Shown: positions 1-64,000 of the stretch, one piece after another
Position numbering within the stretch: position 1 is the stretch's first letter
Layout of the letters: each line of letters opens with the position of its first letter
Notes under the pieces: model-generated
What the model was told of the DNA's origin: nothing
What the model saw: the letters and a program-made list of their open reading frames with translations, nothing else
Database searches by the model: none
Position numbers and translations under genes: made by a program
Assembly: GCA_029945195.1 (NCBI GenBank)
Contig: GCA_029945195.1_4117.1
Strand: one strand, 5' to 3'
DNA from: a phage
DNA length: 64,000 nucleotides

Positions 1-38
1 CCGTATTAAAAAGATCGCAGTACTTGAATAAAAAGTAC

Positions 39-66
39 TTGCAAACTAAGTTTAAACGCGTATAAT
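39..66 (+). promoter_or_regulatory. sigma70-type promoter (TTGCAA-16-TATAAT)
   Basis: -35 TTGCAA 39-44, -10 TATAAT 61-66; AGTACT in -35 flank. Confidence 0.6.
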
Positions 67-78
67 ACTTTATATCAG

Positions 79-97
79 GTGGGGAATAGTTCCCCAC
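79..97 (+). promoter_or_regulatory. 5' leader hairpin GTGGGGAA-TAG-TTCCCCAC
   Basis: perfect 8-bp inverted repeat about 13 nt after -10, upstream of SD AAGGAG 104-109. Confidence 0.6.
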
Positions 98-116
98 TAA
101 AGCAAGGAGTAATAAA

Positions 117-347
117 ATGACCACTATGTATATGATCGAATTGAAAGCCGTAAAAGATACTACCACAAATAAAACTACTTACTTACAGCGGATCTGCGGT
201 GTATGGCAACGTATTAGTAAAGTAAAGTACTATAAATTAACATCATATGCCAATCGTTCGGATTCATTCAGTACTGAAATAAAAGGTAATAAAGTACACC
301 AATACGGCACTTATTATTATTATAACCTGGACGCGATTGCAGTATAA
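117..347 (+). CDS. hypothetical early protein (76 aa)
   Basis: ORF track; SD AAGGAG 7 nt upstream; promoter+hairpin cassette. Confidence 0.6.
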   Translation: MTTMYMIELKAVKDTTTNKTTYLQRICGVWQRISKVKYYKLTSYANRSDSFSTEIKGNKVHQYGTYYYYNLDAIAV

Positions 348-377
348 GTAGTTTACAAATCTTTACAATTGCCAGTA

Positions 378-406
378 TTGACTTATTTTGTCAGTACTGG
401 CATAAT
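378..406 (+). promoter_or_regulatory. promoter TTGACT-17-CATAAT driving short noncoding unit
   Basis: -35 378-383, -10 401-406, CCAGTACTGG palindrome in spacer; conserved motif TAGCCCATAGGGTGCG at 429-444 downstream. Confidence 0.5.
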
Positions 407-521
407 GTATTCATTGGCAGATAAGCCGTAGCCCATAGGGTGCGGAAGTGTATCTATAGAAAAAGTAGTTTAGTACAGTTACAATTGTGCACCCGGTGGG
501 TTAGCTGTTGTCATGGGGTAT

Positions 522-550
522 ATTATACCAGTACTGGATAGTGCTGTCAA
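522..550 (-). promoter_or_regulatory. minus-strand promoter TTGACA-17-TATAAT convergent with 378-406
   Basis: minus-strand -35 at 545-550, -10 at 522-527; minus-strand copy of conserved motif at 488-505. Confidence 0.5.
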
Positions 551-595
551 TACCTTTTTACTATTCAGTACTGAAAACTATTTGATAAAAAGTAC

Positions 596-623
596 TTGCA
601 AACTATGTTTAAAAGCGTATAAT
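596..623 (+). promoter_or_regulatory. sigma70-type promoter (TTGCAA-16-TATAAT)
   Basis: -35 596-601, -10 618-623. Confidence 0.55.
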
Positions 624-630
624 GTTTTAC

Positions 631-705
631 ATCAGGACGGGGAACGAAATAAGTAACTTCCCGTTAAGTAGCCCAGGAGTAAGGCACACGAAAAACTCCC
701 CTGAT
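631..705 (+). ncRNA. conserved ~75-nt structured leader element, copy 1
   Basis: closed by ATCAGG/CCTGAT stem, internal hairpin ACGGGGAA..TTCCCGT; near-identical copy at 9669-9741 with the same flanking promoters. Confidence 0.4.
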
Positions 706-713
706 AAAATAGT

Positions 714-741
714 TTGACAATTGTTTTTAAAAGCGTATAAT
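714..741 (+). promoter_or_regulatory. sigma70-type promoter (TTGACA-16-TATAAT)
   Basis: -35 714-719, -10 736-741. Confidence 0.6.
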
Positions 742-773
742 ACTTACATCAACTACTGAATGAGGGTTACAAA

Positions 774-1385
774 ATGAAAACTATCACTACTACTACTTTC
801 GTTATGGATTTTTCTGAATTGAACGCAGAACAAAAAACGTCAGCTATCGAACTGGTTCGGGAACGTGAAAAAAACTCAAACGACAATTATTTTTCTGAAA
901 GTGAAATTGAATACTATAAAGAAACAGTACTACCGGAATATGGCATTAATGACGCTGAAATACAATTCAGTGGTTTTTGGTCCCAGGGTGACGGTGCATC
1001 AATCAGTACTGACCACGTTGACGCAGTGAAGTTTTTACGCAAGGTTAGAGCGTTAACTAAGTATCGCTCAATCCGTCACCTGCTGAATGAAGATGAATTA
1101 TCTATGAGGGTACAGCGTTCTCAATCCCGCTACTCACACGAAAACACTGTAAGCGGGTACATTGAATCGGGGTACACTGATTTAACAGCAAAACAGGAAG
1201 CGTTAGCCAATGAGCTTGAGGAATTGCTTACTGTTACTATTCGTGAATTATCTCGCAAGTTGTACCGTGATTTAGAGAATGCATATGAGGATCAATTCAC
1301 TACTGAGAACATCACGGCACTGATCGAGGGTAACGAGTATCAATTCAATGTTATTGATGGCGTAGTAGAATCAATCGCATATTAA
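774..1385 (+). CDS. hypothetical protein (203 aa)
   Basis: ORF track; SD GAGGG upstream; promoter 714-741. Confidence 0.65.
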   Translation: MKTITTTTFVMDFSELNAEQKTSAIELVREREKNSNDNYFSESEIEYYKETVLPEYGINDAEIQFSGFWSQGDGASISTDHVDAVKFLRKVRALTKYRSIRHLLNEDELSMRVQRSQSRYSHENTVSGYIESGYTDLTAKQEALANELEELLTVTIRELSRKLYRDLENAYEDQFTTENITALIEGNEYQFNVIDGVVESIAY

Positions 1386-1440
1386 TTTAGTACTGAGATA
1401 ATGGCGGGGAATGGTTCCCGCCTTTACTGAGGATTATCTA

Positions 1441-1647
1441 ATGAGTGATTTAATCGAACGTATCAAAGAGCTTGAAGAAAAAGAATTACAGTTAATCGGA
1501 TTGCGTAATAAAGTTTATTCAGAGCTTGGAGGCTTCATACAGGCTTGGGATAGTGGTGATCCTGATGCTTTACCTGCTAACCGCCAGGCGATGATCAATG
1601 ATGTGAGAAGTGTCTTTGATTATGTTTTAAAAAGTACTGGACACTAA
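1441..1647 (+). CDS. hypothetical protein (68 aa)
   Basis: track ORF 1411-1647 trimmed to ATG 1441: SD GAGGA 1428-1432; upstream in-frame ATG lies in hairpin 1403-1422. Confidence 0.5.
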   Translation: MSDLIERIKELEEKELQLIGLRNKVYSELGGFIQAWDSGDPDALPANRQAMINDVRSVFDYVLKSTGH

Positions 1648-1717
1648 GCAATAAAGGCGTATAATACTTTATATCGAGAGCGGGAATAGTTCCCGCTACT
1701 AATGAGGAATACTACAA

Positions 1718-1882
1718 ATGAATACTTTTACCTTCGCTCAATTGAACGCCCTGGATGTATTGTCTGATGCTTTGCGGGATGCAACTGAAAGCGGTTTATT
1801 TGACAATGTTGACATTCACCCTGATGTAATTAATAATTTTTGTGATGCTATCGCAGAAGTACTGGAAGATCTAAAAAAATAA
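1718..1882 (+). CDS. hypothetical small protein (54 aa, not in track)
   Basis: hand-translated; -10 TATAAT 1660-1665, hairpin 1679-1697, SD GAGGA 1704-1708. Confidence 0.5.
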   Translation: MNTFTFAQLNALDVLSDALRDATESGLFDNVDIHPDVINNFCDAIAEVLEDLKK

Positions 1883-1892
1883 TAGAAAGTAC

Positions 1893-1920
1893 TTGCAATT
1901 AGTTTTTAGTACTGTATAAT
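1893..1920 (+). promoter_or_regulatory. sigma70-type promoter (TTGCAA-16-TATAAT)
   Basis: -35 1893-1898, -10 1915-1920; AGTACTG immediately before -10. Confidence 0.6.
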
Positions 1921-1932
1921 AGTTTACATAGA

Positions 1933-1952
1933 GGGGAGAAATGGTTCTCCCT
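1933..1952 (+). promoter_or_regulatory. 5' leader hairpin GGGAGAA-ATGG-TTCTCCC
   Basis: inverted repeat between -10 and SD. Confidence 0.55.
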
Positions 1953-1970
1953 GGTAATGAGGAAAATAAA

Positions 1971-2192
1971 ATGGCTAATATCACTACTCTTTCTCAACTG
2001 GAAGCACTGGTTAAATCTATGCGGGAACATGCCGACAATATCGGCGTAAAAGATCCAGCCGTTTGCTTCTGCGACGAAATGAATGATGATACACTGGTAA
2101 TAGCAGAAGTACAAGATATTTCTAACTATTCATCGCGTTACACTGGCGGCGTAGCAAATAAAGGTGACTTCTGTTTATACCTTACCAAATAA
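1971..2192 (+). CDS. hypothetical protein (73 aa)
   Basis: track ORF 1941-2192 trimmed to ATG 1971 (SD GAGGA 1959-1963); upstream ATG sits in hairpin loop. Confidence 0.55.
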   Translation: MANITTLSQLEALVKSMREHADNIGVKDPAVCFCDEMNDDTLVIAEVQDISNYSSRYTGGVANKGDFCLYLTK

Positions 2193-2197
2193 CAACG

Positions 2198-2227
2198 CGG
2201 GGAGATAATAACTCCCCGTTACTTTTT
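2198..2227. terminator. rho-independent terminator-like hairpin (possibly bidirectional)
   Basis: CGGGGAG/CTCCCCG stem, then TTACTTTTT; also 3' of the minus-strand short unit. Confidence 0.5.
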
Positions 2228-2298
2228 CAGTACTGAATCATTTAATAGACGGATCTATGCACCCTGTGGGTTAGTGACTGTATCGTCTTTATGTAGTA

Positions 2299-2327
2299 AT
2301 TATGCCAGTACTGGATGCAGTTGTCAA
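2299..2327 (-). promoter_or_regulatory. minus-strand promoter TTGACA-17-CATAAT driving short noncoding unit
   Basis: minus -35 at 2322-2327, -10 at 2299-2304; conserved motif copy (minus) at 2258-2274. Confidence 0.5.
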
Positions 2328-2360
2328 CAATTATTTTTCAAATACTTTTTATTAAAATAC

Positions 2361-2388
2361 TTGCTATTAGTTTTTAAACGCGTATAAT
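2361..2388 (+). promoter_or_regulatory. sigma70-type promoter (TTGCTA-16-TATAAT)
   Basis: -35 2361-2366, -10 2383-2388; hairpin 2398-2416 follows. Confidence 0.55.
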
Positions 2389-2436
2389 GTTTTGCATAGG
2401 GGGAGCGGTTCCCCCTGGTAACTAAGGAATAAGAAA

Positions 2437-2673
2437 ATGCTTGAACAAATCAAATCAACGTCTGCTAATGTAACGGGAACGGTATCACACTTTATTGGTG
2501 ATGAATCGCGGGGCGTTCCCTATTGTGCTGTACATGTAAACACTGAGGGTAACTACTGGTTTACGGTTTACGGTTCATATTCATTTGGACGGCCAGGGCA
2601 TCAAAAAATTCTGGATAAAGTACAACCAACGGGTAAAAATATCACTGCCGAAATGTTTTATAAAAAATCATAA
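2437..2673 (+). CDS. hypothetical protein (78 aa)
   Basis: ORF track; SD AAGGA; promoter+hairpin cassette. Confidence 0.6.
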   Translation: MLEQIKSTSANVTGTVSHFIGDESRGVPYCAVHVNTEGNYWFTVYGSYSFGRPGHQKILDKVQPTGKNITAEMFYKKS

Positions 2674-2757
2674 AGTACTTGCAATTAGTTTTTAGTACTG
2701 TACAATATTTTACATCGCACGGGGGAGCGGTTCCCCCTGGTAACTAAGGATAATCAA

Positions 2758-3057
2758 ATGAAAATTGCAATCATCGCCCTGGCTTTATCTGTTTCCTCTT
2801 TCGCTGTTAACGCGTCGTTAGATGTACCTAGTGAAAAATTCATTCAGTGTACTGTTGCGATGACAGATGAAAGTACTGGCGAGATTGTTTTAAAGGATTT
2901 AGAGATCCAGCCAGAAGCATTTAAAAGCGGCCCGTTCCATGAAGAAGACGAAAAAGGTAGCACGACAATTTATTACGATGTAAGTACTAAGCGTGGATCG
3001 GTCACGGTTATGGATACTGAGAAAGTAACGCACACCGGAGTAATTAACTGTTTATAA
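2758..3057 (+). CDS. small secreted/periplasmic protein (99 aa)
   Basis: N-terminus MKIAIIALALSVSSFAVNAS is signal-peptide-like; SD AAGGA; promoter+hairpin upstream. Confidence 0.6.
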   Translation: MKIAIIALALSVSSFAVNASLDVPSEKFIQCTVAMTDESTGEIVLKDLEIQPEAFKSGPFHEEDEKGSTTIYYDVSTKRGSVTVMDTEKVTHTGVINCL

Positions 3058-3074
3058 TATAGTACTGAATCACT

Positions 3075-3103
3075 AGCCCACCTTAAACAGTGGGCTTTTT
3101 TGT
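3075..3103 (+). terminator. rho-independent terminator
   Basis: AGCCCAC-loop-GTGGGCT then TTTTTTG; exact duplicate at 3810-3837. Confidence 0.7.
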
Positions 3104-3305
3104 TTTTGTATTATCGTAGTACTGCATACTTTAAAAATAGTTTTAAAATAGTAGTTGACATTACCACAAAAAGGCGTAGAATGTATTACATCAAGACGGG
3201 GAGCACTAAGTAGACCGCCAGTAAGTCGAACGAAAAACTGGACACGTCGATAAAACTTTGATACACTAATAAACGTAAACTAAACTTTAATTGAGGATTT
3301 ATAAA

Positions 3306-3788
3306 ATGGCTAATGTAAAATCATTCCTGAAAGCACTGATTTCAAACGATACTGTTATTGCTGCTGAATTGTTGGCTGACCTGGATAACGATACCATGAA
3401 AGCAGTACGCAACAATTTTAACATTGCGTACAGTGAAGCTAAAGAACTGCAAGCCAAAAAGGTAGCAGAACTGGAAGAACAGAAAAAAGCCCGTGAAGCC
3501 GAACTGCAAGCAACAATCGAAAGTATCCAGGCGGCGGTGGCTGGATTGGATCTGGAAGTAGTTGTAGAAATGGCACATAAAGCCCTGGCGGTTAAGTATG
3601 GTGAAGATAAGCCAGAATCTAAACCTAAAAAATGGATTCAAGAACGTGTTACTGTAGTACTTGATAACGGGGAAGAACATATGATTCCTGTACGCGGTAA
3701 CTGCATTGCGGTAGTACTGGACGCTATCAAAGAAAGCGGTATGACTCGCGAGGAATGGATCGAAGCTCATCGCAAAGTTGAAGCATAA
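3306..3788 (+). CDS. hypothetical charged, helix-rich protein (160 aa)
   Basis: track ORF 3291-3788 trimmed to ATG 3306 (SD GAGGA); K/E/A-rich. Confidence 0.55.
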   Translation: MANVKSFLKALISNDTVIAAELLADLDNDTMKAVRNNFNIAYSEAKELQAKKVAELEEQKKAREAELQATIESIQAAVAGLDLEVVVEMAHKALAVKYGEDKPESKPKKWIQERVTVVLDNGEEHMIPVRGNCIAVVLDAIKESGMTREEWIEAHRKVEA

Positions 3789-3809
3789 CAATTAAAGTAC
3801 TGAATCACT

Positions 3810-3837
3810 AGCCCACCTTAAACAGTGGGCTTTTTTG
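3810..3837 (+). terminator. rho-independent terminator
   Basis: same AGCCCACCTTAAACAGTGGGCTTTTTT as 3075-3103. Confidence 0.7.
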
Positions 3838-3855
3838 TGTCTGTAGTATTCCAGT

Positions 3856-3955
3856 CCACCAGCACCGCCTAGAATCGATTCTAACGCATTAAACTGATTA
3901 TCTGATACATCGCCCTAGCTGGTGGCGTTAAGGTCGTTAGAATGCGATTGAGAGC
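3856..3955. repeat. interleaved inverted repeats containing Chi and its complement
   Basis: CCACCAGC 3856-3863 vs GCTGGTGG 3918-3925; ...AATCGATTCTAACGCATT 3874-3890 vs CGTTAGAATGCGATTGAG 3935-3952. Confidence 0.5.
3918..3925 (+). other. Chi site GCTGGTGG
   Basis: exact E. coli Chi octamer, intergenic. Confidence 0.6.
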
Positions 3956-4073
3956 GTTTAAATTATTTTGCAAAAAGTAATAAAAAGTACTTGCACGATT
4001 AAGAGATTAGCGTATAATGTTTTACATCGAGAGGGGGAAACGGTTCTCCTTCCAAATCAAAGGAATCAAAACA

Positions 4074-4301
4074 ATGGCTATTATCATTACTCGCGTATCT
4101 GGTACTACTGGCAACGAACAAGTAGTTGCAGTCATTACGAACAAGGCAGGTGCGGAATTGCAAAATGCAATGAATACCTGGGCCGTTAATGAGTTCGGTC
4201 AGTGGGCAAGTGTAGCATACATTGAAACCTATCAAGTGCCGACCATTAGTTTAACGGATCTTGGTGTGGAACGTATCCTTTGCCTGGATGAATTAAATTA
4301 A
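4074..4301 (+). CDS. hypothetical protein (75 aa)
   Basis: track ORF 4017-4301 trimmed to ATG 4074 (SD AAAGGA); MAII N-terminus shared with 4388 and 7178 genes. Confidence 0.55.
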   Translation: MAIIITRVSGTTGNEQVVAVITNKAGAELQNAMNTWAVNEFGQWASVAYIETYQVPTISLTDLGVERILCLDELN

Positions 4302-4387
4302 AAAAAGTACTTGCAAAGTAAATCGAATAAAGTATAATACATTACATCAAGGGGAGAAATGATTCTCCCCACTACAAGGAAACTAAA

Positions 4388-4600
4388 ATGGCTATCATTA
4401 CTAAAATCAAAGTTAACAAGACTATCGTTAAACTGGCAGAAGTGAAAGAAGGTTATAAAGTATCTTGGTGCGGTATGTATCGGACGTTCGCAGATATAGA
4501 TGATGCGATCAATTATTACAGTGACACGGTTAAAAACTTTGTTCGTGCTGATGTGGTTATGGCAGTGGCAACATATAAAGCAGCGAAAGAAAGTAAGTAA
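4388..4600 (+). CDS. hypothetical protein (70 aa)
   Basis: ORF track; promoter + hairpin 4351-4370 + SD AAGGA. Confidence 0.6.
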   Translation: MAIITKIKVNKTIVKLAEVKEGYKVSWCGMYRTFADIDDAINYYSDTVKNFVRADVVMAVATYKAAKESK

Positions 4601-4691
4601 AAATATTATCACAGTACTATTGACATAGTTTGATAGTACTGGCATAATAGATTTTATCAAGACGACACATATTAATTTAAGGAATACTAAA

Positions 4692-5015
4692 ATGGCTAAA
4701 ACTATCATCAACACCGTTTCCCTGGCTGCAATCCATGCAATCAATGTTGACGGTAAACGTTGGACTGATTCATATGGCAATACTTATCATTCTTGTCATG
4801 TAAGCGTTGAACTGGATAACGGCTTGAATGATCTGGCGGTTGAATCATTTACTTATGGCTATGAGGATGCATATCAACAAACGGCGGTATCACTCTTAAA
4901 GGAATCAGTAGACGGGCTTGATACTGTTGAAACCTCCCTCTATCGTTTGTGCAATGATCTTAATATCCCGTTGCATTGTACTGTACAGAATGTTAAACGC
5001 AAAAAAGATCTTTAA
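4692..5015 (+). CDS. hypothetical protein (107 aa), paralog of 10461-10784
   Basis: shares RWTDSxGNTYHSC..FTYGY..RKKD with 10461 ORF; promoter ATTGACA..CATAAT upstream. Confidence 0.65.
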   Translation: MAKTIINTVSLAAIHAINVDGKRWTDSYGNTYHSCHVSVELDNGLNDLAVESFTYGYEDAYQQTAVSLLKESVDGLDTVETSLYRLCNDLNIPLHCTVQNVKRKKDL

Positions 5016-5095
5016 TTAGCTTTACTTTATGCAGATACTTTGATATAGTGTCTGCATAGGAGAAAGAAATTAAATCAACTTAAGAGGATAGTAAA

Positions 5096-5365
5096 ATGAA
5101 AAATATCAGTACTTTAATCGATGCAGGTACACATGTTCGTCGGTCTATGGTTGCAACCAGTTCTACAAAACAAGTACCAAGCGGTTATCTTGTATTTGTG
5201 CACGATGGAAAACTCCTGGAACGTTCAATCAATTTTGATGTTAAAAACAATTGCCGTTTTATTATCTTTCGCCGTGAACAATATAAAATTGATTTGCCAG
5301 CGAAGCCCATTAGCGGGGCGTACAACGTGCAATCATTGTTTGAGCGTCAACCATACACCTATTGA
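5096..5365 (+). CDS. hypothetical protein (89 aa)
   Basis: ORF track; SD AGAGGA 8 nt upstream. Confidence 0.5.
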   Translation: MKNISTLIDAGTHVRRSMVATSSTKQVPSGYLVFVHDGKLLERSINFDVKNNCRFIIFRREQYKIDLPAKPISGAYNVQSLFERQPYTY

Positions 5366-5416
5366 TCAAATCATCGTCAGTGGTCGATTTAGGCCGCTTA
5401 TATTGGGGATTATACC

Positions 5417-5785
5417 ATGAACGTTAATCAAGTACTGAATGAGATCGAAAGCATCATTAAACCGATGAAGCGTACTGATGCTATGTTAACACCGGAAGAA
5501 TGCCGCCTTTATGAGCGTTACAGCGTCGAACAAGTCCAGGCAATGGCTAGTATCCTTCCGGTTAGTAGTACTGCTAAAGGTGGCCCAGGTTTAACCGTAC
5601 AGGATAAAATCGATCTCCTTAAGCTCAATGGCTATGTAGTTGATGTCGATAAAGAAAAAGTAATGGTATATGATAGTAGTATTGAGCAAGACTATTATAA
5701 CTATTGCATGATTGAAAATGATCCTATTGATTCTATCATTGAAAATATGGTTAACAAAGCATTAAAAGATTTAGATTTAGTTTGA
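5417..5785 (+). CDS. hypothetical protein (122 aa)
   Basis: ORF track. Confidence 0.55.
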   Translation: MNVNQVLNEIESIIKPMKRTDAMLTPEECRLYERYSVEQVQAMASILPVSSTAKGGPGLTVQDKIDLLKLNGYVVDVDKEKVMVYDSSIEQDYYNYCMIENDPIDSIIENMVNKALKDLDLV

Positions 5786-5859
5786 CAGTACTGTAAAAAG
5801 GCGTATAATGTTTTACATAGAGGGGGGAAATGGTTCTCCCCAATAACAGGAGATACAAA

Positions 5860-6012
5860 ATGAAACAATACAACGCTCGGTTTGATGTTACTATCGGTAA
5901 CGGCAAAGGTCAATTCTCTTTCAGTACTCGACGCAGTTATACAGAAAACTTCCTGCGTAATTGTGCACTGACCGCCGCACAAATTAAACATTACTTTCAG
6001 GCTAAAAAATGA
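5860..6012 (+). CDS. hypothetical small protein (50 aa)
   Basis: track ORF 5830-6012 trimmed to ATG 5860 (SD AGGAG); hairpin about 5820-5842 upstream. Confidence 0.5.
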   Translation: MKQYNARFDVTIGNGKGQFSFSTRRSYTENFLRNCALTAAQIKHYFQAKK

Positions 6013-6098
6013 AATCATTAGCTTATTACAGTTCGGCCCTGGTCGGTGCATTGATCGCGGCGTTGTTAGTAACCTATCTATTCTTTATGGTGATTTAA
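6009..6098 (+). CDS. small hydrophobic membrane peptide (29 aa, not in track)
   Basis: hand-translated MKSLAYYSSALVGALIAALLVTYLFFMVI; ATGA overlap with upstream gene. Confidence 0.4.
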   Translation: MKSLAYYSSALVGALIAALLVTYLFFMVI

Positions 6099-6233
6099 AT
6101 GAATCCTAACGGTATAGTTTACAGTACTCCTAAAACTAAAGCAGATAAAGCTAAAGCACGTAAAGCGAAAGTACAGGAATACATCAAGCAAGGCATGACA
6201 CGAAAGGCCGCAGTACTTAAAGCTAAAAAATAA
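6099..6233 (+). CDS. small basic peptide (44 aa, not in track)
   Basis: hand-translated, lysine-rich; start abuts upstream stop. Confidence 0.4.
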   Translation: MNPNGIVYSTPKTKADKAKARKAKVQEYIKQGMTRKAAVLKAKK

Positions 6234-6237
6234 ATGA

Positions 6238-6314
6238 AAAAAGTGGTTGACTTCGGTCAGCCATTTTGCTATTATATATTCATTGAGAGATAGCTCACTA
6301 GCCCACAGGGTGCA
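6238..6314 (+). repeat. composite intergenic repeat, copy A
   Basis: hairpin 6238-6267 with embedded TTGACT 6247-6252 and TATTAT 6270-6275; conserved motif CTAGCCCACAGGGTGCA 6298-6314. Confidence 0.6.
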
Positions 6315-6368
6315 GGAGTGTATCTATTGTATAATGTTTGAGTACTGAAAACTATTTTTAAAAAGTAC

Positions 6369-6396
6369 TTGCAAACTATCTCAATAAGCGTATAAT
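6369..6396 (+). promoter_or_regulatory. sigma70-type promoter (TTGCAA-16-TATAAT)
   Basis: -35 6369-6374, -10 6391-6396; hairpin 6410-6428. Confidence 0.6.
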
Positions 6397-6447
6397 GTTT
6401 TACATCGAAAGGGGAAACGGTTTCCCCTGGTAATAAGGAAACAAATC

Positions 6448-6789
6448 ATGACTATCTCAATTGCTCAATCTAACTTTGAAAATGAAATCATCGCCCAGGC
6501 ACTGCGTTTAAATGATGGTCGGGCCGAAATTAATTACGGTTTCAATTCAGGCGGTTGCGAAAAATATCAGTACTTTACAACGGCTGATGGCTGTGTCCTG
6601 GGCATCAATACAGTTATTGTAAACATTCAGAAAATTAATTTCAATGATCCAGACGATAGCCAGTTTTACATTGTAGGCGTAGACGTGAATTATGAGGATG
6701 ATTCACTAACTGATGATCACACTGGCGAGAAGTTAGAAAGTGCATACGGTGAAGATGATTATCAGTCAGTACCGGAAGATTTTGAATAA
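6448..6789 (+). CDS. hypothetical acidic protein (113 aa)
   Basis: ORF track; SD AAGGA; promoter+hairpin cassette. Confidence 0.6.
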   Translation: MTISIAQSNFENEIIAQALRLNDGRAEINYGFNSGGCEKYQYFTTADGCVLGINTVIVNIQKINFNDPDDSQFYIVGVDVNYEDDSLTDDHTGEKLESAYGEDDYQSVPEDFE

Positions 6790-6882
6790 TATTAAAAAAT
6801 AGTTTGACAATAGATTATAGTACTGTATAATAGTTTACATCAAGGGGAGAATAGTTCTCCCCACTAACAGAGAGAAAACAAA

Positions 6883-7095
6883 ATGGCTAATATCTGCACT
6901 GCTCTGAAAAATGCAAAACAAGTTTTATTTTCTGATCACGATCATTTAAACAAGGATATTACTGGCGTTCGGAATATCAAAGATGTAAAAAGTGTTATGG
7001 GTATCTATTGCAATATGAAACGTGTTGGAACGTTCGGCGACAAAGTACTATACCAGGCAGGGGATTACAATTTTACACTGACGATCATTAACTAA
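6883..7095 (+). CDS. hypothetical protein (70 aa)
   Basis: ORF track; hairpin 6844-6862 upstream. Confidence 0.6.
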   Translation: MANICTALKNAKQVLFSDHDHLNKDITGVRNIKDVKSVMGIYCNMKRVGTFGDKVLYQAGDYNFTLTIIN

Positions 7096-7177
7096 AAATA
7101 TTATCACAGTACTATTGACATAGTTTGATAGTACTGACATAATAACTTTTATCAACTACACTACTAAGGAATTAAAA

Positions 7178-7357
7178 ATGGCTATCATCGCAAAAACTGA
7201 AATCATCGGCCTGGATTCTATCATCATGACGTTTGAAGATCAAAAAGGTATGTATGTAGTTTCATATGGTGATTATGTTCGGGAGTATGAAACGGTAGAC
7301 GAAGCCTTTGAAAGTTACATTCGCCAGGTGAATAAAGCATACGACGACTACCGCTAA
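7178..7357 (+). CDS. hypothetical small protein (59 aa, not in track)
   Basis: hand-translated MAIIAKTEIIG...; promoter ATTGACA..CATAAT and SD AAGGA upstream. Confidence 0.5.
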   Translation: MAIIAKTEIIGLDSIIMTFEDQKGMYVVSYGDYVREYETVDEAFESYIRQVNKAYDDYR

Positions 7358-7456
7358 AATATATTACCAGTACTATTAAAGATATTGACAACGTTTGATA
7401 GTACTGTATAATAAGTTTTATAAACAGTAGTTAACTTAACCTAAGAGAGAAACAAA

Positions 7457-7600
7457 ATGATCGCACTGGATTCATTCATCGACGCAGTACTGGCAAAAAC
7501 TGGCGAGGATCTTACCGCAGAACAATACGCGATGATCGAACAATGTCAACAGGACGGTAAATCGGTGAAAGATACTGTTAAGATTATCCGCAAGATGTAA
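7457..7600 (+). CDS. hypothetical small protein (47 aa, not in track)
   Basis: hand-translated; promoter TTGACA..TATAAT and SD AGAGAGA upstream. Confidence 0.45.
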   Translation: MIALDSFIDAVLAKTGEDLTAEQYAMIEQCQQDGKSVKDTVKIIRKM

Positions 7601-7606
7601 GATTAT

Positions 7607-7634
7607 AGCCCACTGGTTAACGCTGGTGGGCTTT
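7607..7634 (+). terminator. terminator-like hairpin containing Chi
   Basis: AGCCCAC/GTGGGCT stem 7607-7613/7626-7632 with Chi 7622-7629 spanning loop and 3' arm; weak T tract. Confidence 0.45.
7622..7629 (+). other. Chi site GCTGGTGG
   Basis: exact octamer. Confidence 0.6.
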
Positions 7635-7699
7635 AATTCATTACCCTATACAATGCCAGTACTAAACCGTTTATCTCGTTAGAATGCGTTACAGGACGT

Positions 7700-7903
7700 T
7701 TGACAATGATTAGCATGAAATCAGTACAAAAACAAATAGAAACATTATCAAAAATTAAACGTAAACAGTACTCCTTAGAATATACAATCAATGGTAACTA
7801 TCATCTAATGAAAGAAAATAATTTTATAGTCATTGATGAATCATTGCAAATCATTAGTATAGTACTGAAAGCATTAATCAATGACAGAAAAAAATTAAAA
7901 TAA
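7700..7903 (+). CDS. hypothetical protein (67 aa)
   Basis: ORF track; AT-rich, no strong SD. Confidence 0.35.
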   Translation: MTMISMKSVQKQIETLSKIKRKQYSLEYTINGNYHLMKENNFIVIDESLQIISIVLKALINDRKKLK

Positions 7904-7907
7904 TCTA

Positions 7908-7977
7908 TTGACAAATTATGCCAGTACTGGCATAATACTTACATCAAGACGAGAACGTCACTAACCCATAGGGTGCA
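7908..7977 (+). promoter_or_regulatory. promoter TTGACA-17-CATAAT plus conserved motif CTAACCCATAGGGTGCA
   Basis: -35 7908-7913, -10 7931-7936, motif 7961-7977. Confidence 0.5.
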
Positions 7978-8234
7978 CAAATGTAACTGTATAATATTGA
8001 TCAAAAAATGATCTGATCAATACTTGTTCAATTTGCGTAAAGTAGTATAATTCTATGCAGTTGGTTAGACGAAAGGTTATGATTAGTAGTGGAAGTGTAT
8101 AAAAATTTTCATGGTGTGGTGTTCCGCACATATGGGGATGAATATGTCGTGTCGTATGGATTGGAAAAAGTAAAAACAAGTAATATACTTGTCGCGTTAC
8201 AGTACTATAGTAATTTTATAATGAGGTTAAAATA

Positions 8235-8492
8235 ATGGCTGTAGGATTCACGAAAGATGGGGCCGAGCAAGACGAGATTAACGCAGTGATTCAGGCCGCT
8301 GTTAACCACGCTAGAACGCAAATTAACGCACAAATAGAATCACTGATACATTGCCTCGACTGCGGCGATAAAATCCCTGAGAATCGCCGCCAGGCAGTTA
8401 AGGGGTGTAAGTACTGCATAACTTGCCAGGAGGATCATGATAGTATTTTTAAACGTCAACCGCGTAATTGTTGGCATAGATCTATGAGATAA
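8235..8492 (+). CDS. TraR/DksA-family C4 zinc-finger protein (85 aa)
   Basis: CLDCGDKIPENRRQAVKGCKYCITCQ matches the CxxC-x17-CxxC TraR/DksA C-terminal zinc finger. Confidence 0.6.
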   Translation: MAVGFTKDGAEQDEINAVIQAAVNHARTQINAQIESLIHCLDCGDKIPENRRQAVKGCKYCITCQEDHDSIFKRQPRNCWHRSMR

Positions 8493-8573
8493 AAAGTATT
8501 GACAGTACTGAAAGATAGTGTATACTGTATTACATCAAGGGGAAACGTCTTCCCCTACTAAGAGGAAATGAAA

Positions 8574-8762
8574 ATGGAAAACTTATCAAGTATTTTAGTA
8601 CAAGATGATTTCGGTAATCCTGGAAGTGCTATCATCGTTCGGGGCAATAAGGCAACGTTTGTTATTGCTGGTGGGCCTGTACAGCGTAGCATTAAAAACA
8701 ATGCAGTTACAATCAATAATGTTCGCTATCGCTTAGATAAAGAATTGATTCATAAACTTTAA
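8574..8762 (+). CDS. hypothetical protein (62 aa)
   Basis: track ORF 8568-8762 trimmed to ATG 8574 (SD AGAGGA 8561-8566); hairpin 8538-8556. Confidence 0.5.
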   Translation: MENLSSILVQDDFGNPGSAIIVRGNKATFVIAGGPVQRSIKNNAVTINNVRYRLDKELIHKL

Positions 8763-8848
8763 AAAAAGTATTTGACAAAGCATCGTAGTACTGTATAATA
8801 GTTTACATGAAGGGGAGAAATGATTCTCCCCACTAAGAGGAAAGAAAC

Positions 8849-9061
8849 ATGCAAGGTCAACTAATCGTTCGTAAATGGTCTGATACTAACGAAAAACCGT
8901 GGGATGTTCAATATATCGGACCAGACGGTGTTTCACGTTATCAACCTGGCGTAACGCATAGTACTGAGCAATATGCCGCCGCTCACCGTGAACGCCTGTT
9001 AGAATCTATGAAACAGGGATTCTGTGAAAAATTCATTCAAGATCATTGGCTGAAAGATTAA
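8849..9061 (+). CDS. hypothetical protein (70 aa)
   Basis: ORF track; promoter + hairpin 8812-8831. Confidence 0.6.
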   Translation: MQGQLIVRKWSDTNEKPWDVQYIGPDGVSRYQPGVTHSTEQYAAAHRERLLESMKQGFCEKFIQDHWLKD

Positions 9062-9080
9062 TATATAAGGAGTACAGCTT

Positions 9081-9173
9081 ATGCAAATGAATCCGATGAT
9101 TGTTGTGTTAGCTGTACTTATGATCATTCATGCCATCGTAGAAGTACTAACACAATCAGGAGTAATACAATGA
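9081..9173 (+). CDS. small hydrophobic membrane peptide (30 aa, not in track)
   Basis: hand-translated MQMNPMIVVLAVLMIIHAIVEVLTQSGVIQ; SD AAGGAG upstream. Confidence 0.45.
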   Translation: MQMNPMIVVLAVLMIIHAIVEVLTQSGVIQ

Positions 9174-9340
9174 TCCAGGTGGAATTATCAGTACTGAAAG
9201 ATCTGTTTTATCGGTTAGGCACTACTGGCGAATACCCTAAAGGGGATACTGCTAAACTATACATTGCATTGGATGTATGGCAACGTAATGAACTGGCTAA
9301 CGCCTGGCGTAAAGGTAAATCAGAGGGGATTGCAGCATGA
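9170..9340 (+). CDS. hypothetical small protein (56 aa, not in track)
   Basis: hand-translated; ATGA overlap with neighbours. Confidence 0.45.
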   Translation: MIQVELSVLKDLFYRLGTTGEYPKGDTAKLYIALDVWQRNELANAWRKGKSEGIAA

Positions 9341-9486
9341 AAGAATTTTTATTCGAAGTAGTGTTCCAGGGCGTAGGAAGTAACCAACTGATACGATCAA
9401 GTGGTTACAATGTTAACCAGGCATGGAATAACATTAAACAAATGTACCCGAACGCTATCACCTATCGCAACCCAAAACAAGTTTAA
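9337..9486 (+). CDS. hypothetical small protein (49 aa, not in track)
   Basis: hand-translated; ATGA overlap. Confidence 0.45.
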   Translation: MKEFLFEVVFQGVGSNQLIRSSGYNVNQAWNNIKQMYPNAITYRNPKQV

Positions 9487-9497
9487 AAAGAATTGAA

Positions 9498-9567
9498 AAA
9501 GGGATTGACTCCGGTCAGTCCCTTTGCTATTATATATTCATTGAAACAATCTAGCCCACAGGGTGCA
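9498..9567 (+). repeat. composite intergenic repeat, copy B
   Basis: hairpin 9498-9525 with embedded TTGACT 9505-9510 and TATTAT 9528-9533; motif CTAGCCCACAGGGTGCA 9551-9567. Confidence 0.6.
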
Positions 9568-9585
9568 TAAATGTATCTATTGTTT

Positions 9586-9593
9586 GCTGGTGG
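9586..9593 (+). other. Chi site GCTGGTGG
   Basis: exact octamer, intergenic. Confidence 0.6.
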
Positions 9594-9633
9594 CTAGTAC
9601 TATCAAGTACTGAAAACTATTTTTAAAAAGTAC

Positions 9634-9661
9634 TTGCATTGTACTTAGAATCAAGTATAAT
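9634..9661 (+). promoter_or_regulatory. sigma70-type promoter (TTGCAT-16-TATAAT)
   Basis: -35 9634-9639, -10 9656-9661. Confidence 0.55.
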
Positions 9662-9668
9662 GTTTTAC

Positions 9669-9741
9669 ATCAGGACGGGGAACGAAATAAGTAACCCCGT
9701 TAAGTAGTCCAGGAGTAAGACATACGAAAACCTCCCCTGAT
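9669..9741 (+). ncRNA. conserved ~75-nt structured leader element, copy 2
   Basis: about 90% identical to 631-705 with the same flanking promoters. Confidence 0.4.
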
Positions 9742-9748
9742 AAAATAG

Positions 9749-9777
9749 TTTGACAATAGAAATTAAACGAGTATAAT
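9749..9777 (+). promoter_or_regulatory. sigma70-type promoter (TTGACA-17-TATAAT)
   Basis: -35 9749-9754, -10 9772-9777. Confidence 0.6.
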
Positions 9778-9807
9778 ACTTACATCAACCACAAAGAGGA
9801 ATACAAA

Positions 9808-10008
9808 ATGAAACATTTTACTTTCGGTGTAGTAGGCTTTACAGTATCCAGCGGCGTTTATAAATCAGAACGCGGTGCTAAAAATGCAGCAAGTCGGGCG
9901 TATGGTTCACAGCGTGACTTACAGGTCGGTTATATTAGTAACATTAATAACATGTTTATTCCTGTTTCACAGCGTAAAGCGGGTAACATGAAATGGGAAA
10001 CAATTTGA
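9808..10008 (+). CDS. hypothetical protein (66 aa)
   Basis: ORF track; SD AGAGGA. Confidence 0.6.
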   Translation: MKHFTFGVVGFTVSSGVYKSERGAKNAASRAYGSQRDLQVGYISNINNMFIPVSQRKAGNMKWETI

Positions 10009-10097
10009 TAAAATAGTTTGACAATAGTTTTTAGTACTGTATAATATTTTACATCAAGTGGGGAATAGTTCCCCACCTAACAAAGAGAGAAATTAAA

Positions 10098-10373
10098 ATG
10101 CGGATTCTACTGACAGCTAACGAAATCGAGCAAGTACTGACTACTAACCTGGAACAATGGAAACGTGATGCAGATATCCAGGCGGTACAATGGCTTAACG
10201 ATAAGTTAACGCCGGATGACTTAAGCAAGATTGTAGATCCTCAATTCTACGAAGATATTCACGACACCGCGTTAAGCGTCGAGGATGTACTTGATAAGCA
10301 CTATATTGATACTGATTTACAGGTTTACGGTCGTAAAAACTTTATCACTATTCACGACATTTACAATACTTAA
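10098..10373 (+). CDS. hypothetical acidic protein (91 aa)
   Basis: ORF track; hairpin 10059-10077. Confidence 0.6.
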   Translation: MRILLTANEIEQVLTTNLEQWKRDADIQAVQWLNDKLTPDDLSKIVDPQFYEDIHDTALSVEDVLDKHYIDTDLQVYGRKNFITIHDIYNT

Positions 10374-10460
10374 GTATTGACAAAGTATCTTAGTACTGTA
10401 TAATAGTTTACATCAAGGCAGGGGAATGGTTCCCCTCCTAACTAAAAGAGAGAAATTAAA

Positions 10461-10784
10461 ATGGCTATGATCCTTACCCAGAAAGTAGAAATGAAAATTG
10501 TAACTTCCTTTGACATTAAAGTTAATCGGTGGACTGATAGCCACGGCAATACTTACCACTCATGCTACGTGTCTGCATTGATTGGTGACCGCTGGGAAGA
10601 CCTGGGACACGAAACATTTACTTACGGTTACGGCACACAAGGCGAGTACACTGGTTTGGAAATCATTAAGGAAACTGTAATAGGTTTCAACCCGAAAGAG
10701 AAAGTACTACACAGAATTGAGAAAGAGATCAACAAAGAAATTACAGTTCGATACTACGATGTAAAACGTAAGAAAGACATGTAA
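10461..10784 (+). CDS. hypothetical protein (107 aa), paralog of 4692-5015
   Basis: shared RWTDSHGNTYHSC / FTYGY / KRKKD motifs; hairpin 10420-10436. Confidence 0.65.
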   Translation: MAMILTQKVEMKIVTSFDIKVNRWTDSHGNTYHSCYVSALIGDRWEDLGHETFTYGYGTQGEYTGLEIIKETVIGFNPKEKVLHRIEKEINKEITVRYYDVKRKKDM

Positions 10785-10883
10785 TAGAATCCATTTAAAG
10801 TACTATTTGACATTGCCCAGATAGTACTTTATAATAGACTCTAACTTGTAGTACTAATTAACTTAACTAATAGGATGTACACC

Positions 10884-11279
10884 ATGATTACTAAATTCTT
10901 CGCTACCCGTGAACAAGCTCGCATCGTTGCCCGTGAAGAAGGTGAAACATTTAAAGACATGGGCAAAGATGCACCGAAAGGACAACGCTGGGCGGTACAG
11001 TTCAAAGAGATCTCTGATATTGTGAATTCACCTGAGCCTGTACTTACAGCAGCAGAACTAAAGCAAGCTCAAGAACTGGCTGAAGTACTGAACGCTCAAG
11101 ATGACTTTTTGAAAGGTTCTGATATTGAAGTTACAGTTAACGCAAATGCATGGACTCACGCGGATCACCTGGCAAACCTTAAGCGTCCAAGTGAACTGAT
11201 TCGTAACCAGAAAGAGATCCGTCATGACCGTAAAGGAAACCGTGTAACAGTATACAGTAAACGCCGCCAGGTTATCTAA
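10884..11279 (+). CDS. hypothetical protein (131 aa)
   Basis: track ORF 10875-11279; second ATG 10884 better spaced from AGGA. Confidence 0.55.
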   Translation: MITKFFATREQARIVAREEGETFKDMGKDAPKGQRWAVQFKEISDIVNSPEPVLTAAELKQAQELAEVLNAQDDFLKGSDIEVTVNANAWTHADHLANLKRPSELIRNQKEIRHDRKGNRVTVYSKRRQVI

Positions 11280-11302
11280 TAACTTTGCAGTACTAACAAC
11301 AC

Positions 11303-11327
11303 GGCGGGAACTATTCCCGCCTTTTTT
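11303..11327 (+). terminator. rho-independent terminator
   Basis: GGCGGGAA-CTA-TTCCCGCC then TTTTTT. Confidence 0.7.
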
Positions 11328-11341
11328 ATAGGATAAACAAA

Positions 11342-11596
11342 ATGATTAAGGTTCAACTATCAAACGATAATGTATTACGGGTACACTATAAAGCCCCACA
11401 GAGAATCATCACAAAGGCCGTACAGCTTGCTAATGAGTTTATTAATGGTAGTCTATTGCCTAGGAAGTTAAGCAACGGGAAACTACGTGTAATCGACGTA
11501 GACACTAACAATAGAATAGTGATCGAGAGTACTGGAAAAATTAATCTATATGAACACCAACAATACAATAAAAAAATAAAACTAATATCACGTTGA
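11342..11596 (+). CDS. hypothetical protein (84 aa)
   Basis: ORF track; SD AGGA. Confidence 0.55.
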   Translation: MIKVQLSNDNVLRVHYKAPQRIITKAVQLANEFINGSLLPRKLSNGKLRVIDVDTNNRIVIESTGKINLYEHQQYNKKIKLISR

Positions 11597-11621
11597 CAGT
11601 ACTCAAATGTTTTAGTATTAT
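11593..11621 (+). promoter_or_regulatory. promoter TTGACA-17-TATTAT
   Basis: TTGACAGTACTCAAATGTTTTAGTA block duplicated at 11874-11902. Confidence 0.5.
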
Positions 11622-11654
11622 GTATCTATACCAACACAGAGAGAGAGAAACAAA

Positions 11655-11873
11655 ATGAAATTATCTAAAATCGAAAAGAAAACTATTGATGAAGCAGTGA
11701 AGCACGGTTATACCTTTCGTAATGATTCACACTTCACTAGTTTTCAACAGGGAAACCGTACCATCAAAAAACTCATTGATAAAGGTTTACTCACTAAGGT
11801 TGATAACGGGAACGGTGTAGAATATCAACCGACAGAAGACGCATTATCACTAAAGAAATATTCTATTATCTAA
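11655..11873 (+). CDS. hypothetical protein (72 aa)
   Basis: ORF track. Confidence 0.55.
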   Translation: MKLSKIEKKTIDEAVKHGYTFRNDSHFTSFQQGNRTIKKLIDKGLLTKVDNGNGVEYQPTEDALSLKKYSII

Positions 11874-11902
11874 TTGACAGTACTCAAATGTTTTAGTACT
11901 AT
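11874..11902 (+). promoter_or_regulatory. promoter TTGACA-17-TACTAT (duplicate of 11593-11621)
   Basis: near-identical 30-nt block. Confidence 0.5.
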
Positions 11903-11930
11903 GTACGCATACCAACACGGGGAAAACAAA

Positions 11931-12173
11931 ATGATTACTTTAGAAAAACGTATCAAAGAGACTACAACGCTGGTGGAACTGTTAACCGTTCTTAAATGCC
12001 GGGTAACTCCATTCAGTACACCGGACTTTATCAACATGGTGGACGTTAACGGTCGATATCGTATTGCGGTCGAACAAGGTACGGCAAAAGTATTCAGTAC
12101 TAAAAATACGCGTGAAGTATTCCACGCAGTTCAAGTAAAAAAAGTAGTTGCCATTGATAGTAAAGTACTGTAA
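11931..12173 (+). CDS. hypothetical protein (80 aa)
   Basis: track ORF 11874-12173 trimmed to ATG 11931 (SD GGGGAAAA). Confidence 0.5.
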   Translation: MITLEKRIKETTTLVELLTVLKCRVTPFSTPDFINMVDVNGRYRIAVEQGTAKVFSTKNTREVFHAVQVKKVVAIDSKVL

Positions 12174-12204
12174 TATAGTTTCATTAACTCAAGGAGTCAA
12201 CACA

Positions 12205-12789
12205 ATGCGTAACTATACTAAATTCATCCGTTCACTTCATGCAATGGAAACCAACAAAGAGATCCTTTCAGCTTGTCGGTTAGCTGGACTGGAGATCGTC
12301 GGTGCGGGTTCTTCCCGTATTGTATTCGCTTTAAATGATCGGTTAGTGATTAAGGTCGCGAATTGTGATGCGGGTGTAGAACAAAATGAAACTGAATGTA
12401 AGGTATGGAATTTTTTAGATTATGACCGTCCGCACCTTAAACAGTACTTTGCTAAAGTGCATATGCATTTATGCGATCCTGATAATCTGTTTATTGTTAT
12501 GGATCGTTTGAGTACTGCAAGCAAAGGCAGTGTAAAGCATGTAAACGCGTGCAATGAGTTAAAGTACAATATTAAACGTAATACGGTAGAACGCCATCAC
12601 CATTTCGCTGATGCTCTCAATCACGTTGATGATACATTATCCACACTAACGATAAGAGATATCAGAAAACAGAATATCGGCCAGGATCGCAACGGCTTGA
12701 TTAAAGTACTTGATTACGGTTTAACCCGCAATATCTGGAATCAGTACTATAAAAAACGTGATGTTAACGCGATAACTATAACACGATAA
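12205..12789 (+). CDS. minimal eukaryotic-like protein kinase fold (194 aa)
   Basis: track ORF trimmed to ATG 12205 (SD AAGGAG); Gly loop VGAGSSRIVF, LVIKV lysine, hinge FIVMDRL, catalytic loop IRDIRKQNIG, DYG; C-lobe subdomains VIII-XI absent. Confidence 0.55.
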   Translation: MRNYTKFIRSLHAMETNKEILSACRLAGLEIVGAGSSRIVFALNDRLVIKVANCDAGVEQNETECKVWNFLDYDRPHLKQYFAKVHMHLCDPDNLFIVMDRLSTASKGSVKHVNACNELKYNIKRNTVERHHHFADALNHVDDTLSTLTIRDIRKQNIGQDRNGLIKVLDYGLTRNIWNQYYKKRDVNAITITR

Positions 12790-12800
12790 AAAAGATTAAA

Positions 12801-12875
12801 AAAGGGATTGACTCCAGTCAGTCCCTTTGCTATTATATATTCATTGAGAGATAACTCACTGACCCATAGGGTGCG
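12801..12875 (+). repeat. composite intergenic repeat, copy C
   Basis: hairpin 12801-12828 with embedded TTGACT 12808-12813 and TATTAT 12831-12836; motif CTGACCCATAGGGTGCG 12859-12875. Confidence 0.6.
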
Positions 12876-12930
12876 GAAGTGTATCTATTATATAAGTATT
12901 CAGTACTGAAAACTATTTTATAAAAAGTAC

Positions 12931-12958
12931 TTGCAAACTATCTCAATGAGCGTATAAT
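12931..12958 (+). promoter_or_regulatory. sigma70-type promoter (TTGCAA-16-TATAAT)
   Basis: -35 12931-12936, -10 12953-12958. Confidence 0.6.
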
Positions 12959-13013
12959 GTTTTATATCGAGAGGGGGAAATGGTTCTCCCTGGTACTAAA
13001 AGGAATCAAGACG

Positions 13014-13235
13014 ATGACTACTATGACATGCGTTCACGCTTCAAATCTTCTGAATGATGCAGCATTTAAAGCAGGTGAAGAATATCAATGCTATCGGGAT
13101 GAAAATAAAAAAGTTTTCGTCGTTGATGCTAACGGTTTCCATATTGAATTACAATCCGGCTTCACTGGTTTAAATGGTAAATCAGTATGGGGCGTTAATG
13201 ATGATAATGGTCTTTATCACTTTATCCGTAATTAA
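13014..13235 (+). CDS. hypothetical protein (73 aa)
   Basis: track ORF 12957-13235 trimmed to ATG 13014 (SD AAAGGA). Confidence 0.55.
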   Translation: MTTMTCVHASNLLNDAAFKAGEEYQCYRDENKKVFVVDANGFHIELQSGFTGLNGKSVWGVNDDNGLYHFIRN

Positions 13236-13318
13236 GTATTGACAAAGTATATCAGTACTGTATAATAGTTTACATCAAGGGGAGAATAGTTCTCCCCACA
13301 ATAAAAGGAAACAAAATT

Positions 13319-13591
13319 ATGTCCAGCTACTCCGCTACTATGATTATTAAAGATATGAACGGTAATCCTACTTCTGCTGGTGGATCATTTGGTAACATTA
13401 ATTTAGATGGGCGGTTATCAATTGAATCAGCCATCAATGCCGCGAAAGAAGTTTTTAAGAATGAATGTACTGTAAGCAAACTGGATTATATGGGCTTCGC
13501 TATCGAGAAAACTAATCGTTTTGTGGACTACAAAAAACCACTGATGATCGATACTAACCTGAAAGCTAACGAAGTGGAATACTTATTATGA
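13319..13591 (+). CDS. hypothetical protein (90 aa)
   Basis: ORF track; hairpin 13279-13297; contains in-frame Chi 13376-13383. Confidence 0.6.
   Translation: MSSYSATMIIKDMNGNPTSAGGSFGNINLDGRLSIESAINAAKEVFKNECTVSKLDYMGFAIEKTNRFVDYKKPLMIDTNLKANEVEYLL
13376..13383 (+). other. Chi site GCTGGTGG (inside CDS)
   Basis: exact octamer. Confidence 0.55.
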
Positions 13592-13779
13592 CAGTTGAAG
13601 AAGTTAAAAAAGTACTGGCAGTACTACGCTATCATAATCATTGCAAGGTGAAGAATGATCCTGATTATGTTGATTCATCCCTGGAGGAAGACACCTTAAA
13701 CGCGATAAGCTATATGCAAACATTAGCAAAGCGTATGACCGAAAAGAATAGGCCGGACTATATCGGAAATAAAATTTAA
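13588..13779 (+). CDS. hypothetical protein (63 aa)
   Basis: ORF track; ATGA overlap with upstream gene. Confidence 0.5.
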   Translation: MTVEEVKKVLAVLRYHNHCKVKNDPDYVDSSLEEDTLNAISYMQTLAKRMTEKNRPDYIGNKI

Positions 13780-13867
13780 AAAGTACTTGCATTGTAGTTA
13801 GATTAACGTATAATGTTTTATATCGAGAGGGGGGAAATGGTTTCCCCTCAAGTCCAGGAGATACACC

Positions 13868-14131
13868 ATGAACACTATCGAAATCACTATCAATGCACAC
13901 GTATACGACAACGTAGTACTGCAAACTACTATGACCGCTAATGATACCAGTACTTTGCGGAATATCGTTATTAGTTCAGTATGTGCCGCTATCGGTGATG
14001 TTGCCCTGGAAAATGCAAAACACGTCAACGATGCCTTTACGATGTGCAAACGTGATAACTCAAAACATATCATCTGCGAAGGTTACGGCGGTGTAGAATA
14101 CAATGTTTATATGAAAAAAGTACTTGCATAA
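13868..14131 (+). CDS. hypothetical protein (87 aa)
   Basis: ORF track; SD AGGAG; hairpin about 13825-13847. Confidence 0.6.
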   Translation: MNTIEITINAHVYDNVVLQTTMTANDTSTLRNIVISSVCAAIGDVALENAKHVNDAFTMCKRDNSKHIICEGYGGVEYNVYMKKVLA

Positions 14132-14199
14132 TAACTAAAACAAAGTATAATGTTTTGCATAGGGGGAGATATCCTCCCCCACTAATAAGGAGTACTAAA

Positions 14200-14424
14200 A
14201 TGGCTAACTTTGATGAACTGATGCGGGAAGTAGCTACCCTGGCAGAAGAGAAGAAATCATTTGATTCTATCTATAACACCGCTTACAGTGATTCAGTACT
14301 GGCATGTACTCAGGATCAAAAAGATGAACTGATCGCCACCTATCATGAAGCATGGAAGTATTACCGCCAATGGGAGAAAGAAGAAAGCGAGTCTACCATC
14401 AACGGCATCAATAATCTAATCTAA
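14200..14424 (+). CDS. hypothetical protein (74 aa)
   Basis: track ORF 14155-14424 trimmed to ATG 14200 (SD AAGGAG). Confidence 0.55.
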   Translation: MANFDELMREVATLAEEKKSFDSIYNTAYSDSVLACTQDQKDELIATYHEAWKYYRQWEKEESESTINGINNLI

Positions 14425-14499
14425 AGTTTTATTTCAGTACTATTGACATAGCTTGATAGTACTGATGTAATAACTTTACTAACTACAAGGGGAAACATA

Positions 14500-14757
14500 A
14501 TGGAACAGTTCACACAATATCGGGTAAATCCTCAAGCTATGGCCTACGTAGAAGACCATAAAACATTACCAGTACAGACACCAATCAAAGGCCGTATCTA
14601 TCGTGCTATGCAGTGGAATAACGCCTATAATGGCTATAAAGCGGTATCCGCTGCAATGTACTTAGGGGATGGCGAATGGTTTGATCCAAATAATCCTGGT
14701 GCACTCGATAGTACTGAACAAATGACATGGGCCGACTATATCGAAGATATCTCATAA
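14500..14757 (+). CDS. hypothetical protein (85 aa)
   Basis: ORF track. Confidence 0.55.
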   Translation: MEQFTQYRVNPQAMAYVEDHKTLPVQTPIKGRIYRAMQWNNAYNGYKAVSAAMYLGDGEWFDPNNPGALDSTEQMTWADYIEDIS

Positions 14758-14845
14758 AAACTATTTGACAGTACTACAAGATAATGTATAATGTTTTACA
14801 TAGAGCGGGGGAATAGTTCTCCCGCACCTTTAGGAGTAAAACATT

Positions 14846-15046
14846 ATGTCAATCGCTAACGAATTGGTTGCAGTACTGAATGAAGCAAAAGCCAACTGCA
14901 TCGATGTACAGATCAAAGAGCTTGGCAATGGCTTGATCGGCTGTACTTGTTCCGTGCAAACGGCTACCGATTATCGGGAAGTGGAATCACTCGAATCACT
15001 GGTACGGTATATTAAAATCCTGGTAGAAGATTGGAGAATCATCTAA
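14846..15046 (+). CDS. hypothetical protein (66 aa)
   Basis: ORF track; SD AGGAG. Confidence 0.55.
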   Translation: MSIANELVAVLNEAKANCIDVQIKELGNGLIGCTCSVQTATDYREVESLESLVRYIKILVEDWRII

Positions 15047-15061
15047 CAAAAAAGAATAAAA

Positions 15062-15132
15062 AAAAGGGATTGACTCCGGTCAGTCCCTTTGCTATTATAT
15101 ACGCATAGACAAAAATTAGCCCACAGGGTGCA
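15062..15132 (+). repeat. composite intergenic repeat, copy D
   Basis: hairpin with embedded TTGACT 15070-15075 and TATTAT 15093-15098; motif TAGCCCACAGGGTGCA 15117-15132. Confidence 0.6.
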
Positions 15133-15175
15133 GAGAAGTATCTATAAGATAGTTAATAACGGTGAGTAACTATCT

Positions 15176-15183
15176 GCTGGTGG
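15176..15183 (+). other. Chi site GCTGGTGG
   Basis: exact octamer, intergenic. Confidence 0.6.
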
Positions 15184-15303
15184 ATGTAATGCCAGTACTC
15201 AAAACTATTTCAAAAAAAGTATTGACAAAGTATATCAGTACTGCAATAATGTATCTCGTAGGGCGGCAATGGTGCGACGGCCCACAAAGTTAGGAGATTC
15301 AAA

Positions 15304-15630
15304 ATGAGTACTTCAATCGCTATCGTTAAAGCTTTCATCCGTACCAATTTCGACCGCATTACTGTTGATGGTAATGATCGGGAAGTAGAATACTCTTTCA
15401 TCGTTGCACAAACCGCAAACGGTGCACGCTATATCTTAAACGATAGTGAAGCTAACCACTACTTCTATAATAAGGGATTACATTATATCCCTAGCGAAGT
15501 AGTCTACACTAAGATGAATAAGCTAGTAGACAAGATTAACGCAAAGGGTACTATAGATTTACAGTACTGGACCGAAACCGATCCAGAATACGGATCACAT
15601 CGTTACCTGAATCCAGGAATTAAAATGTAA
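15304..15630 (+). CDS. hypothetical protein (108 aa)
   Basis: ORF track; SD AGGAG. Confidence 0.6.
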   Translation: MSTSIAIVKAFIRTNFDRITVDGNDREVEYSFIVAQTANGARYILNDSEANHYFYNKGLHYIPSEVVYTKMNKLVDKINAKGTIDLQYWTETDPEYGSHRYLNPGIKM

Positions 15631-15719
15631 AAAGTACTTGCATTGTACTTAGAATCAAGTATAATGTTTTACATAGAGAGGGGGAAATGGTTCTCCCTCC
15701 TAAATTAAGGAGTTTTATC

Positions 15720-16121
15720 ATGACCTTCTCAATCACTTCCTTCGCTGACGTTTTAGTACTGGCTCGGACTTTTGGTAAAGATGCACTGGAGTACGCTGTA
15801 AGTAATGGCACTCTCCAACCGGAACAATGCCGCATCATTGGAAACTGCAAACGTTGGGCGGTATCCAATACTATTGCACTAGAAAACTTCAACGATGGTA
15901 ACAATGAGTATTCAGTTGATGCAGTATTCGAAGCCGTTGATCTTGGCGGTATCTATAACACTAACCTAAATGATGTGCGTATCGTTCGCACGGGGTTCGG
16001 TGCTTATGATGTATCTATCCGTGAAGCTATGAACACCGGATACATTAGTAAGGACTTACTTGCTCACATCATGCAGCTATGGACGGAACGTAACGAAGCA
16101 CGCACTATCTTAGGGCTGTAA
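15720..16121 (+). CDS. hypothetical protein (133 aa)
   Basis: track ORF 15687-16121 trimmed to ATG 15720 (SD AAGGAG). Confidence 0.6.
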   Translation: MTFSITSFADVLVLARTFGKDALEYAVSNGTLQPEQCRIIGNCKRWAVSNTIALENFNDGNNEYSVDAVFEAVDLGGIYNTNLNDVRIVRTGFGAYDVSIREAMNTGYISKDLLAHIMQLWTERNEARTILGL

Positions 16122-16189
16122 GCATTACACATCACCAAACATCATAGGCCGCTCTCTAGCGGCCTTAACTATATCAGGAGGGCATACAT

Positions 16190-16399
16190 ATGTTCTATAC
16201 AGTATACAGCGTTCTAGGTACTATTGCTGGCGTACATGATAACGTCAGTGATGCTATGCGTACAGTACTGCAACAGGTTCCACTAAAGCCTAAGACCATT
16301 AAGCAGATGACAGCACGACTAACCAGGGCGACCGCTGGCGTGGAAGTATGGCAGGACTACGGGGATACACAGATAATCGTTAGCGTAACGAAGGATTAA
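16190..16399 (+). CDS. hypothetical protein (69 aa)
   Basis: ORF track; SD AGGAGG; 5' hairpin 16146-16165. Confidence 0.55.
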   Translation: MFYTVYSVLGTIAGVHDNVSDAMRTVLQQVPLKPKTIKQMTARLTRATAGVEVWQDYGDTQIIVSVTKD

Positions 16400-16570
16400 T
16401 GCGTAAAGGGATCTAGTACTGATTCAGAAAAAAGTCAAGGCGTTTTTAAAATAATGCGTTAAAAAAATGCATAGGTAATCCCTTGACTTTTTTAAAATAA
16501 AAGGGATTGGACTATGGCAAAATGCGTAGGGGGCTAAAGGGCGGGTAACCTTAGCGACTTCGATAAAGGG
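16398..16570 (+). repeat. iteron-like direct repeats (AATGCGT x3, TAAAGGG x3-4)
   Basis: TAAAGGG at 16404, 16535, 16564 plus AAAAGGG at 16499; AATGCGT at about 16399, 16454, 16521. Confidence 0.45.
16434..16493 (+). terminator. terminator-like long hairpin
   Basis: GTCAAGG 16434-16440 / CCTTGAC 16481-16487 then TTTTTT; large loop. Confidence 0.35.
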
Positions 16571-16590
16571 GTATTACGAATAAAATGTTA

Positions 16591-16618
16591 TTGACTTTTT
16601 ATACAATTCATATATTAT
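16591..16618 (+). promoter_or_regulatory. promoter TTGACT-16-TATTAT at head of family-A array
   Basis: -35 16591-16596, -10 16613-16618. Confidence 0.5.
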
Positions 16619-16648
16619 ATGATTGATATTATTTTCAAGGGAGTCCCT

Positions 16649-16846
16649 ATGCGTATTTTAACTCAAGCAGAACACCACGAAAGACTTATCAATAACATGG
16701 CTATGATAATGTATAAGTCACATGACCGTGGTATTGCCTATAAGCGTGAATTAATTATGGCACTATTCATTGGGACTAACTATCAGGAAAGGTATGTCAA
16801 GGATTGGATTTGGTATTTAATTGAAGATGTAACGAGTAAACTATGA
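16649..16846 (+). CDS. family-A array protein (LGTNYQ motif)
   Basis: track ORF trimmed to ATG 16649 (SD AAGGGAG); MRILTQ N-terminus typical of family. Confidence 0.65.
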   Translation: MRILTQAEHHERLINNMAMIMYKSHDRGIAYKRELIMALFIGTNYQERYVKDWIWYLIEDVTSKL

Positions 16847-17043
16847 AAATGCGTAAATTAACCGAAAAAGAATATCAAGCACTGTTACGTAAAAACTTCA
16901 CAAAGATTTATAATACAGACTCACACGTAGAACGAATGGAGTTATACCTTTTGATTACATTGGGAACTAACTATCAGGATGCATGGGTAACGAAATATGT
17001 GGATACATTGAAAAATGAAATTTTGTCCACGAGGAAACAATGA
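16843..17043 (+). CDS. family-A array protein (LGTNYQ motif)
   Basis: tandem paralog; ATGA stop-start overlap. Confidence 0.65.
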   Translation: MKMRKLTEKEYQALLRKNFTKIYNTDSHVERMELYLLITLGTNYQDAWVTKYVDTLKNEILSTRKQ

Positions 17044-17249
17044 AAACTATAACACGAACCCAATCATACGGTCTTATCTTGAAATACATGGACTTAATGG
17101 TGGATATCAGCAAAGACCTTCCTAAAACTGAAATTGAAGTTGCAAGAGCAGAGATCCGTATGTTGGCTGTACTGAACACAAACCATCAGGAAGAGTATGT
17201 TCAAGATTGGATTCGATTTTTAATAGAAGATATTAAGAGTAAACTATGA
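17040..17249 (+). CDS. family-A array protein (LNTNHQ)
   Basis: tandem paralog; ATGA overlap. Confidence 0.65.
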   Translation: MKTITRTQSYGLILKYMDLMVDISKDLPKTEIEVARAEIRMLAVLNTNHQEEYVQDWIRFLIEDIKSKL

Positions 17250-17458
17250 TTATATTAACACCTGAAGAATATAAGAAACGTTTTAAATCTGTCCAGGCTG
17301 AAATATTACTTATATACCTTTCAAATGCAGATCTTAACTTATCAAGGGTAATGGAGAAGGATTTACTTATGGGTGCATTTTTGGATACAGACTTTCAGGA
17401 GTATTATGTAGGAGAATACTTTATTGCACTTCAGAACCACATTAAGAGTAAACTATGA
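17246..17458 (+). CDS. family-A array protein (LDTDFQ)
   Basis: tandem paralog; ATGA overlap. Confidence 0.65.
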   Translation: MIILTPEEYKKRFKSVQAEILLIYLSNADLNLSRVMEKDLLMGAFLDTDFQEYYVGEYFIALQNHIKSKL

Positions 17459-17670
17459 TTATTCTAGAAAAATCATATCAATATACTGAACGCATCGCTG
17501 CCAGACAACTTGAAATCCTCATAATATACGAAGAGACTTCTGATTTAAACTTAGCCGAGGTATTGGAAAATGAAATACTTTTGGGTGCATTCTTGGGAAC
17601 AGACTATCAGGAGTATTATGAGGAAAAGTATTTGTCATCTCTTGAGAAATACGTCAGGAGCAAACTATGA
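17455..17670 (+). CDS. family-A array protein (LGTDYQ)
   Basis: tandem paralog; ATGA overlap. Confidence 0.65.
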   Translation: MIILEKSYQYTERIAARQLEILIIYEETSDLNLAEVLENEILLGAFLGTDYQEYYEEKYLSSLEKYVRSKL

Positions 17671-17894
17671 AACATTTAAGTAATATAGAGAAGAATAAAA
17701 TTATCATTGCTGTAATAAACAAATATTTTACACTTCCACAAAAAGAATGTTTATCTATAAGGGAACACAGGATAAACACCACCGAGATTCGCATGTTGGC
17801 TGTACTGGGGACTAACTTCCAAGAAGGCTATGTTCATGAGCACATCGTTGCACTCACTAATTACATAATGGACAAATGTAATGAACATCATTAA
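17667..17894 (+). CDS. family-A array protein (LGTNFQ)
   Basis: tandem paralog; ATGA overlap. Confidence 0.65.
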   Translation: MKHLSNIEKNKIIIAVINKYFTLPQKECLSIREHRINTTEIRMLAVLGTNFQEGYVHEHIVALTNYIMDKCNEHH

Positions 17895-18105
17895 TAACTT
17901 TGAATACGAGGCCCGTGCTAAGAGTGCCAGAAAAAAAGAGAACACCATTTACTTCACTATGATGTACTTACAATGGACTGAAATTGAAGAAAAGGTTGCT
18001 GAAGTATGGATGTTGGAATTCATGGGGACGCAGTATCAGAATAGGTTTGCGGGTGAGTATATCAATGTTCTTATGAAACAAATAGAAAGAAAGGAAAAGA
18101 ACTAA
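17881..18105 (+). CDS. family-A array protein (MGTQYQ)
   Basis: tandem paralog. Confidence 0.6.
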   Translation: MNIINNFEYEARAKSARKKENTIYFTMMYLQWTEIEEKVAEVWMLEFMGTQYQNRFAGEYINVLMKQIERKEKN

Positions 18106-18263
18106 TGGTTTTCATTAACATATCTGACCAACTCGATACTAAACTAAAAGTCGAGCAGAGTGAGGGATGGATGCTGTACTTTCTTGGAACTTCTCATCAG
18201 AATTTTTATGTCCATGAACACATAGTTGCACTCACAAATCTAATAAGGGATAAATGTAAATGA
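18105..18263 (+). CDS. family-A array protein, short member (52 aa, not in track)
   Basis: hand-translated; LGTSHQ motif; TAATG and ATGA junctions. Confidence 0.5.
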   Translation: MVFINISDQLDTKLKVEQSEGWMLYFLGTSHQNFYVHEHIVALTNLIRDKCK

Positions 18264-18517
18264 AACACTTGACGAACGATGAATATTCACTTAGAATTCG
18301 AAAGCTCACCCCAGAAGCAAGACTAATCTACGATGACGGTGAACTTTCATGGAACGAGATGAAAGTTAAAGTTCATGAGCTATGGTTGCTGTACTTTGTG
18401 GGAACCCAATATCAAGAGAAATATTGTACCGATTATCTTGAACAACTAATGGATCTTATACAGATAAAACTAAATGAACGAATTGTGGAAAAATATGAAG
18501 ACTTTATCAAGCACTGA
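18260..18517 (+). CDS. family-A array protein (VGTQYQ), 3' extended
   Basis: reads past usual KL stop into next gene, consistent with a 1-nt shift at the junction. Confidence 0.55.
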   Translation: MKHLTNDEYSLRIRKLTPEARLIYDDGELSWNEMKVKVHELWLLYFVGTQYQEKYCTDYLEQLMDLIQIKLNERIVEKYEDFIKH

Positions 18518-18746
18518 GTATCAGACTGCCCTCTTCTCTCTTCTTAACACCCTTAGAAAAAACTATGCATTACATGGTGCACCTGAATTGGATGTTATCA
18601 ACGGTGATGTTTATCTTATGAAATTCATTGGAACAAACTATCAAGAACTGTTCACTCAACGATATATCTCTGCACTGAGAAACGAAATATCAGATAAAAC
18701 CCGCCAAGCCCAAAGAGAATGGAAGAGACAATGCAACAAAGACTAA
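18474..18746 (+). CDS. family-A array protein (IGTNYQ)
   Basis: tandem paralog; start at canonical junction. Confidence 0.6.
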   Translation: MNELWKNMKTLSSTEYQTALFSLLNTLRKNYALHGAPELDVINGDVYLMKFIGTNYQELFTQRYISALRNEISDKTRQAQREWKRQCNKD

Positions 18747-18982
18747 ATCACAAAATGTATTTTAAACTATTACAGAATCTAGGACAAAAACACTATGATA
18801 CAGTATCTGAAATATTACCCTATGATATCATGCGTTTAATTCATAGTGAGGCAGAGATGCTTGTACTGATGACAGGCACTGATAAAACAGCAATTACCAA
18901 ATCTATAGATATGTTCATCGATGCACACTGCCAACACATTAGAACCGAGATATGGAGACGTGAGAATGAAAATCCTGACTGA
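18719..18982 (+). CDS. family-A array protein, divergent (MTGTDKT)
   Basis: tandem position; degenerate motif. Confidence 0.5.
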   Translation: MEETMQQRLNHKMYFKLLQNLGQKHYDTVSEILPYDIMRLIHSEAEMLVLMTGTDKTAITKSIDMFIDAHCQHIRTEIWRRENENPD

Positions 18983-19181
18983 GCATGAGTATTACAATAG
19001 GTTAAGAACTATACAAGGAAAAGTCTCGTGGACTTTTTTAGATAATTCTATTGCAGAAGCGGACCGATGTGTTATAATAGCTGAAATGAAGCTATTACTC
19101 TTCATTGGGACAAACTATCAAAGTATCTACATAGACGCATGGTTAAGCAGCTTACGTCTGAAGTCGGTGAGTTTAAAATGA
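18966..19181 (+). CDS. family-A array protein (IGTNYQ)
   Basis: track ORF trimmed to ATG 18966 (MKILTEHEY). Confidence 0.6.
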   Translation: MKILTEHEYYNRLRTIQGKVSWTFLDNSIAEADRCVIIAEMKLLLFIGTNYQSIYIDAWLSSLRLKSVSLK

Positions 19182-19396
19182 GAAAATTAATAGGTTTCGA
19201 ATATGTTAAGCTTCTACAAACCTGTGGAATCAGAAGGAGAATGATTCAAAAGGATAAAAGAATTGCCGAAGAACGAAAGTATATAATGATAACTGAACTT
19301 TATGTCTTAACACTCTTAGGCACAAACTATCAACACACTTATGTAGACCTATGGATCGATGCACTACAGAAAGAGGTTAAAAGTAAATGCAAATGA
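19178..19396 (+). CDS. family-A array protein (LGTNYQ)
   Basis: track ORF trimmed to ATGA-junction ATG 19178. Confidence 0.6.
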   Translation: MRKLIGFEYVKLLQTCGIRRRMIQKDKRIAEERKYIMITELYVLTLLGTNYQHTYVDLWIDALQKEVKSKCK

Positions 19397-19605
19397 TTAA
19401 TTTAAGTAAAGACGAATTTTATGTTATACTGGCGAAAACTTATCCAGCACGTAAGGCCGTTTATGATAGTCACATTATTGAACCCTCAAAGAAGTTGATT
19501 TTAGTAAATGAGATAAAGATGCTTTCAGTCTTAGGAACAAACTATCAAGAGAATGCTGTACTGTTGTTAATTGATGCCCTCAAGAGAGAGATACAAAGTA
19601 AATGA
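19387..19605 (+). CDS. family-A array protein (LGTNYQ)
   Basis: tandem paralog. Confidence 0.65.
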   Translation: MQMINLSKDEFYVILAKTYPARKAVYDSHIIEPSKKLILVNEIKMLSVLGTNYQENAVLLLIDALKREIQSK

Positions 19606-19826
19606 TTAATTTAACTTACCATGAATATCAAAAACGTTTAAATGCATCCAGAGATATAAGGATTCAAATATTCAATAACAAAAGATTGAAGCCTGATATC
19701 AGGAAAATCAAAATCATAGAAGCAGAGTTGTGCAACTTTCTAGGGACGAACTATCAGGCAGGTAAGGTAAAAAACTATCTTAAAGAACTCATGAATAGTA
19801 TTGAAAATAAATGTAAGGGTAATTAA
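19602..19826 (+). CDS. family-A array protein (LGTNYQ)
   Basis: tandem paralog; ATGA overlap. Confidence 0.65.
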   Translation: MINLTYHEYQKRLNASRDIRIQIFNNKRLKPDIRKIKIIEAELCNFLGTNYQAGKVKNYLKELMNSIENKCKGN

Positions 19827-19827
19827 C

Positions 19828-20094
19828 ATGAAAATGATCAATTTAAGTAAAGATGAATATAACGAGCGACGTGCAAAAATCTCAACTAAACGCACCGAAA
19901 TCTATTACAGCGAAGAAATCAAACACGACAAGAAGATGATTATGATACGTGAGTTGATAATGGGTGCTATGCTAGGAACTAACTATCAAGAACAAGAGGT
20001 ACAACTCGTATTAAATGAATTACTAATGGAAATCAGAGGTAAGCTGTACTTTCATCAAATGACCCGCCCACTAAGGTGTACTAGGAATGATTAA
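19828..20094 (+). CDS. family-A array protein (LGTNYQ), C-terminal extension
   Basis: track ORF (TTG 19801) trimmed to ATG 19828. Confidence 0.6.
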   Translation: MKMINLSKDEYNERRAKISTKRTEIYYSEEIKHDKKMIMIRELIMGAMLGTNYQEQEVQLVLNELLMEIRGKLYFHQMTRPLRCTRND

Positions 20095-20302
20095 CATCAC
20101 ATTACAAGAAAGGTTCATACGCATCAACTATGCAATTTCCAAATTAGATGCTACAATAGGATTTCAAAGTCTACCATACAAAACCAGATTGTTATTAGAG
20201 TGTGAAGCTAAGTTGGGTGTACTGTTAGGGACGCAACACCAACAACGATATGTGGAAATCTGGATTGACCTTTTAACCCAAAATATATATGAGAGAATGT
20301 AA
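20087..20302 (+). CDS. family-A array protein (LGTQHQ)
   Basis: tandem paralog. Confidence 0.65.
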   Translation: MINITLQERFIRINYAISKLDATIGFQSLPYKTRLLLECEAKLGVLLGTQHQQRYVEIWIDLLTQNIYERM

Positions 20303-20533
20303 ATGCAAAATGAAATGATATACATAACGAATGAAGAATTTCAAGAGAAGATGTTAAAAACAAAAAACATTAATCTTAAGTTCGTTCCAAATCAATCAAT
20401 ATATGAAGTATCTGCAAATGTATTGTTTCAGAAGTTACCATACGTTCTTGGAACTGATAAACAAGAATTTATGGTTCAAAATATGATTGAACATCTTATG
20501 ATGAGTATTAAGGAAAAAGTAAATGCAAAATGA
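20303..20533 (+). CDS. family-A array protein (LGTDKQ)
   Basis: tandem paralog; MQNEMIY N-terminus shared with next gene. Confidence 0.65.
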   Translation: MQNEMIYITNEEFQEKMLKTKNINLKFVPNQSIYEVSANVLFQKLPYVLGTDKQEFMVQNMIEHLMMSIKEKVNAK

Positions 20534-20768
20534 AATGATATACTTAACATATAATGAATACGTCGAGAGATTAGTTAGTGCCAAGAGATATACAAATCAA
20601 CTTCCTCACAACCCAAACCAAACCCCAGAGGAAAAGAATGCGGAAGCTCTATTCCAAGCACTACCATACCTTCTTGGAACTGATAGGCAGGAGTATCACG
20701 TTGAACGTATAATTAAATCTCTTAAAATCACTATTAAGGAAAAGATACATGAAACACTTGACAGATGA
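20523..20768 (+). CDS. family-A array protein (LGTDRQ)
   Basis: tandem paralog. Confidence 0.65.
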   Translation: MQNEMIYLTYNEYVERLVSAKRYTNQLPHNPNQTPEEKNAEALFQALPYLLGTDRQEYHVERIIKSLKITIKEKIHETLDR

Positions 20769-20979
20769 TGAACATGGGCTTATAGTAATGGATGTAATCA
20801 ACATCGAATACAAAAAGTTGATACGCTATCGTTGTTATGAAGATAAGCAACTAGTTCTAGCAGAACAGAAGTTGTTTCGACTCTTAAACACAAACTACCA
20901 AGCACAATACGAAGAATCGTATATGTACCTTTTGGCGAGGAAAGCAAAAAGAGATTATGAAAATTTTAAGCAAAGGTGA
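20749..20979 (+). CDS. family-A array protein (LNTNYQ)
   Basis: tandem paralog. Confidence 0.65.
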   Translation: MKHLTDDEHGLIVMDVINIEYKKLIRYRCYEDKQLVLAEQKLFRLLNTNYQAQYEESYMYLLARKAKRDYENFKQR

Positions 20980-21178
20980 TTCAGTAATATTACTTATAGA
21001 GAGTTCAAGTAAATTCTTAAACATAACACTGTCTGATATAGATGAAGATGATAAAGAAGTACTGAGAGCAGATTTAAGAGTACTGTTACATCTCGGAACA
21101 AACCTACAAGAAGAATATGTAGAGTACTACATTGATGAACTTAAAGAATCAGTACTGAGAAGATGCAAATGCGAATGA
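20957..21178 (+). CDS. family-A array protein (LGTNLQ)
   Basis: tandem paralog. Confidence 0.65.
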   Translation: MKILSKGDSVILLIESSSKFLNITLSDIDEDDKEVLRADLRVLLHLGTNLQEEYVEYYIDELKESVLRRCKCE

Positions 21179-21390
21179 TTACCGACGAAGAATACCTAAC
21201 AATTATAAATGGATTGTTTTTGAAGTTGTTTGTTATTAACACATCAGATATACCAGATATGGATAAAATTATTAAGAGAAATGAAATCTATGTTCTAGCT
21301 ACCCTGGGAACTAACTATCAAGAATACGATATTAATGATTATATTAATACACTTAAAGGAGCAATTGAACTAAAATGCCAAAACCACTAG
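21163..21390 (+). CDS. family-A array protein (LGTNYQ)
   Basis: tandem paralog. Confidence 0.65.
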   Translation: MQMRMITDEEYLTIINGLFLKLFVINTSDIPDMDKIIKRNEIYVLATLGTNYQEYDINDYINTLKGAIELKCQNH

Positions 21391-21590
21391 GAACAGCAGA
21401 ATACATTGAACTCATGGGATTACACTTCTCATCCTTTCAGAAACTTATGCGAGAATCAAAGAATGATTTAGAATATACCATCAGAGGTTCAGATTTAAGA
21501 ATGCTTCTCACCCTAGACACAGATTCCCAAGAGCGTTTTGTCAATGAGCACATTAGAGCACTTTTAATGGAAATTCAAAGTAAACTATGA
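21375..21590 (+). CDS. family-A array protein (LDTDSQ)
   Basis: tandem paralog. Confidence 0.6.
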   Translation: MPKPLGTAEYIELMGLHFSSFQKLMRESKNDLEYTIRGSDLRMLLTLDTDSQERFVNEHIRALLMEIQSKL

Positions 21591-21802
21591 AGGTAATATC
21601 AAACCAAGAGTACTTGGCACTATTCAGGAAGAATAATCACAAATATATGGCACTTGATTCAAGAACTGATATAAGTGAACTTGAAAAAAATCTTTTGCGT
21701 TCAGAGATGATAGTACTGACACTCTTAGGAACACAGCATCAAGAAAGAACTGTTAATTCACACATAGAAATACTTAAGAAGCTTATACAGGAAAAGTTAT
21801 GA
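21587..21802 (+). CDS. family-A array protein (LGTQHQ)
   Basis: tandem paralog; ATGA overlap. Confidence 0.65.
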   Translation: MKVISNQEYLALFRKNNHKYMALDSRTDISELEKNLLRSEMIVLTLLGTQHQERTVNSHIEILKKLIQEKL

Positions 21803-22020
21803 GAATCATAACACAACAAGATATGTTTAAGTTCACAAGGGATTATGCATCTGAATTTGATGCTATATTATCAAAAAGTTACAACAACCCTTATACAGAA
21901 GATGTACACTACAATGAATTATGGGTGTATATACTTTTAGGTACAGATCATCAAGAGCAAGCCGTACAGAGGTATTTGAGTGCTTTAAGTACTGCTACTG
22001 CTAATGGAGTATGTGTTTAA
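21799..22020 (+). CDS. family-A array protein (LGTDHQ)
   Basis: tandem paralog; ATGA overlap. Confidence 0.65.
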   Translation: MRIITQQDMFKFTRDYASEFDAILSKSYNNPYTEDVHYNELWVYILLGTDHQEQAVQRYLSALSTATANGVCV

Positions 22021-22021
22021 T

Positions 22022-22264
22022 ATGAAAGTACTGACAGAATTAGAAATGTATCATAGATTTAATAAGTACTATCATTTACTTAAACCTATACAGAGGATTA
22101 AGTGTCCCTTTGTAGTGAAACAGGTATTAATTTATGAGCATAAGTTATTTGTATCATTAGGTACGAATGAACAAGATTATTATTTGAAGTTGTACTTAAT
22201 TACTTTAATTGAATTGATTAATTCCAAAACTCAGAAAGCGAAGAAATATAAAAATGAAAACTAA
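22022..22264 (+). CDS. family-A array protein (LGTNEQ)
   Basis: track ORF trimmed to ATG 22022. Confidence 0.6.
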   Translation: MKVLTELEMYHRFNKYYHLLKPIQRIKCPFVVKQVLIYEHKLFVSLGTNEQDYYLKLYLITLIELINSKTQKAKKYKNEN

Positions 22265-22595
22265 AATTCAACTCAGGGTATACATATCGTATGAAAATAT
22301 ATACGTTAAAAGTAGTCTATGTAAAGATGTAATGGACTACAAAGGTAAACCATTCACAGTTACTTACAGTTTAACAGGAGGTTTATATATCTCTTTTGCT
22401 AATTACGAAAATAATATGTACGAACACATTGACATTGAAGATTTAAGTACTTTATCACCAGAGGAATACTTCCAGGAATCATTAGTATGGGATTTAGAGT
22501 TCCCTATGCCATTAGTACATAAGATGATAGTACTAATGAAAGAATCTAAACAGGAGCCTAATGGTGATTATGAAGAACACATTATTGAGTATTAA
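22254..22595 (+). CDS. family-B array protein (EExYFQxS motif)
   Basis: LSPEEYFQESLVWD; first family-B member. Confidence 0.6.
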   Translation: MKTKIQLRVYISYENIYVKSSLCKDVMDYKGKPFTVTYSLTGGLYISFANYENNMYEHIDIEDLSTLSPEEYFQESLVWDLEFPMPLVHKMIVLMKESKQEPNGDYEEHIIEY

Positions 22596-22685
22596 GAGTT
22601 CTGATAGTACTGAGAGTACAAATGTTCTTGACAGTACTTTTCATTACTGATATAGTGCACCAACGTTAATCATAGGGTACAGATT

Positions 22686-22931
22686 ATGTTGAATTTTTTA
22701 AATTTCCTTATCGTCTTGTGTATTGTTCTTGGGATTGCACCATTTGTATTGTATTTCATGGATTCAGATGAAATGCAGAAGATGAATTGCACAAGGACAG
22801 GACAGAGTAGAGTAGAGACGATTCTTATGCCTGTTACGGTTATTGTTAACAACATGCCAATTACGAACATGGTCCCTACCCTAACGACAACGTACCAGTA
22901 CTCTTGTACAGACGGAGAGAGGTGGAGATAA
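22686..22931 (+). CDS. small membrane protein (81 aa)
   Basis: hydrophobic N-terminus LNFLIVLCIVLGIAPFVLYF; promoter-like TTGACA..TATAGT upstream. Confidence 0.45.
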   Translation: MLNFLNFLIVLCIVLGIAPFVLYFMDSDEMQKMNCTRTGQSRVETILMPVTVIVNNMPITNMVPTLTTTYQYSCTDGERWR

Positions 22932-23254
22932 TGCGTAAATTCAATTGTATTGTACGTAAGAATTCATGTTACATTGTAGTAGCTGATTTTAATACGGGTT
23001 CTGGGTTGAAGATATTTGAGTACAGAAAATGTAATAATTCTTTTCATTGGAAATTAGGTGCAAGAAAAACAAATACAATTTCAGTACCGAATTTATGTTC
23101 TATCTCTGAAGAAGAAGAGTTTCAGTACATGTTAGTACACGATGATTCTTTAGGTTTTACATTAGAAGATATGAAGAAAGTGCAACAGCAGATGATTGCA
23201 CATTGTCATCTTCCAAAGAATTTTGTTCAACACGTATGTGAATTCCACATATAA
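22931..23254 (+). CDS. family-B array protein
   Basis: track ORF trimmed to ATG 22931 (SD GGAG); SEEEEFQYMLVHDD. Confidence 0.55.
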   Translation: MRKFNCIVRKNSCYIVVADFNTGSGLKIFEYRKCNNSFHWKLGARKTNTISVPNLCSISEEEEFQYMLVHDDSLGFTLEDMKKVQQQMIAHCHLPKNFVQHVCEFHI

Positions 23255-23362
23255 GAGAAGAATATGAAATTTAATATTCACAGAATGAAGATCAATGTTG
23301 ACACTCCATTTGAATAGTGTTAACATGTTTACCTATTCAATTTTAAGATAAGGTACAATGAT

Positions 23363-24172
23363 ATGAAATTTTTAACAGAATCTGAAGCAACCAATTTGAT
23401 TATGAAAAAATTTAGTTCTGGTGATTTAAAGAAATCAGCATCTTACAAAGGTTCAGTTGCCTTGAGTTTATATCTTGGTACAAATTATCAGGAAGCAGCA
23501 CAAGAGCAATATATTAATGCATTAAAGGAAGAGATTCGAGAAAAAATTAAAATTAATAAAGATTGCAGTACTGATTTTTCAATTGAAAAGTTATTGAATA
23601 TGTTTGTCAATACAACAGAGACACCAAGAAAAGAAGATGTTGGTTTAGGTCATGTAAGTGATTTTATGTACGCAGCATATGAATCTTTAGTACAGACTGG
23701 GATTGCTAAATCTGTAATTGAAGTGCATCGTAAATTTGAAGAAGGTGATGAAATTAGACAATTAGTTAAAGATAAAGAAAATAAGATTGGTCGTTTATTT
23801 GTTATTAAGGACAATGATAGTTCTTCATATATTTTGATTAATACAGATAAGACATTCAATTATTACAAGGATTTACATTATTATATGATTACCAATTACG
23901 GAATATCCTATTTAAGAAGTAATTGGGAAGTTGAATATGTATTTTATTTTAACAAACATTCGCATGGTTCAACAAGAACAAAAGATTTATATGAGCAAGC
24001 ATTAATGATTGCTACGCCTAATGAAAATGGCATTTTCAGTAAAGATTACGATAAGGTATTGGAACGTTTAAAACACAGAGCTTCGTGCGGGACAATGCCG
24101 TGTGATTATAGTATTACACAATACAATAAAAATTATCATTGTGGTGTTTTTAAGGAACAATATAAATCATGA
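23363..24172 (+). CDS. chimeric protein: family-A motif N-terminus + about 200-aa unique C-terminal domain (269 aa)
   Basis: LGTNYQEAAQEQYINALKEEIREK at residues 38-61, then unrelated C-terminal region. Confidence 0.6.
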   Translation: MKFLTESEATNLIMKKFSSGDLKKSASYKGSVALSLYLGTNYQEAAQEQYINALKEEIREKIKINKDCSTDFSIEKLLNMFVNTTETPRKEDVGLGHVSDFMYAAYESLVQTGIAKSVIEVHRKFEEGDEIRQLVKDKENKIGRLFVIKDNDSSSYILINTDKTFNYYKDLHYYMITNYGISYLRSNWEVEYVFYFNKHSHGSTRTKDLYEQALMIATPNENGIFSKDYDKVLERLKHRASCGTMPCDYSITQYNKNYHCGVFKEQYKS

Positions 24173-24489
24173 AATTTAATATAGCAAAAACATCTAATGT
24201 ATGTATATTTGGTTATGCTGATGAGTTAGGTGATCTTGACATTCTATTGTACAAAAAGGATGGTGTTATGCATTTCAAGTACCAGGATGAAGAGGCAGAC
24301 AATTATCCTTTACCTAATTTAGTACAAATGCAGGAAGAGGAATTATTCCAGTACAGCTTAGTATATGACATTGATATTTGCACGATGCCAGTACTAATTA
24401 ATATTCAAAAAGTGATGCTCGATGTGTTTGATAGGCTAATACAAGGCACACAAGGAAGAACCATATATGTCAATGTACAAGACAATTAA
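24169..24489 (+). CDS. family-B array protein
   Basis: QEEELFQYSLVYD; ATGA overlap. Confidence 0.6.
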   Translation: MKFNIAKTSNVCIFGYADELGDLDILLYKKDGVMHFKYQDEEADNYPLPNLVQMQEEELFQYSLVYDIDICTMPVLINIQKVMLDVFDRLIQGTQGRTIYVNVQDN

Positions 24490-24682
24490 TCAAGAATGGA
24501 AGACCCAAAAGTACAGGGAATTCAGTACTAGTTTAACAAAAGATGCATTGAATTTAAAAAGAACAGAGTTTGATATGTTTATTTTTCTTGGAACACGTTC
24601 ACAAGAACAATACATTCATTATTATATAAGTTCATTGCGAACGGAGATCGTATGCAAAACACAGGGTATTATAAAAAAGTAA
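24467..24682 (+). CDS. family-A-like protein (LGTRSQ) inside family-B zone
   Basis: motif FLGTRSQEQYIHYYISSLRTEI. Confidence 0.55.
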   Translation: MSMYKTINQEWKTQKYREFSTSLTKDALNLKRTEFDMFIFLGTRSQEQYIHYYISSLRTEIVCKTQGIIKK

Positions 24683-24918
24683 ACCAATATTTGTACGCTA
24701 CAAAGTACAGGGATTTTTGTTTAAAGGGTGGTGATGAAGATTTTTCTTTGCGATTATCAGAATTTAATCTGTTATTTTATCTTGGTACATCGGAACAAGA
24801 AGAAATGGCACAGAAATTTATCAAGCACCTTGAACAAAAAATTCATATGCAAATTTTGATGCTTAAGGTACATAATGAGATAAACAAATATGAACCCAAC
24901 AATAGTACAGGATCTTAA
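24652..24918 (+). CDS. family-A-like protein (LGTSEQ)
   Basis: motif YLGTSEQEEMAQKFIKHLEQKI. Confidence 0.55.
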   Translation: MQNTGYYKKVNQYLYATKYRDFCLKGGDEDFSLRLSEFNLLFYLGTSEQEEMAQKFIKHLEQKIHMQILMLKVHNEINKYEPNNSTGS

Positions 24919-25276
24919 ACAAGTAATATTCCTTTTGAATACAAGAAGTGAAATGTATACAGAGTTAAAAGAGATTAATGCATTTTATCAGAATTTTGTA
25001 ATTCAAGAGTTCAGTGATTTAATTACAGATGCATTATTTGAATTCTCGGAGAAATACAAAGGAACAGAGTTCAGTGTTAAGAATGTTATTCGTCCAATTA
25101 CAAGGAAAATTATATTATCACATTTTACATTTGACAATAAAGATTTATTCAGTCATAATCCAAGTACAGCTTTATATTTTATTCCTGATTCAGACAAAAA
25201 TCATCCTATTCATTACGGATGGATTTTGTCGTACATAGTACAAGGAAAGGAGTATCCTATTAAATGGAACGATTAG
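24890..25276 (+). CDS. hypothetical protein (128 aa)
   Basis: ORF track; no clear family motif. Confidence 0.45.
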   Translation: MNPTIVQDLKQVIFLLNTRSEMYTELKEINAFYQNFVIQEFSDLITDALFEFSEKYKGTEFSVKNVIRPITRKIILSHFTFDNKDLFSHNPSTALYFIPDSDKNHPIHYGWILSYIVQGKEYPIKWND

Positions 25277-25424
25277 GGCGATTAGATTATTACACAATTA
25301 ATACAAATTATTTGTTGCGTAATATAAAATCCGATTACAAAATATGGATAAAGAACAGAGATAGTATGTGTTATGAATTTTATTTAGATTATGCCATCAA
25401 ACGCTTTTTAAGAGAAGAACATTA

Positions 25425-25625
25425 ATGCACACACCGCACAAAGAGCACACAGAGCACAAAAATACAAAAACGATAAATGTTTTAAATGATTCTTTATTGG
25501 TGAGTATAAATTTATATTATAAAATTCATTTAAATGGTGGTATTGAAAATTTTAGTTATTATTTGAGTGCAATATCGCAAGAGCATTTAATATACCAAGA
25601 TCATTTATTGCACCCGAATCCATAA
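25425..25625 (+). CDS. hypothetical protein (66 aa)
   Basis: ORF track; weak SD. Confidence 0.35.
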   Translation: MHTPHKEHTEHKNTKTINVLNDSLLVSINLYYKIHLNGGIENFSYYLSAISQEHLIYQDHLLHPNP

Positions 25626-25633
25626 GGCGAATT

Positions 25634-26179
25634 ATGAATGAGATAGAATTATTAGCACACAAGATTAGTACAATAATGCTTATCCTCAATAACAACCATC
25701 CTATATCGCAGATAGATGGAATCCTGAGTCAGAGGACAGGTGGTAGTTTATATTTGACATTAACAGAGGTTATCGCAAGGAATTACATTGATATTGAAAT
25801 CGAGAACAGTGATGCATCAGGAAAGGTTGATGTAGGTGCATTAATCAGTTCAAATCCAGTATCAGCATCCCCATTGACCAAAGGTGTTAGTACAGGATTC
25901 GAAGGGTATTTGTGGTACAATACCAATGATGATTATTTTATATATCAGCATTCCAATACAAATTATGATGAAGACAAATTTCAGTTCATAGACCCTTATG
26001 ATGAAGCTGAAGTATTTCAAAAATCATTAATCACAAAACCGCATGAGATGATGTATCTAATGTTATTCAGTACAATGCATTTGAATCCATTAATTAAAGG
26101 TTTAAAATTTTATATTCAATTGAATTTAGTCCATGTAGTTTATGATTTATTAATGCAAGGATATAGTTATGAAGTATAA
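25634..26179 (+). CDS. family-B array protein
   Basis: DEAEVFQKSLITKPHEMMYLMLF. Confidence 0.55.
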   Translation: MNEIELLAHKISTIMLILNNNHPISQIDGILSQRTGGSLYLTLTEVIARNYIDIEIENSDASGKVDVGALISSNPVSASPLTKGVSTGFEGYLWYNTNDDYFIYQHSNTNYDEDKFQFIDPYDEAEVFQKSLITKPHEMMYLMLFSTMHLNPLIKGLKFYIQLNLVHVVYDLLMQGYSYEV

Positions 26180-26486
26180 AATGCTTAATACAGTATCAGG
26201 GGTATATGTAGAATTAGAATCCGATTATTCAGATGGATGGAATTTTATTAAACGACACGATAGAAATACATGGTACATGGCACATTTGGATAATGACGTA
26301 ATAATAGATAATTTTGTCGATTTTAATACATTATCAGAAGAAGAATTTTTCCAAATGCAATTTGTGCTTGATACAAATGGATTTGATTTGCTATTATTAA
26401 GGAATATTCAGAAAGCGGTTAATGAATTCATAATCCAAAATAATTCAGGTAAAATGGGGATGTTCCATGATCTGGAAGTACAATGA
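26169..26486 (+). CDS. family-B array protein
   Basis: LSEEEFFQMQFVLD. Confidence 0.6.
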   Translation: MKYKMLNTVSGVYVELESDYSDGWNFIKRHDRNTWYMAHLDNDVIIDNFVDFNTLSEEEFFQMQFVLDTNGFDLLLLRNIQKAVNEFIIQNNSGKMGMFHDLEVQ

Positions 26487-27024
26487 AATTCAGTACACCT
26501 ACGCTAATGCAATCCTTATGGGACAAAAGTTAGCTTGTATTGTTGCAGCCTTATATAATGCACAGAAAGATTACAAGCGTCATATTCACAAATGTATTGG
26601 TATTATTCCATCGAAGTACAATACATATATTGCGTGCACGAGTCATTTTGATAAACGATTCAATACACCTGATACCCCAAATTCCCGTAGTGTTATTGGT
26701 CTTTTGGATTTCGCCCCTGGTGCTGTTATTGGAAAGAATGATTTAGAGTACGCATGGTATAATAAAAATGCCCCGTTAGTAATGGTAAAATATGATACAG
26801 AAACGAACAAAACAATAGAGTACAATACATATAAATCAGAGGAAGAATTTTTCCAAGGTTCATTGCTTGTGCCAGTGCGTTTGTTGTTTTATAATGTCCT
26901 TATTAGTACAGTACACAATAGTCCATTACACAAGAATCACAAAATTAATTTCAATTTTTGTGCTTATGCAATTGATGGTGTGTATGAGTGTTTAATGGAG
27001 GTATTGAGTTATGAAGCTGAATAA
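26467..27024 (+). CDS. family-B array protein
   Basis: KSEEEFFQGSLLVP. Confidence 0.6.
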   Translation: MIWKYNEIQYTYANAILMGQKLACIVAALYNAQKDYKRHIHKCIGIIPSKYNTYIACTSHFDKRFNTPDTPNSRSVIGLLDFAPGAVIGKNDLEYAWYNKNAPLVMVKYDTETNKTIEYNTYKSEEEFFQGSLLVPVRLLFYNVLISTVHNSPLHKNHKINFNFCAYAIDGVYECLMEVLSYEAE

Positions 27025-27352
27025 TACATTTGATATTAATAAGTTAAGAGAATGGTTTTATAGTATTGAAATTGAAGCCATCCCATATCATAGATATGAA
27101 CAATATAATTTAACCAGTATTGATATCAGTGAGTTGTACGCGTATTATCAAAGTGCATTAGAGATGCATAAGTTATTTTTGAGTACAGATTTTGTTCTAA
27201 ATTACAATTTTGAGGAATTTAATAATTATAATTTAGTACAGAAATATGTAGTAGCAAAGTATATGTACCTTCAAGGAATTACAAGTAATTTGGAATTCAA
27301 TACAGTCCTTGCTTTAGTTGAGGTAATTTTATGCAGTACATGTATGATTTAG
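27011..27352 (+). CDS. hypothetical array protein (motif degenerate)
   Basis: ORF track; tandem position. Confidence 0.45.
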   Translation: MKLNNTFDINKLREWFYSIEIEAIPYHRYEQYNLTSIDISELYAYYQSALEMHKLFLSTDFVLNYNFEEFNNYNLVQKYVVAKYMYLQGITSNLEFNTVLALVEVILCSTCMI

Positions 27353-27837
27353 AGTTTAGTTTAGATGCTGCCTTTAAATTTGTTCACAAGATAGAAACAA
27401 TATACAGTACATTATGTGCAATACAATCAGTATCATCTGAGTTTGATGTTGGTGAAAAATATCAGGTATGGAATAATACATTTCTTAACAAAGAACGTTG
27501 CTCTACGGGGTTTAATATTTTAACATTTAATCCCAGCAATTGTTACCCAGAGAAGCATGAACGTTATCCGAATGACGACATGTGGTTTGATTACACAAAA
27601 GATGGTGATATGTCATCCCTTGTAGTTCCTGATGATTTTAATGCCGAAGATTTAACGGAAGAGTGGTGGTTTCAACAGAATTTAGTACACGATGATATTG
27701 ATTTATTTTTTTATGTAGTATTTAAAATGCTTTACCACAACAATATATTAAAAGATAGTGTGTTTTTTTCATGTCTATATATTGATGATTTGTACAATGA
27801 AATCCAAATCAACATACCCAGAACGCCTGTATCGTAA
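27331..27837 (+). CDS. family-B array protein
   Basis: LTEEWWFQQNLVHDD. Confidence 0.6.
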   Translation: MQYMYDLEFSLDAAFKFVHKIETIYSTLCAIQSVSSEFDVGEKYQVWNNTFLNKERCSTGFNILTFNPSNCYPEKHERYPNDDMWFDYTKDGDMSSLVVPDDFNAEDLTEEWWFQQNLVHDDIDLFFYVVFKMLYHNNILKDSVFFSCLYIDDLYNEIQINIPRTPVS

Positions 27838-27852
27838 GATATGGGCTTTTTT
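27825..27852 (+). terminator. terminator-like hairpin inside array
   Basis: GCCTGTATC-GTAA-GATATGGGC then TTTTTT; overlaps stop of upstream gene. Confidence 0.45.
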
Positions 27853-27919
27853 CGTTTTGGTATTGACAAAGAAGTGCAAAGCTGTTATCATGTGTAATCA
27901 TTTTAAAGGAGAACATATA

Positions 27920-28432
27920 GTGAGTTTCATAATCCCTAGTACATACGAAGATGCATCAAGTGCAGTTCATAAGATTCATTATATTTTTAATTTAATTATT
28001 AGATCTGCAAAAATTAAAATGTATGCACCTCTTGTGGAATACGATAAAAATGAGGAAATTTTTGTTAGCACAGACCAAATTATTTTTCCATATTTCAATG
28101 AAGATAGATTGTGGTTCATGCATTTAGCTGCATTACAAAAATATAAAATGTCAATTCGTAATAATTTGGATATACCGTTATATCATCCTGATATTGGAGA
28201 GGATGAATATTTTCAGTACAGTACAGTACACCGCCATGAAGATATCTTTGTTGCTATGCTTATTGCTAAATTGAATACCGTTGATTTGGAGCAGTACAAA
28301 TACAATAATAAATCATGTAAGATCATAATCCCTGCATTCATAGCTCTTTATGATTATGTGGTGCATAACAAAAAAGATGATACATATGCTTTCAATGAAG
28401 AGTATTTGAATTTTTTTAAGGAGAACATATGA
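27920..28432 (+). CDS. family-B array protein (GTG start)
   Basis: track ORF 27758-28432 trimmed to GTG 27920: SD AAGGAG 27906-27911; GEDEYFQYSTVHRHED. Confidence 0.5.
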   Translation: MSFIIPSTYEDASSAVHKIHYIFNLIIRSAKIKMYAPLVEYDKNEEIFVSTDQIIFPYFNEDRLWFMHLAALQKYKMSIRNNLDIPLYHPDIGEDEYFQYSTVHRHEDIFVAMLIAKLNTVDLEQYKYNNKSCKIIIPAFIALYDYVVHNKKDDTYAFNEEYLNFFKENI

Positions 28433-28956
28433 GCAGTGAAGTGCTGAAATCAATGACATTCAATGAAATTGGTACATTTAAAGATAAGATCATTGATTGC
28501 ATTGAATACATGATTTGTAGTAATATCGAAAGTATCGAGATATTTAACAAGACAAATCGCTCTTACCATATGATGTACATTGCAAACAATAATGGTATCA
28601 TTCCATTTATTTCGGATAGTACAATATGGTACGCATGTGATACGAAAAAATACACAGCAGGTTCGTATAGCTTAGGGTCACATACGGAATTGATTATTCC
28701 TGAGCATTGTATGAAAGAAGAAGAATATTTTCAAATGCAATGTATACATTCACCATTAGTGTTGTTTAGTTTATATATTATACCTTATATCACCAAATGT
28801 GTTCATGAGAATAAAGCTCCGTGGAATCATGAATTTGTATCGTTGAAGTTATTGTATAATGTATTAGTAGAATATTATGATTACAGGCACAATGGTACAA
28901 TCAGTGATGTATGGGATTTTGAATCGCTAAGGGTGAAAACATACACAGGTGAATGA
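28429..28956 (+). CDS. family-B array protein
   Basis: MKEEEYFQMQCIHSP; ATGA overlap. Confidence 0.6.
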   Translation: MSSEVLKSMTFNEIGTFKDKIIDCIEYMICSNIESIEIFNKTNRSYHMMYIANNNGIIPFISDSTIWYACDTKKYTAGSYSLGSHTELIIPEHCMKEEEYFQMQCIHSPLVLFSLYIIPYITKCVHENKAPWNHEFVSLKLLYNVLVEYYDYRHNGTISDVWDFESLRVKTYTGE

Positions 28957-29572
28957 TATGACCAGAATTAAAATGTATGATTTGATGCAGTACAGTAAAA
29001 TTGCCATTCCAGTGCTTAATAAAGTGCTGGATGCATTCATTGCCAAATACCCTGAGAATTCAGTGTTATGTATTCCATTTAGTGTTCCAGATAAAGATGA
29101 TATATTCCAAGTGAATGTCAGTACACGTGGTATTACATTACAGCAGAAATACATGGATACGGAATATTATGGAATAAAGTTGGATTCAGTACAGGGTTCA
29201 AAATCAGCCTATGATTTTTTTGTTCCTAATAATATAGAGTCATGGGAAACAAACATTTCAAAGAAAGATGAAAATGATGTTCCTATTAGTGGTGTGTTCA
29301 ACAATAAAGTTTTTTATTATTACGAAACCGACAAATTCCCTGAAGAGTTATATTACAATTCAGAAATGAATGAAGATGTAGATGCATTCATGTTTCAATT
29401 ATCTTTAGTACATGATATCATTGATGTTCAAGAGTTAAGAGCAGAAATCAATTTAGCTAAAGAGTTATCGGACATGCTGCCACCGTTTAGTATGCTTTTT
29501 TGTGAAGGTGGTTATTTTTCAAAAGAAGTGTTTGAACATTTCGTAGATGTTGTAAAAGGGTTGGATATATAG
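28949..29572 (+). CDS. family-B array protein
   Basis: EDVDAFMFQLSLVHD. Confidence 0.55.
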   Translation: MNDMTRIKMYDLMQYSKIAIPVLNKVLDAFIAKYPENSVLCIPFSVPDKDDIFQVNVSTRGITLQQKYMDTEYYGIKLDSVQGSKSAYDFFVPNNIESWETNISKKDENDVPISGVFNNKVFYYYETDKFPEELYYNSEMNEDVDAFMFQLSLVHDIIDVQELRAEINLAKELSDMLPPFSMLFCEGGYFSKEVFEHFVDVVKGLDI

Positions 29573-29573
29573 T

Positions 29574-29768
29574 ATGCTTACAGTTGATGTTAAACAAAAA
29601 TACCGTAAGTTTGATTGGTTCACCGACAGTTTCCAGCTTGAATTATTACATTTGAATATCTGTGAAACATTATGTGCAGAAACACAAGATGAATTTGATG
29701 ATAGAGTGATGAACATAGTAATGCTTTCTTGCTTTAAACATTTTGGTTATTTTTTCGGACAGAATTGA
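29574..29768 (+). CDS. hypothetical protein (64 aa)
   Basis: ORF track. Confidence 0.4.
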   Translation: MLTVDVKQKYRKFDWFTDSFQLELLHLNICETLCAETQDEFDDRVMNIVMLSCFKHFGYFFGQN

Positions 29769-29776
29769 GGTAAAAA

Positions 29777-30292
29777 ATGCATCAACACAAGCATCATTCA
29801 TATGATTTTGCAATTAACATTATGAAGTTCATTCGAGCGTTGGAGGATGGGAAGCTTAGTCATAAGTACACCAAAGTAGGTGACAATTGGTTCAGAAATG
29901 ATGATGAGTTCAGAAGTCATAAGATTGTTTACAGCAATAATTACAGTGCCAATTACCTACAAGATGTAGTGATGTGTTTTGAATACGTGTTGCAGTTCAG
30001 GGGTTCAATCCAGGATGAGTTGATGGAGCACATGTACATCCGATACCTTCCAATGCTCAAAGATGAAAATGTATTATTAAATTCAATATACCAACGAGTT
30101 CGTGAAATTGAGTGCAGGGATATATTAGATACAGAAGAATCGTATTTCCAGCAATCCCTGATTTATGCACCTGATTTATTACAGGTACATAATTTGTTTA
30201 ATACATTACGTCAAAACATCAGTACAGACATATTTTTGTCATTATCGGATTATGATACATTTGTCAAAGATTTAGAGGAAATAGGTTTATGA
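29777..30292 (+). CDS. family-B array protein
   Basis: DTEESYFQQSLIYAPD. Confidence 0.6.
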   Translation: MHQHKHHSYDFAINIMKFIRALEDGKLSHKYTKVGDNWFRNDDEFRSHKIVYSNNYSANYLQDVVMCFEYVLQFRGSIQDELMEHMYIRYLPMLKDENVLLNSIYQRVREIECRDILDTEESYFQQSLIYAPDLLQVHNLFNTLRQNISTDIFLSLSDYDTFVKDLEEIGL

Positions 30293-30633
30293 GTCGATTT
30301 TCGGTTTATATAGTAAACGTCAGTAAAGATGGTAGTTTAATTGAATTTGATGTAGTTGATAACAATGATAATTCATATGGTATTAAGGTACAGGACAATG
30401 ATGTACAGTTCAGTACAAGGACAAATTTTGAGAATCCAGTCCAAGTTCCGAATTTCATAGAAGATGAAGCTGCACGATTCCAATACGAAACGGCATATGA
30501 CAATGTACATATGCATATTATTATGCAAACGAGTTTAGTTCAATTAGTTCCTTTGTTCAGACAAAATATATATGTACATGAAGTGTCGATTAATGGCATT
30601 CAAAGTTCCGTTTTGTTCGGTACAAATATGTAA
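30289..30633 (+). CDS. family-B array protein (divergent)
   Basis: EDEAARFQYETAYD; ATGA overlap. Confidence 0.55.
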   Translation: MSRFSVYIVNVSKDGSLIEFDVVDNNDNSYGIKVQDNDVQFSTRTNFENPVQVPNFIEDEAARFQYETAYDNVHMHIIMQTSLVQLVPLFRQNIYVHEVSINGIQSSVLFGTNM

Positions 30634-30643
30634 GGAAAGTACA

Positions 30644-31195
30644 ATGAGTTCAATGAGTTTATTAGATACATTAGAAAAAGACAGAAGTGCAATTAAGCGT
30701 TTAAAAGAGCAAGTACAAAAGATTGTATACAACGTTGATAAGTTTGAAGTCCCAGGAAGATTTGGTGATATTTCCCATACGGAGATCAAATCCCTTAAGT
30801 CAGATTTGTTGATTAAAAATAAAAATGGGTTGATTTTAGTTTTGAGTTCAGATATGATGGGGGCAACACATAGTTATAATGCAGTATCGGTGCGTTCAGA
30901 GTGTGAAGGTATATATCTATCACAGGGTTTCAATAGCGAGACACAGGTTTGTTTTTGTGATGCAGTACATGACCCTATGAAGTTCACGAGAAGTGAAGCC
31001 CAAGCGTTATTAGAGCTATCAGACGAGAGTTTGTTTCAGTACAGTACAATGTATGACAATGATAAGCTTCGTTGTATGTACGCTGTAAAGCATTATACAC
31101 AGGAGTTTTCTGGATTTGCATACCTTTTAGTTAGAACCAATACCAGATATATTGATATGTTAGAAGATTACATCGATAAAGTTGTTAATGTATGA
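30644..31195 (+). CDS. family-B array protein
   Basis: track ORF trimmed to ATG 30644 (SD AAGGA); SDESLFQYSTMYDND. Confidence 0.55.
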   Translation: MSSMSLLDTLEKDRSAIKRLKEQVQKIVYNVDKFEVPGRFGDISHTEIKSLKSDLLIKNKNGLILVLSSDMMGATHSYNAVSVRSECEGIYLSQGFNSETQVCFCDAVHDPMKFTRSEAQALLELSDESLFQYSTMYDNDKLRCMYAVKHYTQEFSGFAYLLVRTNTRYIDMLEDYIDKVVNV

Positions 31196-31377
31196 TGTAT
31201 GATTATGTGATGGTATAATGCTGATGAAAGAGTTATTTGAAGATCAGTTCAATACATATGTGGATAATATTCTTTATTCCAGCCGTGCTAGTCAACGAGG
31301 AAATCGTGCTTACAATATAGATTACCTATTAGTGGTGCTGAGTTCACAGTACACCTACGCTGTACAGAGGACATATT

Positions 31378-31581
31378 ATGAATAATTTTAGAGATGTTGC
31401 TAAGGAGAAGTTCAAGTGCAGTTTAGATTTTGGGTTAAATGATTTTCTGACATGCACAATGTACAGGAATGATGATTATGAGCAATCCGTAATTTCGTTG
31501 CACAGATATTTCGAAATAATTTACGCAAGATATCTTAGAAGGTTAGAGGGAATAGGGGATTGGAATTATGATTACGTTTGA
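31378..31581 (+). CDS. hypothetical protein (67 aa)
   Basis: ORF track. Confidence 0.45.
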   Translation: MNNFRDVAKEKFKCSLDFGLNDFLTCTMYRNDDYEQSVISLHRYFEIIYARYLRRLEGIGDWNYDYV

Positions 31582-31792
31582 AGAGCCGGAAGTGGCATAT
31601 TGCTTTAGTGTGAAAGGTTTTGAATTCATGATGGATTCTATTTTGAAGGATACATATTTGGTTCAGATTGCAGTTGCAGATAATACAGATAATGCATTAC
31701 AGCGAGTATTGAATATATACGAGAGGACGAGTCGAAGGCTTTGTGCAATGAAAAGGATTGAAGAAATCAAGGTTTCTAGGCTGAATAAATAG
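31568..31792 (+). CDS. hypothetical protein (74 aa)
   Basis: ORF track. Confidence 0.45.
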   Translation: MITFEEPEVAYCFSVKGFEFMMDSILKDTYLVQIAVADNTDNALQRVLNIYERTSRRLCAMKRIEEIKVSRLNK

Positions 31793-31810
31793 AGACGTTT
31801 CATTTTGACA

Positions 31811-31840
31811 GGCCGCAGGGGGGGGTCAAAAAAATTTCCG
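31811..31840. repeat. G8/A7 homopolymer element
   Basis: GCCGCAGGGGGGGGTCAAAAAAATTTCCGCTG; related inverted copy at 55905-55938. Confidence 0.5.
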
Positions 31841-31990
31841 CTGAAAAACATGCTAAGGTATATGTTTAATATAAAGTTTTATATTGTGTTTTTCAGAGTA
31901 CAGTTCATGTTTCTTGAAACAAAAAATACCCCGCCGCCGAACGTTCTCCTTATATTGGAGTTTACCTTATTAATTATAGTAGAGATTAAG

Positions 31991-32368
31991 ATGGAAATAA
32001 AATATAATGAATTTTGTGCAAGGACATGGATGTACACTGGTGAGTTAGTTACGCACTCTAACTTATACAAGGGTGATTTAAACTACGCTAGGGACAAGAT
32101 TTTAAAGTACTGGAATGCTGACTTTTATTTGATGGATTTTAGTACTGGGTTTAGGGGTAAAGCAACCGAGATGTTGGACTATACAGTACTTGATGATGCT
32201 GCACTGTTTCAGGCGGCATTAGTATTTGATAAGAAGTACATCTGTACATTAGAAGAGATGATTGAATTACAGCGTAGAATTAAATGTATTCACAGGGAAT
32301 GTATAGATATCTGGTGCAGTACTGGTGAAGATGATTTTTGTAATCATTTCAATCTAGGGGAAGTGTGA
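31991..32368 (+). CDS. family-B array protein
   Basis: track ORF 31805-32368 trimmed to ATG 31991; DDAALFQAALVFDKKY; upstream part is G-tract noncoding. Confidence 0.55.
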   Translation: MEIKYNEFCARTWMYTGELVTHSNLYKGDLNYARDKILKYWNADFYLMDFSTGFRGKATEMLDYTVLDDAALFQAALVFDKKYICTLEEMIELQRRIKCIHRECIDIWCSTGEDDFCNHFNLGEV

Positions 32369-32529
32369 TGGAATTTGATTTTTTAATATCAGTACATTCT
32401 TTTAAGCACAGTTATCAGTACTTTTGTAATTTAAACAAAGGTGATTTGATTATGGATACAGATACAGAGGCTGTATACAGTTCTAATATTCTGTACAAAT
32501 TCAGTACTAATCTGAAGGAGATTTTATGA
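32368..32529 (+). pseudogene. truncated duplicate of the N-terminus of gene 32894-33250
   Basis: first ~85 nt ~85% identical to 32894-32981 (MEFDFLIS..HSYQYFCNLNKGDL), then diverges to early stop (53 aa). Confidence 0.5.
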
Positions 32530-32894
32530 AAAAAGAAATTAGAATTCAATTCGGTATGAGGAAAAGAGAGGTCATCTGTACACTGAATCATGCGGACGTG
32601 GAAATGGGTGGTGCATTACAAAAATTCTCCCATTTTGTTCTTGTACTATATGAAAATGGGTCTTTTAAAATCTTCACATATGATGATTCAAAAAATTACC
32701 GTAATGATTTTGTAAATCTTACAGTACTGTCAGAAGAGGAATTCTTTCAGGAAAGTACTGTTTGGAATTTACCAAGAGCACCAATTGAATACGTCCGTGC
32801 TACACAGGTAGAGATGATCAAAACAATGCAGAACTATCCAGAAGATTATATGACTAAGTTTCCTGAATCTTTTAATGTAGAGGTTGAGTACTGA
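32526..32894 (+). CDS. family-B array protein
   Basis: LSEEEFFQESTVWN. Confidence 0.6.
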   Translation: MKKEIRIQFGMRKREVICTLNHADVEMGGALQKFSHFVLVLYENGSFKIFTYDDSKNYRNDFVNLTVLSEEEFFQESTVWNLPRAPIEYVRATQVEMIKTMQNYPEDYMTKFPESFNVEVEY

Positions 32895-33250
32895 TGGAAT
32901 TTGATTTTTTAATATCTACACATACGTTCAAGCACAGTTATCAGTACTTTTGTAATTTAAACAAAGGTGATTTAATGCACAGTGCAAATGAGTATATTCA
33001 TTACACTCAGGGTAAATTTACATTCATTGATTACAGTTCATTACAGTATCCACACCAAGATATGCCGGACTATACATTAATGGATACCGCAGAACTATTC
33101 CAAGAATCATTAGTATTTGATAAAAAGTACTTGTGTACATTTGAAGAAGTTATTGCAATACAAAATGAAATGAAAGAGTATGCTGCTTTGAATAAACCCA
33201 ATGCAAGTATTAATCAAGAATACAAATTCAATTTAGGAATTCAAGAATGA
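32894..33250 (+). CDS. family-B array protein
   Basis: DTAELFQESLVFDKKYLCTFEEV. Confidence 0.6.
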   Translation: MEFDFLISTHTFKHSYQYFCNLNKGDLMHSANEYIHYTQGKFTFIDYSSLQYPHQDMPDYTLMDTAELFQESLVFDKKYLCTFEEVIAIQNEMKEYAALNKPNASINQEYKFNLGIQE

Positions 33251-33606
33251 CATATGATTATTCTATGTACTATTATAAGTTACCTAAAGGATGGGACTTG
33301 TGCTGTAATCTTATTAAGGGCGACTCGGAACATGAGTTGAGTTTATATATGCATTACAAAGATTCTTGTTTTAAATTTATTCATGTATCACATGACGACT
33401 ATGACTATGAATCTGAGAGTCTTATAGATTATACAGTACTGGACGATGGCGAACTATTTCAGGCTGCATTAGTGTTTGATAAGAATAAGTACTCCTGTAC
33501 ATTTGAAGAAATGGTTTCTTTGCAAAATGAAATGAAGAGATTTGAAAAAGAAAACGTATTTAATCCATCCCCATCAAGAACGAATAATTATTATTTCAAT
33601 ATATGA
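33247..33606 (+). CDS. family-B array protein
   Basis: DDGELFQAALVFDKNKYSCTFEEM. Confidence 0.6.
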   Translation: MTYDYSMYYYKLPKGWDLCCNLIKGDSEHELSLYMHYKDSCFKFIHVSHDDYDYESESLIDYTVLDDGELFQAALVFDKNKYSCTFEEMVSLQNEMKRFEKENVFNPSPSRTNNYYFNI

Positions 33607-33615
33607 GATTATAAA

Positions 33616-34107
33616 ATGACATTACAGAGTTCATTGGAAAAAGCAAAGAAGATTCATGAGTACATGAATATGGCAAAAGAAGGTTCAGTTTACGGTGTTT
33701 TCAAAGACACAAGTACTCAATATTATGTACCAGATAACCTCCTTTATAATGACTGCTCAGATACAGAAACGTGCGTACTGGATACAGAAACGTGCATACT
33801 AGATACCGACCCTAATGATTATGAATGCTTCATTAATATGCATAATGAGTACATGGTCTATATTAATGATACAGATACCATTAACAGTACTGACAGCGAT
33901 TCCAATGACATTATAATTCCGAGTGAAGTTCTGGAAGGTCCGTGGGATAGTGAAGAGTATTACTTCCAACAAAGTACTGTATATGATAATGAAGTACTTG
34001 ATGTTATTATAATTATGTGGTACTTTAAAAGTATTGGTTCTGGGAACTTCTATTTCGATTACAAATACGTAAAGAAAACTGTAGATAACGGTATTAACAG
34101 GGGTTGA
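33616..34107 (+). CDS. family-B subfamily protein (EEYYFQQS, WYFKS)
   Basis: GPWDSEEYYFQQSTVYDNEVLDVIIIMWYFKS. Confidence 0.65.
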   Translation: MTLQSSLEKAKKIHEYMNMAKEGSVYGVFKDTSTQYYVPDNLLYNDCSDTETCVLDTETCILDTDPNDYECFINMHNEYMVYINDTDTINSTDSDSNDIIIPSEVLEGPWDSEEYYFQQSTVYDNEVLDVIIIMWYFKSIGSGNFYFDYKYVKKTVDNGINRG

Positions 34108-34108
34108 A

Positions 34109-34579
34109 ATGAGTTTAGAAAGAGCATTAGAGATTGCGAAGTTAATTGATTTATGCAGCAAAGAAATTGTAGCAAATTGTCTTAATGGATATCTATTCAA
34201 GGAAGGTAAATCATATTGTCGAATGAGATACGATGACAGTAGTGAGTACATTCACATGTATGAAGAAAACTTAGATTCTTCTGAAACAACACTCAATGGG
34301 TGTGATGTTAATTTGGAAGATAATTACATGTACTTCTGTCGTGATGCTGATATTTTAATACAAGATTCTGACATTATATCTGGTGCAGCAGAGAAACATC
34401 TTCCGTATTCAGTACTGGATAATGACTGGGGAAGTGAAGAGTACTACTTCCAGCAGAATACTATCTACGAGGAAGATGTACTTGACAAGCTTGTCATTCT
34501 GTGGTACTTTAATAATACAGATTGTCCTAGCTTCTATTTGGACTTGGATCTACTACGAGTTATTAAAGAGGATATATGA
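34109..34579 (+). CDS. family-B subfamily protein
   Basis: DWGSEEYYFQQNTIYEEDVLDKLVILWYF. Confidence 0.65.
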   Translation: MSLERALEIAKLIDLCSKEIVANCLNGYLFKEGKSYCRMRYDDSSEYIHMYEENLDSSETTLNGCDVNLEDNYMYFCRDADILIQDSDIISGAAEKHLPYSVLDNDWGSEEYYFQQNTIYEEDVLDKLVILWYFNNTDCPSFYLDLDLLRVIKEDI

Positions 34580-35019
34580 GTTTAGCAAGTGCACTTGAAC
34601 TAGCACACAGAATACATCACTTCCACGATAACATAAAAAGTGGGTTCTATGGTGATAAAGTAAGTGCATTTGGTGATGAGTATTATCTATCAGGTATAAA
34701 GACATACTCTGATGATATTTTACTTATGGGACAGGATAAAGACAATACTATACAGTACTCTTCATGTAGTCAATATACTAATTTTTTTGTATATATTCCA
34801 GGTACTAAGATTACTTTTGACACAACAAATACACCTGTTGACTTCGGGGTACTTGATGGCCCGTGGGGTACTGAAGAGTATTACTTCCAACAGAGTCTCA
34901 TTTTTAACCAAGAAATTCTTGATTCCTTGGTTGTGTTGTGGTACTTTAAGGAATTGAATTTTGAACCATTCTTTCTTGACTGGGGAGCATGTGAATATTT
35001 AAGTACAGGGGATTTGTAA
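34576..35019 (+). CDS. family-B subfamily protein
   Basis: GPWGTEEYYFQQSLIFNQEILDSLVVLWYF. Confidence 0.65.
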   Translation: MSLASALELAHRIHHFHDNIKSGFYGDKVSAFGDEYYLSGIKTYSDDILLMGQDKDNTIQYSSCSQYTNFFVYIPGTKITFDTTNTPVDFGVLDGPWGTEEYYFQQSLIFNQEILDSLVVLWYFKELNFEPFFLDWGACEYLSTGDL

Positions 35020-35507
35020 TGTCATTACAAAGTGCATTGAAAGAAGCAAAGAAGATTCATGAGTACATGATTATGGTACAGGAAGGTTCAGTACCAGGTG
35101 TATATAAAACATCTGATACTGAATTTTTTGTAAAAGACCGTGACGATTATGACGAGTCCGAGATATGTGCAGAAACATTAGTACTGCACACTGATACTGG
35201 TGACAGTGATAACTGTGAATATCATATGTACAATCAGTACATTAGTTATTGTCGTAATGAAGATATTACCATCTACAACACAGATAGTGATGCTGATGAC
35301 ACTATCATTCCTTATTCAGTACTGGAAGGACCGTGGGATAGTGAAGAATATTACTTCCAGAATAGTACGTTGTACAATGAAGAAGAATTAGATGTTATTG
35401 TAATTATGTGGTATTTCAAAAGTATTGACTCCAGTAGTTTCTATTTTGATTATGAATATGTAGAGAATACTGTAGGAGAAGGTAATGTCATTACAAAGTG
35501 CTCTTGA
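35019..35507 (+). CDS. family-B subfamily protein
   Basis: GPWDSEEYYFQNSTLYNEEELDVIVIMWYF. Confidence 0.65.
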   Translation: MSLQSALKEAKKIHEYMIMVQEGSVPGVYKTSDTEFFVKDRDDYDESEICAETLVLHTDTGDSDNCEYHMYNQYISYCRNEDITIYNTDSDADDTIIPYSVLEGPWDSEEYYFQNSTLYNEEELDVIVIMWYFKSIDSSSFYFDYEYVENTVGEGNVITKCS

Positions 35508-35937
35508 AAAAGCAAAAGAACTACATGGATACTTTGACGATATAAAGGCAGGAAAGTTCAAAGAAGTGTACAAAGCCGAGAACGGCAACTACTACAAGGA
35601 TGAAATGTATAATAACTCCGTTGGTGTAAGGGTTATTCTTGGGTTGAATTCCAATAGTCCTATATCGTTTTCTGAATACAATAGAGATGCAGAATTTATT
35701 AGTTATGTTGAAAATGGTAGCATTCGTTTTATTAATCGCAAAAAACCATTAATTTTGAATTATGAAGTACTGGAAGGTCCGTGGGATAGTGAAGAGTATT
35801 ACTTCCAAAACAGTACTGTTTACGATGATGAAGTACTTGAAGCATTAGTTATTATGTGGTACTTAAAGAGTGTTAACTGTCCTCGATTTTATTTGGATTT
35901 CGAAGAACTTCGTAAAGATCCAGAAGGTATAGAATGA
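35485..35937 (+). CDS. family-B subfamily protein
   Basis: GPWDSEEYYFQNSTVYDDEVLEALVIMWYL. Confidence 0.65.
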   Translation: MSLQSALEKAKELHGYFDDIKAGKFKEVYKAENGNYYKDEMYNNSVGVRVILGLNSNSPISFSEYNRDAEFISYVENGSIRFINRKKPLILNYEVLEGPWDSEEYYFQNSTVYDDEVLEALVIMWYLKSVNCPRFYLDFEELRKDPEGIE

Positions 35938-36248
35938 AAAACTTATTCAGTGTTCAGTACGTCCCTGGTGAAATTAGTTTATTGTATCTGTTTGATCATG
36001 ATAATTCATTATTACTAGTAGTAAAGAAATGCCAAGCTAGTTCATTTGTTGAATACATTCACGATAGTGAATATATACCTGATTTTTTAGAGTGTGATTA
36101 TTACGATGAACATGAATCATTTATTTTCCAGGAATCGCTCGTGTGGGATAAATCGATCAACTTCTTTACGTTAATTGAATTACAAAAGCAGGTGAAGTAT
36201 CATTGGAATTACTTAATCACACAGGATTACATTGAGATAGAAATATAA
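35934..36248 (+). CDS. family-B array protein (divergent)
   Basis: DEHESFIFQESLVWDK. Confidence 0.55.
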   Translation: MKNLFSVQYVPGEISLLYLFDHDNSLLLVVKKCQASSFVEYIHDSEYIPDFLECDYYDEHESFIFQESLVWDKSINFFTLIELQKQVKYHWNYLITQDYIEIEI

Positions 36249-36556
36249 TGACTAAAAATGAATTTGATTCACTTTGTACGGTTTATAATTCATTGACAGA
36301 AATACCTGACTTTATTAATTACATTTCAGCTTTAAATCAAATTATGCATAGTTTTGAACAATCGTTTGAAGAGAAATATGCTGGTAGAAAAGTTCTATGT
36401 CATATGTCAATGTACTTAGGAGATGGTGAGCCTTACACTACAAGTACTACATGTGAAATAAAAAAATATAATATATTATTGGGGACAATAGAATTCACAG
36501 TATCCAATGGTGGTAGTTATATGTACTTTAGAGATGGAGTGGTTGAATTATTATGA
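36248..36556 (+). CDS. hypothetical protein (102 aa)
   Basis: ORF track; no family motif. Confidence 0.45.
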   Translation: MTKNEFDSLCTVYNSLTEIPDFINYISALNQIMHSFEQSFEEKYAGRKVLCHMSMYLGDGEPYTTSTTCEIKKYNILLGTIEFTVSNGGSYMYFRDGVVELL

Positions 36557-37002
36557 GTTACGAAAGTGCAATCAAGAAAGCAAATGATATTCTACGCGTC
36601 GTTAAATTCTTCAAAGAAAATCCTGAATACTTAGCTGATGAAAACCATGATCACGATGAGAGATTGAGACGAAAAATTGTCGCTTTATTTGACACTAATG
36701 CGGATAATTATAGTCTAATTGAGTTAGCATACGATTATATTTCATTGAACCGAAACGGACATTTAGTTAATATAGAAAGACATGCGAGTGAAGAATCTTT
36801 TAAAATTTCAGACATTTTATCCCTGAGTACTGAAGAAGGGTACTTCCAGGGTAGTACTGTTTATGAACAAGGAACACTTGACAATCTATGCACATTCAGT
36901 GTAATATATCAGAAATCAGTACTGGATGTATTTTATCTTGACACTGCTGAACTGGATACACTAATCAATTTTGTTACTACTGAAGAGGCCACATTTGAGT
37001 GA
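36553..37002 (+). CDS. family-B array protein
   Basis: LSTEEGYFQGSTVYEQG. Confidence 0.6.
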   Translation: MSYESAIKKANDILRVVKFFKENPEYLADENHDHDERLRRKIVALFDTNADNYSLIELAYDYISLNRNGHLVNIERHASEESFKISDILSLSTEEGYFQGSTVYEQGTLDNLCTFSVIYQKSVLDVFYLDTAELDTLINFVTTEEATFE

Positions 37003-37535
37003 TGAAAGTTAACATCAATGACTTTGATGCATTACAAGATTTATCAAAAAAGATTCGTATCATCGTACCAGTACTCAAAAAATGCAGTACTGGTTTAATC
37101 GATCCTAGTACTGTTGTTAATGAGAAGTACAATTTTCATTATGTATTACAGGGTACTGGGGCATTCCAGAAGTGTGAGGTGCGTGAGACACACGTAATTG
37201 ATACATCATTGTTTTCTATTGGTGCACCTGTGTCGAATAATACTATTTTCCTAGACAACGCTGGAAATATTCAACAATTAACATTTAAGAAAAGGAAAAA
37301 GAACAATAACATTGGTGTGTATGCGATGAAGTGGGGTCAACCTGATTTGAAGCGTGAAATTCACATCCCTAAGTACAATTACAATGCATTTGACGAACAG
37401 TGTTTTCAACTATCGTGTACTGACCCTGACTATGCTATCATTCAGTTCTATATGGAATTGCAGATAGCATTTAACAGTAATTTGTATATTAACTTATTGG
37501 CGATTAACATTGATGAAGTATTCAAAAACATTTAA
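36999..37535 (+). CDS. family-B array protein (divergent)
   Basis: FDEQCFQLSCTDPD. Confidence 0.5.
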   Translation: MMKVNINDFDALQDLSKKIRIIVPVLKKCSTGLIDPSTVVNEKYNFHYVLQGTGAFQKCEVRETHVIDTSLFSIGAPVSNNTIFLDNAGNIQQLTFKKRKKNNNIGVYAMKWGQPDLKREIHIPKYNYNAFDEQCFQLSCTDPDYAIIQFYMELQIAFNSNLYINLLAINIDEVFKNI

Positions 37536-37731
37536 TCGAATTGAATACATGAGAACTGTGAGTGCAGTGTGGGACATATGGTTCACTACTAAACCAAAAA
37601 TGGATTACCATGACTTTAAGCTCTTGTTCTTCGTTGGCTCTAACAAACAGGATGTTGCAATGAAGGGTTATATTCAGCACTTACAGGAACTAATCCAGAA
37701 GAGAATATATGAAAATAATAGACCAAAATGA
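37510..37731 (+). CDS. family-A-like protein (VGSNKQ)
   Basis: FFVGSNKQDVAMKGYIQHLQELI. Confidence 0.5.
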   Translation: MMKYSKTFNRIEYMRTVSAVWDIWFTTKPKMDYHDFKLLFFVGSNKQDVAMKGYIQHLQELIQKRIYENNRPK

Positions 37732-37900
37732 CATTGCTAAACTATTCAATATATATTCTACTAGAATGATGCAAACAGACTCATATAGTACTGAATTCAA
37801 AGAGTTGAAAGTCCTGATGTACTTGGGAACCCAATATCAGGAACAAGTTATTTTGGAATATATTAATTCGCTGAAGAAGGATATCCGTTATGTACGATGA
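37709..37900 (+). CDS. family-A-like protein (LGTQYQ)
   Basis: MYLGTQYQEQVILEYINSLKKDI. Confidence 0.55.
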   Translation: MKIIDQNDIAKLFNIYSTRMMQTDSYSTEFKELKVLMYLGTQYQEQVILEYINSLKKDIRYVR

Positions 37901-38450
37901 TTTAGATATTGCGTTTGAACGTATGGTAATTTTAATGCAATGTGCAGAAATGCATGAAACAATCCGTCGCACCAAAGGGATTGAATATACAAGTAAACTA
38001 TTCTCATACGAAAGTCGTCGAGGGATGGATCATTTTTACTGCACTGATTGTTCAAAGTTTTCAGTACTGAAATATTATCATCCTACTGTTTCCAATAATA
38101 GTTTAATATCCACATATGACGGTGTTCTGTTTAGTGTAATGTATGACACATTACATCCATCAATTTCAATCTATAAAGATTGCGATAGTAGTTTATCGTA
38201 TATAATTGAAGATTACTTATCTCCTAATACTGAAGAGAATATTTTTCAGAACAGTGTGTTGCATGATGAATTAAGCATAAAATGCATCTATATGTTCAAT
38301 AAGTTAAAAGAGTACGCCGATAATAATTACTTAATTGATAAGTTAGCAGTATTGTCTGTTTCCGTTTTTAATACAAATGACATTGATATGAAATACTATA
38401 ATGAGATTTGTAAAGTACATCATATGTATAAGGAACTATTATGTCAATAA
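37890..38450 (+). CDS. family-B array protein
   Basis: NTEENIFQNSVLHDE. Confidence 0.55.
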   Translation: MYDDLDIAFERMVILMQCAEMHETIRRTKGIEYTSKLFSYESRRGMDHFYCTDCSKFSVLKYYHPTVSNNSLISTYDGVLFSVMYDTLHPSISIYKDCDSSLSYIIEDYLSPNTEENIFQNSVLHDELSIKCIYMFNKLKEYADNNYLIDKLAVLSVSVFNTNDIDMKYYNEICKVHHMYKELLCQ

Positions 38451-39043
38451 ATGCAAATAAATGTTGTAGTGCAGATGTGCATTTGTTTTTTAAGAAATTA
38501 GCAAATGATATTATATATATGCAGGAAATGATTTATCACAAACGAGCGGATTTAGAAAAAGCATTAGTACAGTTCTCATTTATGCTTGATGGTGATATAT
38601 TTCTAGAGAGTGATGCATTGCGAATAGTATTAGATAAAAATGCTAAAAGATTTTTATTTCATATAGATAATAAATTATGTTCCTCCGTATGTCGTACTTT
38701 TTATAATCGTGATTCGGACTTATATCAATTCCTTTATTCTAAAGGTGCAGTAGAAGCATCATATGGTGATGGTTATGCCCTAGGAAAGAGTATTCCATTT
38801 ATGAAATCATTTAAAATAGAACACATCAGTACTGATGAAGATGCAATGTTCACAAATGATATAACTATGGGACGTGAAGATGCAATGCGATATATTACAA
38901 ATTCTATGCATACATTCTTTCAACGAACAGAATTTGATAATGTATATATATCAAATGTAAATATTTTCAATGACCTGTGTCAGTACTTGAGAAGTGTTTG
39001 TGATTTTGATGAAAGCTATTGTAAGCTTTATACTGAGGTATAA
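38441..39043 (+). CDS. hypothetical array protein (motif degenerate)
   Basis: ORF track; tandem position. Confidence 0.45.
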   Translation: MSINANKCCSADVHLFFKKLANDIIYMQEMIYHKRADLEKALVQFSFMLDGDIFLESDALRIVLDKNAKRFLFHIDNKLCSSVCRTFYNRDSDLYQFLYSKGAVEASYGDGYALGKSIPFMKSFKIEHISTDEDAMFTNDITMGREDAMRYITNSMHTFFQRTEFDNVYISNVNIFNDLCQYLRSVCDFDESYCKLYTEV

Positions 39044-39048
39044 AACAA

Positions 39049-39411
39049 ATGAACACATTAAGTATTACATACTATACAACTAAAAAATTAGTTACTTGTT
39101 TAATATCATTGAAGACAAACCATGATGATATGTTTGATATGGCTGCATATGAATTAGAATTATCAGAAGATGGCTTCAAGAGCTATGAAGTATATAGCTA
39201 TGTTCGTGAAGATGTAATTGACACTACACTAATGCAAGAGGATGAGTTATTCCAAGAAAGTTTAGTATGGGATAATAAGTACGATTGTAACTTTGATTTC
39301 TTATGTTTAATCCAGAAAGAAATGAAAAGAATCTTTGATAATTATCCAATCAAACGTTTCAGTACTGCACCTGAGCAATATAAAAGGATTATATTCACCT
39401 ATGAAGATTGA
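39049..39411 (+). CDS. family-B array protein
   Basis: MQEDELFQESLVWDNKY. Confidence 0.6.
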   Translation: MNTLSITYYTTKKLVTCLISLKTNHDDMFDMAAYELELSEDGFKSYEVYSYVREDVIDTTLMQEDELFQESLVWDNKYDCNFDFLCLIQKEMKRIFDNYPIKRFSTAPEQYKRIIFTYED

Positions 39412-39778
39412 ATTTGAAGTTATTACATATAGTATAGGTGATGGTATCCGTTGCTATGTACAAGCAAGGCATATGGTTCCTGATGATAAACTGTCACCCA
39501 AAAGCTTCTGTATCACACAAGATCTCTTAGATATCAACGGAGAGTACAAGTACATATATTATCTTACTAAGGGTTATTGTAGTACACGCGGTTTTAATAT
39601 TGTAGCTGTTTCTAGAGATGAAATTGATGATTTAACTGAGTACGGGGAAGAAGAGATGTTCCAGTACAGTACTGTTTTTAATGAACTGGATGTGTTTCTG
39701 TTACGAAAAATACAACACATTATGCAAGAATGTTTGCATCATAAGAGAGGTATGGTATGCGACGTGAATCTGAATTAG
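39401..39778 (+). CDS. family-B array protein
   Basis: track ORF trimmed to ATGA-junction ATG 39401; GEEEMFQYSTVFNE. Confidence 0.55.
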   Translation: MKIEFEVITYSIGDGIRCYVQARHMVPDDKLSPKSFCITQDLLDINGEYKYIYYLTKGYCSTRGFNIVAVSRDEIDDLTEYGEEEMFQYSTVFNELDVFLLRKIQHIMQECLHHKRGMVCDVNLN

Positions 39779-40098
39779 TTAAAGTAATGTACGCTACTCA
39801 TATTAAACTACTACTTGTTAAATTTGATTATAATAAAAAACATAATGATTTCTATACTTTAATTCGTGATGAAAATACATTCTCCTTGCGATGCAACAAT
39901 ATACCCTTGAAGATAAATGATTTTACTTCACTTGACGAGGGGGAATTATTTCAAGAATCATTAGTTTTTAATAGTAATATAAAAATTGATATAGAAGTTA
40001 TTAAAAAATACCAGATTCTATTGAACAAAATTATGAATTGTTATCCATGTGAAATAGGTGGTCATATGCAGTTCAAATCAAAAATGTATGAATTATGA
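39757..40098 (+). CDS. family-B array protein
   Basis: LDEGELFQESLVFNSN. Confidence 0.6.
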   Translation: MRRESELVKVMYATHIKLLLVKFDYNKKHNDFYTLIRDENTFSLRCNNIPLKINDFTSLDEGELFQESLVFNSNIKIDIEVIKKYQILLNKIMNCYPCEIGGHMQFKSKMYEL

Positions 40099-40105
40099 GG
40101 TTTAT

Positions 40106-40642
40106 ATGTTAGATAAAAAAATGAACTCTGGAACCCAATATAATCATCTTAAGTTGGATACATTCGAATCAGCTATCAGTACAGCACAAGATATAATTGA
40201 TATTATCAAGTTCATTAAAGAAGATAAGTTCAAATGTTTGAAAATACTAAATCGTTCAATGTACCGTGATAAAAATATTCATGTATCAGTACGTAGACCG
40301 AAAGATCAAGAAAGTGGGAGAGATTTCTATAACAACAGTGAGCAGTTCGAATGTGAATATGATCCAGAATTTAGAGGTGGTTTCATGTGTTACAGTATGA
40401 AGGATACCTCACACATTGAGATACGTTCATCGAAAGGTGGCATACGTACATTAGAGTTTATTGATATAGTTTTAAATCAGGAATACTACTTTCAACTATC
40501 ATTATTGTTTCCTTCATACGATTTAGGAGTTCTATTCATGTATAAGTACTTTCATGAGCACTGGAATGAAGACTTCTATCTGGACTTAGAAGATTACCAA
40601 TTAGTTTGGAAAGAAATGGTAGAACTTCGCAACCCATCTTGA
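40106..40642 (+). CDS. family-B array protein
   Basis: track ORF trimmed to ATG 40106 (SD GAGG); NQEYYFQLSLLFP. Confidence 0.55.
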   Translation: MLDKKMNSGTQYNHLKLDTFESAISTAQDIIDIIKFIKEDKFKCLKILNRSMYRDKNIHVSVRRPKDQESGRDFYNNSEQFECEYDPEFRGGFMCYSMKDTSHIEIRSSKGGIRTLEFIDIVLNQEYYFQLSLLFPSYDLGVLFMYKYFHEHWNEDFYLDLEDYQLVWKEMVELRNPS

Positions 40643-40701
40643 CACCCTCCGATTCTTTGTGATATAATCTCTTTATATTAATTGTAAAGGGTTATATCAC
40701 A

Positions 40702-41178
40702 ATGTCCAAAGACCTATCATTTAGCAATGCACAAAAAATAGCAAAAGACATTATCAGGGTTTATAAATTCCTTACAAATGTTACTGAAGATTTTTCCGTA
40801 GGCAAACATACAGTCAAAAAACGAAATGGATACCTTTCCTTTATGGATGGGTTACTCTATAGTTCAGATGAATCAACTTGTAGTATTAGAGTGCTTGATG
40901 AAGTACCAAGTGGTGATTTTATTTCATACCATTTCCCAAGTTCAGATAATTTCAAATACTACAATCATCATCTTATAAATGAAGGATTTGATACGGCTGA
41001 AATTAACACTGAAGAAGAGTTCTTCCAGTACAGTACTGTGTATCCAGAGAGGATTGTTTTCAGTTCAGTGATTTACACTGCCCTTAAAAATGAACTAAAT
41101 TCAGATAGTGATCATTTCTACTTGGACCTGAACAATCTCGATTGTATTATTGAGTACCTGGAGAAAAATGGTTTATGA
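40702..41178 (+). CDS. family-B array protein
   Basis: NTEEEFFQYSTVYPE; promoter-like TTGTGATATAAT upstream. Confidence 0.6.
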   Translation: MSKDLSFSNAQKIAKDIIRVYKFLTNVTEDFSVGKHTVKKRNGYLSFMDGLLYSSDESTCSIRVLDEVPSGDFISYHFPSSDNFKYYNHHLINEGFDTAEINTEEEFFQYSTVYPERIVFSSVIYTALKNELNSDSDHFYLDLNNLDCIIEYLEKNGL

Positions 41179-41645
41179 TTACTACAGAATATGATTACGA
41201 TGGTGTTTTAGAATTTGCAGAAAATATCTATCGCATTGCAAAGGAGTTCAGAAGTCCTGACCCATTTGGTGGTATGTTCGAATACGATGAGTTTAGTTCA
41301 TCCAAAGGAAGACTTGCGTTTACTAATGAAAGAGGTAATCAAATCTATGCCGAGTACTTTGATGATAATGACTTTCATTACAAAGCCGAATACATTTCAT
41401 ATTGCCCTGGGTCTGATTTGAAGATTAATATTGATACATTTAGAGAAGCAGTATTTGTTCCGTATAATGATTTAGTCTTCATGTCAGAGGAAATGTACTT
41501 TCAGGGTTCTTGTATTCATGATGTAAAAGTACTTAATGCTATGTTATTTTATGGTGCACTACTTAATCATTACAAATACAATCAACGATTCTTTTTAGAT
41601 TTAGCAGTCTACTATAAATGCGTGGATTATTTGAATGCAAAATAA
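41175..41645 (+). CDS. family-B array protein
   Basis: MSEEMYFQGSCIHD; ATGA overlap. Confidence 0.6.
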   Translation: MITTEYDYDGVLEFAENIYRIAKEFRSPDPFGGMFEYDEFSSSKGRLAFTNERGNQIYAEYFDDNDFHYKAEYISYCPGSDLKINIDTFREAVFVPYNDLVFMSEEMYFQGSCIHDVKVLNAMLFYGALLNHYKYNQRFFLDLAVYYKCVDYLNAK

Positions 41646-41997
41646 GAAAACAATTCAGTACATGACTGATGGTTCTGAATACTTTGTTTCAAGATATGTA
41701 ATCAACTACAACCATTATGTAACCTATATTCCAGAGTACAATCAATTTTATATTCAGATTTATCAAAATAATGGAAAGATAAATGATATATATTCAGAAA
41801 TAAAAATCCCTGATTATAGTACTTTATCAGAAGAGGAATTGTTTCAGGAGAACACTATAAGTACTGAAGATGTGTACGAAATAATGGAATACCAAAAGGT
41901 ACTTAAACATTTTCATGAAGCAAATGATATACAAATAGATATTGTTAAACCGTGGTGTTACAATACATATGAGGTAAATTATGTTAGAAATGATTAA
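41635..41997 (+). CDS. family-B array protein
   Basis: LSEEELFQENTIS. Confidence 0.55.
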   Translation: MQNKKTIQYMTDGSEYFVSRYVINYNHYVTYIPEYNQFYIQIYQNNGKINDIYSEIKIPDYSTLSEEELFQENTISTEDVYEIMEYQKVLKHFHEANDIQIDIVKPWCYNTYEVNYVRND

Positions 41998-42394
41998 AAT
42001 TATGCAACGCTGTCTTGTTGATCAACACGGGGTATATGGATATCGTTTAAGTGCTCCTATTGACAAAAATAAAACAACCTATGTAAGCTATAATGCTGTA
42101 CATGGATTTGATATATTCATTGATGCCAACAATAAAATCAAACAAGCTAAGGATGTGTCTATAATGACCCCTGATGAGTTATTCCAGTACAGCTTAGTTC
42201 TTCCTACATGTATCGATTTACAACGTCTAGGAGCGATACAGAAGGTTTTACGCGAACATAAAGTACAACCCAATAAAGTCACACACATTCCAGAAACAAT
42301 CTTCAAAACCATAGAAGTAGAAACTCCTGATTATATGTTAAGTGATGATGAGTACTACGAAAAACACTTCCCTGGTAAAGTTTGGAGAGACTAA
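41981..42394 (+). CDS. family-B array protein
   Basis: TPDELFQYSLVLP. Confidence 0.55.
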   Translation: MLEMIKIMQRCLVDQHGVYGYRLSAPIDKNKTTYVSYNAVHGFDIFIDANNKIKQAKDVSIMTPDELFQYSLVLPTCIDLQRLGAIQKVLREHKVQPNKVTHIPETIFKTIEVETPDYMLSDDEYYEKHFPGKVWRD

Positions 42395-42885
42395 TGAACC
42401 GAAAGTACAGAGAAACTATGAAGTTCGCTAAGGAGTGTTTAGAAGTGTTTGAGTTCATCAATGCTCATAAAGATTTACTCCATAGATACATTGCAATCAG
42501 TGAGACAGATGACCATAGGTACATATGTTCTCGAATTCACGATAAGATATATAAGATTGTGTTCTCGGAAACATACACAGATACATCTAATTCACTATAT
42601 GATTTTGCACGTACTGATTACGTTTCATACAAATCTTGGTCTGATAGTATTAAAATTGTGCACAAGCAAAATACATTTTATTCTTTTCTTACGGACATTT
42701 CCGAAGAAAGTTACTTTCAAAACAGTTTAATTTATACAGAAAAAGAACTCAAAATGTTATTCATAATGTCGTACTTTAAAAAGTACTGCAAATTTAATAC
42801 ATTATCTTTTGAGATTTCTGCAATGAAAGTATTCATTAAAAATGTAAAAGAATTAAAGAGGGCTTTTAATGTACATAGAAAATGA
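42382..42885 (+). CDS. family-B array protein
   Basis: SEESYFQNSLIYTEKELKMLFIMSYFKKY. Confidence 0.6.
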   Translation: MERLMNRKYRETMKFAKECLEVFEFINAHKDLLHRYIAISETDDHRYICSRIHDKIYKIVFSETYTDTSNSLYDFARTDYVSYKSWSDSIKIVHKQNTFYSFLTDISEESYFQNSLIYTEKELKMLFIMSYFKKYCKFNTLSFEISAMKVFIKNVKELKRAFNVHRK

Positions 42886-43411
42886 GAATGTAAAATGCAT
42901 TACTGACATTTGTATAAAATTAATGAAAATTTTCATTAACCCAAAATACAAGACTCGTTCTTTACGTCATAATATTGATGAGCATTGTACCATTAATATA
43001 CTAGGTAGTATTCTTGATGTAAAATATGATGGTAAAATGTTATTCGGTATAAGAGAAGAGAAGATAGATGATGCATTCTTTTCTTCTAAAGATAAATTTG
43101 AACCTTCTGATTATAAAGTGATTATTCGTGATGATAGCATCTATATTAGTAGTGATTATTCAAATTACTTCGATAAAATATACACTGAAAACGTTGACTA
43201 CCATTATGAAATGATTGATTTACCAGTAACAGACATTGATATGGAGAGAATCAAATTTTCATTATCAGATAATGAGTACTTAGGTATACAAACATATTAT
43301 TCACTACAAGGAAAGATTCCACCTGCTATGTATATAAGGATTGAGATTGGTAATGTATTCAATGATAAGGTTATATCAATTGCTGATAAAATATTGGGGG
43401 TTGAATTATGA
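42869..43411 (+). CDS. hypothetical array protein (motif degenerate)
   Basis: ORF track. Confidence 0.45.
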   Translation: MYIENENVKCITDICIKLMKIFINPKYKTRSLRHNIDEHCTINILGSILDVKYDGKMLFGIREEKIDDAFFSSKDKFEPSDYKVIIRDDSIYISSDYSNYFDKIYTENVDYHYEMIDLPVTDIDMERIKFSLSDNEYLGIQTYYSLQGKIPPAMYIRIEIGNVFNDKVISIADKILGVEL

Positions 43412-43971
43412 ATATCAATGATTACCAATTTCATAGGCTTGAATTTCGTCATTGTGTTGCATTTGCAAAAACATTGATGTGCATCATTGACACTCTTTCA
43501 TCCAAACAATTTCGTAAGGATAATGATTTATTTCTGAAAAAAGGTCGTGTAACATCATCCGATATCTGTGTTGAACTATTTGTTGATATCAGTGTTGATA
43601 CCGGAGACAGTACAAGGGTTGGTTGTATAGGTCATATTGGTACACATTGCTTCACATGGAATCCAAATACAAGTCAAGTACGAATTGATTATAGAAATTC
43701 ACGTTGGGTTGATCTTAGTACTGAATCCGATTTAGAATCAGCTATGTTCCAGCTAAGTTTAATTCACAATCCTAATGAACTTCTTTACATTATTACTTTC
43801 AGTTATCTGTTACAAAACTACGATAAACCATCAGGGTTTTTCATAGAATCGGATATAGAAGAAATTATGGAAGAGTTTCCTAGTTTAAAGGATATTCTGG
43901 TAGAAAAAGATTTCTATGAAGACTTCAGAGATTTATACGACATGCACTTGGAGTTATTTAAGAATGGATAA
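43408..43971 (+). CDS. family-B array protein
   Basis: LESAMFQLSLIHNP. Confidence 0.55.
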   Translation: MNINDYQFHRLEFRHCVAFAKTLMCIIDTLSSKQFRKDNDLFLKKGRVTSSDICVELFVDISVDTGDSTRVGCIGHIGTHCFTWNPNTSQVRIDYRNSRWVDLSTESDLESAMFQLSLIHNPNELLYIITFSYLLQNYDKPSGFFIESDIEEIMEEFPSLKDILVEKDFYEDFRDLYDMHLELFKNG

Positions 43972-44482
43972 AGATGATATTCTAATTAGACTAATCAACA
44001 GTCTGTTAAATTTCGTGAATAGTGCCAGTGATACACACAATATAGGTGACATTGAATTCAAATCATTTGGAATGTACGGTGAGGAAAAAACATATTATGC
44101 ATCAATGAAATTCCAAGATTATTATGAAATGTTAGTTTCATTATCATACGAAGATGTGGACCCAAGATGGAGTTCCAGTATTTCACTATCGAGAATGGTA
44201 ATTCGTAGTAAACATCGTTACATTTCGTCAAAGAATACTCCCAACTTGTTTGATATTGTTTTAAATGAAAATACCAATCCTATATCTAAACATGATATCG
44301 TACCTTTAACTGATGAAGTACTTTTTCAATTGAGCACCATTTGTGATGAAGATGTGATATCATGTATGAAAATTTATGAGAAGGTTGGGAGTGATATTCC
44401 CATGAACTATTACCTAACGATAGATGGAACATACCTCAGAGATGAAGCTCTAGCGTACATTGACAGTGTTTTACCAAAATAA
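43964..44482 (+). CDS. family-B array protein
   Basis: track ORF trimmed to ATG 43964; TDEVLFQLSTICDED. Confidence 0.55.
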   Translation: MDKDDILIRLINSLLNFVNSASDTHNIGDIEFKSFGMYGEEKTYYASMKFQDYYEMLVSLSYEDVDPRWSSSISLSRMVIRSKHRYISSKNTPNLFDIVLNENTNPISKHDIVPLTDEVLFQLSTICDEDVISCMKIYEKVGSDIPMNYYLTIDGTYLRDEALAYIDSVLPK

Positions 44483-44504
44483 AGACCCGTATTGGGTCTT
44501 TTTG
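44483..44504 (+). terminator. rho-independent terminator inside array
   Basis: AGACCC-GTATT-GGGTCT then TTTTG. Confidence 0.6.
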
Positions 44505-44570
44505 TGTTTACGTCTTTACAGTAGCATTCAGATGTGTTATAATCGCTTTTAATAGAGTACAGGAGAAGAT

Positions 44571-45137
44571 ATGAGTACTGAATTAATTAAAGAAGTTACC
44601 TTACTTCTGAAGCATTGTTTTAAGTTCATTCCTGATACTGGTTCACGCCAGTACATTAAAGTTAATGAGAAATATAACATCAATATCCTTGTATCTGAAA
44701 CTGCGAGCAGTTATGCTAACATTGAGTTGGATTCTGAAGAAAAATATACAGTATTACAAATCATAGCAGATGTACAACGTAAACAAGATTATCGTTCTTC
44801 ATTTTACAACGATTATCTGTGTGTTTGCTCAAACTTCAGTGAGAATAAAATTGTGTATAAGAATTTATACACACATGAAGTGATTGATACATATAATTAT
44901 AAAATTTCATCTGATGAATACAATGTGCTAATGTTCAACGCAAACCTTTTGTATGATGCCAGTACTGTACGCTGTTTAGAGTTAGCATATAAAATTCCAA
45001 AGATCATGGAAAGAAAAGATTTGATTCACTTTAAAACTATTTTAAAATACAGTACAAAAGAATTAGAGGATTTAGTACAGGCTCTTAAGAATTTCATTAA
45101 TGAACATGTACCTGTTAAATTCGAGGATGCACAATGA
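44571..45137 (+). CDS. hypothetical array protein (motif degenerate)
   Basis: ORF track; SD AGGAG; promoter-like TGTGTTATAAT upstream. Confidence 0.5.
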   Translation: MSTELIKEVTLLLKHCFKFIPDTGSRQYIKVNEKYNINILVSETASSYANIELDSEEKYTVLQIIADVQRKQDYRSSFYNDYLCVCSNFSENKIVYKNLYTHEVIDTYNYKISSDEYNVLMFNANLLYDASTVRCLELAYKIPKIMERKDLIHFKTILKYSTKELEDLVQALKNFINEHVPVKFEDAQ

Positions 45138-45718
45138 ACCATATCAGAACTAAAATTTTGAGACTCATGCATGACATTGCAGAACTTTCAGAGATTCATG
45201 ACATTACAGAAATTGTTGAATTTGATGATTATCGACTGAAAATTGAAAACAAATCCAAACATCGTTTTGGATCAGTTCAGTTGGATGTATATAAAACTTA
45301 TGAATTTTCTAAAAAAATTAAAAGTTCATGGGATACGATTACTATGTACATTCGCACATCCAGAAATCGTGAACGTATTGGTTCTATTTCTTCTAATATG
45401 GTATTTGCGAATGCATTACATGAAAAAATGAATAAAATTGTAGAATCTAATTTCAGTGAAGATGATGGATTTATTGGGTTGGATGTTCCACCAGAATTAG
45501 ACCAAAGTGAAGATATTCGAGATGCATTCATTTTCCAGAAATCCTTGTTGGACAATTACAAAGAATTCGAGTACTTAATGCTTTGTTACGATACTGCAAA
45601 AGTTCTTGATTGTGGTGAACTAGTTATGTACAATGATTTTATCAATTACAAGACTGATGTTCTGAATACACTACTTCAAAATATAGAATCGGTTAAGGAA
45701 AAATATGAACGCTTATAG
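45134..45718 (+). CDS. family-B array protein
   Basis: IRDAFIFQKSLLDN. Confidence 0.55.
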   Translation: MNHIRTKILRLMHDIAELSEIHDITEIVEFDDYRLKIENKSKHRFGSVQLDVYKTYEFSKKIKSSWDTITMYIRTSRNRERIGSISSNMVFANALHEKMNKIVESNFSEDDGFIGLDVPPELDQSEDIRDAFIFQKSLLDNYKEFEYLMLCYDTAKVLDCGELVMYNDFINYKTDVLNTLLQNIESVKEKYERL

Positions 45719-46283
45719 TTATATGACAGAACGCCATCAGTTATTATATGATATCAGTACAAAAATGTTATCAATTGTTAGTAGTGCAAAAGAAATTGAA
45801 AAACAATACCTCATCCGTGATGTAGCAATTTCATCTAAATGTTGGTCCAATGAATATTACGATCACGGTATTCTTACTATTTCTGGGGCTAGAAATATTT
45901 GTATTGTAAAAAATAAAAATAAAAGTAATGAAGAGTGTGAGATTAGAACCGATATACAAATTAAGGATGATGGAAGTTTTTCACACCACCCATTCCATAT
46001 TAGTACTATTAGTGTTTTATATAATATTAAAGTACTATTCGGTGATGAAGAGTATGTGTTAAAAGCTATCAATCCAGATTCAAGTACAGTTGAAGAAGAA
46101 CTGTTCCAGATGAGCACTGTTATACCTGAAGAGGTTCTTAGTACTGTTATTTTTTGTAGTTTAATTTATCATGAATACAAAAAGTTCCAGTTCGATTTCC
46201 ACATGTTAGGAACATACATCTTCAATAATTTGAATGTAGATCGTTTAACAGCATTAAATGCAGCAATGGATAAGGTGCTATAA
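45705..46283 (+). CDS. family-B array protein
   Basis: TVEEELFQMSTVIPEE. Confidence 0.6.
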   Translation: MNAYSYMTERHQLLYDISTKMLSIVSSAKEIEKQYLIRDVAISSKCWSNEYYDHGILTISGARNICIVKNKNKSNEECEIRTDIQIKDDGSFSHHPFHISTISVLYNIKVLFGDEEYVLKAINPDSSTVEEELFQMSTVIPEEVLSTVIFCSLIYHEYKKFQFDFHMLGTYIFNNLNVDRLTALNAAMDKVL

Positions 46284-46711
46284 TGACAAGAGATGATTGT
46301 TTGTACATATGGGATATAATTGAAACTACACTTTCAAATCCAGAAAATTATAAAACAAAAAAAAGACAACGACACAAAATATGGATAGATTTGTTCGTTG
46401 AGGGCATACACGCAGTGACTATTTGGGATTCACCGAGGGCATCAGCATCTACTCTGTTGGACAATGAATGCATTGATTGCATTAATTCCACTTTTCATCT
46501 CCACGGTACTACAATTTTTGGTACATTTCTGGATATTGAAAGTAAAGATGATATTGATTCACTTGCGTTACAATACCAAGTACTATATAATACTAAATTA
46601 ATTTACGATTTAGTACTAGCTTCTTATGTGTATAAATTAATGATGAAATATAATCATATTTCTGTTTCAGTTTATACTAAGGATATTCTTTCATTAAGAG
46701 ACAAAACATGA
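46283..46711 (+). CDS. hypothetical array protein (motif degenerate)
   Basis: ORF track. Confidence 0.45.
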   Translation: MTRDDCLYIWDIIETTLSNPENYKTKKRQRHKIWIDLFVEGIHAVTIWDSPRASASTLLDNECIDCINSTFHLHGTTIFGTFLDIESKDDIDSLALQYQVLYNTKLIYDLVLASYVYKLMMKYNHISVSVYTKDILSLRDKT

Positions 46712-47217
46712 GTTTATTAAATGCACGAGAATTAGTTGAGATGTATGAGATCTTATCTTCATATAAAAATTCTCCAAAAGATGTAATTCTAAACAAAAAG
46801 TTCCATGTCAGTGTTGAACATATAACAAATATAGATATGATTTCTTTGGTGGAAAGTAATAAGTCAGGTCTGGAGCGTGATATCATGCGTTTGATTTATA
46901 TTCCTAAACCATCATATACTAATGATAGTACTATTAGCAATGAGACATTCATGTATAGTCCTGGTACGGATTCTACTATAGTATCGCTGTCCAATAAATC
47001 AATGGATACTTTCCAATTCATCTATACCAGTACTGATAACATTGAAGAAATTGAATTTCAAAACAATACATTAAGTCCATGTAGTAGTGTTATAACCTTT
47101 ATGTCATATCTATGGTCAACTAAAACAAGTGCTGTTGTATATAGTTCAAATTATACACAAGATAGTATTGTTGAATCATATAAAGTTCTAAAGGAATACT
47201 ATGAAAATAACAAATGA
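46708..47217 (+). CDS. family-B array protein (divergent)
   Basis: NIEEIEFQNNTLSP. Confidence 0.5.
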   Translation: MSLLNARELVEMYEILSSYKNSPKDVILNKKFHVSVEHITNIDMISLVESNKSGLERDIMRLIYIPKPSYTNDSTISNETFMYSPGTDSTIVSLSNKSMDTFQFIYTSTDNIEEIEFQNNTLSPCSSVITFMSYLWSTKTSAVVYSSNYTQDSIVESYKVLKEYYENNK

Positions 47218-47782
47218 TTTTATTAAAAGTGTAGTACACCCTATGCTTAGTATTATGAAAAAAATACAGAATCTACCGGAAGATAACGATTACAAGTTTA
47301 ATCGTTTTGATTCAGATGTGTTTTGTATTGAAATTGAAATTAATAACAATCGTAATTTACATTTAAAATTCAAAGAATCTTCGAGTCCGTACTACAACTT
47401 TGATATGAATTTTAAAATAGATACTGACATTGAAGAAAACATAATATCAAATCATACTAGCAAAAATGGTTTTATGCATAGAACTACTATGTACAATAAT
47501 AAAAATAGTATTATATCTAAATGGAATCAACAATTCACTAAAATTTGTGAAATTGAATATAATGATTTTGGTGAAGAACATTACTTTCAGTTAAGTACAA
47601 TTCATGAACTTCCACCATATGATTATGTTAAAACATGGTTTGATATTCATAATATAATTGATGATGCAATCAAACTTCCATTTGGTGTGTCAATATCATA
47701 TACTGCTCCTAAAACATTTGTTTTTACTGAAGATATGATTATGAAAAAGATATGGGCAATCATCCCACTTATGATGGATTAA
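47201..47782 (+). CDS. family-B array protein
   Basis: FGEEHYFQLSTIHE. Confidence 0.6.
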   Translation: MKITNDFIKSVVHPMLSIMKKIQNLPEDNDYKFNRFDSDVFCIEIEINNNRNLHLKFKESSSPYYNFDMNFKIDTDIEENIISNHTSKNGFMHRTTMYNNKNSIISKWNQQFTKICEIEYNDFGEEHYFQLSTIHELPPYDYVKTWFDIHNIIDDAIKLPFGVSISYTAPKTFVFTEDMIMKKIWAIIPLMMD

Positions 47783-47788
47783 ATTTGT

Positions 47789-47813
47789 ACCAGGGGTTGA
47801 CTCTGGTTTTTTT
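47789..47813 (+). terminator. rho-independent terminator inside array
   Basis: ACCAG-GGGTTGACT-CTGGT then TTTTTTT. Confidence 0.55.
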
Positions 47814-47843
47814 GTATGATACATTGTTCTCAAGGAGAATTTT

Positions 47844-48395
47844 ATGAACTACAATCATGATCTTTTTACATTATGTGCATCCAAATGTGTTGAAGGATGG
47901 GCAGATAAAATCAATACCATAATTCATCGATATCTCGTCTTTAGTTCCCGTGCACGAAGTGAGGGGGCTATGGATTTCAAATATACACTATCTATTGATG
48001 GTGTAACTATCCATGCAGACGAAGAACGTCTGAACATTAATTTGTATGATTCCTGTGTATTTGCTATTCACCAAAAGATGGGGAAAGGATGGGGTTGTAA
48101 TAACATTAACTCCAAAGCTATCTTTTGGGTTGGTCACCATCAGACAGTACTTGATCCTTCAATCAAATCTAATCTTTTATCCGATAATATGGTTTATGAT
48201 TTATTGTACTCCGAAGAACAACATTTTCAGTTAAGTACATTACATGATCTGGCACAGTACGAGGATTGTTACAAAACATTAGAACTATGCCATTCCCTTG
48301 AACTTAAAGATAAATTGATACAAGTTTACCCTTCATTCTTTCATGAAGAAGTACAAAGTACACTAGATCATATTTTATATGGATACGATAAATGA
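47844..48395 (+). CDS. family-B array protein
   Basis: YSEEQHFQLSTLHD; SD AAGGAG. Confidence 0.6.
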   Translation: MNYNHDLFTLCASKCVEGWADKINTIIHRYLVFSSRARSEGAMDFKYTLSIDGVTIHADEERLNINLYDSCVFAIHQKMGKGWGCNNINSKAIFWVGHHQTVLDPSIKSNLLSDNMVYDLLYSEEQHFQLSTLHDLAQYEDCYKTLELCHSLELKDKLIQVYPSFFHEEVQSTLDHILYGYDK

Positions 48396-48994
48396 GAAAA
48401 AGTTATCAAGAAGCTATTGACTTAATTCGTGAAGTTATCAAGGTGGCTCCTGCTGCTATTGAGTTCAAGAAGTCCATATACAAGAAGTATGGTTCAATGT
48501 CGAGTATGTGCTTTCAAAAGAAACGTAGAGCATTCACTACCCAGTACTGGAATGATTCTATCATCCTGAGCAATGAGACTCAGCGTATTTTAACACTAGA
48601 ATCTGAACCTAATGAGTACGGGGAAGGGAACATTTGTGTACCTGATTATGATGAAATTAACTTCAACTGCGGTGATTTTGAAACAACATTATTACTTCAT
48701 GAGGGTTATCCAGAAGGTGATGTATTAGCTGAGTACAATCCAAAAACTAAAATTCTCAAAAGAGGAATCCAGTTCACTATTAATAACAAAGATGATGTTC
48801 AAGCAGCACTGATGCAACTGAGTACAAGTGAACCTATCACTATTAGTGTAGAAGAGTTATGGGGAATTATTTCAGTACTCAATGAGTGCTACAAAGTAAA
48901 ATCATTGCGTAAACACAGCATTATATTACATACCAATATGGCAAATATAAAATGTAAGCACATTCAAGAAATGGTGGTTCCAGATGGACTTTAA
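48392..48994 (+). CDS. family-B array protein (divergent)
   Basis: DVQAALMQLSTSEP. Confidence 0.5.
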   Translation: MRKSYQEAIDLIREVIKVAPAAIEFKKSIYKKYGSMSSMCFQKKRRAFTTQYWNDSIILSNETQRILTLESEPNEYGEGNICVPDYDEINFNCGDFETTLLLHEGYPEGDVLAEYNPKTKILKRGIQFTINNKDDVQAALMQLSTSEPITISVEELWGIISVLNECYKVKSLRKHSIILHTNMANIKCKHIQEMVVPDGL

Positions 48995-49568
48995 AGAAAT
49001 TGAAAGTAAATTAAAGTACTTCAAAGATATCAAACTTCTTTGGAAAAAGTATAAAGTTGATTACAATTTCAGTGATGATGAGACAATAAAATACATTGAG
49101 ATTAATATCAAAATCAAGTTCAAGAATAATAATTATGGTGAAGTAACCTTAAATCATACTGGTATATCACTCAAGGACTATGATGGTACAACACTCGCAT
49201 ATTTTGACTTCACACCAGAACCAGGTGAAACACTACTTAGTGAGATAAATTCCTATGACATGGAAGTGTTCGGCGGGAATCCGTTACTGTTCCGACTTTC
49301 TGAAGAGTGGAGTGAAGAGTACTACACTTACAAAGATGGTGTAGTACTTGATATTCATGGAGAAGTTGTGAATGACTTGGAAGAACGTTTGTTCCAAGAA
49401 TTGTGTGTTTCAAATACTTCATATGCATACAATCATATCCTTGACATGTTTGATTTATATAGTAAAATAGATGCTGAAATGAAGGCACATGGTATTCATT
49501 ACCTTACAATTAACGACTATGCTCAACTCGAAACCGCTGTGAAAGCATTGACTAAAGTACTGAAATAG
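48984..49568 (+). CDS. family-B array protein
   Basis: LEERLFQELCVSN. Confidence 0.5.
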   Translation: MDFKEIESKLKYFKDIKLLWKKYKVDYNFSDDETIKYIEINIKIKFKNNNYGEVTLNHTGISLKDYDGTTLAYFDFTPEPGETLLSEINSYDMEVFGGNPLLFRLSEEWSEEYYTYKDGVVLDIHGEVVNDLEERLFQELCVSNTSYAYNHILDMFDLYSKIDAEMKAHGIHYLTINDYAQLETAVKALTKVLK

Positions 49569-49577
49569 GAATGAAAT

Positions 49578-49991
49578 ATGAAACTGTATCATGCGAGTAC
49601 TGTAAAAATTGATAACTTTTATATCCCGTATGGTGGTCTTCATATGGGAGGTAAACACAGTGCTTTGGAAGCTGCATTACGCAAGCTGAGAAGCCCACTG
49701 AACGTAGTAGACGCATGTACAGTATACTTGCATACCTTAGAAGTTGATGTTGATAACGTGCTTCTGTGTGAAGATTTAGGCAGTGATGATGAGTGGCGTT
49801 CACTTATTGAGAATTGCACTGCTCAAGGTTATGATGCTGTTCAGTACAAAAATGATTACGAGCCAGACAATGTTCCTAGCTTTATGATTTGGGATGCATC
49901 TAAAGTTCGCATCATTGAAGTTGATGCTATGCATATGGATGAAGCTGAAATGATTATCGAAGATTTTCTTGATGAATATGAAGGTGTATAA
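49578..49991 (+). CDS. hypothetical protein (137 aa), non-family insert in array
   Basis: ORF track; no family motif, composition looks less AT-rich by eye. Confidence 0.5.
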   Translation: MKLYHASTVKIDNFYIPYGGLHMGGKHSALEAALRKLRSPLNVVDACTVYLHTLEVDVDNVLLCEDLGSDDEWRSLIENCTAQGYDAVQYKNDYEPDNVPSFMIWDASKVRIIEVDAMHMDEAEMIIEDFLDEYEGV

Positions 49992-50527
49992 TGTCTGAAC
50001 CGATGGTAGCACTGGCACGTACAAAATTACTATTAAAGATTGGTGAGATTTTTACGGTTCTTCTGTCCAATAATATTGATATCACTGAGCTAGATATTAA
50101 GCAACCGTGGGAAGTGACTATGTTCTCGGCGTTCCACCGATTGTCATATAAAGGTGAAAGTGTTCTTGATTTTAACCCTAAAGCAAAATTCATAGATTAT
50201 GCTGCGTTGTACAGAGAGTTGCACAGAAATATTTATTCCGGTTGTATAACCAATAACTTCAAAGAAATTAAAGTTCAAACTGCATCACATGAGTTCAATG
50301 ATTTACTTTATCCAGAATTTAATCTAACAGAAGAATTACTCTTTCAGTACTCGTTAATTCTCACAAATCTCGAAACACTAGAGTTCTACAAAGAGTTAGT
50401 AGATATTTTTATGAATACACGACTTTCAAAAGATATTGTGATATTCTGGTATACAGAGCATGTTACGGAGGAATTGCTTACTGAATTTCTTCTAAATATG
50501 ACAGCTATAAAGGAGAAGTTATGTTAG
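49991..50527 (+). CDS. family-B array protein
   Basis: LTEELLFQYSLILT. Confidence 0.55.
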   Translation: MSEPMVALARTKLLLKIGEIFTVLLSNNIDITELDIKQPWEVTMFSAFHRLSYKGESVLDFNPKAKFIDYAALYRELHRNIYSGCITNNFKEIKVQTASHEFNDLLYPEFNLTEELLFQYSLILTNLETLEFYKELVDIFMNTRLSKDIVIFWYTEHVTEELLTEFLLNMTAIKEKLC

Positions 50528-50994
50528 ATATTTTAGGAAACATCGATACTGCAAATTATTTTATCCAGGACGCACTGTTCAATACAGTTCAACAAGGATT
50601 AGAAGTTCGTCATAACGTTTACCAAGGTGATGGTTATTTCGTTGATATTGTTGAGGCACGAAAGAATACGTTTAATGTTAACATTACAACACTGGGTAGA
50701 CAGAACATTGCACGAATTTTAGTAAGTAAAGATGAAATTGTATTGAGATACAGTGCTAAGTTTATGTTGACTTATAAGAAAAAAACTGATATGTTCAGTA
50801 CTAATTTATTTGATGAGCCATTTGACCTTGAAGATATTGAAGCTACTTTCTTTACTCAAAGTACTATGGTAAAATACACTGATGTTCAATTTTCTGCTGA
50901 TGTAATGTCAGAAACATTACAAATGATCAAGGTATTATTTTATGCATTTGAGCAATTTAGAGAAGAAAGAAACAAGGTTAACAACCACAGATGA
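50521..50994 (+). CDS. family-B array protein (divergent)
   Basis: EDIEATFFTQSTMV. Confidence 0.5.
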   Translation: MLDILGNIDTANYFIQDALFNTVQQGLEVRHNVYQGDGYFVDIVEARKNTFNVNITTLGRQNIARILVSKDEIVLRYSAKFMLTYKKKTDMFSTNLFDEPFDLEDIEATFFTQSTMVKYTDVQFSADVMSETLQMIKVLFYAFEQFREERNKVNNHR

Positions 50995-51007
50995 ACTAAT
51001 AGAGGCG

Positions 51008-51355
51008 ATGACTAAGGAGTCAAAATACCACAAAGGGATTCGTCTATATTTTATAGATATTGGTTCAATGGAAGGCATATACATTTATGGTTCACAATCT
51101 TTATCTTATGATGTAATGCCAAAAAAACATGTAAAAATCTTTTTAGGTTCAAATAAAAAAACTTTCTTGACAATTAATGATAAAAACGTTATTATGAATT
51201 CGTTGGGTCATGATAAGGTGGAAATTGATCTAAACACACTGGAGGATATTGATTTTTTTCAATACGAGTGTTTAGGTGTTGACTTACATGGCATTAGTAG
51301 CGATATGATAAAATCATTAATCAAATATTTCGAAGGTGTTCATAAATGTATCTAA
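51008..51355 (+). CDS. family-B array protein (divergent)
   Basis: track ORF 50942-51355; start uncertain, ATG 51008 chosen to avoid overlap; EDIDFFQYECLGVD. Confidence 0.45.
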   Translation: MTKESKYHKGIRLYFIDIGSMEGIYIYGSQSLSYDVMPKKHVKIFLGSNKKTFLTINDKNVIMNSLGHDKVEIDLNTLEDIDFFQYECLGVDLHGISSDMIKSLIKYFEGVHKCI

Positions 51356-51843
51356 CTAAATCAATGAAAAATTCATTTGATAAAATCAAGAGTTGTCTTG
51401 ATGGGGAAAATATTACAAGTGTTACACAAACTGCTGACCAAATTCAAAGCAGTTCAAGTGATTGTACTGTTATTTTAGGTTTACATAGTCTACGTTTATC
51501 AATAGTAAATAATATTGACAACACTGCTATTGTAATCACACCATGCCATATTCAAAATGAGAATGGTGTATATCTTCATCACATGGGAACAGTATTTCAT
51601 ATTTTCAATACAAACGAAAACATTGTTAAGGAATACAAATCTCTTAATATTGATTCAGGTGAATTATTTCAAATGAGTACTTTGTACTCATGTAATTTTA
51701 CAGATACTTCATGTATTTTGCCATTTTTCTTGGAAATTATTAAGAAAATGGAAAATTTAAAACGTGAATACAATAAAGAAATGGTTCCTGAAGCTATATT
51801 AAATATTACTAATGCTATAGAGAAGTATAATGCAGTGACTTAA
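51346..51843 (+). CDS. family-B array protein
   Basis: DSGELFQMSTLYS. Confidence 0.55.
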   Translation: MYLTKSMKNSFDKIKSCLDGENITSVTQTADQIQSSSSDCTVILGLHSLRLSIVNNIDNTAIVITPCHIQNENGVYLHHMGTVFHIFNTNENIVKEYKSLNIDSGELFQMSTLYSCNFTDTSCILPFFLEIIKKMENLKREYNKEMVPEAILNITNAIEKYNAVT

Positions 51844-51885
51844 TAAAAACGCACATGGAGTGCATTAGAAGATCAAGGATAGATC

Positions 51886-52359
51886 ATGGAGATTAAAACT
51901 GTTGAAAATGGGAAAATTGATGACATTTTAGAGTTGGACGCATTCAAAGTTCATGATATAATGTTTAATGTGAAGGACATTATTCAATGTCTATTTTTGT
52001 GTAGCAAGACAATGCATGATTTTTTTCACAACCCAAATACTAACGTTTTTATACTAACAATCAGTACTGAAAACTCGTTTATCATGGGTATGCCTATGAG
52101 TACAAATGAACAATATATTGATTGTGTTATTCGTAATAACGATAGTATTACGCCACAATCTGAAGTACGTAAAAAGAAAAACACCTACACAATCAAAGAT
52201 GATAAAATTATGATGTGCTGTAGTAAAGGGTTTATATTAGATAATTTTATCGTCAAAGACAGTTATCACGACTTTAAAGTGTCTGAAAATCAATCCAATG
52301 TAGTTCTTTATGCGAGTGACATAGAAAGTCTAACAGTTAAAGATCCCAGTTTGGAGTAA
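51886..52359 (+). CDS. hypothetical protein (157 aa)
   Basis: ORF track; SD AAGGA. Confidence 0.5.
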   Translation: MEIKTVENGKIDDILELDAFKVHDIMFNVKDIIQCLFLCSKTMHDFFHNPNTNVFILTISTENSFIMGMPMSTNEQYIDCVIRNNDSITPQSEVRKKKNTYTIKDDKIMMCCSKGFILDNFIVKDSYHDFKVSENQSNVVLYASDIESLTVKDPSLE

Positions 52360-52361
52360 GT

Positions 52362-52493
52362 ATGGCTAAGAAAGTAAACAATTTCGTACAGAAACACATG
52401 AATGAGTTTAACAAGCCTCAGACACATGTGGATCGTAAAAAAGAAATGAAAAATGGTAAAGTAAAACACAAGTCGAGATTTATTCTCGACTAA
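52362..52493 (+). CDS. small lysine-rich basic protein (43 aa, not in track)
   Basis: hand-translated MAKKVNNFVQKHMNEFNKPQTHVDRKKEMKNGKVKHKSRFILD; SD GGAG. Confidence 0.45.
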   Translation: MAKKVNNFVQKHMNEFNKPQTHVDRKKEMKNGKVKHKSRFILD

Positions 52494-52522
52494 TTTTTTG
52501 TCTAAATTTATGAGGATTGTAT

Positions 52523-53371
52523 ATGTTAGATATTTCAGATTTTCTTAATTTTAAAAAGTATTCAGTACTTGAACATATCAACGAATTTCTGAATTCTACT
52601 ACACCATTTGGTATCAGTACATCAGATGCATACGATGGATATACAATCTTCCCATACAATGACTTTCAAATTTCCGTCAAAAAAGGTTTTACAAAAGAAG
52701 TTGCAATTCGTGATGTAGTAATGTATAGCGATTCTTCTATTTCTTACTGTCATGACGTGAACAAGTTTGAATCTCTTTCAACACCTAATTGTTCATACTA
52801 CAAATCCCATGACACGATGATGTATAAAGAACAACATATCAATGGTGTTTCGTTCTATAAAACTAGCAGTGATAAATCATATACATCTAGAGATGATTTT
52901 GGAAAATACACATGTACTATGCACACGGATAATGAAAAAACAAATTACACTCATTCATTCGAGTCCAAATTCCAAGAGAGTGAAGTTTCAAATATCACTA
53001 TACAAGAACAGGTTTCAGAAGGCATTGTATATCGTAGTACTGCATTCTTTCGCATGAAAGATATTGCCACAGGCAGACCAATGATGTACAATATTGACAT
53101 ATACATGAAAGGTGATATATCCGAAGTAGTGATTAGTACTGGTTATCGTGAAAAATATACAGTTACAATGGAATCACCAGATGCATCATTAGTTCACCTC
53201 TTTAACAATTTATATACATTCCAATTCGAACTTAGTTTCGATCCAAATGAATATCAAATATTTGATATATTAAAAAGTAATATTATTAATAAGTTAGAAT
53301 ATTACTACAAGTTAGGTGGTAAGATGTGCATAGTTAATACTATGTTACATAACATAAAAGAAACATTATAA
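52523..53371 (+). CDS. hypothetical protein (282 aa)
   Basis: track ORF (TTG 52517) trimmed to ATG 52523; SD GAGGA. Confidence 0.6.
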   Translation: MLDISDFLNFKKYSVLEHINEFLNSTTPFGISTSDAYDGYTIFPYNDFQISVKKGFTKEVAIRDVVMYSDSSISYCHDVNKFESLSTPNCSYYKSHDTMMYKEQHINGVSFYKTSSDKSYTSRDDFGKYTCTMHTDNEKTNYTHSFESKFQESEVSNITIQEQVSEGIVYRSTAFFRMKDIATGRPMMYNIDIYMKGDISEVVISTGYREKYTVTMESPDASLVHLFNNLYTFQFELSFDPNEYQIFDILKSNIINKLEYYYKLGGKMCIVNTMLHNIKETL

Positions 53372-53387
53372 ATCTGGAGGATTTGGT

Positions 53388-53681
53388 ATGGATACTAAAT
53401 TCAAAATTATTTTTAAAACTAAGCCGTATATTCCACATACAGCAGAACGTTTTATACCACATGGTGCTGAGGAAATTATTCACCAAGATGGTACTAAGTT
53501 ATACCTTGTTCCTTGTTCTTATGAACGTGCAGTAGAAATGTTACTAATGAATGCTAGACTATGCAAAAACAAGTACATTAGTTACCTATACAATGAACAT
53601 ATTTTAGATTTCAATGATGAAAATATGTTCATTCTAGCAATTGAGGATTTTGATAACTGGTACAATATTATTAAAATCTAA
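53388..53681 (+). CDS. hypothetical protein (97 aa)
   Basis: ORF track; SD GGAGG. Confidence 0.55.
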   Translation: MDTKFKIIFKTKPYIPHTAERFIPHGAEEIIHQDGTKLYLVPCSYERAVEMLLMNARLCKNKYISYLYNEHILDFNDENMFILAIEDFDNWYNIIKI

Positions 53682-53752
53682 TGAAAATAATGTGAACATA
53701 TTAGATTCTTGTGATATAATGTTCACATCTTTTTTTGATAACGGAGATATAG

Positions 53753-54139
53753 ATGAATACAAGTTCAGTCCTAAAAGCAATTGGTGGTGTTTTACTCATT
53801 GAAGTAAAAGGTGAGCCAAAGCTATGCTGTTTAGAAGATATGAAGAATACAAAACACTTCAGTACTGGTCAGATTTTCAATGCCATTCGTATTCTAAATG
53901 ACAAATCCATTGCTGATTATGGAAAAGTTTGGCCTGTATATCAAAATGCTGATGGTGATATCAGTACTGATTGGAAAACAATTGAGGCGGTACGACAAAG
54001 TTGTGAGAGTGATTGGGACTTCATTGTTGAAGTTTGTGATCAACTACAAGAAGATGTTCCAGAAATTGTTGAACGAAAAGAAGTTCTAGCACGACTTGAA
54101 AAATTCCGTCACGGAACACTACAGTATGACACAATCTAA
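53753..54139 (+). CDS. hypothetical protein (128 aa)
   Basis: ORF track; promoter-like TTGTGATATAAT upstream. Confidence 0.55.
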   Translation: MNTSSVLKAIGGVLLIEVKGEPKLCCLEDMKNTKHFSTGQIFNAIRILNDKSIADYGKVWPVYQNADGDISTDWKTIEAVRQSCESDWDFIVEVCDQLQEDVPEIVERKEVLARLEKFRHGTLQYDTI

Positions 54140-54188
54140 TCTGCTTATTAAAAATATCTAATTAACATTATATAAAAGGAATTTAAAA

Positions 54189-54494
54189 ATGGAAGACAAT
54201 GGAATGAAATTTGATATGTTTGAAGGTGTACCAGAGTTCGATTTCAACAAACTTGAAGAAGGTGAGGAATCAGAACTAGTTAGTGTTACACTTAAAGCAG
54301 ATTCTAAAAAGAAATATTCATCATCAGTACGTTCACGTTCACAAGAAGAATACGAAACATTTATTGAAAGTATTCATTATGAAACATTCCATCACGCAGA
54401 TGGAACTCCATATGAAGTACGTGTAACAGTACTGAAGCCTGAAGTAAATCCAATGGAAAATCTACGTCCTGTTTACTGCTGGGCAAGTCACTAA
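54189..54494 (+). CDS. hypothetical protein (101 aa)
   Basis: ORF track; SD AAGGA. Confidence 0.55.
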   Translation: MEDNGMKFDMFEGVPEFDFNKLEEGEESELVSVTLKADSKKKYSSSVRSRSQEEYETFIESIHYETFHHADGTPYEVRVTVLKPEVNPMENLRPVYCWASH

Positions 54495-54503
54495 TAAACC
54501 AAA

Positions 54504-54534
54504 GGACGGGATTTGTTATCTCGTCCTTTTTTTT
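54504..54534 (+). terminator. rho-independent terminator
   Basis: GGACG..CGTCC stem then TTTTTTTT. Confidence 0.65.
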
Positions 54535-54546
54535 GTCTGGAGATGT

Positions 54547-55401
54547 ATGAAACTTTATCTAATCGTTGACTACAATAAGGATTATGCTGGTAACTTCACC
54601 GAAGATTCGGATGGATATTGCACATCGACTAATGTCAATGTACGTAGCAGTAGTGCTCATGAACATGAATCTTGTAAAAATCTAAAAGATTTTATCGCAT
54701 ACCGAGCATTTGAAAAGAACTTCTGCCGCAGTAGATATTCGAAGTTTGAGTACCCGTTAATTGATGTTCCTGATGATTTAATGTTCCAGTTAATGCTAAC
54801 TGGAGTTCAAGATTATGATTACATAGCATATAATCATATTACTAAGAAAATTTATATTGGTACATCATCACATGACACTTCTATGTATGCATCATGCCCA
54901 GATGATCGAATGAATGATAGAAAATCATACTATAGTGGATCAGTTGGTTTAAATGATTCATTAAATAAAAATATATTCTTTGAGTATGTTTATGATTACC
55001 ATCATGAGAAAAAAGAACGTGAAGATTACTGTATAGCAATTGATAGTACTAATGGGTATGAAGACGTGAAAGAAGCACTTATGCCGTACATTATTGAAAA
55101 GTACTACAAAGATTTTCAGTACTGTAGTAATTTTCTAATCAGAAATTCTATTATAATCGGTCGCCAATCTAGTGCATACTCTCAGTACTATAATGATTCA
55201 CCAGTAGCATCGGCAAATGAAATGTGTGATATTTTACAAATTCCACGTGAAGATATGGCATTCATTTTTACATCTTTTATTGAAGATGATGAATTGTACG
55301 TTAAAAATAAACACCGTTTAATGCCAAGTAAGATTGAAATTATTAGATGCGTAAGCGTTGATATACTGACAAATTTTACTGAAAAAACAGAATATAACTG
55401 A
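54547..55401 (+). CDS. hypothetical protein (284 aa)
   Basis: ORF track; SD GGAGA. Confidence 0.6.
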   Translation: MKLYLIVDYNKDYAGNFTEDSDGYCTSTNVNVRSSSAHEHESCKNLKDFIAYRAFEKNFCRSRYSKFEYPLIDVPDDLMFQLMLTGVQDYDYIAYNHITKKIYIGTSSHDTSMYASCPDDRMNDRKSYYSGSVGLNDSLNKNIFFEYVYDYHHEKKEREDYCIAIDSTNGYEDVKEALMPYIIEKYYKDFQYCSNFLIRNSIIIGRQSSAYSQYYNDSPVASANEMCDILQIPREDMAFIFTSFIEDDELYVKNKHRLMPSKIEIIRCVSVDILTNFTEKTEYN

Positions 55402-55430
55402 GACAAAGAATAAGTTAATGATATAATGTA

Positions 55431-55465
55431 AGGTGACAACATAATATGTTGGTCACCTTTTTTAA
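55431..55465 (+). terminator. rho-independent terminator
   Basis: AGGTGACAACAT..ATGTTGGTCACCT then TTTTTT. Confidence 0.65.
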
Positions 55466-56004
55466 TCCTGAAAGGTTCCCATAAGGAAATGATTAAAAGC
55501 CTAATCCACTCGAAAATGTAGAGGGTAGATGAGTAGTCCTTTCAGTACGAACAGCAGATGAAACCCGTTAGATGATGGCATAGTTTGAACCACTCACGGC
55601 AATGCGGCTGTATAAAGAACTCCAATAGGATAAAGAGAGTTCCTCGATAGACATATAAGGATCGCACCTTACCAATTATCTAAGGGAGATTTCATAAGAA
55701 ATATGCGGTCGGAATTATACAATATAGTTGCGTCCAAATTTTGTGAAATCAAATACAAGTACTGGTCATATGGTATTTGTATTATGTGTCGGGATGTTTA
55801 AGACCGACGACCGTTGCTACAAGAACCGCGATAGAGAGAAACAGAGCAACCCGCTTTCGTCTCGTAAGAGAATTCGTGATATGAACTATGTGAAGGCCAC
55901 CAGCGTCAAATTTTTTTGTTCTTTCCCCTGCGGGGGGGATGAAATATGCTCAAGCAAACCCCGTCAATATTAATTAAAAGAAAATAGTACTTGTAGAATT
56001 AGAC
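55466..56004. other. ~540-bp noncoding island, visibly less AT-rich than flanks
   Basis: no convincing ORF (track ORF 55728-55973 has no SD and odd composition); holds CCACCAGC 55897-55904 and T7..G7 element. Confidence 0.4.
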
Positions 56005-56079
56005 ATGCGTAGCATGATAATTCTACTGATGTTGATGCAATCAACGTCACGTATATTCATTGATGTTTCCATAGGAATA

Positions 56080-56625
56080 ATGATGGCATTTATTAGAAAA
56101 GAAAAAACTGTTACTTATAAAACTTTGAATTTTGATGATTGCATTAATCAGTCACAAGACGAAGATATCTTTACTGGATATGTGGTTATTAAAGAAAAAG
56201 GATGCATTTCTTATATAAAGGAATTACAAAATGGAATTGAAGTGACTTCAGTTAAATTACTTCCTACTCAAAAACCAACAATATCAAAAGCCCAGTATGG
56301 TAATTATTTTGAAGAAAGATATAGTAATAATTCAATAAGTGTTAAGGCTCATATTATTAAAGGAGAACTAGAAGGAGAATATAGAAAATACAACCCACAA
56401 GGAAAATGTGTTTGGGTTAAATACTTCAATTCAGGATATGATGTAACATCTGAAATTATAGAATTCTTGGGTTTAAAATGTACCCCTGAGACTATTCATG
56501 ATTACAAGTTCAATACTGAAGAAGAGTTTAATCTGATGATGCGTTACGGTTCACATTTTAAATTTTTATATGAATATAACATTGACAGTAGTACTTTTGA
56601 TAAGATAGTACACAACTGTCTCTAA
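56080..56625 (+). CDS. hypothetical protein with MORN-like repeats (181 aa)
   Basis: track ORF 56005-56625 trimmed to ATG 56080; GEYRKYNPQGKCVWVKYFNSGYD resembles MORN/YwqK-type repeats (weak). Confidence 0.4.
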   Translation: MMAFIRKEKTVTYKTLNFDDCINQSQDEDIFTGYVVIKEKGCISYIKELQNGIEVTSVKLLPTQKPTISKAQYGNYFEERYSNNSISVKAHIIKGELEGEYRKYNPQGKCVWVKYFNSGYDVTSEIIEFLGLKCTPETIHDYKFNTEEEFNLMMRYGSHFKFLYEYNIDSSTFDKIVHNCL

Positions 56626-56641
56626 CAAAAGGAATTATATA

Positions 56642-57163
56642 ATGTCGAAGAAGGATGCTTCGAAAAAACATTCAGTACATTTCAGTACTGGAAAGGACAA
56701 CTGGACAACTCCCAAAGATTTCTTTGAAGATTTGGATGAGTTATGGGGATTTACACTTGATGCTGCTTGTGTTGATGAGACTGCATTGTGTGATAACTAT
56801 TTTACACCTGATGATAATTCTCTTGAACAAGACTGGGGAAAAAATATTGTTTGGTTAAATCCCCCATATAGTGATTTAAAAACTTGGTTAGCCAAGGCAG
56901 TAGATGCGTATAATAAAGGTGCTACAGTACTGATTCTAGTACCATCCAGGACTGATACAATAGCATTTCAGGAATATGCAGCCAAAATATGTGATTGTAT
57001 TTGTTTTATCAAAGGTAGATTACGTTTTGGTATTCCAGAAGAACCTGATAAGAAAACAGATTCAGCACCATTTCCTTCGTGTCTTATAGTCCTTGATAAG
57101 TACCTCACTACTGCTAAAATTAATTATCTTAAATCTCTCGGATTGGTGATGAAGAATCTATGA
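56642..57163 (+). CDS. DNA N6-adenine methyltransferase, phage Dam-like (173 aa)
   Basis: WTTPKDFFEDLDELWGFTLDAAC N-terminal block and NPPYS catalytic motif; SD AAAGGA. Confidence 0.6.
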   Translation: MSKKDASKKHSVHFSTGKDNWTTPKDFFEDLDELWGFTLDAACVDETALCDNYFTPDDNSLEQDWGKNIVWLNPPYSDLKTWLAKAVDAYNKGATVLILVPSRTDTIAFQEYAAKICDCICFIKGRLRFGIPEEPDKKTDSAPFPSCLIVLDKYLTTAKINYLKSLGLVMKNL

Positions 57164-57693
57164 AAGAAACATGTGTATTAACGTTTGGTCGTATTAATCC
57201 TGTACATCGTGGACATGGTTTAGTTTTTGAAAAGGCCAAAACATTACAAGAACAGTACAATGCTGATTTAAAAATATATCTAAGCACCAGTACTGACAAT
57301 ATAAAAAACCCACTCCCACCTGAACTAAAAATGTATTATACAGAGGGATTCTATCCTTCAGTGCAAGAGAACATCTACACAGAAGACAATCTATTTGATA
57401 TAATGAGAGAACTGGATGGAAAGTACTTAGATGTTCTTTTCATTTGTGGTTCTGACCGTATTGATTCTTTTCAAAAAACTCTTGACATGTACAATGGTAA
57501 GTTGTATAATTTTTGTAGTATAAAAGCAATTCAGGCAGGTATTGACCGTAATGTAAGTCAATATAGCTCAACACAAATGCGTAACTTCGCAAAAAATGAA
57601 GATTTTGATAGTTTTCGTGAGTTTTTACCTGGAAATGACGAGGACTTAAAAATACAATTATTTGAAGACGTTATAAAATACATGAGGAAATAA
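57160..57693 (+). CDS. NadM-type nucleotidyltransferase, likely NMN adenylyltransferase (177 aa)
   Basis: FGRINPVHRGH (HxGH motif as in NadM GRFQPFHKGH) and SSTQMR (SxTxxR); ATGA coupling to upstream MTase. Confidence 0.6.
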   Translation: MKETCVLTFGRINPVHRGHGLVFEKAKTLQEQYNADLKIYLSTSTDNIKNPLPPELKMYYTEGFYPSVQENIYTEDNLFDIMRELDGKYLDVLFICGSDRIDSFQKTLDMYNGKLYNFCSIKAIQAGIDRNVSQYSSTQMRNFAKNEDFDSFREFLPGNDEDLKIQLFEDVIKYMRK

Positions 57694-57695
57694 TT

Positions 57696-57989
57696 ATGTC
57701 AGTACTGTTCAAAACCAATCCAGTACTTTGGGATCAAAATGAGCAATCAGGATTTCGTTCCATCCATGTTGAATACAAAGGTAATACTGTAGTTGCAATT
57801 ATTGCTAACAAAACTCTAGGAAACTGGACTGCACAGGTTGTTCCTATGGGATATTCTTACACATCTGATGAGGTACAATTCCTGGCTGAACTATATCGCC
57901 AAGTGCCGTTTATCATTAATGTACTAGAAGGTAATGATACATTATCACATGCAGATGTGATTAATTTTCTTGGAAACTTGCATGTGTGA
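57696..57989 (+). CDS. hypothetical protein (97 aa)
   Basis: ORF track. Confidence 0.5.
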   Translation: MSVLFKTNPVLWDQNEQSGFRSIHVEYKGNTVVAIIANKTLGNWTAQVVPMGYSYTSDEVQFLAELYRQVPFIINVLEGNDTLSHADVINFLGNLHV

Positions 57990-58269
57990 TGAAATAAATC
58001 TTACAGGATATTTTTTACAAGAATCAATGATTAAATTTAGTGAAAAATTTTCAGTACTGGATGGTATCGAAATGTGGCATGTCAAACCACTGTTCCACAC
58101 TTTCAGTAAAGAGCACAAAATGTTATTGACTGAAGCGAGTAAATCAAATAACATATGTGAAATCAAAATTGGTGTAAATGTCTATAAAGGGATGGTTATC
58201 TTTTTTGACAATAACAGCAACTACTTTTATATTGTTAAGGAGCATTACGTTGACAAATACAAATACTAA
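57982..58269 (+). CDS. hypothetical protein (95 aa)
   Basis: track ORF (TTG 57970) trimmed to first ATG 57982. Confidence 0.45.
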   Translation: MCDEINLTGYFLQESMIKFSEKFSVLDGIEMWHVKPLFHTFSKEHKMLLTEASKSNNICEIKIGVNVYKGMVIFFDNNSNYFYIVKEHYVDKYKY

Positions 58270-58864
58270 TACATACTTCCGTTATCTTCGCTTAGGTCTT
58301 TCCCTACGTCCGATCCGTGGAAAGTGCGATTCACTCGCTGACCTTGACTATGCATATGCATTACATCATGAAGGTGTACAGTATGTATTGGGTGATTATG
58401 GTGAATTTGAAGAAACAAATGACAGTACTGGAATTAATGCTGGTGTAGAAAATCTTAACAACATTGCTAACAGTTCTCGCCATGACATTGTGTTACAGAT
58501 TCAAAACTTTATTGAGCAGCACACAGGTAAACGTGTTTGGTGCTATGTCGGTACTGATGCACAAATGTCAATTTCATTCGGTAACGATGAAGGATATGTT
58601 GCACAGCTTATTATGGATTTTGAATCTGAAGAGAAGTTTTTAGAATTCAAAGAAAAGATTATTCAGTCACTTGTTGATATGGGTATCCCCGAAGATAAAA
58701 TGCCAGAAGTTCAAAACATTGATGAATTTGTTTTGATTCCATCTGATGAGAAATATGATGCAATGTTTACTGCTCTTAATATTCCAGGAGTTATTGTGGA
58801 GTACTTTGATGATGGTGATGATAGTATCTATATCGATCTAGATGACGATGACGACGATGAATAA
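58250..58864 (+). CDS. hypothetical protein with poly-Asp C-terminus (204 aa, TTG start)
   Basis: track ORF 58178-58864 trimmed to TTG 58250: SD AAGGAG 58237-58242, 7-nt spacing; ends DLDDDDDDE. Confidence 0.5.
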   Translation: MTNTNTNTYFRYLRLGLSLRPIRGKCDSLADLDYAYALHHEGVQYVLGDYGEFEETNDSTGINAGVENLNNIANSSRHDIVLQIQNFIEQHTGKRVWCYVGTDAQMSISFGNDEGYVAQLIMDFESEEKFLEFKEKIIQSLVDMGIPEDKMPEVQNIDEFVLIPSDEKYDAMFTALNIPGVIVEYFDDGDDSIYIDLDDDDDDE

Positions 58865-58871
58865 TGTACAT

Positions 58872-58898
58872 AGCCCGACATAAGTTCGGGCTATTTTT
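58872..58898 (+). terminator. rho-independent terminator
   Basis: AGCCCGA-CATAAGT-TCGGGCT then ATTTTTG. Confidence 0.65.
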
Positions 58899-58910
58899 GT
58901 AAGGGGATAT

Positions 58911-59186
58911 ATGAATTATAAAGTTCTACAATATACATACAGTGTTTTGTTTGATTTACATCACAATGGAAGATATCTCAATACAATACGAGAAAACACA
59001 TTCACTCATACTATCTGGATTAATCACTTAATAATGATACGTGAATATTTTGTTAATAGTGAGATAATCATTCGTGGTAAAAAACAGAAGATAGAACAAG
59101 TTAATAGTTTTGGTGGTAAATTAGTACTATCATTTATAGATAGTAATACTAATGAAAGATATAGTATAGATTTGGTGGACATATGA
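58911..59186 (+). CDS. family-C tandem small protein
   Basis: MNYKVLQYTYSVLFDL..; tandem paralogs follow. Confidence 0.55.
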   Translation: MNYKVLQYTYSVLFDLHHNGRYLNTIRENTFTHTIWINHLIMIREYFVNSEIIIRGKKQKIEQVNSFGGKLVLSFIDSNTNERYSIDLVDI

Positions 59187-59449
59187 ATTATAAAGATTTC
59201 CTACTAACATACAAGATTATTCGAGATTTAGCACACGACAATGATAGCCCTAGTCTAGAAGACACATGCACTGAAATGATTCATACAATTCGTGGTAAGA
59301 TTAAAAAAAAATTCAGTACTGTTATTATTGGTGATGACCATGCAGAATTTTCTGATATAATCATTAGACGTGATGGTAAAGTTGAGGTTCAGTACTACAC
59401 TGATTTTGGATTTACCAGTATTCCGTTGGAGATATTCCCTTGGGATTAA
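59183..59449 (+). CDS. family-C tandem small protein
   Basis: MNYKDFLLTYKIIRDL; ATGA overlap. Confidence 0.55.
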   Translation: MNYKDFLLTYKIIRDLAHDNDSPSLEDTCTEMIHTIRGKIKKKFSTVIIGDDHAEFSDIIIRRDGKVEVQYYTDFGFTSIPLEIFPWD

Positions 59450-59751
59450 ATTTAAATGATATACAATTCACTTATAAGATCCTATATGATTTGTATGATG
59501 TATACCTTGTTAGTAACAAAATAGGTTCACATAACCCATACAAAGAACAACCATTTATTGATTTATATATTGAGTACTTAGATTCAGTAGGTGAATATAT
59601 AAAAAAGAATTACAGTACTTTTATCGACGGAAATGATATATTCGAGTTCTCTGGAGTTAAATCATACAATGGGATTATCCATGTTGAATTTCTTGAAATA
59701 ACCGATAGGGGATTTATCGAGATTAAAGTTGTGAAGTTGGTGAATTTATAA
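59440..59751 (+). CDS. family-C tandem small protein
   Basis: LNDIQFTYKILYDLYD. Confidence 0.55.
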   Translation: MGLNLNDIQFTYKILYDLYDVYLVSNKIGSHNPYKEQPFIDLYIEYLDSVGEYIKKNYSTFIDGNDIFEFSGVKSYNGIIHVEFLEITDRGFIEIKVVKLVNL

Positions 59752-59761
59752 GAGGTTACAT

Positions 59762-60073
59762 ATGTTATTAAATGATATACAATTCACATACAAATTTTTG
59801 TATATCCAATACGCTACGGTTGATGCTGGAGAATATCTCTACGGTGAAATCTATCGTTCGGTATGGATAAAGTTTTTGGATGAATTACATGAATATTACC
59901 ATGATTTGTGTATAGTTCGTGATAATAAAATATACAAATTCCGCGATATTGTTAGTCATAGCGGTAAGCTACGATTGGAATTGAGTACTGATAGTGATGT
60001 TGATTGGATTGGTGTAAATTTACTGGAGTTGGAGAATGAAAAACAACTTAAAGGAAATACAAGTATTTTATAA
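59762..60073 (+). CDS. family-C tandem small protein
   Basis: LNDIQFTYKFLYIQY. Confidence 0.55.
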   Translation: MLLNDIQFTYKFLYIQYATVDAGEYLYGEIYRSVWIKFLDELHEYYHDLCIVRDNKIYKFRDIVSHSGKLRLELSTDSDVDWIGVNLLELENEKQLKGNTSIL

Positions 60074-60320
60074 ATTCTTATACTTGTCATATGTAAAAGA
60101 TGAGTACTATGAAAGTGTGTATTATTTTTTATGGCAACATTACCGTACTATAGTAAGAGATTTATATATAGGAAAATCTATCATATCCAATGGTGAAAAA
60201 TGTATATGTACTGATGTTGTTAGTTTTAATGGTTCTTTAACACTGTGTTTCAGATGCGATAATAATAGTGGGTCATTTTCATTAAACGTATATCAGTTAG
60301 AAGGAATAAATTTTGAATAA
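60036..60320 (+). CDS. family-C tandem small protein
   Basis: LKEIQVFYKFLYLSY. Confidence 0.55.
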   Translation: MKNNLKEIQVFYKFLYLSYVKDEYYESVYYFLWQHYRTIVRDLYIGKSIISNGEKCICTDVVSFNGSLTLCFRCDNNSGSFSLNVYQLEGINFE

Positions 60321-60513
60321 ATGTCCATATTGTAACAGTACTCAATTAGCTCGTTTCCGTTTAGATTCAGACTGGGCGACTGGTGCTGGTGATTTCTTCC
60401 CTATTAATGATGATGCAGAATACACCGAAGAACAGCACAAAGATTTTGATAAATCATGGCGACCTGACATTGAGTGCATTTATTGCCTTAATTGTGAGCG
60501 TGTTCATGACTAA
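60313..60513 (+). CDS. zinc-ribbon small protein (66 aa, TTG start)
   Basis: CPYC..(x45)..CIYCLNC, two CxxC pairs; TTG start in track; overlaps neighbours. Confidence 0.35.
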   Translation: MNKCPYCNSTQLARFRLDSDWATGAGDFFPINDDAEYTEEQHKDFDKSWRPDIECIYCLNCERVHD

Positions 60514-60769
60514 AGCTGAACTAATAGTTCATACATATAAAATGATATCAAGTACTGAGTTATCATATAGTGCAGATAATCCAGTACTGGATTATTTTGT
60601 TGAATTATTGAAAGAGCATTATATTGGTAAATCACTGATTCTTAATAATATTAATTTCACGGTAAAGGATGTAGCACCTGGAAAAAACGTACTAATAGTA
60701 TGTGTTACTTCATCTGATAACCCAGTATACCCAATATCAATAATTTTTGAGATATTAGGAGATTTATGA
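60506..60769 (+). CDS. family-C tandem small protein
   Basis: track ORF 60383-60769 trimmed to ATG 60506; ELIVHTYKMISS. Confidence 0.5.
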   Translation: MTKAELIVHTYKMISSTELSYSADNPVLDYFVELLKEHYIGKSLILNNINFTVKDVAPGKNVLIVCVTSSDNPVYPISIIFEILGDL

Positions 60770-61056
60770 ATATCATTTTAATGCAGAAAACATATGCTAT
60801 ATTGGTGAAAGATTATTCCATTACTTTCGATTCACAAGAAAGTGCTCTACATAACCTATACAAAAACGTAACACAAGAATACAGAAATATGTTTTCTGAC
60901 TTAGTAGTAGGAAGGTATTTCAGTACTAGAAAATACCCAAAACTTCAAATAGTTGATGTTTCTTTTTATTTCAATGGTCATATTACTATTCATAGTTTAG
61001 ACCAAGATTCAACAACGTACTTAAACTTTTCATTTGATGAGGTAACATTTTTATGA
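60766..61056 (+). CDS. family-C tandem small protein
   Basis: MQKTYAILVKDY; ATGA overlap. Confidence 0.55.
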   Translation: MNIILMQKTYAILVKDYSITFDSQESALHNLYKNVTQEYRNMFSDLVVGRYFSTRKYPKLQIVDVSFYFNGHITIHSLDQDSTTYLNFSFDEVTFL

Positions 61057-61229
61057 GAACAGTATTTTTTATCTGGAGTCTTTTTTCATTGGCAGTACTG
61101 ACAGTATGTGGGATTTGTTTCCTTTCATCAATTAATACTTGGTATATCAATTTACTATTTCCATTTGTCGGTGTTGGATTAGGATTTACTTTACATAGTG
61201 TATGTAAGGATTACAATGAGAACAAATGA
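61053..61229 (+). CDS. small membrane protein (58 aa, not in track)
   Basis: hand-translated MRTVFFIWSLFSLAVLTVCGICFLSS..; two hydrophobic segments. Confidence 0.45.
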   Translation: MRTVFFIWSLFSLAVLTVCGICFLSSINTWYINLLFPFVGVGLGFTLHSVCKDYNENK

Positions 61230-61494
61230 AGTACTTGTTGCTGAAACAATGAAGATGATTTACGATATCACGTCAGCACAGAATATGCCATATCCAACTA
61301 AGTCTTTATTGAGGACTGTGTATCTGGGGATAGTACAGGAGTACTACAAATCCAAGCACAGAAGCATTATTAGTGTTTATCGTGATTATGAAAGGATTCG
61401 TATTTTATTCTGGAACAAGAATCGAGTACGTTCTGAATGTGATCTAGTAGATTTTAAATTAGAGAATCTTTATTGCTATAAACAGGGACAATAG
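61216..61494 (+). CDS. hypothetical protein (92 aa)
   Basis: track ORF 61198-61494 trimmed to ATG 61216. Confidence 0.45.
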   Translation: MRTNEVLVAETMKMIYDITSAQNMPYPTKSLLRTVYLGIVQEYYKSKHRSIISVYRDYERIRILFWNKNRVRSECDLVDFKLENLYCYKQGQ

Positions 61495-61552
61495 TTTAAT
61501 TCATGATATAATAATGGGTAAGGAACAATAATTAACACAAGGAGTGTGTGAA

Positions 61553-62281
61553 ATGCTTGACCGTATCCGTTTCGCTACAGAGATGGCGAATGAATTAAAC
61601 ATGGCAAATTTCCAAATGTTAACATCAGTAATGGCTGAACATGCATGTGCTTATTCTGTAAGTGGTGTGCAGTGTGGTCAGGAGAATATGTTAGCAGATG
61701 TTTATAGTGAAGTACAAAGTAAGCAATATAGTGTAAAGACATATAAGGATAAGTTTGTTAGTCTTTATATGAACGAAGATATTGCCGAAGACCGCAAATT
61801 CACTGATTTTATTATTGAACGCCGAGTATCAGGTGTATCTAATCCTAATGCATCAAGCGATGAAGTTTTTGCAGAAGTACTGAAAGATATATACGAAAAT
61901 GAATTAAAAAGTAAGAATCATTACAATGTACGTGAAACTAACACAGTGCTCTTGGGATATGATGAAGACGAAGAATACTATTATTTTCGTATGACTGAAG
62001 TTCCTTTTGAATACAAATCTCCATATACAACTACAGTGAAAGAATTTACTGAAAAAAGTAAAAACTTTATGAAGCATGAAGGAAATCGTTGTAGTATAAA
62101 TGGTTATGACGAAAATGGCATTCACATTTATGAATGGGTTCACCCAAATTGTCAGACATACACTCGTTGCTTGAAAAAACGTTATAATTTAGAAGAGCAT
62201 GAATCATTCTATTTTAAAGTTAAGAAGCAAGGTTATACTCGCCCCGCCGATTCTGAATTGATGGGTATGATATATTTCTAA
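61553..62281 (+). CDS. hypothetical protein (242 aa)
   Basis: track ORF (GTG 61544) trimmed to ATG 61553: SD AAGGAG 61539-61544; promoter-like GATATAAT upstream. Confidence 0.6.
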   Translation: MLDRIRFATEMANELNMANFQMLTSVMAEHACAYSVSGVQCGQENMLADVYSEVQSKQYSVKTYKDKFVSLYMNEDIAEDRKFTDFIIERRVSGVSNPNASSDEVFAEVLKDIYENELKSKNHYNVRETNTVLLGYDEDEEYYYFRMTEVPFEYKSPYTTTVKEFTEKSKNFMKHEGNRCSINGYDENGIHIYEWVHPNCQTYTRCLKKRYNLEEHESFYFKVKKQGYTRPADSELMGMIYF

Positions 62282-62291
62282 GGAAACTGCT

Positions 62292-62573
62292 ATGGATTTT
62301 TATCTACACACATGGACATACGAACAATATATTACATTATATCTTGAAATTATTAACACAGAACCTAGGTGTGGTTGTTGGTTCGCAGATATCATAAAAG
62401 AGTATGCGGACGAATTTGAGTTCGTGTATCTTGGTACTGATATATTTGTAAAAAGTGTAGGTAAAACCGGACGAATCACTGATATAGATTACGACACTGT
62501 TAGTGTGAATTTCTATGTTGATTTTCCTGATGCTGGCGTTGATGGTGTATATTGTCTTTATGAAATAATTTAA
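62292..62573 (+). CDS. hypothetical protein (93 aa)
   Basis: ORF track. Confidence 0.55.
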   Translation: MDFYLHTWTYEQYITLYLEIINTEPRCGCWFADIIKEYADEFEFVYLGTDIFVKSVGKTGRITDIDYDTVSVNFYVDFPDAGVDGVYCLYEII

Positions 62574-62580
62574 ATTTTTA

Positions 62581-62604
62581 GGCCAGCGTTTGCTGGTCTT
62601 TTTT
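62581..62604 (+). terminator. rho-independent terminator
   Basis: GGCCAGC-GTTT-GCTGGTC then TTTTTT. Confidence 0.65.
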
Positions 62605-62617
62605 CGCAGGTACAAAG

Positions 62618-62920
62618 ATGTTCAGTATAGATTTAATTAACAGTACTATCAAAATGTTGGCAGATTTGGTGAGACAATCCAATGGAACTTTATATTCTGC
62701 AATGTATAAAATGTTTGACCGATATATCAAGGATTGTAACATATCATTATATGGACTTGCTGTTGATATAGACGATTACTATGGAATTAATACTTCATAT
62801 AAAACAGGAATTTTAATTGGTATTAATATAAAGATGGGGTATTTCCCTTATTACTGTATAGGATTACCAGATAATACTTTGGTAGAATATCCAGCCAGTA
62901 CTATAAAAATAAGAGGATAA
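62618..62920 (+). CDS. hypothetical protein (100 aa)
   Basis: ORF track. Confidence 0.5.
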   Translation: MFSIDLINSTIKMLADLVRQSNGTLYSAMYKMFDRYIKDCNISLYGLAVDIDDYYGINTSYKTGILIGINIKMGYFPYYCIGLPDNTLVEYPASTIKIRG

Positions 62921-62927
62921 AACTAAA

Positions 62928-63506
62928 ATGAATGTATTAGAATTAAGTACTAAGCTGATTACTATGCGTAACGAGTGGTACGATTGGTTTTATAATGGTA
63001 CTGATATGGATTTTTCAAAATATCCATTTATGGAATCAGGATGTGATGCAAGATACCGCTGGTTGAGCAAAGATTGTTCTGGTTTACATATTCTAGTTGA
63101 CGATAGTGGTCAGGGAATTATAAAAGATTTACTTCAAGTTGAACAACTCGTCCATGATAATTGGTGTGATAACGATCCATACCTTGGAAATATGATTTAT
63201 GTAAGTGAAGATGATTGCATATTCGTTATCCAGCGTCATGGTAATTCTATGTTTTATGTAGCAGACAGCAGTACTCCAGAAGGTGCAGCAGCCGATGGTC
63301 TTATGCCTAAGATTGATATATTGGAATTTGGATTACCTGAGCACTTCCAGATTAGTACTTTATACGATATTCCACCACTTGAGTTCTTTGAAGAATTTAA
63401 ATTGTACTACAATGATCTTCAAAAATTGAGTACTGAGAGTCGCCTTGAAATAACCGTCAAGTACATGGACGGAACGAAATTAACCGATACGGGGATAGAA
63501 TTTTGA
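62928..63506 (+). CDS. family-B-like protein (192 aa)
   Basis: LPEHFQISTLYDIPPLEFFEEF; SD AGAGGA. Confidence 0.55.
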   Translation: MNVLELSTKLITMRNEWYDWFYNGTDMDFSKYPFMESGCDARYRWLSKDCSGLHILVDDSGQGIIKDLLQVEQLVHDNWCDNDPYLGNMIYVSEDDCIFVIQRHGNSMFYVADSSTPEGAAADGLMPKIDILEFGLPEHFQISTLYDIPPLEFFEEFKLYYNDLQKLSTESRLEITVKYMDGTKLTDTGIEF

Positions 63507-64000
63507 TTAAAGATTTAGATAGAATTTTATATGTACTAAGGGGTGTAATTACATTACATCCACAAATCAATCGAATTGAAAGTACATTTCAGTTGGAGTC
63601 AAGAGAAACTCCATATTCACATATATCAAATGTAGTTGGTTCACTCAGTACTGAAGACTCGTCTTACGATATTTGTGTATGTGAAGTACAACCAAGTTCG
63701 GATCTTGGATTTGCTATTTTTGATAAAGAACAAAATCTCATTAGTATGTTTCAGTGCAATAATCCTTTTTGGAAAACATGCCTGTATCCAGAGTGGGCTA
63801 TGCTTGATCCAACCAAGAGTACCATTAAAGTTTATGACTCTAAAAATGATGAAGTCGTTATTGATTTGGATGAGTCAATGTCAGAGGAAGAACACTTTCA
63901 GCTAATGATGATGCGTGCTATGCCTGAGTACAATGCAATGATTAATACTATACAATACATTAAGGATACCATGCCATCATTGCGTACACATGAGTTTTGC
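63503..64000 (+). CDS. family-B-like protein, 3' partial (TTG start, runs off window)
   Basis: hand-traced frame from TTG 63503 (SD GGGGA) with no stop to 64000; contains MSEEEHFQLMMMRAM. Confidence 0.4.
   Translation, partial: MIKDLDRILYVLRGVITLHPQINRIESTFQLESRETPYSHISNVVGSLSTEDSSYDICVCEVQPSSDLGFAIFDKEQNLISMFQCNNPFWKTCLYPEWAMLDPTKSTIKVYDSKNDEVVIDLDESMSEEEHFQLMMMRAMPEYNAMINTIQYIKDTMPSLRTHEFC

Follow-up and report, generated by a model that had tools for sequence, protein, structure and literature searches.

A chimeric junction ORF and an 85-nt direct repeat mark a probable foreign-phage insertion in Asteriusvirus-type jumbo coliphages

We found a short chimeric open reading frame (F) and an 85-nt direct repeat in a jumbo coliphage genome, which together are probably (roughly 85%) the scar of a single ancient insertion: DNA of a foreign phage entered the 5' end of a resident gene (P), guided by microhomology between diverged Asteriusvirus genomes. 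The window analysed here is a stretch of 64,000 nt; over the 4.5 kb that surround the finding, it matches jumbo coliphages of the Asteriusvirus type (the 121Q/PBECO4/G17 group). With these 4.5 kb as query, 36 records were matched, all of them Escherichia or Salmonella phages of 310–386 kb; the identity is 99.3% for BF17, G17 and SHEFM2K, 94% for 121Q and 98% for PBECO4 over part of the query. The genes of the region all lie on the + strand and are densely packed with overlapping stop and start codons. A sequence-only reading had proposed a fresh duplication here, with a truncated copy of P produced and decaying in an array of close paralogs through ongoing unequal recombination. The features to which we refer are as follows.

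31,991–32,368, + strand: gene A, 125 aa, phrog_15629; precedes the insertion on the recipient side
32,366–32,450, + strand: R1, the upstream repeat copy, consisting of TGA and the first 28 codons of P
32,368–32,529, + strand: F, 53 codons with an ATG start; a chimeric junction ORF
32,443–32,450, + strand: left junction, GATTTGAT, with the 5-nt microhomology GATTT common to P and Y; the next G is of the Y type
32,448–32,529, + strand: remnant of the 3' end of Y, homologous to A4_364 (L010, positions 3467–4045)
32,483–32,484, + strand: site of a 63-nt (21-codon) in-frame deletion relative to 121Q, L025 and L027
32,526–32,894, + strand: gene X, 122 aa, phrog_13866; the inserted cargo gene
32,892–32,898, + strand: right junction, TGATGGA, a 7-nt stop/start overlap common to the donor X/Z boundary (A4) and the recipient A/P boundary
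32,892–32,976, + strand: R2, the downstream repeat copy, which is the true 5' end of P
32,894–33,250, + strand: gene P, 118 aa, phrog_15629; the recipient gene, which is intact
38,441–39,411, + strand: a diverged pair Y'-X' (Y', 38,441–39,043, 200 aa; X', 39,049–39,411, 120 aa)

The direct repeat, the chimeric ORF and the donor genes

Full-length profile matches assign A, P and the next gene, Q, to phrog_15629 (PHROGs E-values of 2e-58, 8e-57 and 8e-60, respectively) and X to phrog_13866 (3e-43), while F matches phrog_15629 at profile positions 1–39 only (1e-9). The five longer (150-aa) genes at 33,616–35,937 belong to phrog_9317. None of these three PHROGs families has an assigned function, and Pfam gave no domain match for any gene of the locus, including A, F, X, P and Q. 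The genes starting at 31,991, 32,894 and 33,247 (A, P and Q), which had been described as three close paralogs, are only 32–37% identical in protein and ~60% in DNA. Likewise, the five genes at 33,616–35,937 turned out not to be near-clones: they share 27–54% protein identity and are old paralogs, each having its own ortholog in related phages. The surrounding paralogs are thus ancient and provide no evidence for ongoing turnover of the array.

R1 and R2 are identical at 78 of 85 positions, lie 526 nt apart, and are the sole two copies of this sequence within the window (BLAST E-value of 8e-31). The 53-codon, ATG-initiated ORF had been correctly recognized as repeating the first ~85 nt of P, with an identity that is 92% rather than the estimated ~85%. 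R1 retains the ribosome-binding context and the start codon of P. Downstream of the 85 nt, the similarity between the two copies breaks off sharply and the sequences are unrelated. Upstream, only a weak similarity is seen, which stems from the paralogous 3' ends of the genes that precede R1 and R2. At least one deposited record, that of phage Sharanji, is linearised exactly inside the repeat, which shows that the 85-nt repeat can disrupt short-read assembly.

The stop codon of A (TGA, 32,366–32,368) shares one base with the ATG of F, and the same overlap exists between A and the ATG of P in genomes with an empty site. Codons 1–28 of F duplicate the start of P. The remaining 25 codons (29–53) had been thought simply to diverge to a stop; they are instead homologous to the C-terminal end of another protein, Y, which is the 192-aa product of A4_364 in phage A4. 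In a base-for-base alignment, the last ~147 nt of A4_364 match the part of a longer, 74-codon F in phage 121Q that does not come from P, and they also align with the shorter F of the window. Thus, F is a chimera of P codons 1–28 and the C-terminal end of Y. The stop codon of F overlaps the start codon of X in the tetranucleotide ATGA (32,526–32,529), the two ORFs being in different frames, and the Shine-Dalgarno sequence of X (AAGGAG, 32,515–32,520, 5 nt before the ATG) sits inside the Y-tail remnant.

We found the donor arrangement in phage A4, the twelfth record containing the cassette sequence. There, an X homologue (A4_365) is located at another locus, directly downstream of A4_364, whose stop codon overlaps the start codon of A4_365. 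X is 90% identical to A4_365 in protein, as compared with 25% amino acid identity between X and P. A full-length Y (198 aa) followed by X and then by a gene Z was also found in three Logan assemblies from other samples. This donor type is known from one lineage only, namely A4 and contigs 97% identical to it. A stretch of Y (AFQQDLIMD) resembles the motif of the FQ-motif superfamily; hhalign against the 150-aa paralogs gave a probability of 0.2%, and membership of Y in that superfamily was dropped.

Residues 2–191 of Y, including the part found in F, align with the window ORF at 38,441–39,043 (24% identity, E-value of 7e-9), and X aligns with the window ORF at 39,049–39,411 (29% identity, E-value of 2e-11). 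In addition, the A4 genes around Y-X are collinear with ~37.0–42.4 kb of the window. Taken together, the full-length alignment of Y with Y', the alignment of X with X' and the collinearity place the native home of the Y-X pair ~6 kb downstream of the insertion. The direction of the event follows from this: the F tail descends from Y, and not Y from the F tail. An A4-type allele has thus been copied in part to an ectopic position at 32.4–32.9 kb; for the polarity of the Y tail, the evidence is the homology of Y to Y' and synteny rather than many independent Y genes.

Carriers, empty sites and the later history of the cassette

A comparison with related phages, which the sequence-only reading had suggested, did reveal a copy-number polymorphism. 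The insertion is present in 11 of 33 related deposited phages (slurp01, 121Q, BF17, ECO103 4-12-1, EC22.5-2, SHEFM2K, G17, phAPEC6, CRJP21, Sharanji and Turkey3), and the site is empty in the other 22. When the unique part of the unit (32,451–32,891) was used as query, 12 distinct records were obtained, comprising the 11 insertions and the A4 donor type; gene A as query yielded 34 distinct records with homology. The same architecture also occurs in ENA metagenome contigs. A junction-pattern scan of IMG/VR returned 121Q only, besides one match in a giant-virus metagenome contig, which we treated as a chance match. Searching JGI metagenome contigs and GTDB genomes with X gave no further carriers or intermediates. 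The paralogs and the indel are not discussed in the genome papers of fEgEco12 and Sharanji.

In PBECO4 and E9.1, the alignment to the window stops at 32,450 and restarts at 32,892, which corresponds to one repeat copy and the absence of exactly the 526-bp unit. Single-copy empty sites are likewise found in SP27, fEgEco12, ph0011, UE-S1, JP4, UB and EC.P1. When all copies are aligned, the repeat of the single-copy genomes has the flank of R1 on its left side and that of R2 on its right. E9.1 has an empty site despite flanks that are 99–100% identical to those of the window, and the cassette is missing from the outgroups JNE01 and Turkey5, in which P (MEFEFVISTHSF...) is intact and present once. 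Both repeat-type alleles, TTCTTTT and TACTTTC, occur in empty genomes, so the repeat SNPs are not decisive as to whether an empty site is primary or secondary.

The insertion is not fresh, contrary to what had been proposed. Across the carriers, R1 and R2 agree at 71–82 of 85 positions. They thus differ at 3–14 positions, which shows that the repeat copies have not been collapsed. The cassette alleles diversified before today's carriers split, and the insertion predates both the split of these alleles and that of the long and short forms of F. The 74-codon F is kept in 121Q and in the metagenome contigs L025 and L027. The 63-nt deletion is present in the window, slurp01, Turkey3, BF17, phAPEC6, CRJP21 and the metagenome contig L026. 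In 121Q, the segment concerned is flanked by imperfect direct repeats of 15 nt (TAATGTTCTGTGCAA and TAATATTCTGTACAA), between which F lost the 63 nt in frame at a later stage. The idea of a decaying member therefore holds insofar as F has shrunk, but what has shrunk is not a copy from the local array.

The cassette is 96.6–99.1% identical among the carriers, even where the flanks are only ~85–87% identical, as in Turkey3. Furthermore, R1 of Turkey3 equals the single copy of its cassette-free relative fEgEco12, and R2 of Turkey3 equals R2 of slurp01. These two observations indicate that the cassette moved between lineages by homologous recombination in the flanks. Precise loss by recombination between R1 and R2, which restores the ancestral arrangement, is equally possible, and the shares of spread and loss in today's distribution are what we infer rather than observe.

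F is probably translated, given that it inherited the former start context of P, and we consider it to be a by-product of the insertion rather than a selected gene. Alternatively, F might be a selected small protein or a required translational leader, acting either as an upstream ORF coupled into X through the ATGA overlap or as a P hairpin that modulates P. The reading frame of F is intact in every carrier, in its 53-codon as well as its 74-codon form; the 63-nt deletion kept the frame and the stop/start overlap with X is conserved, which is compatible with F being used, as is the inherited start context. Estimates of pN/pS (0.2–0.5, on few substitutions) do not discriminate between the two views. 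On the other hand, X has its own strong Shine-Dalgarno sequence. The AlphaFold model of P is confident (pLDDT of 85) and consists of a β-sheet and two helices, of which F is predicted to hold only the first β-hairpin. A divergent patch in R1 of 121Q, CRJP21, L025 and L027 alters six of nine otherwise conserved residues. Compared with A4, the Y-derived tail differs at 18 of 150 nt and X at 20 of 369 nt, so that the tail is about twice as diverged (Fisher p = 0.014, as run on 147 and 366 nt), which hints at a relaxed constraint on F. Finally, the cassette is absent from two thirds of the related phages, and X itself carries a 1-nt deletion in two metagenome assemblies, where it is truncated to 97 aa. 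A selected function of F therefore appears unlikely to us.

The joints, the route of insertion and other possible sources

At the left joint, the three sequences align as follows.

P: ...AAAGGT GATTT AATGCAC
Y: ...CAACAG GATTT GATTATGGAT
F: ...AAAGGT GATTT GATTATGGAT

All 8 nt of the left joint (GATTTGAT) are shared in some P alleles, such as those of fEgEco12 and Turkey3 R2. In most alleles the microhomology is 5 nt, which is short enough that it may be partly coincidental. The similarity ends abruptly at both ends of the inserted segment, and the right joint has a weak paralogous 'shoulder'. Given the weak similarity between the 3' ends of A and X, recombination at the right joint may have been homeologous rather than strictly illegitimate. 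The recipient breakpoints are staggered by 85 nt, and this stagger accounts for the 85-nt duplication. Both joints are identical in all carriers examined, and the insertion therefore happened only once.

We propose the following course. With a donor order Y-X-Z of the A4 type and a recipient order A-P-Q, synthesis or strand exchange would have departed from the recipient at GATTT, after about nucleotide 85 of P, and continued in Y, ~147 nt short of the Y stop codon. It would then have passed through the end of Y and the whole of X, and returned to the recipient at TGATGGA, which is the X/Z boundary in the donor and the A/P boundary in the recipient. The recipient would thus have been re-entered 85 nt upstream of the exit, which leaves two copies of the initial 85 nt of P. 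P has kept an intact reading frame, with the 3' end of X as its new upstream context, and F has the old start signals of P, the stop codon of Y and an overlap with the ATG of X. X brought its own Shine-Dalgarno sequence inside the Y tail, which may explain why that tail has persisted. Most simply, replication would have switched templates twice in a mixed infection; a pair of illegitimate or homeologous crossovers, one after the other, would give the same product. Co-infection as the setting is likewise something that we infer.

No terminal inverted repeats were found at the ends of the cassette in a repeat search of the window, and neither Pfam nor PHROGs gave a transposase or a homing endonuclease at the site. 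A promoter and terminator scan of 31,000–37,600 gave counts at the level of shuffled sequence, with no significant signal.

A donor within the same genome would make co-infection unnecessary. The Y-X segment could have been copied from the native locus of the same ancestral genome, after which the native copy was replaced by the present Y'-X' pair. The native locus is only ~6 kb away on the same strand, and the region is highly mosaic, so that a later replacement is plausible. However, no carrier examined has a second close copy of X: it is found in one place per record, and the window contains one high-identity match. Moreover, Y'-X' is only 24–29% identical in protein to the insert, and an extra replacement step is therefore needed. 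We regard such an intragenomic origin as quite unlikely and retain the foreign donor.

Even less can be said for a local tandem duplication by unequal crossing-over in the paralog array, with truncation and decay of the upstream P copy and with X as an old array member. The 85-nt repeat truly duplicates the 5' end of P, the X family is distantly related to P (phrog_13866 and phrog_15629; the 25% identity mentioned above), and the region is rich in paralogs. Nevertheless, the sequence between the repeats copies nothing that lies beside the parent gene: it consists of the Y tail of ~147 nt, where P-like sequence should follow R1, and of X, which is far closer to A4_365 at another locus than to P. 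The 526-nt unit is neither a multiple of the adjacent P-Q unit nor homologous to it, X is absent from the site in the outgroups and the 22 relatives, and the neighbouring paralogs, at 32–37% identity, give no sign of a recent local duplication. Unequal recombination in a local array, as put forward in the sequence-only reading, is thus very improbable, and a single insertion from a foreign phage describes the locus better.

An assembly or sequencing artefact, whether a collapsed or chimeric repeat or a frameshift error that splits a longer gene, has next to no probability: the linearisation of the Sharanji record shows that the repeat can perturb short-read assembly, but the identical architecture is found in 11 phage genomes sequenced independently in different laboratories and countries and in independent ENA metagenome contigs, in all of these F and X occupy different frames and meet in the canonical ATGA overlap, and the repeat copies differ from each other in every carrier.

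Relation to known systems

The insertion is a well-resolved new instance of the known phage mosaic joint and reveals no new mechanism or function. While specialists will hardly find the case surprising, it preserves with unusual completeness how a virulent jumbo phage gained an accessory gene: the donor order, the empty site, both microhomology joints, the target duplication, the by-product ORF with its later trimming, and the spread or loss of the cassette are all readable in public sequences. It may serve as a worked example of gene gain. It is also useful for annotation. Roughly 80% of Asteriusvirus ORFs have no known function, and the present case shows that junction artefacts account for at least some of the short hypothetical genes annotated in them.

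Mosaic 'novel joints' produced by illegitimate or homeologous recombination between co-infecting phages have been inferred for lambdoid phages and mycobacteriophages (discussed in Martinsohn et al. 2008, PMC2327257, and Moura de Sousa et al. 2021, PMC8136500). The present locus resembles them in its abrupt changes of similarity, in a joint that falls exactly at a gene boundary (the stop/start overlap), in a homology of a few bases, and in the lack of a dedicated recombination site or enzyme. As in mosaic joints, the insert is 94–99% identical between genomes with far more diverged flanks. In contrast to those cases, both joints, the intact donor and the empty site are all available here and allow a base-by-base reconstruction, the staggered recipient joints produced an 85-nt duplication and a chimeric ORF, and the host is a virulent jumbo phage of ~350 kb rather than a temperate phage.

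A second comparison is with the PeSL-mediated modular shuffling in the hyperplastic regions of T4-type phages (Arbiol et al. 2010, PMC2839356; Comeau et al. 2014, PMC4122927). Both systems concern large virulent myoviruses in which close relatives differ, within a plastic region, by the gain or loss of one or two small, non-essential ORFan genes, and in both, flanking direct repeats could excise the cassette as a circle. The repeats here, however, are 85 nt of coding sequence made by the insertion itself, unlike the pre-existing promoter/stem-loop cassettes of PeSL shuffling. All 21 matches of the promoter-cassette motif on the + strand of the window fall at 60–15,674; none of these PeSL-like cassettes is near the insertion or at either border of the indel. 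One might imagine that the 85-nt coding repeats now act as recombination arms, with the Y tail and X excised precisely, perhaps as a 526-bp circle comparable to the PeSL mini-circles, and re-inserted at any intact P start, F being kept for the expression of X or the modulation of P. If so, jumbo phages would have a gene-cassette system based on coding sequence, with a balanced presence/absence polymorphism. We consider this distinctly improbable.

Phage morons, in the Hendrix/Juhala literature, are extra genes inserted between two conserved genes. Like a moron, X is an accessory gene that is present in some genomes and cleanly absent from close relatives. It differs in that no promoter or terminator of its own was detected in the scan of 31,000–37,600, and in that X was inserted into the 5' end of a gene rather than between genes; it has the same orientation as its neighbours and is closely coupled to them.

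Target-site duplications made by transposases are typically 2–14 bp long. As in a transposon insertion, the segment is flanked by a direct duplication of the target, of which one copy exists at empty sites. Unlike in a transposon insertion, the duplication measures 85 nt and is accompanied by neither terminal inverted repeats nor a transposase, and the cargo consists of a fragment of one gene together with the neighbouring gene.

Fine-scale mosaicism of the array

Compared with 18 related loci, the region 31,200-35,937 is an extreme fine-scale mosaic, in which identity to a single relative shifts between about 85% and 100% over a few hundred bases, segment by segment. Phage BF17 is 85% identical to the window upstream, 99.7% identical in gene A (31991-32368) and 96.8% identical in the inserted cassette, which comprises the tail of gene Y and gene X (32526-32894). 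In place of the first phrog_9317 gene (33616-34107 in the window), two other small genes (345 and 186 nt) are found in three phages:

Loci with the phrog_9317 gene replacement
fEgEco12, L007 3787-4313
ph0011, L008 3649-4172
Turkey3, L009 3752-4278

This replacement is a further indel/replacement polymorphism of the same array. In the window, gene 33616-34107 holds a 21-nt tandem duplication (33760-33801; GATACAGAAACGTGCGTACTG / ...ATACTA, 90% identical) that results in an in-frame protein repeat, DTETCVL-DTETCIL. The sole sizeable intergenic gap of this tightly packed array lies 5' of gene A (31,793-31,990, about 200 nt). Amid its otherwise AT-rich DNA stand a run of eight G (G8) and a CCGCCGCCG tract, and the small ORFs called there differ between annotators.

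Variant alleles and a record ending in the repeat

We found a 1-nt deletion in gene X (GAATT-TTTCAGG), located exactly at the FQ motif and leaving 97 aa, in two ENA metagenome contigs (L025 2501-2794 and L026 68-361). These are separate assemblies, one having the long and the other the short form of F, the chimeric ORF that joins the start of gene P (32894-33250) to the end of gene Y. Gene X is evidently dispensable.

The upstream copy of the 85-nt direct repeat (R1) has an allele with a dense substitution patch, ACGGTCAAGGGTGCACCTCAGTACCTT, in 121Q (L003 3568-3652), CRJP21 (L015 2067-2151) and the metagenome contigs L025 and L027, where it encodes TVKGAPQYL or TVNGAPQYL. The patch is found in none of the P alleles, and may have originated through relaxed constraint or through conversion from an unsampled allele. 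In UE-S1, a single 243-aa fusion is annotated for genes A and P (L006 2503-3231); one additional base at their boundary (GGAGAAAGAG versus GGGGAAGAG) abolishes the stop/start overlap. This fusion is either real or a sequencing error.

Both ends of the deposited linear record of Sharanji (OR545507, 31-490 and 349589-350032) fall within R1, one end holding gene A and R1 and the other the inserted cassette. Because the record starts and ends inside R1, and the ends apparently share an overlap of about 77 nt, the deposited sequence suggests that the assembly broke at the 85-nt repeat. The Sharanji genome paper describes direct terminal repeats of 20.7 kb.

The motif superfamily and the regulatory cassettes

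Small proteins with EE-x-[FY]-F-Q-x-S-x-V-[FYW]-D as their common core motif form a large superfamily, which takes in phrog_15629, phrog_13866 and phrog_9317 and accounts for 18 plus-strand ORFs at 22,254-51,843:

Examples of superfamily ORFs (start, strand, feature)
22254, 24169, 35934, 36553, 39049, 41175, 47201, 51346; +; core motif

One copy has EEGYFQGS and another EEMYFQGS; both formally fit a TEV-protease-type site, a match that is probably a coincidence. A PDB comparison of the fold of P, one member of the superfamily, gave no informative match. Homologous folds are present in RaK2 and Yersinia phages.

A conserved regulatory cassette occurs in 21 plus-strand copies at 60-15,674, against a chance expectation of 0.44, and within the window is restricted to the first quarter:

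Examples of the regulatory cassette
1876-1957, +
6804-6881, +
13239-13316, +

Each consists of TTGACA/TTGCAA, a 17-nt spacer and GTATAATGTTTTACAT, followed by a G+C-rich stem-loop, GGGGAGAA-ATGG-TTCTCCCC. This layout is similar to that of the PeSL (promoter-early stem-loop) cassettes of T4-type phages.

Follow-up and report, generated by a model that had tools for sequence, protein, structure and literature searches.

The two long G runs in the 64,000-nucleotide stretch of phage DNA analysed here, which we call the window, are probably unrelated, separate things: the run at site 2 would be one arm of a structural RNA hairpin, and the run at site 1 a slippage-prone tract. The block of about 520 nt that holds site 2 is, to judge from its covariation, apparently an undescribed structured RNA gene on the + strand. 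The window comes from an Asteriusvirus jumbo coliphage of the 121Q/PBECO4/G17 group, a ‘Rak2-like’ jumbo myovirus of ~350 kb, and megablast searches of both regions against GenBank phages return 94-99% identity to Escherichia phages 121Q, G17, phAPEC6, SHEFM2K, PBECO4, and others. The + strand carries all of the genes in this part of the genome, and most of their products are small proteins.

Site 1 (31815-43) reads GCAG-G8-TC-A7-TTTCCGCTG, with an A7 run (31828-34) after the inverted repeat listed in Table 1 and TTTCCGCTG extending to 31843; its wider text is TTTTGACAGGCCGCA-G8-TCAAAAAAATTTCCGCTG. Site 2 (55901-55938) reads CAGCGTCAAA-T7-GTTCTTT-CCCC-TGC-G7, with T7 at 55911-17, and in its wider text CCAGCGTCAAA-T7-GTTCTTT-CCCC-TGC-G7-ATGAAA. 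A preliminary description of this DNA had reported both G runs together with the neighbouring A7 and T7 runs; all are present, a few bases away from the positions first given. It had also called long G runs rare here, and these two, both of G, are the sole G/C runs of at least 7 nt in the window, which contains no C run of 6 nt or longer. Base composition predicts ~0.5 such runs in 64 kb, so that the observed count of two is only mildly unusual (Poisson p ~0.1). Across a ~27-kb homologous stretch of seven other genomes, G/C runs of at least 6 nt are essentially confined to the same two places. Both G8 and G7 have the length, at least about 7 nt, at which a tract is capable of slippage. As first described, both runs lie in ORF-free DNA 5' of + strand genes (31991 and 56083), but site 2 falls within the putative structured RNA gene and so occupies something other than a plain upstream region.

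Table 1. Positions in the window of the two G runs, the element around site 2, and nearby signals.
Feature	Position	Strand	Basis or remark
Site 1 G run, G8	31818-31825	+	sequence
Site 1 inverted repeat, 7 bp, TTTTGAC / GTCAAAA	31803-09 / 31825-31	+	brackets the tract
Candidate extended -10 promoter, TGaTATAAT	55419-27	+	TATAAT with TG; putative promoter role
Hairpin GGTGAC...GTCACC	55432-57	+	followed by T6 run, 55458-63
ORF-free element, ~520 nt	55457-55980	+	covariation; read as a structured RNA gene
Site 2 hairpin: C4, loop UGC, G7	55925-28, 55929-31, 55932-55938	+	family alignment
Site 2 G run, G7	55932-55938	+	sequence
Candidate promoter of the gene with ATG at 56083	55986-56021	+	AGTACTTGTA...GATAAT; putative

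Covariation is the principal evidence that the site 2 block encodes a structured RNA. Briefly, 20 orthologues and paralogues were aligned, a consensus structure was computed with RNAalifold, and the observed pairing was contrasted with controls in which the partners were either shuffled or slid by 1-3 columns. The consensus comprises 71 predicted pairs across the 20 copies, 36 of which keep pairing through changes on both sides, compared with 5-12 double-change pairs when the partners are slid. Paired cells reach 97.6%, against 84% with shuffled partners and 34-46% with slid partners, and on four of five measures none of 500 shuffles attains the observed value. Many G.U pairs are compatible with the + strand alone. 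Additional covarying pairing, missed by the prediction, can be seen by eye as GAUCGCA/UGCGGUC in the window, GAUAAC/GUUAUC in 121Q_p2, and GAUACU/AGUAUC in CBB_c1; in the window, where GAUCGCA lies at ~55642-48 and UGCGGUC at ~55685-91, this pairing is pseudoknot-like.

The element contains no conserved ORF. The longest ATG ORFs among its copies span 28-72 aa in differing frames and strands, and 238 of 261 indels within the element have a length not divisible by three. A frameshifted gene across site 2 (ORF 55728-55973, 81 aa, TTG start) is ruled out by this indel pattern and by the lack of a conserved ORF. Rfam 15 returned no match to the whole window at the gathering score and, at E<=5, spurious snoRNA and miRNA matches (E>0.09) to the site 2 gap and the prophage copy; none of its families, including GOLLD, ROOL, group I/II introns, RNase P, and tmRNA, matches the element copies. 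ARAGORN found no tRNA or tmRNA in the window or around ten copies of the element. The genome records that we inspected carry no RNA annotation for the element, and it did not turn up in our literature searches on Rak2-like phages or prophages. The related jumbo phage PA5oct has ncRNAs supported by RNA-seq (PMC7318152), of which ncRNA002 was considered as a relative of the element and rejected, the two showing no similarity.

The element, which nhmmer places at 55457-55976, lies in an ORF-free gap of ~680 nt between gene 54547-55401 and gene 56083-56625. It is made up of a core, a U-rich linker that includes the T7 run, and a 3' module (C/G hairpin, AUGAAA, ...CCCGUCAAUA). A sliding identity profile against divergent Asteriusvirus genomes gives 96-100% identity over 55500-55999, versus 66-90% for the flanking genes. 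By blastn, the block (55460-56000) matches 62 phage records, mostly unannotated there, and in other genera it is found at ~70% identity over ~490 nt in 4-5 places per genome. The phages that carry it also include Salmonella phages Munch and 7t3, Yersinia phage fHe-Yen9-04, Serratia phage BF, Cronobacter phage GAP32, Pectobacterium phage CBB, Erwinia pEa_SNUABM phages, Xanthomonas phages XbC2 and XaC1, and Klebsiella phage fENko-Kae01. Orthologues are syntenic, with the gene-415 homologue, its terminator, the element, and the gene-416 homologue following one another in that order. Paralogous copies were recovered by two motif scans of IMG/VR, where all 31 matches to GATAGACATATARG-N12-30-TAAGGGA fall in jumbo-phage contigs of the ~350-kb class, at 3-4 copies per genome; in Rak2-like jumbo phages the element occurs 3-5 times per genome.

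Bacterial chromosomes carry the element as well. Full-length copies scoring 240-275 bits are present in chromosomal contigs of Citrobacter amalonaticus, Enterobacter chinensis, Silvania hatchlandensis, a Buttiauxella MAG, and Enterobacteriaceae RIT714. In the two of these contigs that we annotated, from Citrobacter and Enterobacter, the element stands directly downstream of a large serine recombinase gene, with a CI-type repressor near and host pilin and T2SS genes alongside, a neighbourhood that points to the end of a prophage. Two of 5426 complete E. coli genomes contain the element, unannotated, on an island inserted beside ffs. We propose that the site 2 RNA forms a stand-alone, multi-copy family in Rak2-like jumbo phages, temperate prophages, and an Enterobacteriaceae genomic island, and that it may be abundant, independently transcribed, and used in host takeover or counter-defence.

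The signals that surround the element are consistent with transcription of its own. The hairpin and T6 run next to the candidate extended -10 promoter also resemble a terminator of gene 54547-55401, and G17 annotates a terminator here. Orthologues retain the arrangement of TGCTATAAT plus hairpin; paralogues and prophage copies lack the hairpin and carry TATAAT immediately upstream, and one 121Q paralogue sits between minus-strand ORFs. Given an upstream TATAAT of its own and a copy lodged between genes of the other strand, the element looks independently transcribed. Some copies possess a terminator-like hairpin just before the C/G hairpin, and the 3' module might therefore fall outside the main transcript in those copies. 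Beyond the element, the candidate promoter of gene 56083 resembles the early-promoter repeat family of this phage, AAAGTACTTGCAA-N-GTATAAT, and reads TGTATAAT in Ecwhy_1 and Turkey3.

Among known RNAs, GOLLD and ROOL are large structured RNAs associated with phages and prophages (10.1101/2024.12.08.627333). Like them, the element is several hundred nt long, ORF-free, built of many covarying helices, and found in both phages and prophages; unlike them, it has no Rfam match, resides in Enterobacteriaceae phages at 3-5 copies per jumbo genome, and does not adjoin tRNA genes. The element also recalls the group I/II introns of T4-like phages, as a large RNA with extensive structure carried by a T4-related phage, but it is situated outside genes, after a terminator and before a promoter, with some copies between opposite-strand genes, and no Rfam intron model matches it even at E<=5.

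As a claim about phase variation, the outcome is modest, namely a single poly-G tract, truly hypermutable, in a jumbo coliphage. Its main value is that coordinates first picked out for a G run fall inside a strongly covarying, multi-copy, RNA-like element without an Rfam family, upheld in several copies by the whole ~350-kb phage group and common to prophages and an E. coli island. RNAs of this size and structure without a known role are seldom met, and new biochemistry has repeatedly come from them. Because the element is present in cultivable E. coli phages (121Q, PBECO4, phAPEC6, G17), it is open to direct study by knock-out, RNA-seq, and structural methods. In annotation terms, the 600-700-nt ‘empty’ gaps of these phages would be genes, and the small ORFs called in them by some pipelines are probably spurious.

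Within the element, the site 2 G run belongs to a hairpin in which, by the family alignment, a loop of 3-4 nt joins a C-rich arm to a G arm, and an invariant AUGAAA comes next. In the window, the extra Gs of G7 are able to wobble-pair with the U residues at 55922-24. The corresponding helix of the consensus (helix 16) is 99% paired in the 20 copies, and its changes are mostly C to U, giving U.G pairs; variation this one-sided offers little true compensatory support for the G-arm hairpin. Across ~33 distinct copies the run measures G5-G7, with G6 the usual length: 121Q, G17, SHEFM2K, phAPEC6, PBECO4, ECO103, and Turkey3 have G6, and the window and, independently, Ecwhy_1 have G7. Length differences of the same size, 1-2 nt, are seen at nearby noncoding T runs, among them the terminator tails at 53730, 54527, and 55458. 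Furthermore, the tract is enclosed in an RNA helix ~47 nt 5' of the next promoter-like site, away from a position in which its length would set expression. Given its role as a helix arm, its conservation at G5-G7, and the ordinary scale of its variation, we read the site 2 run as structural and not as a switch for gene 56083. Selection may retain the run for its pairing with the C arm, a single additional G may be tolerated through wobble pairing with the U run immediately upstream, and the G6/G7 difference would represent ordinary slippage within the helix.

Other readings of the sequence next to this run fared less well. The run abuts an AUG, and a small ORF starting there (GGGGGG-AUG-AAA) was rejected, its frame and length varying among copies (4-17 codons). 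A second hairpin, GAUG/CAUC, follows straight after the G run; it has some support and is mismatched in several copies, and we do not claim it. Site 2 resembles an intrinsic (rho-independent) terminator in that a short G+C-rich hairpin lies beside a T run. However, the T run precedes the hairpin on the + strand, and on the minus strand an A run comes after it, so that neither strand has a hairpin followed by U, unlike the true terminator at 55432-55463. An intrinsic terminator was rejected at both tracts, where a terminator scan finds none and local folds are no better than those of shuffles.

At site 1, tract length is hypervariable. IMG/VR scans with the exact tract flanks returned 121Q alone, and the comparison of isolates was taken from GenBank phage records, with the tract read in 21 Asteriusvirus genomes. 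The 198-nt spacer that holds it (31793-31990) is confined to Asteriusvirus. In these 21 genomes the tract ranges from G4 to G9, with two interrupted forms: G4 in CMSTMSU; G5 in phAPEC6, slurp01, and ECO103/EC22.5-2 (two independent assemblies that agree); G6 in JP4, CRJP21, Ecwhy_1, and A4; G7 in 121Q; G8 in the window, G17, E9.1, SP27, PBECO4, and WPEC5; G9 in SHEFM2K, SD-15_S21, and Turkey3; and interrupted tracts in BF17 (GGAGGGGG) and TH47 (GGAG8). The flanks, to 50 nt on either side, and the adjacent A7 run are almost invariant. Length is decoupled from relatedness, both within one species (PBECO4 G8, slurp01 G5, SP27 G8) and between Ecwhy_1 (G6) and Turkey3 (G9). As controls over the same 27 kb, 3 of 34 assessable A/T runs of at least 6 nt vary, all noncoding and by 1-2 nt, and the G5 runs show no length variation. 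Homology of phage A4 to the window starts exactly at the tract, and ph0011 and SD-1_S14 are without the tract region, yet are viable phages. On this comparison of sequences, site 1 is a real mutational hot spot and behaves, mutationally, like a contingency tract. The preliminary description had taken both runs for slipped-strand phase-variation tracts and had suggested comparing their lengths among isolates. That comparison bears out hypervariability at site 1, where G4-G9 lie between fixed flanks, but at site 2 it finds a conserved helix arm, G6 or G7, no more variable than the nearby T runs.

The most likely account of site 1 is tolerated replication slippage at a place where exact length matters little. 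The slippage-prone poly-G sits in an Asteriusvirus-specific, otherwise highly conserved intergenic region of ~200 nt, and its length changes outpace substitutions in the flanks; that these changes are neutral is what we infer. Less probably, the tract occupies the spacer of a weak promoter and tunes it. Local folding at site 1 is no better than that of shuffles.

A more ambitious reading, which we regard as possible though on balance unlikely, has two independent parts: the ~520-nt element would be a new class of large structured RNA, horizontally spread and with an active role, and site 1 would be the first promoter-spacer poly-G switch in a coliphage. The RNA would then act as a ribozyme, a protein-sequestering scaffold, or an anti-defence RNA, with the CCUCC-like/G-run hairpin as a functional module, and its spread would extend over jumbo lytic phages (3-5 copies each), prophages beside a serine integrase, and Enterobacteriaceae genomic islands.

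We think it doubtful that site 1 alone is a phase-variation switch whose poly-G sets the spacer of a sigma-70-type promoter, such that slippage turns gene 31991 or an antisense RNA on and off within the phage population. The inverted repeat bracketing the tract does give both strands a -35-like TTGAC(A/C) hexamer, and A/T-rich hexamers of the -10 type lie on the far side of the tract. The + strand could be read as TTGACA-(11+n)-AAAAAT, where the TTGACA is perfect and 7 nt upstream of the tract, and the minus strand as TTGACC-(n+8)-CAAAAT with an extended TG; in the window, the latter promoter-like site is TTGACC-16-CAAAAT with TG and spans the tract. The lengths straddle the optimum, in that tracts of 5-7 give 16-18-nt spacers on the + strand and tracts of 8-10 give 16-18 on the minus strand. 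The combination of a hypervariable tract with conserved flanks, in an intergenic region more conserved than the neighbouring coding sequence, would also suit a switch. However, the -10-like hexamers are weak, the one on the + strand, AAAAAT, being poor, and promoter-like matches at site 1 are no commoner than in shuffles (3 found, 2.1 expected). TTGACA becomes TTCACA in Ecwhy_1, Turkey3, CMSTMSU, TH47, and WPEC5 and TTTACA in SP27; the tracts of BF17 and TH47 are interrupted; and ph0011 and SD-1_S14 do without the region altogether. Moreover, site 1 fails to match the early-promoter motif of the phage itself, and the downstream gene is one of several paralogues. We therefore consider tolerated slippage more likely than a promoter switch.

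Contingency loci are familiar in Neisseria, Haemophilus, and Campylobacter. In the simple-sequence-repeat contingency loci of bacteria, poly-G/C tracts are found in ORFs or promoter spacers (PMC11868660). Site 1 resembles these loci in its slipping G8-9 length class, its polymorphism between conserved flanks, and its position between -35-like and -10-like hexamers; it departs from them in belonging to a lytic jumbo coliphage and in its poor -10, its non-conserved -35, and the dispensability of the region in some relatives. Site 2 behaves unlike contingency loci throughout. The polyG tracts of Campylobacter phages reportedly lie inside coding sequences, where frameshifts switch proteins on and off. 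Site 1 shares with them a phage-borne tract whose length differs between phage genomes, but both tracts in the window are in ORF-free DNA. Hypermutable polyG tracts in Campylobacter phage receptor-binding-protein genes are mentioned in PMC10877375.

The resemblance between the two sites was gauged by aligning site 2 with every 100-nt tile of the window on both strands. Site 1, on the minus strand, is the top non-self match, with a score of 27 compared with 24, 23, and 22 for unrelated tiles; the local alignment covers 33 columns, CAGCG-(T)CAAATTTTTTTG...CCCCTGCGG. With a limit of E<=100, the family HMM of the element holding site 2 does not recover site 1; a profile built from just the 3' module places it at rank 6 with E=3.8, and the pair is absent from the 25 longest inverted repeats of a repeat scan. 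It is the C4 arm of the site 2 hairpin, and not the G7 run, that the alignment matches to the site 1 G8, which is C8 on the minus strand. With a score near background and homopolymers that are not equivalent, we treat the resemblance as unproven, and the earlier statement that the sites are two inverted copies of one element lacks statistical support.

It seems improbable, too, that site 1 descends from the 3' module of the structured RNA as a decayed, inverted fragment, left over from an earlier copy or from recombination, with its poly-G as the expanded former C arm. The motif matches between the sites are ordered, the RNA element is multi-copy and mobile between genomes, the recombination junction of phage A4 coincides with the tract, and the site 1 intergenic region contains two GC-rich islands at odds with its AT-rich surroundings. 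Nevertheless, the similarity ends within ~33 nt, the family profiles do not recover site 1, and low-complexity runs make up much of the match.

The complete model of the preliminary description, in which both tracts are inverted copies of one element and act as slipped-strand switches for genes 31991 and 56083, we judge very improbable. Of all non-self matches to site 2 in the window, the minus strand of site 1 is indeed the best, the two sites present the same motif order (CAGCG, AAATTTTTTTG, C run, TGCGG, ATGAAA), and tract length varies among isolates at both. The similarity is nonetheless non-significant by each of the scores given above, the aligned homopolymers are not equivalent, and the site 2 run is a helix arm kept at G5-G7 across genera and in prophages with other downstream genes. 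Since every gene lies on the + strand, a copy in reverse orientation could not have the same action. For site 2, the family alignment has already largely refuted this model.

There is comparably little reason to believe that the site 2 block acts as DNA, whether as a replication origin or as a packaging or recombination site with the C/G inverted repeat serving as a protein-binding or cruciform site. Its multiple copies in each genome and the CGTCA(G/A) direct repeats on either side of the hairpin would fit such a role, but the compensatory covariation is extensive and distributed over many helices, the G.U pairs would turn into A.C mismatches on the complementary strand or have no meaning in a DNA duplex, and the orientation to the TATAAT box is conserved.

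Finally, homopolymer errors of sequencing or assembly can hardly account for the length differences: single-base errors of this kind are common on some platforms, and near site 2 the window differs from its relatives at three noncoding homopolymers by 1-2 nt in either direction, but site 1 spans 4-9 nt, well past the usual error of one, two independent high-coverage assemblies of one phage agree, and ~31 non-varying homopolymers, mostly coding, show no difference. Single-base differences such as 6 versus 7 at site 2 could be assembly error.

The intergenic region of site 1 contains a second variable spot (31921-31939, + strand), composed of an A6-8 run and a C-rich island, CCCCGCCGCCG (31929-39), that is complementary to GGCCGCAGGGG of site 1. 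Long-range pairing of the two appears in the MFE fold, but with z = -0.65 and with variants that break pairs uncompensated, and we do not claim it. The variants of the island are CCCCGCCGCCG, CCCCGCCCCCGC, CCCCGCCCCGC, CCCCGCCACCG, and CCCCGCCGCG.

Similarity between the window and phage A4, an Asteriusvirus relative (record L140), begins exactly at the poly-G tract of site 1, the junction falling at position 31818; to the left of this junction, phage A4 has an upstream gene unlike that of the window, together with a further G5 run. Because the shared sequence starts precisely at the tract and a different gene lies on its left side, these alignments suggest that the poly-G tract of site 1 marks a recombination junction. 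A second variable spot, which combines a C-rich island with an A6-8 run, lies 100 nt downstream of site 1 at 31921-31939. Across the 17 genomes compared, the C-rich island occurs in five variants. The GGCCGCAGGGG element of site 1 is complementary to this island, and the island variants arise without compensating changes.

Length differences at noncoding T runs, found in terminator tails and spacers, were set against approximately 31 A/T runs, mostly within coding sequence, that are fixed in length between the window and its relatives. Together, the varying and the fixed runs offer a useful reference level for how homopolymers drift in this genome.

The block containing site 2 belongs to a structured-RNA-like family of ~520 nt, present in 3-5 copies per Rak2-like jumbo phage genome and without a match in Rfam. 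Copies residing in Enterobacteriaceae prophages adjoin a large serine recombinase; the family is also found on an E. coli island at ffs, in company with DUF4326, DUF488, and dual-OB genes. Some annotation pipelines place three to four tiny ORFs (30-70 aa, on either strand) within the conserved RNA-like block; the records with such calls over the site 2 gap are SHEFM2K, JP4, E9.1, and the Yersinia phage fHe-Yen9-04 (compared records L003, 1515-2085, and L013, 432-913). Given the covariation and indel pattern of the block, these ORFs are probably false genes.

Coordinates of repeated and variable features, with example copies for the cassette and the hexamer
Feature	Record	Coordinates	Remark
Early-promoter cassette	window	1886-1957, 4298-4390, 13765-13846	
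Noncoding T runs	window	53730-53736, 54527-54534, 55458-55463	1-2 nt length difference, window versus relatives
85-nt repeat, AAAAAGGGATTGACTCCGGTCAGTCCCTTTGCTATTATATA...	window	9496-9580, 12799-12883, 15061-15145	three copies
AGTACT hexamer	window	559-589, 22615-22649, 38058-38087, 58036-58066	
Structured-RNA-like family	window	55457-55980	~520 nt
Structured-RNA-like family	L135	3513-4130	further copy
Structured-RNA-like family	L138	2482-3029	further copy
Structured-RNA-like family	L139	7001-7583	further copy

Positions 1-16000 hold approximately 20 early-promoter cassettes of the form AAAGTACTTGCAA-N-GTATAAT or TTGACA...AGTACTGTATAAT, each followed ~15 nt on by a GGGGA-loop-TCCCC hairpin, after which comes a ribosome-binding site. 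Judged by its sequence, this cassette is a repeated module of predicted promoter and 5'-UTR stem-loop. The 85-nt repeat resembles a TTGACT/TATTAT promoter overlapped by a terminator hairpin; a conserved GCCCACAGGGTGCA motif comes after this part and is present again, inverted, at 2244-2274. The AGTACT hexamer, strikingly frequent throughout the window and often found as CAGTACTG, occurs in promoters, intergenic repeats, and gene interiors; in this phage group the motif may serve for recognition or regulation.

Gain and loss seem to alter the set of members in the paralogue arrays at 32-40 kb (repeat families D6, D7, D10, and D15). One member of a tandem array, a ~450-bp stretch at about 32450-32900, is missing in PBECO4, SP27, JP4, UB, E9.1, and several Salmonella SD phages.

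Follow-up and report, generated by a model that had tools for sequence, protein, structure and literature searches.

Characterised phage Dam methyltransferases of the PF05869 family, which we take to include T1 Dam, HP1 Dam and VT2/933W Dam, target GATC. Among nucleotidyltransferases (NTases) with the HIGH signature, a phage-specific clade is known as T4-GC0190 or PHROG 3041 and carries the name 'cyanophage cytidylyltransferase'. The function of a cyanophage homolog was said to remain 'unclear' (PMC9146016). Database labels for family members include 'cytidyltransferase', 'ribonucleotide reductase A' and 'PPAT', all of which are annotations without experimental basis. While a word-indexed homolog search yielded close Rak2-like relatives and nothing else, an exhaustive profile search revealed a wider family of 3,477 clusters at 50% identity (E below 1e-3), frequently found in cyanomyophages and Rak2-like jumbo phages. 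Those Rak2-like members that were examined consist of the bare domain. Most extended members carry a C-terminal extension that opens with a small conserved domain, here called domain X (LRE.Y..G......D.VE...R..N...G.....W), often followed by a long charged tail, a kinase or DUF5824. The only Pfam domains found fused to family members are AAA_33/Zeta_toxin kinase, DUF5824 and Hint, the rest of the extensions being mostly blank. In all cyanophages examined, the gene directly 5' of the NTase encodes DUF6267, which is a predicted RNA-ligase-fold KxDG enzyme; the same identity was considered and rejected for the proteins just 5' of the NTase in other aquatic T4-like contigs. One T4-like contig has glycosyltransferase and sulfotransferase genes right upstream of the NTase. 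A literature search for DUF5824 and DUF6267 did not return any paper.

The window, a stretch of 64,000 nucleotides of phage DNA (GCA_029945195.1, contig GCA_029945195.1_4117.1), comes from an Asteriusvirus (121Q/PBECO4-like) jumbo coliphage with 97.9% identity to 121Q, G17 and phAPEC6. A preliminary description made from the letters alone had named two overlapping ORFs, and both are present on the + strand with the motifs it listed: ORF1 at 56642-57163 (173 aa) and ORF2 at 57160-57693 (177 aa). More than 30 sequenced genomes of Asteriusvirus contain both, with 96-98% identity at the nucleotide level. Because they match PF05869/phrog_111 and phrog_3041, respectively, they are not chance ORFs. 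The pair and its surroundings comprise the following features.

55402..56004, no strand assigned: non-coding gap of about 600 nt, probable start of a transcription unit (ORF list; the 121Q annotation has the same 613-nt gap)
56005..56625, + strand: first gene of the block, homolog of 121Q gp416, 206 aa (phrog_16210 at 3.2e-94)
56642..57163, + strand: phage Dam-family N6-adenine DNA methyltransferase, 173 aa, NPPY at residues 73-76 (PF05869, phrog_111, TIGR01712)
57160..57163, + strand: ATGA stop/start overlap between Dam and nucleotidyltransferase (sequence)
57160..57693, + strand: HIGH-signature (HxGH ... SxTxxR) Rossmann-type nucleotidyltransferase, 177 aa, probable adenylyltransferase (phrog_3041, motifs)
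57696..57989, + strand: small ORF 3' of the NTase, 97 aa (phrog_14956 at 1.8e-47)
57970..58269, + strand: second small downstream ORF, 99 aa, 121Q gp420 (phrog_38105 at 2.4e-68)
58178..58864, + strand: last ORF of the block, homolog of 121Q gp421, acidic C-terminus (phrog_15575 at 1.1e-92 from residue 26; the start annotated in 121Q corresponds to about 58250)
58870..58894, + strand: intrinsic-terminator-like hairpin, 9-bp stem with 5 GC pairs, followed by a T-run (terminator scan)

These features suggest a block of six genes that would be transcribed from the promoter gap at 55402-56004 to the terminator at 58870. A promoter scan gave sigma-70-like matches in the gap, for example at 55398-55427 (10/12, with TG), and an Rfam search of the gap and the gene block had no match. 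In phage G17 a 'terminator' feature is annotated somewhere within the matched 3-kb stretch. The 56005..56625 product had no match in a Pfam search; a gene of similar size lies 5' of Dam in GAP32, K64-1 and fHe-Yen9-03 as well. The ORF at 57696..57989 was considered as a split-off domain X and ruled out: domain X was found neither in ORF2 nor in a six-frame translation of the window, where its HMM gave a best E value of 2.

The product of ORF1 had been described as Dam-like, and profile searches bear this out. Its match to PF05869 has an E value of 6.6e-32 and 110.9 bits, with a cutoff of 28.1, and spans positions 7-149 of the 169 in the profile. It also matches phrog_111 at E 3.3e-56, contains the NPPY motif within WLNPPYS (residues 71-77) and scores 92.7 bits against TIGR01712, slightly below the equivalog cutoff of 97.05. 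ORF1 is a conventional, complete PF05869 phage Dam. It would be expected to methylate the N6 of adenine in phage DNA using SAM, presumably at GATC as in characterised family members. GATC is rarer than expected in the window (129 vs 208 +/- 13), a deficit that by itself does not identify the target site of this Dam.

ORF2 displays the features of the HIGH-signature superfamily, namely a five-stranded parallel Rossmann-like fold, a (T/H)xGH motif after strand 1 (GRINPVHRGH, residues 10-19) and SxTxxR near the C-terminus (SSTQMR, residues 136-141). It matches phrog_3041 at E 8.5e-58 and phrog_395 at 1e-24. Against Pfam PF01467 it scores 17.3 bits, below the gathering threshold of 21 bits, which relatives within its family exceed with 22.6-32.5 bits, and it did not reach the threshold of any curated NMN adenylyltransferase (NMNAT), PPAT, FMNAT or cytidylyltransferase model. 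At all 29 positions conserved to at least 80% among 191 family members, ORF2 has the consensus residue, and every clade invariant is present (G10, R11, P14, G18, H19, S42, D46, K49, N50, P51, L52, K57, G97, S98, D99, R100, Y111, N112, R130, S136 and R141). R11 is conserved in 97% of the family and TxGH is found in 73%. Since the family comprises thousands of clusters and has its own invariants and its own PHROGs, we regard it as a distinct clade, and ORF2 is a bare catalytic domain of this clade. A direct search of PDB sequences with ORF2 and a narrow profile returned nothing useful. The nearest neighbours vary by method, PPAT ranking first with Foldseek and HMMER and the FMNAT domain of RibF with hhalign, where probabilities were 91-94% for RibF-FMNAT, 91.5% for the MJ NMNAT, 73-83% for NadR, 43% for PPAT and 20% for NadD. 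Its fold, together with conservation of the ATP-site residues R11, H16, H19, S136, T138 and R141, makes ATP + X-phosphate -> ADP-X + PPi the most likely reaction; the choice of adenylyl over cytidylyl transfer, and with it the nucleotide specificity, we infer from the fold ranking alone.

The preliminary description had also proposed that the two genes are translationally coupled. The junction reads ...AATCTATGAAAG..., and the ATG of ORF2 (57160-57162) indeed overlaps the TGA of ORF1 (57161-57163). However, the overlap is not special to this pair: there are 25 ATGA stop/start overlaps in the window, counting + strand ORFs of 60 aa or more, and in the 121Q stretch that corresponds to it the same 4-nt overlap is seen at 15 of 93 annotated junctions. 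In ECO103 4-12-1 an ORF encoding CapR/DUF723 sits between Dam and NTase, while in cyanophages, PA5oct-like phages and aquatic T4-like phages the NTase occurs without an adjacent Dam. Because of these three observations we consider the two enzymes independent. The Dam-NTase order is kept in at least four genera (Asteriusvirus, Mimasvirus GAP32, Alcyoneusvirus K64-1 and Eneladusvirus fHe-Yen9-03; NTase identity 38-50%). A functional link might explain this conservation, although collinearity extends to the flanking genes. Overall, we favor the explanation, with a probability of roughly 0.7, that the pair consists of an ordinary Dam and a stand-alone adenylyltransferase-like domain of the T4-GC0190 clade, two independent enzymes co-transcribed in one compact block. 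For the NTase this explanation classifies more than it provides a mechanism.

As a best single guess, offered tentatively, the acceptor may be NMN. ORF2 would then be a genuine NMNAT that joins NMN and ATP into NAD+ and so sustains NAD+ levels during infection, possibly drawing on host NMN (released by the NAD+-dependent LigA, or from NR salvage) or else serving NAD+-consuming phage enzymes (SIR2) or NAD+-dependent RNA repair. The NadM-type assignment in the preliminary description stands with respect to motifs: the NadM pattern GRFxPxHxGH, including its Arg, is present in ORF2, and R11 corresponds to the position mutated in PDB entries of M. thermautotrophicus NMNAT (R11K). YSSTQMR (residues 135-141) aligns to YSGTEIR of MJ0541, but this motif is common to the whole superfamily and has no discriminating value. 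The assignment falls short in other respects. Among the curated NMNAT models compared (TIGR01527, PRK01153, TIGR01526 and TIGR00482), the best, TIGR00482, gave 19.8 bits where 112.45 are required and covered residues 8-28 only; family members reached a best E of 9e-8 against NMNAT models, and most of these matches span only the shared N-terminal HxGH region. In M. thermautotrophicus NMNAT, we take W87 to stack on nicotinamide and the SGNP block and D-I-E-x-N-x-x-W helix to form the NMN contacts. In hhalign alignments, which are of low confidence in this region, the clade has an invariant GSDR in place of the SGNP that follows strand 4 in NadM, and F79 of ORF2 lies opposite the NadM Trp, the Trp/Asn positions not being conserved across the family. 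PPAT and FMNAT fit equally well.

The statement that the window holds no NadV, Prs or Nudix-type partner was confirmed by tblastn, whereas the suggestion that a partner lies elsewhere found no support: NadV (best E 0.079), Prs, PnuC and NadR were not found in a complete Asteriusvirus genome, though the results for Prs and PnuC carry less weight than the NadV, NadM and NadR negatives, since their E. coli probes covered just the C-terminal 156 aa and the N-terminal 111 aa, respectively. In the Yersinia jumbo phage fHe-Yen9-03, the NTase coexists with a canonical NadM-Nudix/NadV pair, and across phages the distribution of the family is uncoupled from that of NadV, which is uncommon in cyanophages, the holders of most family members (the top organism names for NadV include no cyanophages). 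These findings together disfavour a NARP2-type role. Since the genome lacks an NMN-producing partner, an NMN-accepting enzyme would use NMN from the host to replenish NAD+ and would not be one half of a NARP2-type reconstitution pathway. The idea that the NTase recycles NMN for an NAD+-dependent phage DNA ligase was rejected, as the phage's own ligase belongs to PF01068 and is ATP-dependent, which also counts against the NMN assignment in general. As ORF2 resembles NMNATs about as closely as it does their CoA- and FAD-making relatives, the NMNAT reading has partial support, and NAD salvage would be possible.

That the NTase partners with ligase-type enzymes to repair nucleic acid (RNA) or process its ends seems rather unlikely, whichever of the conceivable variants is taken: adenylylation of 5'-phosphates, formation of an NAD-type cap from 5'-triphosphate RNA and NMN, or supply of a cofactor to a ligase-like partner. 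In its most specific form, which we rate as unlikely, the clade would be the adenylyl- or small-molecule-supplying half of a new two-component sealing/repair system with DUF6267 (cyanophage gp183), and the stand-alone domain in Rak2-like jumbo phages would serve the Rnl1/Pnk RNA-repair set or the SIR2 of the phage. The NTase might then regenerate the ligase cofactor on site (NAD+ from NMN) or pre-adenylylate or cap 5' ends. Evidence for DUF6267-NTase fusion consists only of the composite PHROG 455 profile and strict adjacency, and no fusion protein was found among 191 representatives. Moreover, the phage of the window has neither DUF6267 nor domain X, the linkage to RnlA/Pnk in Rak2-like phages is loose, and aquatic T4-like loci place the NTase within a general replication and nucleotide-metabolism module. 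The kinase fusions would equally suit a NadR-like small-molecule pathway. We also know of no small NMNAT/PPAT-like HIGH-family enzyme that acts on polynucleotide ends.

It is quite unlikely that the NTase adenylylates 4'-phosphopantetheine, yielding dephospho-CoA as PPAT does, or FMN, yielding FAD as FMNAT does, even though each has points in its favour. All top Foldseek matches are PPATs (E 1e-6, TM 0.65-0.68), and when HMMER was run against PDB sequences, the full-length match that scored best was Helicobacter pylori PPAT (E 9e-6 over 147 positions, sharing KNPMF and GLRvvsDF...Y.N). PPAT has TxGH, as does most of the family, and some GenBank records carry the PPAT label. FMNAT is suggested by the top hhalign score of the RibF domain, with GSD...R..F..L...G..Y.F aligned, and by the Pfam FAD_syn model, whose 17.3 bits equal the score of CTP_transf_like. 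Against both, every score lies below curated thresholds (for FMNAT, the PF06574 gathering value of 27 bits; for CoaD, model TIGR01510). FMNATs are further marked by GxFDGxHxGH and G.DF.FG motifs, and CoaD by (T/H)xGH and by Lys/Arg residues for the 4'-phosphate and ATP. The CoaD model is touched by 6 of 29 members and the FADS models by 8 of 29, the annotation examined includes no CoaE or riboflavin kinase, and there is no evident benefit known for the phage.

That the GenBank label is correct is highly unlikely. A true cytidylyltransferase of the TagD, CCT or ECT type would provide a CDP-activated alcohol for envelope or virion modification, which would agree with the annotation 'cytidyltransferase', with the weak PF01467 match and with the glycosyltransferase and sulfotransferase genes of the one T4-like contig. 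Yet ORF2 shows no close structural or sequence match to true cytidylyltransferases (TagD/GCT, CCT, ECT) and none of their signature motifs, RTxGISTT and RYVD-type. Finally, a single DNA-modification module, in which the NTase would for example activate a group that is then put on DNA, is extremely improbable despite the adjacency in four genera of Rak2-like phages and despite phrog_33262, another PF05869-containing PHROG, whose annotation as PAPS reductase (a family related to HIGH nucleotidyltransferases) indicates that Dam is joined to such a domain elsewhere, given that the adjacency may be inherited along with the same flanking gene order in GAP32, K64-1 and fHe-Yen9-03, that it is interrupted in ECO103 4-12-1, that about 460 of the roughly 560 family-bearing phage records are cyanophages, whose neighbour in those examined is the ligase-like gene and not Dam, and that the Dam is itself a complete, ordinary enzyme.

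While the Dam is routine, the interest of the locus lies in the NTase family, which has thousands of clusters, occurs frequently among marine T4-like cyanophages and is conserved among those Rak2-like jumbo phages that were examined. Should its product be NAD+, phages would have a way of maintaining NAD+ without a partner enzyme, one that differs from NARP1, NARP2 and NARP3 and bears on defences that deplete NAD+. If the partnership with DUF6267 is true, it would hint at a new nucleic-acid repair or sealing module and might help to account for nick sealing in cyanomyophages, which to our knowledge have no annotated DNA ligase. Whichever reading holds, a function for the NTase would assign a role to a very abundant viral gene family.

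Compared with known systems, the Dam of the window shares with phage PF05869 enzymes a full-length Pfam match, the NPPY catalytic motif and a small size of about 170 aa, its sole departure being the score slightly below the TIGR01712 cutoff. ORF2 is below all curated thresholds for NadM-type NMNATs (MJ0541, M. thermautotrophicus NMNAT, Francisella FT NadM and KVP40 NatV), and its clade differs from them in having its own invariants (R100, Y111-N112 and R130), GSDR for SGNP and, in most members, TxGH instead of HxGH. Unlike NadM-Nudix proteins, it is a single domain without Nudix fusion in a genome without NadV. PPAT (CoaD) resembles ORF2 in length (about 160 aa), in its KNP(M/L) loop and in having an Arg behind strand 4, and shares the TxGH of most of the family; however, hhalign gives only about 43% to E. 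coli PPAT, and the Arg of GRxxP in ORF2 replaces the Thr of GTFDP in PPAT. In the RibF FMNAT domain, the GxD...R..F..L...G..Y.F block after strand 4 can be aligned with ORF2. ORF2 belongs with T4-GC0190 / PHROG 3041, 395 and 455, alongside Syn9 gp184, S-RIM8 SXDG_00170, GAP32_069 and RaK2/K64-1 gp581; 109 of the 191 relatives examined are extended at the C-terminus, whereas ORF2 and the other Rak2-like members represent the bare domain.

Two overlapping reading frames on the plus strand encode a Dam-like methyltransferase (ORF1) and a nucleotidyltransferase with HIGH signature (ORF2, NTase), both part of a six-ORF block flanked by a 600-nt promoter-bearing gap and a terminator-like hairpin:

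56642-57163, plus strand: ORF1, Dam, 173 aa, motif WLNPPYS
57160-57693, plus strand: ORF2, NTase, 177 aa, motifs GRINPVHRGH and SSTQMR
58870-58894: strong terminator-like hairpin, end of the six-ORF block

The junction reads AATCTATGAAAG, with the ATG of ORF2 overlapping the TGA of ORF1; coordinates, strand, ATGA overlap and motifs all agree with the preliminary description. Judging by profile matches to PF05869 (ORF1, E 6.6e-32) and PHROG 3041 (ORF2, E 8.5e-58), chance reading frames are excluded. A 3-kb stretch of the window shares 97.9% identity with 121Q, G17, phAPEC6 and Sharanji, jumbo coliphages of the genus Asteriusvirus (genomes of ~350 kb), whose records carry the labels 'DNA methyltransferase' and 'cytidyltransferase' for the two genes. 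In part of the Asteriusvirus records, gene 2 is mislabelled 'ribonucleotide reductase A'.

The Dam-like assignment of ORF1 is borne out by a PF05869 score of 110.9 bits (cutoff 28.1), covering nearly the full model, and by the NPPY motif. The NCBIfam equivalog score is slightly below cutoff (92.7 vs 97.05 bits). At the sequence level, ORF1 is thus confirmed as an ordinary phage Dam without unusual features. GATC is scarce in the window (1-64000; 129 sites vs 208 +/- 13 expected from dinucleotide-preserving shuffles) and unevenly spread, with ~74 sites by our count within the first 20 kb and ~55 across the other 44 kb.

ORF2 is a real, well-conserved HIGH-family nucleotidyltransferase. An exhaustive profile search returned 3,477 family clusters at 50% identity with E < 1e-3 and 2,285 with E < 1e-10, and among sequenced phages the family is present in ~560 records, ~460 of which are T4-like cyanomyophages (Syn9 gp184 and similar) labelled 'T4 GC0190, cyanophage-encoded cytidylyltransferase'. 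Further carriers are the Rak2-like jumbo phages examined (RaK2, K64-1, GAP32, CBB, 7t3, Serratia BF, Erwinia SNUABM phages, Xanthomonas XbC2 and Yersinia fHe-Yen9-03/04), PA5oct-like Pseudomonas phages and others. The window protein carries the full set of residues invariant among 191 members, namely G10, R11, P14, (T/H)16, G18, H19, S42, D46, K49, N50, P51, L52, K57, G97, S98, D99, R100, Y111, N112, G113, G127, R130, S136 and R141. Work on cyanophages guessed at a TagD-like role for the homolog, describing its function as one that 'remains unclear', and in one study purified virions contained small amounts of the 362-aa homolog (PMC9146016). Labels of true members vary: 'ribonucleotide reductase A', 'NrdB', 'phosphopantetheine adenylyltransferase' and the propagated typo 'cytitidyltransferase' all occur, and mislabelled records include GenBank 121Q, 7t3, Ecwhy_1 and Turkey3/5. 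S-RIM8 SXDG_00169 (572 aa; phrog_764; L005:5914-7632) is wrongly labelled 'cytidyltransferase'; it gave E 0.34 with the family HMM and no Pfam match, and is a low-complexity protein rich in Lys, Ala and Ser without an NTase domain.

ORF2 is most probably an adenylyltransferase, as predicted from profile and model comparisons. Its AlphaFold model is confident (pLDDT 93.5, pTM 0.87), and its nearest neighbours differ by method. PPATs are the top Foldseek matches, and the Helicobacter PPAT is the best full-length PDB match to the family profile (HMMER, E 9e-6), while the match of the M. jannaschii NMNAT is confined to the N-terminal 60 residues. PDB sequence searches with the ORF2 protein or a narrow profile gave no matches. 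When the 191-sequence family profile was aligned with verified single reference sequences using hhalign, the RibF FMN-adenylyltransferase domain reached 91-94%, the NMNATs of M. jannaschii and M. thermautotrophicus 91.5% and 89%, the NadR NMNAT domain 73-83%, PPAT 43% and NadD 20%. Across 29 diverse members, the NCBIfam models most often touched were NadD (20), PRK01153 (15), NadR-NMNAT (9) and arch_NMN (8), and, after these NMN/NaMN adenylyltransferases, FADS (8) and CoaD (6); no member approached a cutoff. For ORF2 itself, Pfam CTP_transf_like (17.3 bits, cutoff 21), Pfam FAD_syn (17.3 bits, cutoff 27) and NadD TIGR00482 (19.8 bits, cutoff 112, residues 8-28 only) are all sub-threshold.

Residue-level alignment shows ORF2 to be a mosaic of several enzyme types. 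GR..P.HxGH with its Arg, YSSTQMR and the IKNPL loop, whose M. thermautotrophicus counterpart is IRDPF, are NadM-like. However, the SGNP of NadM is supplanted by a GSDR block, and the invariant GSDR...F...L..YNG..Y.F after strand 4 resembles FMNAT, NadD or PPAT; 73% of the family have the PPAT-like TxGH. We conclude that the family is a distinct clade about equally far from several adenylyltransferases of phosphorylated cofactor precursors. The NadM-type NMNAT proposed earlier is one among several equally compatible readings and, taken singly, less likely than not: the HIGH-family motifs stand, NMNAT models stay sub-threshold, and RibF and PPAT fit too. A cytidylyltransferase, as in the database labels, is almost certainly excluded; none of the 25 families listed in the NCBIfam scan of 29 members is a cytidylyltransferase model.

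The order Dam-NTase is kept in Asteriusvirus, Mimasvirus (GAP32), Alcyoneusvirus (K64-1) and Eneladusvirus (fHe-Yen9-03), among which NTase identity falls to ~38%. The flanking genes are, however, also collinear. The translational coupling proposed earlier has a real ATGA overlap behind it, but the overlap itself is not special, such overlaps being routine (25 within the window and, by our count, at 15 of the 93 junctions annotated in 121Q). In phage ECO103 4-12-1 (OR844650.1), a 261-aa ORF at 259539-260324, corresponding to window position 57160, is inserted precisely at the junction and separates Dam from the NTase homolog. It has two CapR-homology/DUF723 zinc-ribbon domains and ATGA-type overlaps on both sides; we interpret it as a mobile gene resembling homing endonucleases, and its C-terminus, without a Pfam match, appears GIY-YIG/T5orf172-like. 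Outside Rak2-like phages, no Dam adjoins the NTase at the loci examined. Based on collinear flanks, routine overlaps, this insertion and the lone NTase loci, we treat the two genes as co-transcribed yet functionally independent. A perfect sigma-70 consensus match (TTGACA, 17 nt, TATAAT; 12/12) lies inside the NTase ORF (57482-57510, plus strand) and could separately drive the three small downstream ORFs or be chance in AT-rich DNA. Directly past the terminator, 58911-60769 holds 5-6 small paralogous ORFs (~88-128 aa) in tandem, several linked by ATGA or short overlaps, with a common N-terminal motif like ...(L/I)Q(F/Y)TYK(I/F)LYDL...; comparable runs of ~70-aa ORFs occur at 16619-17894, and small-gene families without assigned function occupy much of the window.

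C-terminal extensions are found in 109 of the 191 members, 107 of them starting with a common ~55-aa domain, here termed domain X (LRE.Y..G......D.VE...R..N...G.....W), which looks like a small beta-barrel; none was found in the window. Certain long members also contain an AAA_33/Zeta_toxin P-loop kinase, a DUF5824 or a Hint domain. N-terminal to the HIGH domain, three metagenomic members (P0137, P0103 and P0164) have a Pol-beta-type signature read by eye (SGS...x9-13...DFGDIDL; residues 1 to ~300, a part unrecognised by Pfam) and, if it is true, would be double-nucleotidyltransferase proteins. In aquatic T4-like phages, the NTase sits in the replication/nucleotide-metabolism module (gp43, UvsX, gp41, MazG ... 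NTase ... NrdAB). The ligase-fold protein gp183 (Pfam DUF6267) lies directly 5' in 4/4 cyanomyophage loci examined, and PHROG 455 is one profile that spans DUF6267, NTase and domain X; together these suggest an RNA/DNA-sealing association. Phage RNA repair consumes NAD+ through KptA and possibly sirtuins (PMC9503650), offering one way to reconcile this association with NMNAT-like activity. DUF6267 was not found in the window phage, which has its T4-type Rnl1 and Pnk genes 7-10 kb downstream, shortly past the window end. The PA5oct-like context (Pseudomonas phage PAC2, L006:5537-8397), where a Kelch-repeat protein and a gene labelled 'putative adhesin' come after the NTase, is unlike that in Rak2-like phages and cyanophages. 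The locus is not new, as dozens of genomes already carry an annotation of ORF2, albeit under names that mislead. Interest centres on what this highly abundant family of phage enzymes does, and the most interesting lead is its consistent cyanophage pairing with a ligase-fold protein that had gone unrecognised.

The preliminary description placed ORF2 in NAD+ salvage with a partner missing from the window. In NARP2 and NARP3, NMNAT partners are Nampt or PnuC plus NR kinase. A complete Asteriusvirus genome, OR844650.1 (351,992 bp), was probed with a bona fide NadV from a phage, NadM-Nudix proteins from two phages, and E. coli NadR, NadD, RibF, Prs (partial) and PnuC (partial). The window indeed held no partner; the suggestion that one lies elsewhere gained no support, as OR844650.1 gave nothing better than E 0.08 save one Nudix-box match, and no NadV, NadM-Nudix or NadR. 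OR844650.1 does encode a 132-aa Nudix hydrolase and a SIR2-family protein (PF02146, 3.6e-20) that shares 46% identity with fHe-Yen9-03 g109:

OR844650.1 233199-233930 and ~197330-197437, L010:11144-11935: SIR2 and Nudix items, outside the window

Because its DNA ligase is ATP-dependent, the phage would generate no NMN itself. Most telling on the NMNAT question is fHe-Yen9-03, which carries the NTase (g057, immediately 3' of Dam-like g056) beside a separate cluster, 22 kb away, of canonical NadM-Nudix (g100), NadV (g102) and a SIR2 gene. NadV occurs in 1,939 phage records, with Synechococcus, Prochlorococcus and 'Cyanophage' absent from its ten commonest organism names (cut-off 55 records); as cyanophages make up ~460 of the NTase records, the two distributions are uncoupled. 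A NARP-style pathway with a missing partner is thus unsupported for ORF2. Real phage NMNATs, in contrast, have a NadV-coupled distribution, a difference that removes the NARP2-like framing while leaving NMN adenylylation compatible.
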